IMG/VR virus record: IMGVR_UViG_3300044800_000101
Location: 1 to 25,079 of that record
Reading direction: 5' to 3' (one strand)
DNA: 25,079 nt
Source: a virus
Lineage: Duplodnaviria; Caudoviricetes
A model generated the notes under the pieces. It did not search any database. It worked only from the letters and a program-made list of their open reading frames with translations, and had not been told where the DNA came from. Below, piece by piece: positions 1 to 25,079 of the stretch (its first letter is position 1; every line of letters starts with the position of its first letter). The position numbers and the translations under genes are program-made.

Positions 1-112
1 GGTTGCTTTGCAGACTCAGAATCCATCCAGACATGAGGCCAAAAAATACCGGTTCCATTCCATTTGAAAATTCACCTCGCGGTACATTTTCACAGCACTA
101 AAGGATCCCCCA

Positions 113-1807
113 ATGACCCCCACGATCCACCTTGGATTCGAAATCGGAACGGCAAAACCTGTAGAGGTTCCGCTTTCACACATCATTGTGACCGGCCTGA
201 CGCAGTTGTCGGGCAAAACCACAACGCTCGAGGCGTTGATCACCCGGAGTGATCTCAAAGCGATCGTCTTCCGGACCAAACCAGGCGAACGTGGATTCAG
301 CGAAGGCAATCGCATTGCGCCCTACTTCAAGGAGAAATCGGACTGGCAATATGTGGCGAGTTTGCTCGAGGCGACGCTCAAAGAGAAGCTGAAGTTTGAA
401 CGCTCCTGGATTATGAATGCGTGCAAGGGCACGAACTCGCTCCTCGAGGTGAAGCGCAACATTGAGACCCAGCTCGCAAACCCGAAGATCGGGGGATTGA
501 ATCGAAGCGTCTATACAACGCTCGATGAATACTTCAATCTGATCCTGCCTCAGATGTCAGTGACGACATTCAGCCGTGTATTGGAACCACAGCCAGGCGT
601 CAACGTGATGGATCTCGAGCGGCTGAAGGATGAACTGCAGAGTCTCGTCATCCGGAGTGTCCTCGATACAGTGCTGAAGGAAATGCATGACACGATCGTC
701 GTGATGCCGGAGGCGTGGAAGTTCTTGCCGCAGGAACGGGGCAATCCATGCAAACAAGCAGCTGAGGAATTCATTCGCCAGGGCGGAACAAACCGAAACT
801 ATCTGTGGATCGATTCACAGGATATGTCCGGCGTCGACAAGGCGCCCCTCAAACAGGTCTCGACCTGGATCCTCGGTCTTCAGTCCGAGCGAAATGAGGT
901 CCAGCACACTCTGCAGCAAATGCCGATCCCGAAAAAACTGCGCCCGACGGAAGATCAGGTGATGACGCTCCAGAAGGGACATTTCTTCGCGTGCACACCG
1001 TCGATGAGCAAGCTCGTCTATGTTCAGCCGGCGTGGCTGGATCATGCGACCGCAGAAGCTGTGGCCCGGGGGGAAAAGGATGTCGATGAGCTCACCAAAC
1101 CACTCTCCGCAAGTATGCCGGCCCTGCCGAAGCCTTCAGCAACCGCTGCTCTCGATGAGAAGCTGCTCACACTCGAAGAGGTAAAGAAATCCATTGTAGA
1201 TCTCCGAAGGGATTTCAACAAACAGCTCGATGAAGTGATGTCGTATGTCCGCAAACTCGCTGAAGTAGTTTCGAATCAGAATATCGATCGGCCGGCGGTG
1301 AAGATCGATGTCGAAGAGATCGCACAAAAGGTTATGCAGGAACTCCCGATGAAGGGGCGCCTCGTGGAAAACATCGTCGACGCGGTCCTTGCCCGGGTAC
1401 CGAAGATGGGTGCCACGGTCCAGATGACCCAATCCGTCGAACCGGTGAAAGCCCTGAAGAGCACATTCCTCCAGGAGGCGAAGGAGAAGATCCTGCAACA
1501 GATTGCCGAGCTGTCAGAGGACAAGAAGAAGGTCCTCAAGTTCGTGGAAAGCGTGCAGCGGGGAGTGAGTCAGTCGGATCTTCTGGTGCGCTGTCTCGGT
1601 CTGGCCGCCGGCAGTGGCAGCGGCAACGACAAGGTCAGAGAAATCTCAAAGGCATTACATGCAGCTGGCTTCGCGCGACGCGAGGACAAACATGCAACGA
1701 CTCATCCTAATCTGAGGGCAAAGATCAAAGATGAACTCGGTTTTCACGAAGCGAGCGATGATGAGATCGAGCAGGTATATAATCACATCATAGCGGAGCT
1801 CCTCTGA
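113..1807 (+). CDS. HerA/FtsK-like P-loop ATPase with C-terminal coiled-coil and probable winged helix
   Basis: 564 aa. HIIVTGLTQLSGKTT (Walker A-like), IVVMPEAW (Walker B position), IRQG and WIDSQ downstream motifs as in HerA/DUF87-type ATPases. AAGGA upstream of the ATG. Confidence 0.7.
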   Translation: MTPTIHLGFEIGTAKPVEVPLSHIIVTGLTQLSGKTTTLEALITRSDLKAIVFRTKPGERGFSEGNRIAPYFKEKSDWQYVASLLEATLKEKLKFERSWIMNACKGTNSLLEVKRNIETQLANPKIGGLNRSVYTTLDEYFNLILPQMSVTTFSRVLEPQPGVNVMDLERLKDELQSLVIRSVLDTVLKEMHDTIVVMPEAWKFLPQERGNPCKQAAEEFIRQGGTNRNYLWIDSQDMSGVDKAPLKQVSTWILGLQSERNEVQHTLQQMPIPKKLRPTEDQVMTLQKGHFFACTPSMSKLVYVQPAWLDHATAEAVARGEKDVDELTKPLSASMPALPKPSATAALDEKLLTLEEVKKSIVDLRRDFNKQLDEVMSYVRKLAEVVSNQNIDRPAVKIDVEEIAQKVMQELPMKGRLVENIVDAVLARVPKMGATVQMTQSVEPVKALKSTFLQEAKEKILQQIAELSEDKKKVLKFVESVQRGVSQSDLLVRCLGLAAGSGSGNDKVREISKALHAAGFARREDKHATTHPNLRAKIKDELGFHEASDDEIEQVYNHIIAELL

Positions 1808-2220
1808 TGAAAGCCCTCACTCTCACCGAGCCCTGGGCATCCCTGATGATGCTGGGAGAAAAGAATGTAGAGACCCGATCTTGGAGGACCGACTATCGGG
1901 GCGAGCTCGCAATCCACGCGGCGAAGAATATGCCGATGGCCGCTAGAGGCTTCTGCTATCACGCCCAGGTGAAGGCAGCATTCGAACGACACGGCTTCGG
2001 GCCGACGTTCCTACTCGGTCACATACTTTGCATTCGTGGGCTCGTTGCCATCATGCCAACAACTCACTGTAGCCATCTGTCGGAGAAGGAAAGATGCTTC
2101 GGAGACTATGGTCCCAGACGCTGGGCGTGGATCTTCTCACCGGCCATTAAAATCATTTCCCCGCCGGTCCCGGTAAAAGGAGCACTCAGCTTGTGGGAGT
2201 GGCAAGGGGGAGCACAATGA
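1807..2220 (+). CDS. ASCH domain protein
   Basis: MKALTLTEPWASLMMLGEKNVETRSW..YRGELAIHAAK matches the ASCH GxKxxExR signature; ends PVKGALSLWEW. TGATG overlap with the upstream gene. Confidence 0.9.
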   Translation: MKALTLTEPWASLMMLGEKNVETRSWRTDYRGELAIHAAKNMPMAARGFCYHAQVKAAFERHGFGPTFLLGHILCIRGLVAIMPTTHCSHLSEKERCFGDYGPRRWAWIFSPAIKIISPPVPVKGALSLWEWQGGAQ

Positions 2221-2618
2221 GCCCATCCGAATCTTCAGTCCGATTGGCTTTCTCGACTCGGCGACTCCAACGCAAAGACATCTCTGATCTCTTCGTATGC
2301 CTGGCATGTTCTGTCCAGCCTCAAACACCCGGCAAATTTGCAACGGACCATCTCATGGAATGGTTCAACGCTCCGGAGAAGGTTTGTCTTGCGGCAATGG
2401 ACCGGGCCTGTAATCGCGATCTGATCGAATACGGAGTATCGCTCCGATCGGCCTGGCCAACTGAGAAGGGGAAACAGCTCATCCAGACGCAGATCTTCGA
2501 CAAGTTTGTCAATTCACTCTTGACTGGTCTCGTCCAGGAAGCCATCGAGCTACTCAATCTGGAATCTCGCAAAGGCGGCCGACTTGCACTCAGCGACGAT
2601 GCAAAGGAACTCATCTGA
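2217..2618 (+). CDS. hypothetical phage protein (133 aa)
   Basis: ATGA overlap at 2217-2220 with GGGGAG upstream; contains DLIEYGVSLRSAWPTEKGK, a wing-like motif. Confidence 0.7.
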   Translation: MSPSESSVRLAFSTRRLQRKDISDLFVCLACSVQPQTPGKFATDHLMEWFNAPEKVCLAAMDRACNRDLIEYGVSLRSAWPTEKGKQLIQTQIFDKFVNSLLTGLVQEAIELLNLESRKGGRLALSDDAKELI

Positions 2619-2791
2619 TGACAATGACGCAGCCGCTGACAAAATGCAAGTCGTGTGGCTCGAATGCCATTGATCAGAAGTATCGATGCTGCACAAAGTG
2701 CGGCGTCATCCCATCTGCGCAAATTATTCAGACGTTTCAAGATTCACTGTTTGGCGGAACAACCCGTCGACAGATTAAGATCACCAAATAA
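2618..2791 (+). CDS. small zinc-ribbon protein (57 aa; not in the ORF track)
   Basis: Hand translation MTMTQPLTKCKSCGSNAIDQKYRCCTKCGVIPSAQIIQTFQDSLFGGTTRRQIKITK; CxxC..CxxC; TGATG overlap and AAGGA upstream; fills the gap exactly. Confidence 0.7.
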   Translation: MTMTQPLTKCKSCGSNAIDQKYRCCTKCGVIPSAQIIQTFQDSLFGGTTRRQIKITK

Positions 2792-2802
2792 TCGGAGGCT
2801 AT

Positions 2803-3069
2803 ATGGCAAAGAAACGAGATCTGCGCATTGTCATCTTACAGCGAGGTTGGGTTTTTGTTGGACAGTTCAAGAAAGCTGGCGAACGATGCTCGCTTGAACA
2901 TGCCCACAATGTTCGCAAATGGGGAACGACCAAAGGGCTCGGGGAGATTGCGGAGAATGGACCGACCAAAGACACAGTGCTTGACTCATGCCCAACTGTG
3001 CGATTCCATGAACAAACCGTCATCGCATCAATCGACTGTGCGGAGGAGAAATGGCAAAGTCATTTATAG
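2803..3069 (+). CDS. small conserved phage protein, DUF6948-like (88 aa)
   Basis: GGAGG SD; IVILQRGWVFVG..NVRKWGTTKGLGEIAENGP resembles small phage proteins that precede Gly-Tyr-Asp repeat ORFs. Family name from memory. Confidence 0.7.
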   Translation: MAKKRDLRIVILQRGWVFVGQFKKAGERCSLEHAHNVRKWGTTKGLGEIAENGPTKDTVLDSCPTVRFHEQTVIASIDCAEEKWQSHL

Positions 3070-3320
3070 GCGAGGATGGCCAAACTTCTTTCGGCTACGG
3101 CTACGGCTACGGCTACGGCGACGGCTACGGCTACGGCTACGGCTACGGCGACGGCGACGGCTACGGCGACGGCTACGGCTACGGCTACGGCGACGGCTAC
3201 GGCTACGGCTCCGGCGACGGCGACGGCTACGGCGACGGCTACGGCTACGGCTACGGCGACGGCGACGGCTACGGCTACGGCGACGGCGACGGCGACGGCT
3301 ACGGCTACGGCTACGACTAA
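3051..3320 (+). CDS. Gly-Tyr/Gly-Asp low-complexity repeat protein (89 aa)
   Basis: GGAGGAG SD just upstream of ATG 3051; 14-aa leader, 37 GY/GD/GS dipeptides, then Asp and the stop codon. Confidence 0.7.
   Translation: MAKSFIGEDGQTSFGYGYGYGYGDGYGYGYGYGDGDGYGDGYGYGYGDGYGYGSGDGDGYGDGYGYGYGDGDGYGYGDGDGDGYGYGYD
3093..3314. repeat. Tandem hexamer array GGCTAC/GGCGAC (37 units, one GGCTCC)
   Basis: Directly visible; 222 bp. Confidence 0.97.
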
Positions 3321-3346
3321 TTCCCTAACTAAAAAAGGATTCCGTC

Positions 3347-3619
3347 ATGCCTGACGATCGTCTCTTCAATGAGGATCCATTGGATCCAGAAGCCGCGAAG
3401 ATCGCGGACCGTTACATCCAGCTGGTGAAGGAAGAAAAACAAACGAAGGAACGCCGCGAGATCCAGGCGCGCAATCTCCTTGGCCTTCTCCGGAAGACCA
3501 ACAGGCAACAGGTCCGGCATGGAGAGTATCTGATCAAGATCAGTCATAAGCCGGAATCCGAGAAGCTGCAGCTCATCGAGCCGAAGACTGGCAGGAAGAA
3601 ATCCCGCAAGGCAAAGTGA
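3347..3619 (+). CDS. hypothetical phage protein (90 aa, basic, coiled-coil N-half)
   Basis: AAGGA SD; GTGA overlap with the next gene. Confidence 0.75.
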   Translation: MPDDRLFNEDPLDPEAAKIADRYIQLVKEEKQTKERREIQARNLLGLLRKTNRQQVRHGEYLIKISHKPESEKLQLIEPKTGRKKSRKAK

Positions 3620-4536
3620 TGGGAGACAAAAGCAAAATCGAATGGACCGATGCAACCTGGAATCCCGTCACCGGCTGCACCAAGGTGAGCCAGGGCTGCA
3701 AGAACTGCTATGCGGAGCGGGAGATGAAGCGCTTCTGGCCGGGCCGTTCATTCACAGACGTGCAGCTGCATCCGGATCCTCTGGAGCAGCCGTTGCACTG
3801 GAGACGTCCTCGCCGCGTGTTTGTGAATTCAATGAGCGATCTATTCCATGAGAGTGTTCCGGATCTCTTCATTGCTAGGGTCTTTTCCGTCATGGGGATG
3901 GCAGGCCAACATACCTTTCAGATTCTCACCAAGCGCCCGTCCCGGATGCTCGAGTGGTTCAACAAAAAGCCAGGAATGTGGCCGAAGGACATGGGTCTCT
4001 CATTGGCAGCCAATATCTGGCTCGGCGTAAGCTGCGAGGACCAGGAAACTGCGGAGAAACGGATCCCATATCTCCTTGCAACACCTGCTGCAGTCAGATT
4101 TGTCAGCTGTGAACCATTGCTCGGTCCCATCAATCTCGCTGCCGCATTGCCGGGTATTCGCGGTGAACTTGCAAGGATCGCTCATTCAATCGATCAGCGG
4201 ATAATGTATGACCGCCAAAGTGCTCCCATTCCGTACATCGATTGGATCATCGTCGGCGGTGAGAGCGGTCCCAATGCCAGACCTATGCATCGGGATTGGG
4301 TGCGATCGTTGAGAGATCAATGCGTGGCGGCTGAGGTTCCATTCTTCTTCAAACAGTGGGGAGAATGGGCTCCGAGAAGAGAGCTCTCAGATGTAGCCAG
4401 ATTCGCCTCGCTATCCTGGCCAGACCATCGCTTCCATTATTGGGATCCAGTCACAGAGATGATTCGCGTGGGCAAGAAAAACGGTGGTCGCAAAATCGAT
4501 GGCCGGGAATGGATGCAATACCCGGAGATCAGATGA
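3616..4536 (+). CDS. Phage Gp37/Gp68 family (DUF5131) protein, radical-SAM-like three-Cys motif
   Basis: KSKIEWTDATWNPVTGCTKVSQGCKNCYAE, FVNSMSDLFHE, FQILTKRP, RFVSCEPLLGPI, WIIVGGESGPNARPM, FFFKQWG. Start may be ATG 3619. Confidence 0.93.
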   Translation: MMGDKSKIEWTDATWNPVTGCTKVSQGCKNCYAEREMKRFWPGRSFTDVQLHPDPLEQPLHWRRPRRVFVNSMSDLFHESVPDLFIARVFSVMGMAGQHTFQILTKRPSRMLEWFNKKPGMWPKDMGLSLAANIWLGVSCEDQETAEKRIPYLLATPAAVRFVSCEPLLGPINLAAALPGIRGELARIAHSIDQRIMYDRQSAPIPYIDWIIVGGESGPNARPMHRDWVRSLRDQCVAAEVPFFFKQWGEWAPRRELSDVARFASLSWPDHRFHYWDPVTEMIRVGKKNGGRKIDGREWMQYPEIR

Positions 4537-4757
4537 GAACCGCACCGCTCACTCCCGCCGAGAAGGACCAGCTCAGCGCAGTAAACGAAATCTGTTGCAC
4601 CTGTCACTTCTGGTCGCACGAGGACCGGGCAAGACAGGGCGTCTGCATAAAAGGCGCAGGTCGACAGGTGAATGATCTCGCCGGCAACGGTATCCGGACC
4701 GCATATCCGAGAACGATCGCAACCGAGAGCTGCGATGAATGGCATAGGAGGATCTGA
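4533..4757 (+). CDS. small Cys-rich protein (74 aa)
   Basis: ATGA overlap, GGAG upstream; CCTCHFW..GVC..YPRT...SCDEW pattern of small phage metal-binding proteins. Confidence 0.7.
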   Translation: MRTAPLTPAEKDQLSAVNEICCTCHFWSHEDRARQGVCIKGAGRQVNDLAGNGIRTAYPRTIATESCDEWHRRI

Positions 4758-4806
4758 ATTGAAGAACCGTGCGACGCTCGCACCCCCACCGAAAAAGGAA
4801 TAGATC

Positions 4807-5187
4807 ATGGGACTACCATCAGGACCACCTCGCCCAATACCTAAACCGCCACCGAGACCTAAACCGGATCGAACAATCGATCTCAAATTGGCGCTGAAAG
4901 CAATAGAACAGAATGAACGACTTGGATTAATATCTTCAGCCGACGCGGTGCTACAAAGAATAGATCTTTTTAGACAACTGCCAAAATGCCAAATCACGCA
5001 AACAGTCACGCTCGATGATGGGCCTCATGATAAAAAAGTGTGGGGAATCTGGATCCCCTCCATCAAAAAATGGGTATGCTTTACGAATGGAGCGATCTTC
5101 TGGACGACTTCACGAGCCGTCGCAAGAATTCAACTTGAAGATTTCAGATCCAAAGAAGCTCGCGTTCGAGCGTTTCCAAAAACCTAA
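4807..5187 (+). CDS. hypothetical protein with Pro-rich N-terminus (126 aa)
   Basis: AAGGA SD; abuts the small terminase start; somewhat AT-richer than its neighbours. Confidence 0.7.
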   Translation: MGLPSGPPRPIPKPPPRPKPDRTIDLKLALKAIEQNERLGLISSADAVLQRIDLFRQLPKCQITQTVTLDDGPHDKKVWGIWIPSIKKWVCFTNGAIFWTTSRAVARIQLEDFRSKEARVRAFPKT

Positions 5188-5988
5188 ATGTCCAAACCCA
5201 AACCCCAGATCGACCAACGCAAGCTCGCTTATCTCTTTCGGACCGGAGTCCAGGAGATTGAGCGCCTGGTCAAGAAGGAGGCGCTGCCATATCGAAGTCG
5301 CAAGAGAGGAATCATCCTCTTCGACCTGGTCAAGGTCTTTCACTGGCTCATCGATCGGCAACGACAGCAACTGGAGATAGAGAAGGCGAGGCGTGATACC
5401 CGGACACTTCCTGAGCTCGCACTACTCCTCAAGCGTGAACCTCGCACAGTGAACAAGGATGTCAAGGAGCGCGGCCTGCCTCGAGATGGAAGGGGGCTCT
5501 ATCTGCTCTCAAAAGCTATCCCCTGGATCGTCGATGACTATGAGAAGCGGATCCGGCTTGCCCGGACCGGAGGCGAGAGTGAGAGTGGGGCACGCAAACG
5601 ACTCTGGCAGGTCCAGGCAGATTTGAAACAGATCACACTCGCCCGCCAGCGTGGCGAGGTAATCAACATCGACGATGCGATTCCGATCCTGGAGCGCGGG
5701 TTGAATATCCTGCGCCACAAAATAATGATCTTCCCAAGGACTGCAGCTCCACAGCTCGAAGGGCTAGAGTCTCCAGCCGAGCGGGAGCAAACATTGAAAA
5801 CCCTGGTCCATGACCTTCTCACAGACCTCTCAAACATACCAGACGCACTCCGCAGCGCTGCGAAATTGGGTCATCAAAGCACTTCCGAGAGCATTCCGGA
5901 TGCTCCGGCCGCCGCCGCCAATGACCGTAAGCGAATGGGCCGACGCAAAACGATGGCTCAGCGCCGAGACCGCAAGCGAGCCAGGTAA
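5188..5988 (+). CDS. terS: Terminase small subunit, lambda Nu1-like, with two HTH modules
   Basis: Directly upstream of and overlapping GpA; HTH segments followed by ARKRL..QADLKQITLARQRGEVINIDD, typical of Nu1-like proteins. Confidence 0.8.
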   Translation: MSKPKPQIDQRKLAYLFRTGVQEIERLVKKEALPYRSRKRGIILFDLVKVFHWLIDRQRQQLEIEKARRDTRTLPELALLLKREPRTVNKDVKERGLPRDGRGLYLLSKAIPWIVDDYEKRIRLARTGGESESGARKRLWQVQADLKQITLARQRGEVINIDDAIPILERGLNILRHKIMIFPRTAAPQLEGLESPAEREQTLKTLVHDLLTDLSNIPDALRSAAKLGHQSTSESIPDAPAAAANDRKRMGRRKTMAQRRDRKRAR

Positions 5989-7789
5989 GTATTACACTTC
6001 CCGGGCGGAGTATCAGCGTGAGATGATGGATGCAGCCAACGAACTTGGCATGCAGGAACTCACCTTCATGACCGCAGCTCGAATGGGCAAAACAACGGTC
6101 ATAGAAAACATCCTGGGGTATTTCATCGATTACGACCCGTCGCCAATTCTTCTTATCGATCCGACACTCGCCAAAGGCAAAGCCTGGTCCAAATTGAATC
6201 TCGGGCCGATGATCAGGGACAATCCATGTCTTCAAAACAAAGTCGCCGAAGCGAAGGCCAGAGATGCAAGGCATGAGATCCTCTTCAAGACTTTTCCCGG
6301 CGGTCACATTGTCATCGGAGGCGCCAACTCTCCGGGCTCGCTTTCCTCCTACTCGATGAGGATTGTTGCGTTCGATGAGACGGATGAATATCCGCCGTCG
6401 GCCGGGCTCGAGGGCGATCCGATCGATCTCGGCAAACAGCGCGCAGCAAACTTCCTCAATCGGCTTTTTATTTATACGAGCACGCCAACAATCCGGGAAC
6501 TGTCACGCATCGAGGTATCCTGGAAGGAATCCGATCAACGATTCTATCATGTTCCTTGCCCATATTGTGGCGAATTCCAGATACTTGTGTTCGGTCCGCA
6601 GTCTCAGTTCTCTCATCTCGCAAAAGGATTCCTGAAATTCGACCGGGCCAATCTCTCCTGGGTCTGTTATCAATGCGGGAATTGCGGAAAAGATATCGGC
6701 GAGCGTCACAAAATGAAAATGATCCGGCATGGACAATGGCAGAAGCAACGGCCCGAGATCAAATATCATGCAGGGTTCCATATCAATCGTCTCTATTCAC
6801 CTTGGACAACCTGGCTGGAGATCGCCGATCAGTTCTTGAAGGCAGAGAAACGGCGCGAGAAATTGAAACCGGTCATCAATAAAGTCTTCGGAGAGACATT
6901 CGTGGAGAACCAGGCGTATGAATTCGATGGGGGTTCGTTGCTGGCTCGAAGAGAGAGTTATCAAAAGGTCCCTCCAGGAGTCATCTTCCTGCTCATCAGT
7001 GTTGATACGCAGGACAACCGGCTCGAGGCGATTGTCAAAGGATGGGGGCGAGGAGATGAGAGTTGGCTCGTCGATCGGACTGTCATTCGAGGCTCTCCCG
7101 CCTATAAGTCGACGTGGGAGATGCTCGATGCGTATATCTTCAAAGAGTTCGAACATGAAAATGGCTACCGGGCACAATTCGGTCAATTGGGCGGCGTGCT
7201 CGCGGTCGGCATCGATACAGGCGGACATCACACGAAAGAAGCCTATGAGTATGTCAAAGCCCGTATGAGAAAACGGTTCTTCGGAATCAAAGGCATGGGC
7301 GGTTTTGGAAAGACATTCATCAAACAGTCGACAAATCGCAAGATCAAATCTCCGCTCTTCCTCGTCGGCGTCGACGCCGGCAAGCAACTGATCTACGATC
7401 GGCTCTTGATCGAACCGGATCCGCAGGGCAAACCGAAACCCGGCTGCATGCATTTCAACCTGCAGTGCGACAAAGACTACTTCGATCAGCTGACGTCAGA
7501 AAAGGCAGAGATACGACGCGTACGAGGCAATCCGACGAAGATCTGGGTGCTGCCGGATGGCATGGCGAATGAAATGCTTGATTGCGAGGTCTATAATCTC
7601 GCCGCATTTACGCTGCTGAATCCGAGCATGGAGAAACTCGCAACGATGTTCGAGACCAAGATGAAAGCCTTTGAAGAGAGCAACGTTCGGAGGCAGGATC
7701 CAAACTCACCTGAGCATTTATCAGAAGCAAAATCCACACCGGCAAAACCGTTCTTTCGCCGCGGTAAGAACTGGGTCAAAGAATATTGA
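5810..7789 (+). CDS. terL: Terminase large subunit, lambda GpA family
   Basis: PPPPMTVSEWAD, YQREMMDA, Walker A AARMGKTT, Walker B VAFDETDEY, TSTPT, CPYC..CGNC zinc site, nuclease SVDTQDNRLE, IDTGGH, NEMLDCEVY. Exact start uncertain (179-nt overlap with terS if 5810). Confidence 0.96.
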   Translation: MTFSQTSQTYQTHSAALRNWVIKALPRAFRMLRPPPPMTVSEWADAKRWLSAETASEPGKYYTSRAEYQREMMDAANELGMQELTFMTAARMGKTTVIENILGYFIDYDPSPILLIDPTLAKGKAWSKLNLGPMIRDNPCLQNKVAEAKARDARHEILFKTFPGGHIVIGGANSPGSLSSYSMRIVAFDETDEYPPSAGLEGDPIDLGKQRAANFLNRLFIYTSTPTIRELSRIEVSWKESDQRFYHVPCPYCGEFQILVFGPQSQFSHLAKGFLKFDRANLSWVCYQCGNCGKDIGERHKMKMIRHGQWQKQRPEIKYHAGFHINRLYSPWTTWLEIADQFLKAEKRREKLKPVINKVFGETFVENQAYEFDGGSLLARRESYQKVPPGVIFLLISVDTQDNRLEAIVKGWGRGDESWLVDRTVIRGSPAYKSTWEMLDAYIFKEFEHENGYRAQFGQLGGVLAVGIDTGGHHTKEAYEYVKARMRKRFFGIKGMGGFGKTFIKQSTNRKIKSPLFLVGVDAGKQLIYDRLLIEPDPQGKPKPGCMHFNLQCDKDYFDQLTSEKAEIRRVRGNPTKIWVLPDGMANEMLDCEVYNLAAFTLLNPSMEKLATMFETKMKAFEESNVRRQDPNSPEHLSEAKSTPAKPFFRRGKNWVKEY

Positions 7790-7801
7790 TGAAAGATCCG
7801 G

Positions 7802-8032
7802 ATGCACATTGATCTCTGGGAAGAAAATAAGAACAAGATCCTCGGGGCCTCCGGCAACTTGCGCGTCTCTCCGACCTGGCTTGTCAATTCCATTCTCTCC
7901 CTGGTCGATTCGGTGGAGATTCAGCAGCTCGTGAAGCTTCTGCCCAAGCCTGCCGATGATCCTAAAACCGCGCAAAACAAGCCAGAAAAGCCAACAATCG
8001 TCAAAAGAGCTAATTGGGTGACCCGGTTCTAA
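7802..8032 (+). CDS. hypothetical protein (76 aa) with a C-terminus resembling the GpA tail
   Basis: Fills the gap after terL; ends KRANWVTRF. Confidence 0.6.
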   Translation: MHIDLWEENKNKILGASGNLRVSPTWLVNSILSLVDSVEIQQLVKLLPKPADDPKTAQNKPEKPTIVKRANWVTRF

Positions 8033-8052
8033 ATATTCGACGTAATACGACG

Positions 8053-8080
8053 TTGACTTTGATAGTGTGGTTACTAGCTT
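8053..8080 (+). promoter_or_regulatory. Putative sigma70-like promoter TTGACT-N16-TAGCTT
   Basis: In the only large intergenic gap before the head genes; near-consensus -35, weak -10; preceded by CGACGT direct repeats. Confidence 0.4.
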
Positions 8081-8116
8081 TGGAATGAGGGCTGATCACC
8101 CTCACTCATTCACCCC

Positions 8117-8152
8117 AAACTCTGACTGTGCACAGACGGTCAGAGTTTTTTT
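8117..8152 (+). terminator. Intrinsic terminator upstream of the head genes
   Basis: AAACTCTGACTGT-GCACAG-ACGGTCAGAGTTT stem (one G:U) running into T7. Confidence 0.8.
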
Positions 8153-8166
8153 ATTTCAGGGCGCTC

Positions 8167-8721
8167 ATGAACGAACCGCAATCCTTCTCAGCAGGCGACA
8201 CAGTAACCTGGACCGAGTCACTCGCTGACTATCTCGCAAGCGCCGGCTGGATTCTCAACTACCGACTCTCGGGACCGCAGCAGATCGATCTCATCTCCGT
8301 CGCTGACGGCGATGATCACAAGATCACGATCACGAAAGCCATATCCGCGGACTATGGCGCCGGGGTCTATCAGTGGCAATCGTATGTCGAGAAAGGAACC
8401 GAGCGCTTCACGATCGCCCGCGGCCGAATCGAGATTCTTGCGGACCTGACGCAGGTCGAGGGAACCGCTGAATATGATGCTCGATCGCATGTTCAAAAAG
8501 TATTCGACGCCATCAAAGCGACGATCGAATCCCGTGCCACAAAATCGCAGTCGGAAATTGTCATCGCCGGCCGCTCACTGAAGTATCTCGATCCTGGCGA
8601 GCTGATAACATGGTATCATCATTATGAGGCTCTCGTTAAGCAGGAACAAAATGCCGAACGGATCAACCAGGGCCTCAAAGTGTCCAACAAGATTCTCACT
8701 CGATTCGATTCCATCTCATGA
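8167..8721 (+). CDS. Head-tail adaptor/head completion protein (gpW-position, extended; 184 aa)
   Basis: Between terL and portal; EPQSFSAGDTVTW..YDARSHVQKVFDAIKATIE..IAGRSLKY; ATG 8167 preferred to GTG 8128, which lies inside the terminator. Confidence 0.75.
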   Translation: MNEPQSFSAGDTVTWTESLADYLASAGWILNYRLSGPQQIDLISVADGDDHKITITKAISADYGAGVYQWQSYVEKGTERFTIARGRIEILADLTQVEGTAEYDARSHVQKVFDAIKATIESRATKSQSEIVIAGRSLKYLDPGELITWYHHYEALVKQEQNAERINQGLKVSNKILTRFDSIS

Positions 8722-10274
8722 CCATCAAAGAACGCATCCTGTCCAATCTTGGCCTGGTCTCGAAAAAGCAATTCGATACTCTGCGCCAACAATCGGCCAT
8801 GAGAACGTATGTAGCCGCGCAAGTAAACCGCCTCACAGCGGATTGGACCAGTTATCGTCAATCGATCGATTCCGATGTTCGCATGTCTCTCGTCATCATC
8901 CGTGAGCGAGCCCGCGATCTGGTGAAGAACAACGAATTCGGCCGCGCCTACATGCGCCTCCTGAGCACGAACATCATCGGTCCCACAGGTTTTACACTTC
9001 AGATGGACGTAAAGAATCCTGACGGCACGTCCGACGAGCCGGCGAACGCTCTCATAGAAGACGCGTGGCGGGATTGGTCTGAGCGAAACAATTGCTCTGT
9101 GAGCGGCCAATACAGTTTCCGGGCTGTATGCGATCAGCTCATCAAGTATATCGGCCGCGATGGCGAAGGATTATTGCGGCCTGTATTCAACAAACAGTCG
9201 AAATATGGTTTGCAGACGCAGGTGATCGAACCGGAAGCGCTCGATGAGCAATACAGCACCCTTCTAACCAACGGCAACGTTGTGAAGATGGGTGTTGAAG
9301 TCGACGCGTGGCGAAGGCCGATCACGTATTACATCAGGAAAGTCAATCCGATCAACGAGCTCTATAGCGGCACAAGCGTGGCCCGCGATTACTACAAGAT
9401 TCCGGCGAGCGAACTCATCCATGGCTTCGACCGTGAGTATGTCAATCAAACCCGGGGCATCTCGTGGCTTGTGCAGTCGCTCTTCCGCATGAAACAATTG
9501 AGCGGATATGAAGAGGCTGTCGTCGTAAATGCGCGGGCATCAGCTGCGAAGATGATCTTCCTCACAAGGGCCGCTGACGCGCCGGGCGAAAGTTATACGG
9601 GAACAGACCAGGATGCGGCCGGCAACAAGATCACCTCTATCGAACCCGGGGGAATCGAAGAATTGCCCATAGGCATGAAGCCCGAGCCCTGGGACCCGAA
9701 GCAGCCGACAACGCAGCATGATATGTTCATGCGCACCTCGCTGAATGCTTTTGCGACAGGAGTAGGATTTGCAGCGATGTCGCTCAGCGGAGATCTCTCG
9801 GGCGCCAATTACTCATCCATGCGTGCCGGCCTGTTGCCCGAGCGAGATGCAGCGCGCTTGCTTCAGCAATGGTTCGCGGAAACGTATCTCTATCCGCTCT
9901 TCTCGATCTGGCTTGAGACGGCGATCATGAAGGGCACCATCAATCTGCCGGAGGCAAAATTCGAGAAGTTCAACAAGCCCATCTTTGTCGGCCGGACATG
10001 GGATTGGGTCGATCCGGAAAAAGATACGACTGCGAAAGTGATGGCATTGCGCTCCGGCCTGGCGAGCCCCTATGATGTCGCCGGCGAACAGGGCAAGAAA
10101 CTCGAGCAGATCTACAAGGATATCGCGGATGCAAACGCACTGGCAAAGAAGTTTGGAATTGTGATCGACTGGAGCATTGGCAAGACCGCTGCGCCAGTGC
10201 CGGCGGAGCCGGGCGCCGAGGCGATCCTGAACAAGGCTCGCGAGCTGGTCAAATCAAACAATGGCAGTCACTGA
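8718..10274 (+). CDS. Portal protein, lambda family
   Basis: IRERARDLVKNN, NIIGPTG, MGVEVDAWRRPITY, QTRGISW, LSGDLSGANYSSMRAG, WDWVDPEKD. Confidence 0.95.
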   Translation: MTIKERILSNLGLVSKKQFDTLRQQSAMRTYVAAQVNRLTADWTSYRQSIDSDVRMSLVIIRERARDLVKNNEFGRAYMRLLSTNIIGPTGFTLQMDVKNPDGTSDEPANALIEDAWRDWSERNNCSVSGQYSFRAVCDQLIKYIGRDGEGLLRPVFNKQSKYGLQTQVIEPEALDEQYSTLLTNGNVVKMGVEVDAWRRPITYYIRKVNPINELYSGTSVARDYYKIPASELIHGFDREYVNQTRGISWLVQSLFRMKQLSGYEEAVVVNARASAAKMIFLTRAADAPGESYTGTDQDAAGNKITSIEPGGIEELPIGMKPEPWDPKQPTTQHDMFMRTSLNAFATGVGFAAMSLSGDLSGANYSSMRAGLLPERDAARLLQQWFAETYLYPLFSIWLETAIMKGTINLPEAKFEKFNKPIFVGRTWDWVDPEKDTTAKVMALRSGLASPYDVAGEQGKKLEQIYKDIADANALAKKFGIVIDWSIGKTAAPVPAEPGAEAILNKARELVKSNNGSH

Positions 10275-12333
10275 AGCGAAAGGCATGTCCATGGACAAGC
10301 AATCGTTCCCCGACAAGATCTTGAATCAACGGCACTTTCGGATGTCAACGCTCAACCGTGAGTCAGTTGATATCGAAAAACGGACCGTTGCTTTGTCGTT
10401 CGCCTCTGAAACTCCCGTCGAACGATGGTGGGGATTTGAGATCCTGGACCACAGCCCCGAGATGGTTAATCTCACCCGCTGGCAGAACAAGCCGCCCTTC
10501 ATGGAAAACCATTATACCAGGCGTGGCGTGATCGAGAATGGTGCGATCGTCGATCGCCAACTCGTCGGTACAGCACGGCTCTCCCGCAATCCCGGCGCCG
10601 AGGAGCTCCTGCGAGATATCGCCGATGGCATCGCCGTCCACACATCGAACGGCTATATAATCCATGAAGCCCGGGAGATGAAGCCGGAGGAAATGAGCCC
10701 CGAGCTGAAAACCAAATGCCTCGAGGAAGGTTTGAAGGCTTATCGATGCAGCTGGGAGCCGATCGAGGGGTCCAGCGTCGATATCCCCGCCGATATCACG
10801 GTCGGCCTGGACAAACGCGGCCTCGATTTCTACGACCTCGATGATATCTCCGATGTGACAAAGATTGTTCAAGCGATTCGAAGTTTCATTCCACCCTCAA
10901 ACCCCGCAGACAGTTCACTTGGCGCGGGAACTGAGGCCATTCCACAACCTTCCATCAGAATAAAGGAGGCAACAATGGAAGAACTTACAAAAACACTTCT
11001 CGCGCCGCCCACGGCAGAAGAGCTGCTCAAGATCGAGAATGCGAGGGTTGCAGAGATCACGGCGATCGGGACCCGCTTTGCGGACCGCATCACCGGCGGC
11101 AAGGCGAAGATGGACCAGCTCACGAAAGACGCCATCGAGCTGAAGCGCTCTCTGGAGCAGTTCCGGGGAGATGTCTATCTCCGCGTCAATGATTCAAAAC
11201 CGTTGGAGACTCCGCAGTCGTTTCTCGGACTCTCTGACAAGGAAGTCAAGCGGTATCGGATGCGCAATGTCGTCCTCGCGCAGATGAAACGGATTGAGCC
11301 GAACCTGACGGATGTCCATGGCAACAAGGTGGATACCGGATTCGAGGAGGAATGCTCCGCAGCGCTCGACAAGACGGTCGGACCGGCATTCCGCGGCGGC
11401 CTTCATGTCCCGTATGACATCCAGGCCCGGGAAATGGCTGTCAGCCCACGGCAGATCGAGGAGCTCGATCGGGTGCTCCGCCAGTTCGGAATCGCCCGGC
11501 GAGATCTCACTGTCGGTGCCCAGCATGCAGCTGGCGATTTGGTCGGGACAACGCTCATGGGCGGATCGTTCATCGAGCTGCTTCGCAACAAGATGCTGGC
11601 GTTCCAGCTCGGCGTCAAGCGGATGACGGGTCTCGTTGGAAACATCGCAATCCCGAAGCAGACCACGGCCGGCACGTTCTACTATGTCGCCGAGAACACA
11701 GCTCCTGCCGGAGAGTCTGCAATTGTCACCTCACAGGTGACAATGACCCCGAGGACGGGTGGGATGTATATGGATTACAGCCGTCAGCTGCTGCTCCAAT
11801 CGACGCCCAGCATCGACATGCTCGTTCAGGATGACATCGCGCAGGAATGCGCCCTGGGAATCGACAAGGCCGTGTTCCATGGATCCGGTGCTCCTCAGCC
11901 GACGGGCATCGTTGGCGTCAATGGCGTCGGCTCGGTTTCCGGTGCAGGCTTTGGCTGGGAGCAAGCGGTCGAGTTCGAAACCGACGTTGCGTCAGCCAAC
12001 GCGGACGTCGCAACGATGAGCTACGTGATGGGCGCTGCAGCCCGCGGAATTCTGAAAGGCCGTCTGAAGGCTCTCAACACTGCCGAGTTCCTGATTGACA
12101 GGGATCAGCGGATGAACGGCTATCCGGTCAACGTCACGAACCAGATCGACGCCGGTTACATTTTCTTCGGCGACTGGGCTCAGGCAATCGTCGGAGAATG
12201 GGGATCGCTCGACATCCTGGTCGATCCTTATACTGGCGGATCTGCTGGCACAATCCGTGTCCGGGGCTTCGTCTCCTTTGACGTCGCAGTCCGTCATGCC
12301 GGTGCGTTCAGTATCTGCTCAGATCTGAGCTAA
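10261..12333 (+). CDS. Fused HK97-type prohead protease and major capsid protein
   Basis: N-terminal RTVALSFASETPVERWWGFEILDH..MENH..TSNGY..PIEGSSVDIPAD; C-terminal SFIELLRNK, YSRQLLLQST, FFGDW, DILVDPYT, DVAVRHAGAF. Start may be 10285 or 10291. Confidence 0.93.
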   Translation: MAVTEAKGMSMDKQSFPDKILNQRHFRMSTLNRESVDIEKRTVALSFASETPVERWWGFEILDHSPEMVNLTRWQNKPPFMENHYTRRGVIENGAIVDRQLVGTARLSRNPGAEELLRDIADGIAVHTSNGYIIHEAREMKPEEMSPELKTKCLEEGLKAYRCSWEPIEGSSVDIPADITVGLDKRGLDFYDLDDISDVTKIVQAIRSFIPPSNPADSSLGAGTEAIPQPSIRIKEATMEELTKTLLAPPTAEELLKIENARVAEITAIGTRFADRITGGKAKMDQLTKDAIELKRSLEQFRGDVYLRVNDSKPLETPQSFLGLSDKEVKRYRMRNVVLAQMKRIEPNLTDVHGNKVDTGFEEECSAALDKTVGPAFRGGLHVPYDIQAREMAVSPRQIEELDRVLRQFGIARRDLTVGAQHAAGDLVGTTLMGGSFIELLRNKMLAFQLGVKRMTGLVGNIAIPKQTTAGTFYYVAENTAPAGESAIVTSQVTMTPRTGGMYMDYSRQLLLQSTPSIDMLVQDDIAQECALGIDKAVFHGSGAPQPTGIVGVNGVGSVSGAGFGWEQAVEFETDVASANADVATMSYVMGAAARGILKGRLKALNTAEFLIDRDQRMNGYPVNVTNQIDAGYIFFGDWAQAIVGEWGSLDILVDPYTGGSAGTIRVRGFVSFDVAVRHAGAFSICSDLS

Positions 12334-12370
12334 TCAGCTGAGTTGCTTCTGCCCTTGATGACAAATAAAA

Positions 12371-12395
12371 GCGGGGCCATTGTTGCTGGCCCCGC
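12371..12395. other. GC-rich hairpin after the capsid gene
   Basis: GCGGGGCCA-TTGTTGC-TGGCCCCGC; A-run on the 5' side (U-tract only on the minus strand). Confidence 0.75.
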
Positions 12396-12426
12396 ATATC
12401 AATCCCCCAATAGAAGGAGTTCTGCC

Positions 12427-12621
12427 ATGGCAGAGAAGATCATCAAAGCCAAAATCATCTACAAGTGCCGGTTCAACGGCCAGCATAAGGTCCCGGGCGA
12501 TATCATTGAAGGTCCGGAGACCGAGATTAAATATCTGTGCCAGATCAAGCGGGCAACGGAGGATCTGAAGTGGGAACCCCCTGTGAAGAAGGAAGAGAAG
12601 AAGAAGGAAGAGAAGAGGTAA
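12427..12621 (+). CDS. small post-capsid protein (64 aa, Lys/Glu-rich tail)
   Basis: AAGGAG SD before ATG 12427; FNGQHKVPGDIIE motif typical of small genes that follow major capsid genes. Confidence 0.75.
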   Translation: MAEKIIKAKIIYKCRFNGQHKVPGDIIEGPETEIKYLCQIKRATEDLKWEPPVKKEEKKKEEKR

Positions 12622-12649
12622 GATCAGCAGCATTCGTTTTGTAGTCCAG

Positions 12650-12673
12650 GCTCCGGCCACGATTGGCCGGAGC
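12650..12673. other. GC-rich hairpin
   Basis: GCTCCGGCCA-CGAT-TGGCCGGAGC, perfect 10-bp stem, no U-tract. Confidence 0.75.
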
Positions 12674-12698
12674 ATCACCATCCAAAGTGGAGGAATCA

Positions 12699-13202
12699 AT
12701 GAAAACAACTGGCATTCTTTTGATCGCCGTCCTGGCGCTGGTGGTGCTCCTGCCGTCGGGCCTGACAGCACAGCAATCAGCGACGCCAACGCTCGCCAAC
12801 ACGCTTTACTATTATCGCCTTGCAAACGCCAGGCAATATGCAGCTTCCCAGGTGGACACGCTGCCGCATCCACTTGCCGCAGGGACAATCGTCACGTTCC
12901 GCGGGGCGCCATCGATGGCTGCAATCAGAATCGCTGCAGCGGATTCGTGCACGGTGGGAATTGTAGTAAAAAGACGGGTGATCGGTGCAACGGCATGGAC
13001 AACAGTTTTGACGGACAGCTTGGCTTCGGCCGCAACGATCATACCTGCGAAGGAATTCGTCCTGCGCAACCATGCAACCGATAACATCATTGACCTAGGC
13101 GTCGAATACTTCGTAATCGCATCGTTCAGATCATGGTGCAATGGCGATGGAGGCAAGCCGTCGACGAAGAAATACACACTCGACTTTCTCTGGAAACCTT
13201 GA
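12699..13202 (+). CDS. Signal-peptide-bearing beta-rich protein (167 aa), possible decoration protein
   Basis: GGAGG SD; MKTTGILLIAVLALVVLLPSGLTA|QQ Sec-type leader; located between capsid and neck genes. Confidence 0.75.
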   Translation: MKTTGILLIAVLALVVLLPSGLTAQQSATPTLANTLYYYRLANARQYAASQVDTLPHPLAAGTIVTFRGAPSMAAIRIAAADSCTVGIVVKRRVIGATAWTTVLTDSLASAATIIPAKEFVLRNHATDNIIDLGVEYFVIASFRSWCNGDGGKPSTKKYTLDFLWKP

Positions 13203-13211
13203 GAGGTCCGC

Positions 13212-13517
13212 ATGTCCGAACTCCCCATCCAGCCGGTTGACGAGTTTTTCAATGAGGATCTCTGTGTCGAGGCGCTTTTCACGCCCGAGGCCGGAGATCC
13301 TCGGGTCATTCTGGTCATCTTCGATCGCCAGTCCTCCGATATCACCCTTGCCGGCATCGGTGTGGAGAGTGCAAAGCCCCAGGCAACCTGCAGGGATATC
13401 GACATTCCGGATGTGACGCACGGCTGCACGCTCACGATCGGGGGAGAAGATTGGTCGATCATGGACACCCAGCCGGATGGAACGGGCATCACGGTTCTCA
13501 TACTCACACAGGCATAA
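13212..13517 (+). CDS. Head-tail joining protein (lambda gpFII-like)
   Basis: 101 aa; VIFDR..TLTIGGEDWSIMDTQPDGTGITVLIL pattern; synteny; GAGG SD. Confidence 0.8.
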   Translation: MSELPIQPVDEFFNEDLCVEALFTPEAGDPRVILVIFDRQSSDITLAGIGVESAKPQATCRDIDIPDVTHGCTLTIGGEDWSIMDTQPDGTGITVLILTQA

Positions 13518-13520
13518 CAG

Positions 13521-13976
13521 ATGTCGCTTCCGCCACTCAAACGGACCCTGATTCGCGACCAGCTTGAGACCGTCCTGAAGACGATCGCTGCCGGAGTATC
13601 GTTCCATACGAGCCTCGGAAGCAGCGTGCATGTCTGGCGGCCGGTATCAGACAAGTTCGAGGACAATGAGATCCCCGGCTGCAACCTGATGGACCTGAAG
13701 GGAAACGTGCTGAACGAGCAATCCGGAGGGAGCACCAATCGCTGGGTAAAGCAGGCGGCGTTTCAGCTCTCCATCGTGTGTCGTGACATTCAGACGTATG
13801 ACAAATGTGTGGCAGATGTTTATGCAGCGATCGAAGCGGATGCGACACTGGGCGGACTGGCGATCGATGTGACAAGCGAGGGAGATGAGATCGATGTGGA
13901 TGAGGAAGAGCAGACCGTGATCGGTGGCAAAGTATCGCTCATAGTAATGTATGACACGAACCGGATGGAGATCTGA
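13521..13976 (+). CDS. Tail terminator-like protein (gpU position)
   Basis: 151 aa, acidic; RTLIRDQLETVL..VYAAIEADATLGGLA; synteny. Confidence 0.7.
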   Translation: MSLPPLKRTLIRDQLETVLKTIAAGVSFHTSLGSSVHVWRPVSDKFEDNEIPGCNLMDLKGNVLNEQSGGSTNRWVKQAAFQLSIVCRDIQTYDKCVADVYAAIEADATLGGLAIDVTSEGDEIDVDEEEQTVIGGKVSLIVMYDTNRMEI

Positions 13977-13978
13977 GC

Positions 13979-15856
13979 ATGAAAACTCTCATACGTATCG
14001 CAGCTGCTCTGGTCCTGCTCGCCCTCGTGGCGGGCGGTTCGCTATATGCCCAGCCGGTCCCGCTCTGGTACACCCAGGGCGACACTCTCAAGGCGACGAT
14101 CACGAAGCAGTGGCTGACATTCGGCAAGGTTGCAATGAACCGGGATGGAAGGATCTATTCGAACGGCATGCTTATCGCATTCGGATCCTCTCAAACATAC
14201 ACATCTCAATTCCGATTCACCAATACCAGCAGTTACTTCGCCGGCGATACCGCTTACTTTAATCACTATCTCGGCAACGGTGTCGGTCTGATGTCTCTCA
14301 ACGCCTCGAATATAACCTCTGGCACAGTCGGGTCTGCCTACATTAATGGTAATTATTCGAGCCAGACACGATGGCTGAATGTTGCCAATGACTATTTCGG
14401 GGATACGGTGAATGTCAATTATTTGATCGGCAATGGAGCCGGCATCACTAGCATCCTGCATCCATCGGATACGGCTTCCCTGCTTCTTGGCAAAATTCGC
14501 GCATCCGAAATATACATCGCCAACGGCCAAGCAACGGCATCGCTTGGCGGACTCGTCCCGGCTCTTCCATCTGGTCAGCATGGTTGGTTGAAATACAACG
14601 CCAATGCTCCGGAGAGCGGGACCCTAAGAACAGCTGGAGCGGCAGACACACTTGACTGGCAGGCGAACATGCTCCCGCCCGTTCCGTTGGATATGAGTGC
14701 GGTGGACGTGACAAGGCAGGCAAGTGCGGTCTTTGATGGTATTGGGGCTACAAGGGCGGTTGTCTCGCTCCGATTCGATGACGGCACAAAACTAGATAGC
14801 AGTTTCACATTCCGGCAACTGGTCTCGAGAAAATTGGTTGGTGGCTTTGCCATCATAGCGAATAGTATTGGGACAGCAGGGAACTTGACTTATGCTGACC
14901 TTCAAAACATGCAACTGAGTGGTATGGAGATTATGGATCATAGCTACTCACATGCTACTGCCAGTAGCTACAATCTTGCAGATTTTTTAAAAGAGGTAAA
15001 GGATTCAAAGGACAGCCTTGAAGCTCACTCATTGTTTGTTCAGCATTTTGTTGCTCCTGGGAGCTGGTCTGGCGAGTTGTTGCTCAACACTGAAGCAAAA
15101 GCAAGAAACAAATATGCCACAATGATCAAATCAATATATTCAACATCATCAGCATACCTTGCCACTAATGAGTATACAGGATTGCCAGCCGCAAGAAAGC
15201 ATTTTGTTGGTCATCGTCCAGGGTATTCATTCACTGTTGCACAAAATCTCACAGAGGTTGATAATGCAATAAATGGGGGATATGCTGTTGACCTTCTTTT
15301 CCACTCGGCTGATTTCGGAATAGGTGGCAACATAGACACGACGAATTTCAAGAAGTTTTTGGATTCCCTAAAAGTGAGAGTTGATAGTGGTTTAGTCAAA
15401 GTCCTGACTCCGACAGGATCACTCTATGCAAAATACGGAACTGCATCAACCAATTACCTCTATGACGGAAATTTTGAACTTTCTCAGACTGGAAGCTGGA
15501 AGGGTTGGCAAGCCGTTGGTGTTCCGAAAGACACCGCAGCGGGGATCACCGGGAATTGTGCGGAGACGGGTCCATCAAATTATTTGCTGGCCTATTTTCC
15601 GGGAAATTCATTTCGGACTGTCCGTTTTGTTGGCTATGCTAAACGTGCCTATGGGATATCCAACGCAGAGGTGCATGTCGGGTCTACGTCAGAACTGTTT
15701 CTGAATTATACCACACTTAATGCATCCACATGGACAAAAATTGAGTTTACATTCACGATCCCCCCATTAACGACAACATCTACTTTCTACATAAGTCTCC
15801 GTCCGAGTTCTACTGGATGGGTATTGTGGGATAACCTGAGTCTCACAAAAGAATAA
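13979..15856 (+). CDS. Signal peptide + fibre-like repeats + CE4/NodB polysaccharide deacetylase + CBM4/9-like domain
   Basis: Leader ..GGSLYA|QP; repeats YLGNGVGLMSL and LIGNGAGITSI; CE4 motifs LRFDDG, EIMDHSYSH, FVAPG, LLFH; C-terminal YDGNFE..WTKIEFTFT..LWDNLSL. Confidence 0.8.
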   Translation: MKTLIRIAAALVLLALVAGGSLYAQPVPLWYTQGDTLKATITKQWLTFGKVAMNRDGRIYSNGMLIAFGSSQTYTSQFRFTNTSSYFAGDTAYFNHYLGNGVGLMSLNASNITSGTVGSAYINGNYSSQTRWLNVANDYFGDTVNVNYLIGNGAGITSILHPSDTASLLLGKIRASEIYIANGQATASLGGLVPALPSGQHGWLKYNANAPESGTLRTAGAADTLDWQANMLPPVPLDMSAVDVTRQASAVFDGIGATRAVVSLRFDDGTKLDSSFTFRQLVSRKLVGGFAIIANSIGTAGNLTYADLQNMQLSGMEIMDHSYSHATASSYNLADFLKEVKDSKDSLEAHSLFVQHFVAPGSWSGELLLNTEAKARNKYATMIKSIYSTSSAYLATNEYTGLPAARKHFVGHRPGYSFTVAQNLTEVDNAINGGYAVDLLFHSADFGIGGNIDTTNFKKFLDSLKVRVDSGLVKVLTPTGSLYAKYGTASTNYLYDGNFELSQTGSWKGWQAVGVPKDTAAGITGNCAETGPSNYLLAYFPGNSFRTVRFVGYAKRAYGISNAEVHVGSTSELFLNYTTLNASTWTKIEFTFTIPPLTTTSTFYISLRPSSTGWVLWDNLSLTKE

Positions 15857-15938
15857 AACCAAACTGTCGGCTAGGATATCGTTAGAAAGTATAGATAGAG
15901 ATTCCACCAATCCCCCACACATTTTCAAAGGAGTCACC

Positions 15939-16406
15939 ATGCAACGTTTCCCCCTTCTTCTCATCGCCGCCCTTTTGATGGCCACAATGATGCTCACAGC
16001 ACAAACTCAACCGGTCCCGATCGTCCCGGACCTGCATCAGCTGGACCAGGCTGTGAAGGCATCGAAGAAGCATCCAGAGCTACAAGCACTGAAAGCCAAA
16101 TGTGATTCACTCCAGCAACTCCTGGAATCCGTTCATTTCGGCAAGACTGCACTGAAGGCCGACGCTCAGAACAAGGCAATTTTCCATGACACAACCGGCG
16201 GCCGCTACGAGCGGAAGGTCCTGATGATCGGTCCGGATGGCAACTATGTGAGCGATGACAATCAATTACTGCTCCGGATCCCCTTCGGTTTGCTCACGGA
16301 GAATCGGCTCTCATTGATCAAGCAATTCGTGCAGATGTGGAGTTCACTCGATCAGACATTAAGCGATCAAATCAAGCTCCTCCAACTACAGCGTGAGGTG
16401 AAATAA
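15939..16406 (+). CDS. Signal-peptide-bearing coiled-coil protein (155 aa)
   Basis: AAGGAG SD; MQRFPLLLIAALLMATMMLTA|QTQ; heptad-rich segments. Confidence 0.75.
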   Translation: MQRFPLLLIAALLMATMMLTAQTQPVPIVPDLHQLDQAVKASKKHPELQALKAKCDSLQQLLESVHFGKTALKADAQNKAIFHDTTGGRYERKVLMIGPDGNYVSDDNQLLLRIPFGLLTENRLSLIKQFVQMWSSLDQTLSDQIKLLQLQREVK

Positions 16407-16410
16407 ACCA

Positions 16411-16554
16411 ATGGAAGACACTACTCCAAATCGGGTCACTCAGACCGTTCGGGATCCCGGCACCGGCAATCTCGTCGAGACTCCTGAAAAGTTTGAAGAG
16501 CCCAAACCACTTGAACAGCCGAAGGCTGAGGAGGCGATAAATGCTAACCCGTAA
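16411..16554 (+). CDS. small pre-tail-tube protein (47 aa; not in the ORF track)
   Basis: Hand translation MEDTTPNRVTQTVRDPGTGNLVETPEKFEEPKPLEQPKAEEAINANP; GAGGTG SD; overlaps the tube start. Confidence 0.6.
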   Translation: MEDTTPNRVTQTVRDPGTGNLVETPEKFEEPKPLEQPKAEEAINANP

Positions 16555-17482
16555 AGAAGTCTTCGGAGCAAAAACAGAAGCCGCCCAGAATACGCCTGAA
16601 ACGCTCGCCGCAACCGACTTTATCAACGCCTGGGATATCGAGTTCAATCCGGATGCGGAGCTCCTCGAGAAGCTGTGGCATTCTAGTTCTCTCGATGCAT
16701 TCCCGTCCGGCCGTGGCAAACTGCACTATGAGCCGAAGGTGAAGACGGATATCAAACCCTCCGGAGTGGTCGCCACGCCCCCCGTCATAAGTCCTCTACT
16801 CCAGGCATGCGGGTTGACGGAAACGATCGTCGGCGCCACAAGTGTCACCTATGCACGGACATCGGCTCCGGCATCTGCAAGTTACCTGGGACCCGGCAAA
16901 TCTGCGACGCTGAAGGCCTATCAAGACGGGATCCTCCACGTCGTTGCCGGTGCGATCGGAAGCAGCAAGCTGATCTTCGAGCCTGGGAAGACTGCAGTTG
17001 CCGAATGGGATCTGAAGGGGCTCTGGGCAGCCGTCACAGACGCAGCGATCCCGGCAAACACGCCGGATACAGTTGCACCTCCGAAGGTGCAATCGATGGC
17101 CGTCTCAGTTCACACCTTTACGCCGATCGTACACAAGCTCGAGATCGACCTGGGCAATGAGGTGGTCGAGATTCCGGACGTGAACAGCATCGCCGGCATC
17201 AAAGGCTACAAGATCACCGGCTGGAAATCGAAGGTGAACTTCACTGTCGATGCAACGCTTGTCGCAACGCATGACTGGTTTGGCAAGCTGGCCGCCGGCA
17301 CAACCGGGGCGCTCACATTCGCAATCAACAATGGCGCTGGCAAGATCATGACCGTGACGCTCGCAGTCGTCGAGTATCAGAAGGTGACAGCGGTGGATGT
17401 AAACGGCATGAGGGCGTTCCAGGTTGAAGCTGCCATTGTGCGCAACACAGGAGACGATTCGTTGGTAATGGCATTCACCTAA
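16541..17482 (+). CDS. Tail tube (major tail) protein
   Basis: 313 aa; GAGGAGG SD; SPLLQACGLTET..SVTY, LEIDLGNEV; directly upstream of the chaperone and tape measure genes. Confidence 0.8.
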   Translation: MLTRKEVFGAKTEAAQNTPETLAATDFINAWDIEFNPDAELLEKLWHSSSLDAFPSGRGKLHYEPKVKTDIKPSGVVATPPVISPLLQACGLTETIVGATSVTYARTSAPASASYLGPGKSATLKAYQDGILHVVAGAIGSSKLIFEPGKTAVAEWDLKGLWAAVTDAAIPANTPDTVAPPKVQSMAVSVHTFTPIVHKLEIDLGNEVVEIPDVNSIAGIKGYKITGWKSKVNFTVDATLVATHDWFGKLAAGTTGALTFAINNGAGKIMTVTLAVVEYQKVTAVDVNGMRAFQVEAAIVRNTGDDSLVMAFT

Positions 17483-17535
17483 GATGTAGAAGTCTCAATT
17501 CACAGCTCTCCAATCATTATTGAAGGGATTCCCCC

Positions 17536-17973
17536 ATGATCATCGCCTTCGATGCAAACCAAAAGCGACAGTTCTATCTGAAAGCCGATGAGAAGAAGGC
17601 CTCACCGTTTCTCATCGGCGTTCTTGATTCCGCACTCGCTTCCCATCTGTCAGACAAAACAATCCTATACAAGCGATCGGGAACGGACAATCTACGTTCC
17701 GCCGATGCTGTAATCAACAGCCACTGGCATGATAGGGAAGTGGTGCGGTTTGGCCTCAAAGGCTTTCCGACGGACTTCAAGACAAAAGACGGATCCCCGG
17801 CCACGTTCGAGATAAAGGAGTTCGATGTGCTCGAGGTGGGAAAGCGCACCGGACTCACAGACGAATCGCTCAATTTCGTCAAGCCCTTTATCGCCGAACT
17901 GGCCGATGCGATCGAAGAAGACAATACTATCACGGAGAAAGAGGAAAAAAACTCCGTGACGTCATTGACATAG
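17536..17973 (+). CDS. Tail assembly chaperone (gpG-like)
   Basis: Between tube and tape measure; ends ..ITEKEEKNS with a slippery site. Confidence 0.8.
   Translation: MIIAFDANQKRQFYLKADEKKASPFLIGVLDSALASHLSDKTILYKRSGTDNLRSADAVINSHWHDREVVRFGLKGFPTDFKTKDGSPATFEIKEFDVLEVGKRTGLTDESLNFVKPFIAELADAIEEDNTITEKEEKNSVTSLT
17946..17952 (+). other. Programmed -1 ribosomal frameshift site A AAA AAC
   Basis: In-frame X XXY YYZ heptamer; the -1 frame is open from here to 18233. Confidence 0.85.
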
Positions 17974-18233
17974 CGCTGGATCCAGCGCTGATCAATGGCG
18001 GAGGTGTTCTCGAAGACGAACAGGGAAGACGCCCGGATCCCGACGAGTTGAGGGAAAATCTACAACGGTTCAAGACTCTTGTCGAATATCTGTTCGATTT
18101 TGAAAACGGCTGTATCACACTCTCGCATACTGAATACTTCACACTGCCGGCAGTGCTGACCAGCGCTCGCCGGATCTTCAGATCAGAACTCGCTGACTAT
18201 CGAAAGAAACAAGCTGATGGCGCCGGTCATTGA
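17952..18233 (+). CDS. gpT-like C-terminal extension of the chaperone (frameshift product gpGT, 17536-18233)
   Basis: -1 frame reads LRDVIDIALDPALINGGGVLEDEQGRRPDPDELRENLQRFK..GAGH; includes track ORF 18048-18233. Confidence 0.75.
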   Translation, partial: LRDVIDIALDPALINGGGVLEDEQGRRPDPDELRENLQRFKTLVEYLFDFENGCITLSHTEYFTLPAVLTSARRIFRSELADYRKKQADGAGH

Positions 18234-19863
18234 ACTCGGGATGGATCTAAAGGATGAAGCGACTGCTACCTGGAATCGCTTTGTCGGCGAGGTAGAGTCC
18301 GGATCGAGGGCTATAGACCAGCATGCACAGAGCACAAACAAACTCACCCAGTGGATCCGTGATCAGCGGGTAGAACAACGCCAGCAGACATTTCTCTTCC
18401 GTGAAGGTAGGAATGTCGTCGACGCCGTGGGTAATTCGACCAGGATGCTGACCACTCAGTATGGCGCTCACTCCGCAGCATTAGCGAAAGTAAATACGGG
18501 ATTGATGTCCGGATTCGCATCCTTCCAGGCAATTGATTTCACGATGGCATCGCTCGGTGTGAGCACGGGCGGAACAACTCTCGCCATAGCCGGTCTCGTA
18601 GCCGGTGGCACTGCTTTATATGCATTCCTGGATCAGACCGAAGCTCACGCAAAGAACGCAGAGAAGGGGATCAAGAACCTCGAAGGGACACTCGTCGGAC
18701 TCGGTCAGAAGCAGATTGAGGGACTCCGGTCTCAAGCGCTTGCTGAAATCGAAAAAACGAAGAAGGCAATGAAGGATGCCAGCCCGACTCTGTTAGGAGA
18801 CAAGCCGCTCATCGAGCTCTTCTTCCCGACAAAAAACCAGAACTCACTCGATCAAACGCTGAAATCGCTTCAGGCTCAGGTCGGTCTGTATGATGCAGCA
18901 CTGAAGCCGGCTGAACAACTGAACTTGGAGGAGATGCAACGCATTGAAGGGCTCGACAAGGAGATTGCATTACTGAAGGTGCATGGCACGATAACGGAAA
19001 AGTATCTCGGACAAGAGATCGATTATGAGCGTCAGCGTATGTTTTATATCCAAGGTAGTTCAGAATTGTCAGCACACGAATTGGATCTGATGCGACAACG
19101 CCTCGAGCTCGTCAAGCAGAATCTGGTCCAGGATCGTGCTATGGCAAATCTCCGGGAGGGAAAGACTCTCCAAAGTGCAACCGACAAAGCCATCGAAGAT
19201 CAATTCCCGGAGCTGAAGGCACTCAGAGAACTCGATAAAACGTGGGCCAAGCTCCCAACCGCGGTGAAGGCGTTGATCAACAAGCGGGATGCCTCTAAGA
19301 TGATGTCGCCGTTTGATCTGAAGAAGGAAAATCTAAGCAACGAAGATCCCTTAAAGCAGATGACAGACAACATCGAGGTATTTGATGCTGGATGGCAAAG
19401 GGCCCTCAATGCTGTGGATCAACTGGCTCAGCAGACCGCAAACGATTTCTATGACTACTTCTCCGGGAATGTAGCCAAGGTCGATGATCTATTCAAGAAC
19501 CTTGTCAAGGATGTCGGTGACTCCTTGGTGAAGATGGCGTTCCAGCTCGCCTCGCAAGCACTGTTCTCGCAATTGCTCGGATTTCTTTTCCCGGCAATTG
19601 GCTTTGGCGGGTTCTTCACGGGCATCGCAGGTATAGCCACAGGTGCACTGGGCGGAGGTGGCAAATCTACCACTATATCGGATGTTCGTACTCCGGAAGA
19701 TCGGGCAAACTCAGGCACGACGATCATATTCAACAATCATGCGCCAATGACCTCGCAGGAAGCAATCCTGGACGCACTCAGTGGCATTGTGCGTGCAACC
19801 GGCCAGACGATCGACAAGATTGCTGTAAACAGCCGAGCGAACGTCTCACTGGCCGCTTCCTAA
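18217..19863 (+). CDS. Tape measure protein (short, 548 aa)
   Basis: Follows G/GT; DLKDEAT N-terminus, long helical content, two hydrophobic Gly/Ala-rich segments, C-terminal TTIIFNN. Confidence 0.75.
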   Translation: MAPVIELGMDLKDEATATWNRFVGEVESGSRAIDQHAQSTNKLTQWIRDQRVEQRQQTFLFREGRNVVDAVGNSTRMLTTQYGAHSAALAKVNTGLMSGFASFQAIDFTMASLGVSTGGTTLAIAGLVAGGTALYAFLDQTEAHAKNAEKGIKNLEGTLVGLGQKQIEGLRSQALAEIEKTKKAMKDASPTLLGDKPLIELFFPTKNQNSLDQTLKSLQAQVGLYDAALKPAEQLNLEEMQRIEGLDKEIALLKVHGTITEKYLGQEIDYERQRMFYIQGSSELSAHELDLMRQRLELVKQNLVQDRAMANLREGKTLQSATDKAIEDQFPELKALRELDKTWAKLPTAVKALINKRDASKMMSPFDLKKENLSNEDPLKQMTDNIEVFDAGWQRALNAVDQLAQQTANDFYDYFSGNVAKVDDLFKNLVKDVGDSLVKMAFQLASQALFSQLLGFLFPAIGFGGFFTGIAGIATGALGGGGKSTTISDVRTPEDRANSGTTIIFNNHAPMTSQEAILDALSGIVRATGQTIDKIAVNSRANVSLAAS

Positions 19864-19876
19864 CCATCAATCGACA

Positions 19877-20131
19877 ATGAGATTCTCCCCCACATCCAAG
19901 TTCATCTCAATCGCCAAGGGCGCCGCGAAGGTTATGCAGTGGAAGGTGTACTGCAAGAAGACGGCAAATCTCGATGAGGCATTGAGTACCGGGACCTGGA
20001 TCGATTGCACGACACGAGTCCATAGCCTGCCACAGATCCGCTCGAAGGTTGAATACCAGCTGGGCCAGTTCACATCACCTGGTGGGACAATACCGTCTTC
20101 AACACTTCCGCCGGCCAGAACATCGAGTTGA
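19877..20131 (+). CDS. N-terminal part of tail tip/hub protein (probably frameshifted from the next ORF)
   Basis: WIDCTTRV..IRSKVEYQLGQFTS resembles hub-protein N-termini; the last 17 aa look out of frame. Confidence 0.5.
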   Translation: MRFSPTSKFISIAKGAAKVMQWKVYCKKTANLDEALSTGTWIDCTTRVHSLPQIRSKVEYQLGQFTSPGGTIPSSTLPPARTSS

Positions 20132-22254
20132 AGGTCCAGCTGCAGATTGGACTCTCCGAAACAGATCTTGCAACGGATGTGGTCGAGGCCTTCTCCGGAT
20201 GGGTCGATCCACTCTCCATTCAATTCAACGAGATCGATGATACGCTGACGCTCACAGCCTATTCAGCTGACGAGCTTGCCAACAGGATGACAGCTGAGGG
20301 GCTTGTCACGCGATATATTAACTCGAACGTTGATGGCTCAGGCAATCCGGGTCTGTTCTTGATGAAGATCTCAGGTCTTTATGCGACGGATGCCAATATC
20401 ACATCTTATGTTCTCAAGCCTGGCGTGCACACCGTGACTTTCGACGGATCCGGGACGCCGGCAAAGGCGAAACTGGACGATGGCGAGTATGTGGATCTAA
20501 GCGTGGGACCGGATTTCATTCTAGAGAACAAAGACAATACCGAACAGCTGAAGGTGAGGGTCAACGGAACGCTATCAGTCGATGCCAATTTGCAGCAATC
20601 TGTCATCGTGATCAACGCCGGCGACACGCTTCCCTATACGTGGTACTCTTCGATCTGGATCAAACGATTCCTCTCGCAGGCCTTCACACAGATAGGTCTT
20701 ACCTCGCAGGTATTCGACACGACACAGATCGCATCCTATGATGGAAACGCCTATCTCTCCTTCCTGGATATTCCTCCTGGGGATGATGCATCTATGGGCG
20801 AGGTACAGGCTTCTGCTTGCATGAGCGACAATACGATCTTCGTTGCCGTCGGCTCAAAGGTCTATCAGAGAGCATACACCTCCGACGTCTATACCCTTCT
20901 CGGGGATATGGGAGCCACAGTCGATCGGCTCTTCGCCGATGAGACAAATCATTGGCTCTGGATCGTCTATACCGGTGCGCATGAGAAGGTAAAAGTATGG
21001 GACCTGGTGGGCCTCTCGCTCTCAGCGGAATGCGATACCGGCCAGTTCGCAAACGTGAATACAATCGACGTCTTGCCATCGAATCGATGCCTCGTTTATA
21101 TCTCCAACACAATTCAGACGGTCTATCAGCTGAAGTTCGACGGATTGAACTTCACCCAAAAGGCCATTTATGCCAAAGCAGCTCTCACGCCGGCATTCGA
21201 TAGCCTCGGAACATGGGGAAGAGTTAAACGGGGTGGATCCGAGCATTATTTTTTCAATGGGGAATCAGGTGGAACCAAATATATCCATTATATCAGCTGC
21301 GGCTCAGGAGTTTGGTCCGACGGTGGAAACCTCCATGCCTATACCGATGAATTCACCTATGGTCTCTGGAGCGACGGCGAAGGCAAGGTCTACTATTGGG
21401 ATTCACCCAACAAGCGGGTGAAGTCAGTCACATCGTCGGCAGAAGCCGTCGTCGCCACTCTGAGTGTGGACGACGTCATTGATATGTTCTACTCTCCCGA
21501 TCGAGGGACGGGATACTTCTGTTCAAATGGCTCGCTGTACTCGATATCGGGCGGAGCTGCAACGGCGATCGTCAGTTCCGGCATGTATTCAAATGGAACG
21601 AATCTGATGGCAAATGCCACCGTCATTTTTGGAATCACGACTGGCCGCCGGCTTTGGCAGTATGGAACCATTCTTGCTCAATATATCTCCGAGCCGGATT
21701 GCACGGGCATCACCATCAAAGCAGCGCTCAACAAAGCTTGCCAGGCGTTCAACTTGATGTTCTACGTGAGTAGCATCAAGGCGGCGTACGTGTATCGAAG
21801 GGGGAACGATAGCGGCACACCGCAAACGTCTGGCAACAATTTGACAGTCAACGCAGATATCGCCAGCAACCTGTCGAAGGAAAACCTTTACGGCAAGGCG
21901 TTCGATCTGATCTCGATCGACAACAGCGTCGAGAAGCATACCTATGATGGCTCATCAGGTCCCGTCGTCTTCGATAAGGGAGTTTTCGGCGACAAGCGGA
22001 CCCTCACGATAAGCAATGACTGGATCCCAACGGAACTGATCAAGCATCTTCTCTTCTGGATGTGGCAGTTCTTCAAAACCGATCGGTCGCTCATCCGGAT
22101 CCCCCTGGGCATCGTGCCGCTCTTCCAGTATGAGATTATGGATCAGTGCACAGCCAGCTTCAGCACGAGCAAGATCGGCACGACAGGATCCGGGCCCATT
22201 ATGGGGCAGACGTTGTATCAGAACGGGTCGATGGACCTGGAGGTATTGACATGA
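20128..22254 (+). CDS. Tail tip/baseplate hub-like protein with central beta-propeller-like region
   Basis: 708 aa beta-rich; FSGWVD..TLTLTAYS and ALNKACQAFNLMFYV hub-like segments flank blade-like repeats. Frame is open from 20053. Confidence 0.65.
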   Translation: MKVQLQIGLSETDLATDVVEAFSGWVDPLSIQFNEIDDTLTLTAYSADELANRMTAEGLVTRYINSNVDGSGNPGLFLMKISGLYATDANITSYVLKPGVHTVTFDGSGTPAKAKLDDGEYVDLSVGPDFILENKDNTEQLKVRVNGTLSVDANLQQSVIVINAGDTLPYTWYSSIWIKRFLSQAFTQIGLTSQVFDTTQIASYDGNAYLSFLDIPPGDDASMGEVQASACMSDNTIFVAVGSKVYQRAYTSDVYTLLGDMGATVDRLFADETNHWLWIVYTGAHEKVKVWDLVGLSLSAECDTGQFANVNTIDVLPSNRCLVYISNTIQTVYQLKFDGLNFTQKAIYAKAALTPAFDSLGTWGRVKRGGSEHYFFNGESGGTKYIHYISCGSGVWSDGGNLHAYTDEFTYGLWSDGEGKVYYWDSPNKRVKSVTSSAEAVVATLSVDDVIDMFYSPDRGTGYFCSNGSLYSISGGAATAIVSSGMYSNGTNLMANATVIFGITTGRRLWQYGTILAQYISEPDCTGITIKAALNKACQAFNLMFYVSSIKAAYVYRRGNDSGTPQTSGNNLTVNADIASNLSKENLYGKAFDLISIDNSVEKHTYDGSSGPVVFDKGVFGDKRTLTISNDWIPTELIKHLLFWMWQFFKTDRSLIRIPLGIVPLFQYEIMDQCTASFSTSKIGTTGSGPIMGQTLYQNGSMDLEVLT

Positions 22255-23012
22255 GCTATCCTCGCTTCTACGCCGGCGACCTCGCCGGAAATGTCTACAC
22301 GATGAGCCTGACGGAAGATGCCAACTATCCGCTCTCCAATCTCTCCACGTATATCCCGACGGATGAATGGCGCAGTTCCGCCAACACAAACAGCCAAACA
22401 CTCAAGATCGATTTTGGAATTGCTAAAGCGATCGACACGCTTATTCTGGACAGTCACAATATCAACCTGATGACACTCACAGCGCTGCAGTATGATGCAA
22501 CTGACAATCCGTCGTTCGCCATTCCGGTATCTGCTATCGCAGAGCTGCAAGTGTTCAGTCCAACGGGTCTCATCGACAAGTTTGAATTCAATTCGGTAAG
22601 AAAGCGCTACTGGCGGCTTCTCTTCTCAGACACAAACACTCTGGTCCCGCGGATCGGACAGATCTTTCTCTCGGGAAAGTTCGATGCTGCGCAGCCCTAT
22701 GATGAGGGATACCGGGGAGGGAACAAGCAGCACGAGACTGAAGTGCAGAAGTCACTCTCCGGAGTGGAGCGGGCCAGCCAGGCATTCGCCGGCAAGACAG
22801 TCTTTGAGATCTCGTTCAGCATTGCCGGCGAGACCTTCCGGACGAACTGGATCGCATTTCACAACAAGGTCCGTGGCAAATTGTGCCCGTTCTATTTTGC
22901 CGATATGGATGATGCAATCTACCTGGTCAAGTTCGAGCAGGATTACAACCCGGCCGAGACGATCCGGTATCAGGTCAATAACGTGCAAACTGTTACGCTG
23001 CGAGCACAATGA
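22251..23012 (+). CDS. Distal-tail-like protein with discoidin/CBM-like N-half, copy 1 (253 aa)
   Basis: GGAGG SD, ATGA overlap; EWRSS..QTLKIDFG..RYWRLLF..RIGQIFL; C-half VRGKLCPFYF. Confidence 0.65.
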   Translation: MSYPRFYAGDLAGNVYTMSLTEDANYPLSNLSTYIPTDEWRSSANTNSQTLKIDFGIAKAIDTLILDSHNINLMTLTALQYDATDNPSFAIPVSAIAELQVFSPTGLIDKFEFNSVRKRYWRLLFSDTNTLVPRIGQIFLSGKFDAAQPYDEGYRGGNKQHETEVQKSLSGVERASQAFAGKTVFEISFSIAGETFRTNWIAFHNKVRGKLCPFYFADMDDAIYLVKFEQDYNPAETIRYQVNNVQTVTLRAQ

Positions 23013-23836
23013 CGCCACGCTTCTATATAGGCCAACTCGACAAGATAACGTTCACGATGACGGAGACGGAGAATGCTGCCGGACCCCTCTCAAATCTGAA
23101 GACCTATTTTGCCGATTATGTCTGGTTGAGCTCCACGATTGCAGCCAACCAGCGATTGATTCTCGACTTCGGCGAGGACAAGTATTGCGACTTCTGCATT
23201 GTTGAGAACCACAACTTTGCAGCGATCGGCGCCGACAGCGTGCAGCTGCAGTGTGCAGACGATGCGGCCTTCACGGTCAACGTCGTCACCGTTTCGTCAG
23301 GCCTTGCCACGCTTGGGAGTCCGGGCAAGATCGAGTTTACCGGGCAGACGAAACGATACTGGAGTATCCTCTTTGCGAAGGCTTCCGGACTGCTTGCGGC
23401 GATTCCGCAGATCGGCCAGGTCTTCGTCAATAACAAGTTTGAGGTCCTGAATGGATATAATCACGGCTACCGTGCCGGCAACACAGAGTATCAGACGGCA
23501 GTGAAGCGCAATCTCAACGGCATCGAGCTCGGTTATCAGGCCCATGGCGGCCGCCTTGTATTCGAGTTTCGCTTCAGTAAGCAGAATGAGGATTTCAAGA
23601 CGAACTGGATCAGCCTGCAGAATTCCGCCCGGGGGCGTCTCAATCCATTTTATTATTGCGATCCATCGGATGGCGCCTGGTATGTGCGGCTCACTGAAGA
23701 CTATGATCCGGTCCGGACGCTTGCGAAAAACAATCAGGAAACGGAAATGATCAAACTCCGGACCGTCGGCGATGTCTCCGCAACTCCACACGGCTGGGGA
23801 GAGGATTTTGGCGGAGACTTTGGGGGAGGATTCTAA
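23009..23836 (+). CDS. Distal-tail-like protein, copy 2 (275 aa)
   Basis: Full-length paralogue of 22251-23012 (PRFY, PLSNL.TY, L.DFG, KRYW..LF, IGQ.F, GYR.GN, RG.L.PFY); ends WGEDFGGDFGGGF. Confidence 0.65.
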   Translation: MTPRFYIGQLDKITFTMTETENAAGPLSNLKTYFADYVWLSSTIAANQRLILDFGEDKYCDFCIVENHNFAAIGADSVQLQCADDAAFTVNVVTVSSGLATLGSPGKIEFTGQTKRYWSILFAKASGLLAAIPQIGQVFVNNKFEVLNGYNHGYRAGNTEYQTAVKRNLNGIELGYQAHGGRLVFEFRFSKQNEDFKTNWISLQNSARGRLNPFYYCDPSDGAWYVRLTEDYDPVRTLAKNNQETEMIKLRTVGDVSATPHGWGEDFGGDFGGGF

Positions 23837-25079
23837 ATGAAACGATTGCTTTATGTCCTTTTGTTTGGCGCTCTCGTAACTGATCTCTTCAGCCAGGCTG
23901 TTCCCATCGGTTATACGTGCTATTACGGGGTCCCGAAATATGCCCAGGGCGTAAGCCCCGGGGCAGATTCTCTCAATCAGGCATGGGCTGAACGGATCAC
24001 ACATGCGATCCGCTTTCCGGTCGCCAGTTACATCGATTCGTTGCTGCAGTATACAGAATCCGCCTCCCGTCCCATTTGGCTTGGCACTCGGACGCTTCCC
24101 TGGCTGAAATTCTATCGAGACTCTCTTGCATGGTATTTTGGCGGCGTTCAGCGCATGGCAGCAGACCGCAATGGCCTGTACATCGGTGGCAACGCCCCAC
24201 CAACGGCGCTTATGGACCTTGCTCCTGGAGACAGTGCAGCCGGACTTCCTCCGGTCCGGGTGCGATCGTCCTCCCATGGATTGCCGGCGAGTCCTCTCGG
24301 CGGAACCCTCTGGAACACCGGCATCTATCTTCTCTATGTTCGGGATTCAGGCGCTCCCGATACTCTCAATAAAGCGAGCATCCTTTCGGTGCCCATTGAT
24401 ACGAGCCTTCTTGGGGGCACAAAGTATCACAATCAAGCGCAGTGGACTGTTGCGGCGTTGCCTGATTCAATATTGGTCAAACCGACACGCATAGAGTTGG
24501 CGGCACTTCTCGGAGCAAGAATTTCAACCTGGACGGCTGGGAACGGGCTGCTTCAGAACTTCATCACAGGAGCAATCACGGCGAGGCTTGACAAGTCCGC
24601 AATTGATAGTATTGGCGCGGTGATATCCGGAAGCATTTCCGGTCTGACAATAACGGGGGGCACGTATCGTACGGCATCGAGCGGAAAAAGAATTGAGCTC
24701 GCTTCAAGCGGCGACCTAAGTGGCTACTACTCCACGGGTGCGCTTTCGGGAGGTATGATCATTGGAACTGCGGGAACCAACACCGAGTTTTGGGCTAACG
24801 ATCAGCTTCGCTTAACTGGATACTCAATTTATCTCAACAGCGCCACCACAGCCCAGGTGAATGGTAGTGCAATAATCACGGCCGCGACAGTAGGTTCGAT
24901 GGCGTATGTGGATTCGGGTAAGTTTCACGGCTCTCCTAGTATCAATACATTGGGCGCGGTGATATCCGGAAGCATTTCCGGTCTGACAATAACGGGGGGC
25001 ACGTATCGTACGGCATCGAGCGGAAAAAGAATTGAGCTCGCTTCAAGCGGCGACCTAAGTGGCTACTACTCCACGGGTG
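23837..25079 (+). CDS. Signal-peptide-bearing tail-fibre-like protein, 3'-truncated (>414 aa; not in the ORF track)
   Basis: ATG directly after the previous stop, open to the window end: MKRLLYVLLFGALVTDLFS|QAVPIGYT..; GLYIGGNAPPTALMDL and ISGLTITGGTYRTASSGKRIEL are fibre-like beta repeats. Confidence 0.8.
   Translation, partial: MKRLLYVLLFGALVTDLFSQAVPIGYTCYYGVPKYAQGVSPGADSLNQAWAERITHAIRFPVASYIDSLLQYTESASRPIWLGTRTLPWLKFYRDSLAWYFGGVQRMAADRNGLYIGGNAPPTALMDLAPGDSAAGLPPVRVRSSSHGLPASPLGGTLWNTGIYLLYVRDSGAPDTLNKASILSVPIDTSLLGGTKYHNQAQWTVAALPDSILVKPTRIELAALLGARISTWTAGNGLLQNFITGAITARLDKSAIDSIGAVISGSISGLTITGGTYRTASSGKRIELASSGDLSGYYSTGALSGGMIIGTAGTNTEFWANDQLRLTGYSIYLNSATTAQVNGSAIITAATVGSMAYVDSGKFHGSPSINTLGAVISGSISGLTITGGTYRTASSGKRIELASSGDLSGYYSTG
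24614..25079. repeat. Exact 127-bp direct repeat (24614-24740 = 24953-25079), period 339 bp
   Basis: GGCGCGGTGATATCC...TCCACGGGTG occurs twice, in frame (113 codons apart); the second copy is cut by the window end. Confidence 0.95.

Follow-up and report, generated by a model that had tools for sequence, protein, structure and literature searches.

Proteins with Sec-type leaders and glutamine at +1 in the late operon of an uncultured tailed phage: candidates for export and late attachment to the virion

Leader-bearing genes in the late operon

The DNA analyzed here (hereafter, the window) is a stretch of 25,079 nt from an uncultured phage, recovered from peat. It contains a lambda-like siphophage late operon, the relevant features of which are collected in Table 1. 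Leaders were assigned by our own rule (basic n-region, hydrophobic h-region and small residues at -3/-1) rather than by a trained predictor. According to this rule, 4 of the 32 genes in the window have Sec-type leaders, each of them with Gln at +1, and we refer to their products as proteins A, B, C and D. As a null, we scored 5410 fake starts taken from the other 28 proteins; 59 passed and none of these had the Gln. The chance of finding at least four leader genes among 32 is about 4e-4, with Gln left out of account.

Table 1. Leader-bearing genes (A-D) and their neighbors in the late operon
Feature	Position	Strand	Remarks
Protease-major capsid protein fusion	10261..12333	+	HK97 fold family; leaderless; presumed binding partner of A
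64-aa gene between capsid gene and A	12427..12621	+	Leaderless; similar-sized small gene here in most relatives
Protein A, 167 aa	12699..13202	+	Leader 1-24 (...GLTA, then Q25); predicted jelly-roll; sequons D53, D82, D106
Head closure and tail terminator genes	13212..13976	+	Leaderless; flanked by A and B
Protein B, 625 aa	13979..15856	+	Leader 1-24 (...SLYA, then Q25); predicted deacetylase; 9 sequons
Protein C, 155 aa	15939..16406	+	Leader 1-21 (...MLTA, then Q22); 2 sequons
Tail tube, presumed chaperones, presumed tape measure, hub-like gene, two distal-tail-like paralogues	16541..23836	+	All leaderless
Protein D, at least 414 aa	23837..25079	+	3' end open; leader 1-19 (...LFS, then Q20); 7 sequons; tandem repeat

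The preliminary description of this DNA had placed four signal-bearing proteins in structural slots, closely packed with their neighbors. All four open reading frames are present at the starts it gave, on the plus strand and in frame, with the same leaders, and the gene order agrees as well: A lies behind the major capsid protein and the 64-aa gene, B and C between the tail terminator and the tail tube, and D behind the two distal-tail-like paralogues (which share 37% identity). The close packing holds on one side only, the gaps being 77, 2, 82 and 0 nt upstream of A, B, C and D and 9, 82 and 4 nt downstream of A, B and C. In the mature chains the maximal 19-residue hydropathy is 0.8-1.5, with no membrane-spanning stretch. 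A search for a lipobox or a membrane helix in A-D likewise flagged none (the C-terminus of D is missing from the window).

Leaders and sequons point to export

The six closest homologues of A, 55-78% identical overall, have not a single invariant position among residues 1-24, while Gln25 is invariant. Gln is found at +1 in 105 of the 107 aligned members of the family, although their leader sequences diverge. About 100 A-family sequences at 21-44% identity retain leader character, in a set biased towards leader-bearing matches by a search profile that contained the leader. Other phages were retrieved through the capsid gene or a motif in the mature region, so that in them the presence of the leader was scored independently of the leader itself; A is leader-bearing in all 13. 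Leader conservation in syntenic homologues, on which the preliminary description had made its reading depend, was thus found. No in-frame leaderless A turned up, and the six full-length matches left unscored by the rule look truncated or mis-started.

In Bacteroidota, Sec/SPI cleavage, pyroglutamate formation and D-S/T O-glycosylation all act on non-cytoplasmic proteins. The D-S/T motif is treated as a mark of non-cytoplasmic glycoproteins in PMC12871550. We counted it as D-S/T-A/I/L/V/M/T. Mature A-D contain 20 such sequons against 4.5 expected (reached in 0 of 2000 shuffles), whereas the 28 leaderless genes of the window contain 20 against 20.4 expected; control motifs are not enriched. The same division is seen in relatives, with 80 sequons against 23.7 expected in 20 leader proteins and 27 against 32.3 in 22 leaderless proteins of the virion region. 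Among 103 A-family representatives the count is 292 against 72 expected, and conservation within the family is highest at Gln+1 and three sequons. The conserved Asp-Ser/Thr pairs of A may instead have a structural or metal-binding role.

Export of the four proteins, as the preliminary description had supposed, is strongly supported, because the leaders diverge with Gln+1 kept and an independent periplasmic signature, the sequon excess, occurs in the four leader proteins alone. On these sequence grounds we consider it very likely that A-D leave the cytoplasm. The same signals suggest a host no narrower than a Q-rule, sequon-using cell of the Bacteroidota/Ignavibacteria type. Scanning GTDB gave 27 loci whose capsid genes are distant (29-39% identity), with no Bacteroidota-type host among them, and so did not point to a host; a scan with the tail tube found nothing. 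The Bacteroides-type promoter TAnnTTTG, which occurs once on the plus strand (8075), was dropped as a host marker because, in 8 of 9 relatives, a search of the 400 nt preceding the corresponding gene did not find it.

Protein A occupies the slot of a capsid cement

Protein A heads a family with about 100 representatives and is modeled as a single jelly-roll (pLDDT 89.7; this model supersedes an earlier one, built from 14 rows, with pLDDT 65). Its best structural matches are XepA (Z 10.8, rmsd 2.5, 103 residues aligned) and PirA (Z 9.4). The capsid cements of Bordetella phage BPP-1 (Bbp16, PDB 3j4u_H, PF21190; Z 7.2, 109 residues aligned) and Helicobacter phage KHP40 (7dou_4; Z 7.3, 113 residues aligned), which are likewise small single jelly-rolls, rank 34th and 46th. 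The modeled jelly-roll is a generic fold, and Foldseek searches of PDB and BFVD gave generic beta-sandwich matches only. At the sequence level A has no match in Pfam, NCBIfam or PDB, and neither A nor D has one among 50,697 phage records. A PHROG scan of 107 A members gave just seven single weak matches, and the best-scoring Atlas features for A (0.88) are viral clusters without names.

In 14 of 14 phages A lies beside the capsid gene or one small gene away from it (12 after, 2 before), and in all 11 loci measured the distance between its stop codon and the following start is -4 to 9 nt. A motif scan for A produced 84 stretches, six of them confirmed as A by HMM, and three of these six represent new phages. 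One relative (L009) has a second, diverged copy of A. At 15 other loci, a leaderless Bbp16-like cement takes the slot of A, and A is present at none of them; this exclusivity is partly kinship, since most of the cement loci are distant. In a quick, unfinished capsid tree, for which the row of L053 was disregarded, one cement phage (L014/L015) is placed among A phages (support 85 for L015, not starred). Locus L001 has neither A nor cement.

Comparison by hhalign revealed no significant profile similarity between A and the leaderless cements (probability 4.5 and 10.2), and a Bbp16 profile matched none of the A members scanned. Unlike the leaderless Bbp16 and KHP40 cements, A carries a Sec leader, Gln+1 and conserved sequons. 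Because the leader is present throughout its family, we file A as cement-like and not as a cement of the Bbp16/KHP40 type. The jelly-roll, the slot and the exclusivity with leaderless cement support A as a candidate exported decoration of the capsid.

Proteins D, B and C

The earlier identification of the four proteins as decoration or fiber parts is supported for A and also for D, less so for B and not for C. Protein D is repetitive and fiber-like, with a tandem repeat of 113 aa (339 nt). In the three relatives that cover its slot, the slot is filled in each case by leader-bearing proteins with Gln+1. These contain phage tail repeat or pectate-lyase-like domains, and one of them lies directly behind a BppU_N adaptor gene. 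D itself has just a weak PHROG match. The tandem repeats and the fiber slot support D as a putative fiber. In one relative (L110), however, the tail-tip block also includes a 292-aa gene without a leader, which could be the real receptor binder.

Protein B has a polysaccharide deacetylase domain (residues 259-361), which matches Arthrobacter phage proteins bearing the annotation minor tail protein, and a CBM4/9-like C-terminus. It is found in its slot in two phages, the window and L002, where the fiber-like counterpart shares the N-terminal domain (about 75-95 aa; 55% identity over 100 residues) and then continues into an unrelated C-terminus. A region search of 51 candidates (343-1094 aa) for this N-terminal domain returned B itself only. 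Protein C is present in the window only: no relatives were found, the Atlas gave no usable match and the model was too poor for a fold to be assigned. The patchy presence of B and C and the low GC3 of B (0.48) fit accessory genes. A role of C as spanin was left as unlikely, considering its cleavable-looking site and the separate spanin-like gene in the lysis block of L110.

Possible fate of the exported proteins

The general view of tailed phages is that all their parts are made in the cytoplasm. In PMC6199706, a lack of signal peptides even serves as an indication of phage origin, and our literature search, with most subscription journals outside it, found no description of Sec-exported virion parts in tailed phages. 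We propose a two-compartment route, in which capsid, neck and tail would be built from leaderless proteins, while A and D (less surely B and C) would be exported to the host periplasm by their Sec-type leaders. For the exported chains we predict cleavage in front of Gln and O-glycosylation there; when lysis breaches the inner membrane, they would attach to completed particles. Many copies of A, acting as a glycosylated cement or decoration, may then cover the capsid, while D may serve as an auxiliary fiber and B as a neck- or tail-associated deacetylase fiber. Exposed parts would likely benefit from a coat of host glycan and from having their N-termini blocked; another likely benefit would be that sugar-binding or sugar-editing parts are kept from assembly until release.

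We consider it on balance probable that exported A and D join the virion at or after lysis, with B and C less certain. The one direct support for docking at this stage is an analogy. In the cultured Bacteroidota phage phi18:3 (Cellulophaga; Pachyviridae; KC821620), gp085-gp087 have leaders with Gln+1 like those of A-D and are annotated 'structural protein, MS/MS'; they are 3 of the 12 MS-annotated proteins that we translated. Detection by MS in a virion preparation can, however, be co-purification. Moreover, gp085-gp087 are unrelated to A-D, are 547-785 aa long, are encoded outside the main structural block and, unlike A-D, show no sequon excess (one each against about three expected). The GenBank record carries no remark on their leaders.

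A capsid-slot family in which a host cleavage rule and three host sequons are best conserved suggests that maturation includes a step in the periplasm and that the virions may be glycosylated by the host. We tentatively extend this to Bacteroidota-type tailed phages in general, some of which might export cement and fibers, have them pyroglutamate-capped and coated with host O-glycans, and attach them at lysis, obtaining a host-sugar virion without a phage glycosyltransferase. If this is true, the annotation of phage secreted proteins would change and there would be a reason why outer parts come last.

Phage proteins using the host Sec route include the filamentous phage coats pVIII and pIII and lambda Lom, Bor and Cor, with lom and cor sitting among tail genes. 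The filamentous coats remain membrane-anchored and assemble during extrusion, and Lom and Cor are host-envelope membrane proteins, whereas A-D have no anchor and come from a tailed phage with lytic assembly. By analogy with lom and cor, A-D could be accessory factors of the envelope or periplasm of the infected or lysogenic cell, derived from fibers or decorations and never in the virion, that act in receptor masking or superinfection exclusion. We regard this as unlikely, even though the export signals and sequons would suit any protein of the host envelope just as well and the deacetylase of B could edit host surface sugars. The patchiness and odd composition typical of such genes are seen for B and C and not for A, which is coupled to the next structural gene wherever this was measured and keeps to the capsid gene even when moved to its other side. 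Nothing obvious would hold A-D on the cell surface, as their mature chains have no membrane anchor, and their plus-strand flanks contain no promoter or terminator above chance. In the accessible part of PMC10367356 (Matrishin 2023), five prophage genes of P. gingivalis with Sec/SPI leaders obeying the Q-rule, like A-D, are given as of unknown function (one encodes 144 aa) and interpreted as host outer-membrane modifiers; that part does not link them to virion slots.

Somewhat less likely still, A-D could be exported late, stored in the periplasm and freed at lysis as soluble helpers that do not bind the particle stably, such as decoys, enzymes that edit sugars or XepA-like lysis aids. The combination of an enzyme and a carbohydrate-binding module in B would suit this role, as would the lack of anchors in A-D. 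The closest fold match of A, XepA of the Bacillus subtilis prophage PBSX (PDB 6i56), is an exported late protein that is reported to be missing from mature phage (PMC6834076, section 4.2). However, XepA/YomS is a tandem (two-domain) jelly-roll pentamer encoded in the lytic cassette, whereas A is single-domain, capsid-linked and encoded in the head block. Furthermore, A takes the slot of a cement, and the D-slot proteins have tail-fiber repeats, with the adaptor gene preceding one of them. Finally, it is very improbable that the leaders are relics or unused and that A-D stay in the cytoplasm and assemble conventionally: cleavage is predicted only, by rule-based scoring, yet leader character persists across the A family while the leader sequence turns over, no leaderless form was found, and both the near-invariant Gln+1 and the sequon excess accompany the leaders.

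Leader-bearing genes of the window

The preliminary description had pointed out four open reading frames, each with a Sec-type signal sequence (leader) and Gln after the predicted cleavage site (Gln+1). All four (A–D, see Table) are present as described, starting at 12699, 13979, 15939 and 23837; the close packing with neighbours also attributed to them holds on one side only. Leaders were called with our own rule-based score, which was positive in four of the 32 window genes to which it was applied, every one with Gln at +1. As a false-positive check, 59 of 5410 fake starts scored as a leader, none with Gln at +1. The mature chains of A, B, C and D have no membrane-spanning stretch. The combination is a real feature and no artefact. 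The corresponding Q-rule is known from Bacteroidota, and a value of 77% is stated for Ignavibacterium album in a passage of PMC5837995.

A profile search with A yielded 110 representatives. Leaving out five short fragments and two unrelated long proteins, 103 were full-length: 92 had leader and Gln, five had a leader with another +1 call and six looked truncated or mis-started. Among the six closest homologues of A (overall identity 55–78%) no position within residues 1–24 is invariant, and Gln25 is. Because the search profile contained the leader, loci found without it, by capsid gene or mature-region motif, were checked separately. A carries a leader in all 13 other phages found in this way. 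Judged by sequence, the A-family leaders behave as working signal peptides, and predicted Sec export of A–D is very likely.

O-glycosylation sequons

The motif D-S/T-A/I/L/V/M/T (sequon) is described in part of PMC12871550 as a Bacteroidota O-glycosylation motif marking non-cytoplasmic proteins. A–D together hold 20 sequons versus 4.5 expected, a count reached in none of 2000 shuffles; the 28 leaderless window genes hold 20, with 20.4 expected. Five control motifs showed no enrichment in the same test. In relatives, 20 leader proteins contain 80 sequons versus 23.7 expected, and 22 leaderless virion-region proteins contain 27 versus 32.3. This enrichment is a second sign of export, independent of the leaders.

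The best-kept positions of the 107-row A alignment are Gln25 (105 rows), D53-T54 (104 and 102), D82-S/T83 (106 and 106), R123 (98) and D106-S/T107 (85 and 101). Alternatively, the conserved Asp-Ser/Thr pairs could have a structural or metal-binding role.

Protein A and the capsid-gene slot

The AlphaFold2 model of A (107-row alignment; pLDDT 89.7, pTM 0.76) comprises a leader helix and one jelly-roll. Its top structural match is XepA, an exported late protein of Bacillus subtilis PBSX (Z 10.8), followed by PirA (9.4) and many generic jelly-rolls. The cements of KHP40 (Z 7.3) and BPP-1 (Z 7.2) rank below these, so the modelled fold is compatible with a function as cement but is no proof of it.

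The surrounding genes are more informative than the fold. A adjoins the capsid gene, or lies one small gene apart, in 14 of 14 distinct phages (3' of the capsid gene in 12, between portal and capsid gene in two), and the distance between its stop and the start that follows is −4 to 9 nt in all 11 loci measured. A leaderless Bbp16-like cement occurs in 15 other loci, all of which lack A; 14 are capsid-region loci with the cement in A's slot. A quick capsid tree (51 of 99 rows) places the cement phage L014/L015 among A phages (support 85). Against such exclusivity, the cement loci are mostly from distant relatives, and phage L001 has neither A nor cement. Profile comparison of A with the cements gave no significant match, which counts against A as a cement. 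The window adds a large, well-modelled cement-slot family in which signals for processing by the host are the best-conserved residues. Other arrangements of this region in relatives are listed in the Table.

Proteins B, C and D

B has the same type of leader as the same-slot protein of L002 and matches it over some 95 N-terminal residues (55% identity); beyond these, B continues as a deacetylase with a CBM and the L002 protein as a tail-repeat region. The enzyme domain of B matches Arthrobacter phage proteins annotated as minor tail. In most relatives the B slot is empty or occupied by a leaderless gene, B has low GC3, and the searches with C gave neither relatives nor a fold. B and C are therefore accessory and could have a non-virion role.

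The contig ends inside D, in a collapsed tandem repeat with an exact 127-nt copy at 339-nt spacing. Read depth there is about 40 versus 9, roughly fourfold, so D likely holds some 4–5 copies of a 113-aa unit, and the assembly broke within this gene. Sequence relatives of D were found neither in the relatives' loci examined nor among cultured phages. Its slot holds leader-Gln proteins in all three relatives that cover it.

Proposed route and alternatives

Capsid and tail would be assembled in the cytoplasm throughout, so that A and D, if virion parts, would meet the particle only once the inner membrane fails; with such late addition, A could not be required for DNA packaging. Decoration proteins and fibres join at the end of assembly and are able to attach to completed particles in vitro (lambda gpD, T4 Hoc and Soc, P22 tailspike). 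We lean slightly towards docking of the exported proteins onto the virion, more readily for A and D than for B and C.

In the cultured Cellulophaga phage phi18:3 (KC821620), gp085–087, annotated as structural on MS/MS evidence, have leaders with Gln+1 as A–D do (3 of the 12 MS-annotated proteins translated); unlike A–D, they show no sequon excess. In the passages covered, a Cellulophaga phage proteomics paper (PMC13288928) does not mention signal peptides. Service of A–D in the host envelope is unlikely, and is the kind of role that Matrishin 2023, in the portion available, assigns to five Q-rule genes of P. gingivalis prophages, interpreted as host outer-membrane modifiers. Free release of A–D at lysis, with XepA as the closest fold to A, is slightly less likely still. 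That the leaders go unused is highly improbable.

The individual parts belong to familiar kinds (cement-like jelly-roll, fibres, deacetylase); the difference is in their routing. A categorically new two-compartment assembly route with host glycosylation is a tentative reading, doubted slightly more than believed. Our literature search found no description of tailed-phage parts maturing in the periplasm; a figure in a Salinibacter virus paper (PMC5776456) marks signal peptides and MS-detected proteins and may bear on the question.

Gene order and other features

The window is an entire contig of 25,079 nt found in peat metagenome runs, one of which may be where it came from. It encodes the late region of a siphophage that resembles lambda.

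Table. Features of the window and of related phage loci (L numbers)
Feature	Locus	Position	Remark
P-loop ATPase-like ORF	window	113–1807	564 aa; coiled-coil middle; no more than a weak terminase PHROG match
Low-complexity ORF	window	3051–3320	89 aa; Gly-Tyr-Gly-Asp repeat; immediately 3' of DUF6948-like gene
Terminase small subunit	window	start 5188	
Terminase large subunit	window	start 5810	
Gap 5' of joining gene	window	8032–8167	promoter-like stretch; 13-pair hairpin with T run (8117–8148)
Head-tail joining gene	window	start 8167	
Portal	window	start 8718	
Protease-capsid fusion	window	start 10261	
GC-rich 9-pair hairpin	window	12371–12395	directly 3' of capsid gene; terminator-like for minus strand
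A	window	12699–13202	plus strand
Head closure gene	window	start 13212	101 aa
Tail terminator	window	start 13521	
B	window	13979–15856	plus strand
C	window	15939–16406	plus strand
Tail tube	window	start 16541	
Presumed chaperones, tape measure	window		3' of tail tube; named by position
Hub-like gene	window	19877–22254	two ORFs (84 and 708 aa); named by position
Distal-tail-like paralogues	window	22251–23836	tandem pair, 37% identical; named by position
D	window	23837–25079	plus strand; 3' open
Repeat in D	window	24614–25079	
Enlarged head-closure slot gene	L002	7907–8527	
Enlarged head-closure slot gene	L004	3456–4250	
Enlarged head-closure slot gene	L005	7462–8682	
Enlarged head-closure slot gene	L006	3334–4137	
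Leader-Gln gene, other family	L001	1246–1761	between joining gene and portal
A-family gene, first copy	L009	1324–1758	5' of joining gene
A-family gene, second copy	L009	3939–4391	same head block; between portal and capsid gene
Four leaderless decoration-/fibre-like genes	L113	1243–3534	3' of capsid gene, in place of A; same tail type as window, leader-bearing proteins at tail end
D slot	L110		one repeat protein 3' of BppU_N adaptor gene; leader and Gln
D slot	L114		four proteins (tail repeat, pectate-lyase-like, Ig); leader and Gln
D slot	L113		three proteins; leader and Gln

The hub-like gene is a single ORF of 800–970 aa in five relatives (L005, L012, L014, L056 and L113), and metagenome runs X2 and X3 have 28 extra letters at 20074 compared with the window; its split is therefore probably due to misassembly and not to programmed frameshifting. 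The distal-tail-like gene is single-copy in L012. The gap preceding the joining gene may serve as a late promoter with antitermination. In several relatives the joining gene likewise follows TTGACA-like boxes or hairpin-T runs. The head-closure slot gene is enlarged to 206–406 aa in four relatives, where it is internally duplicated or much extended.
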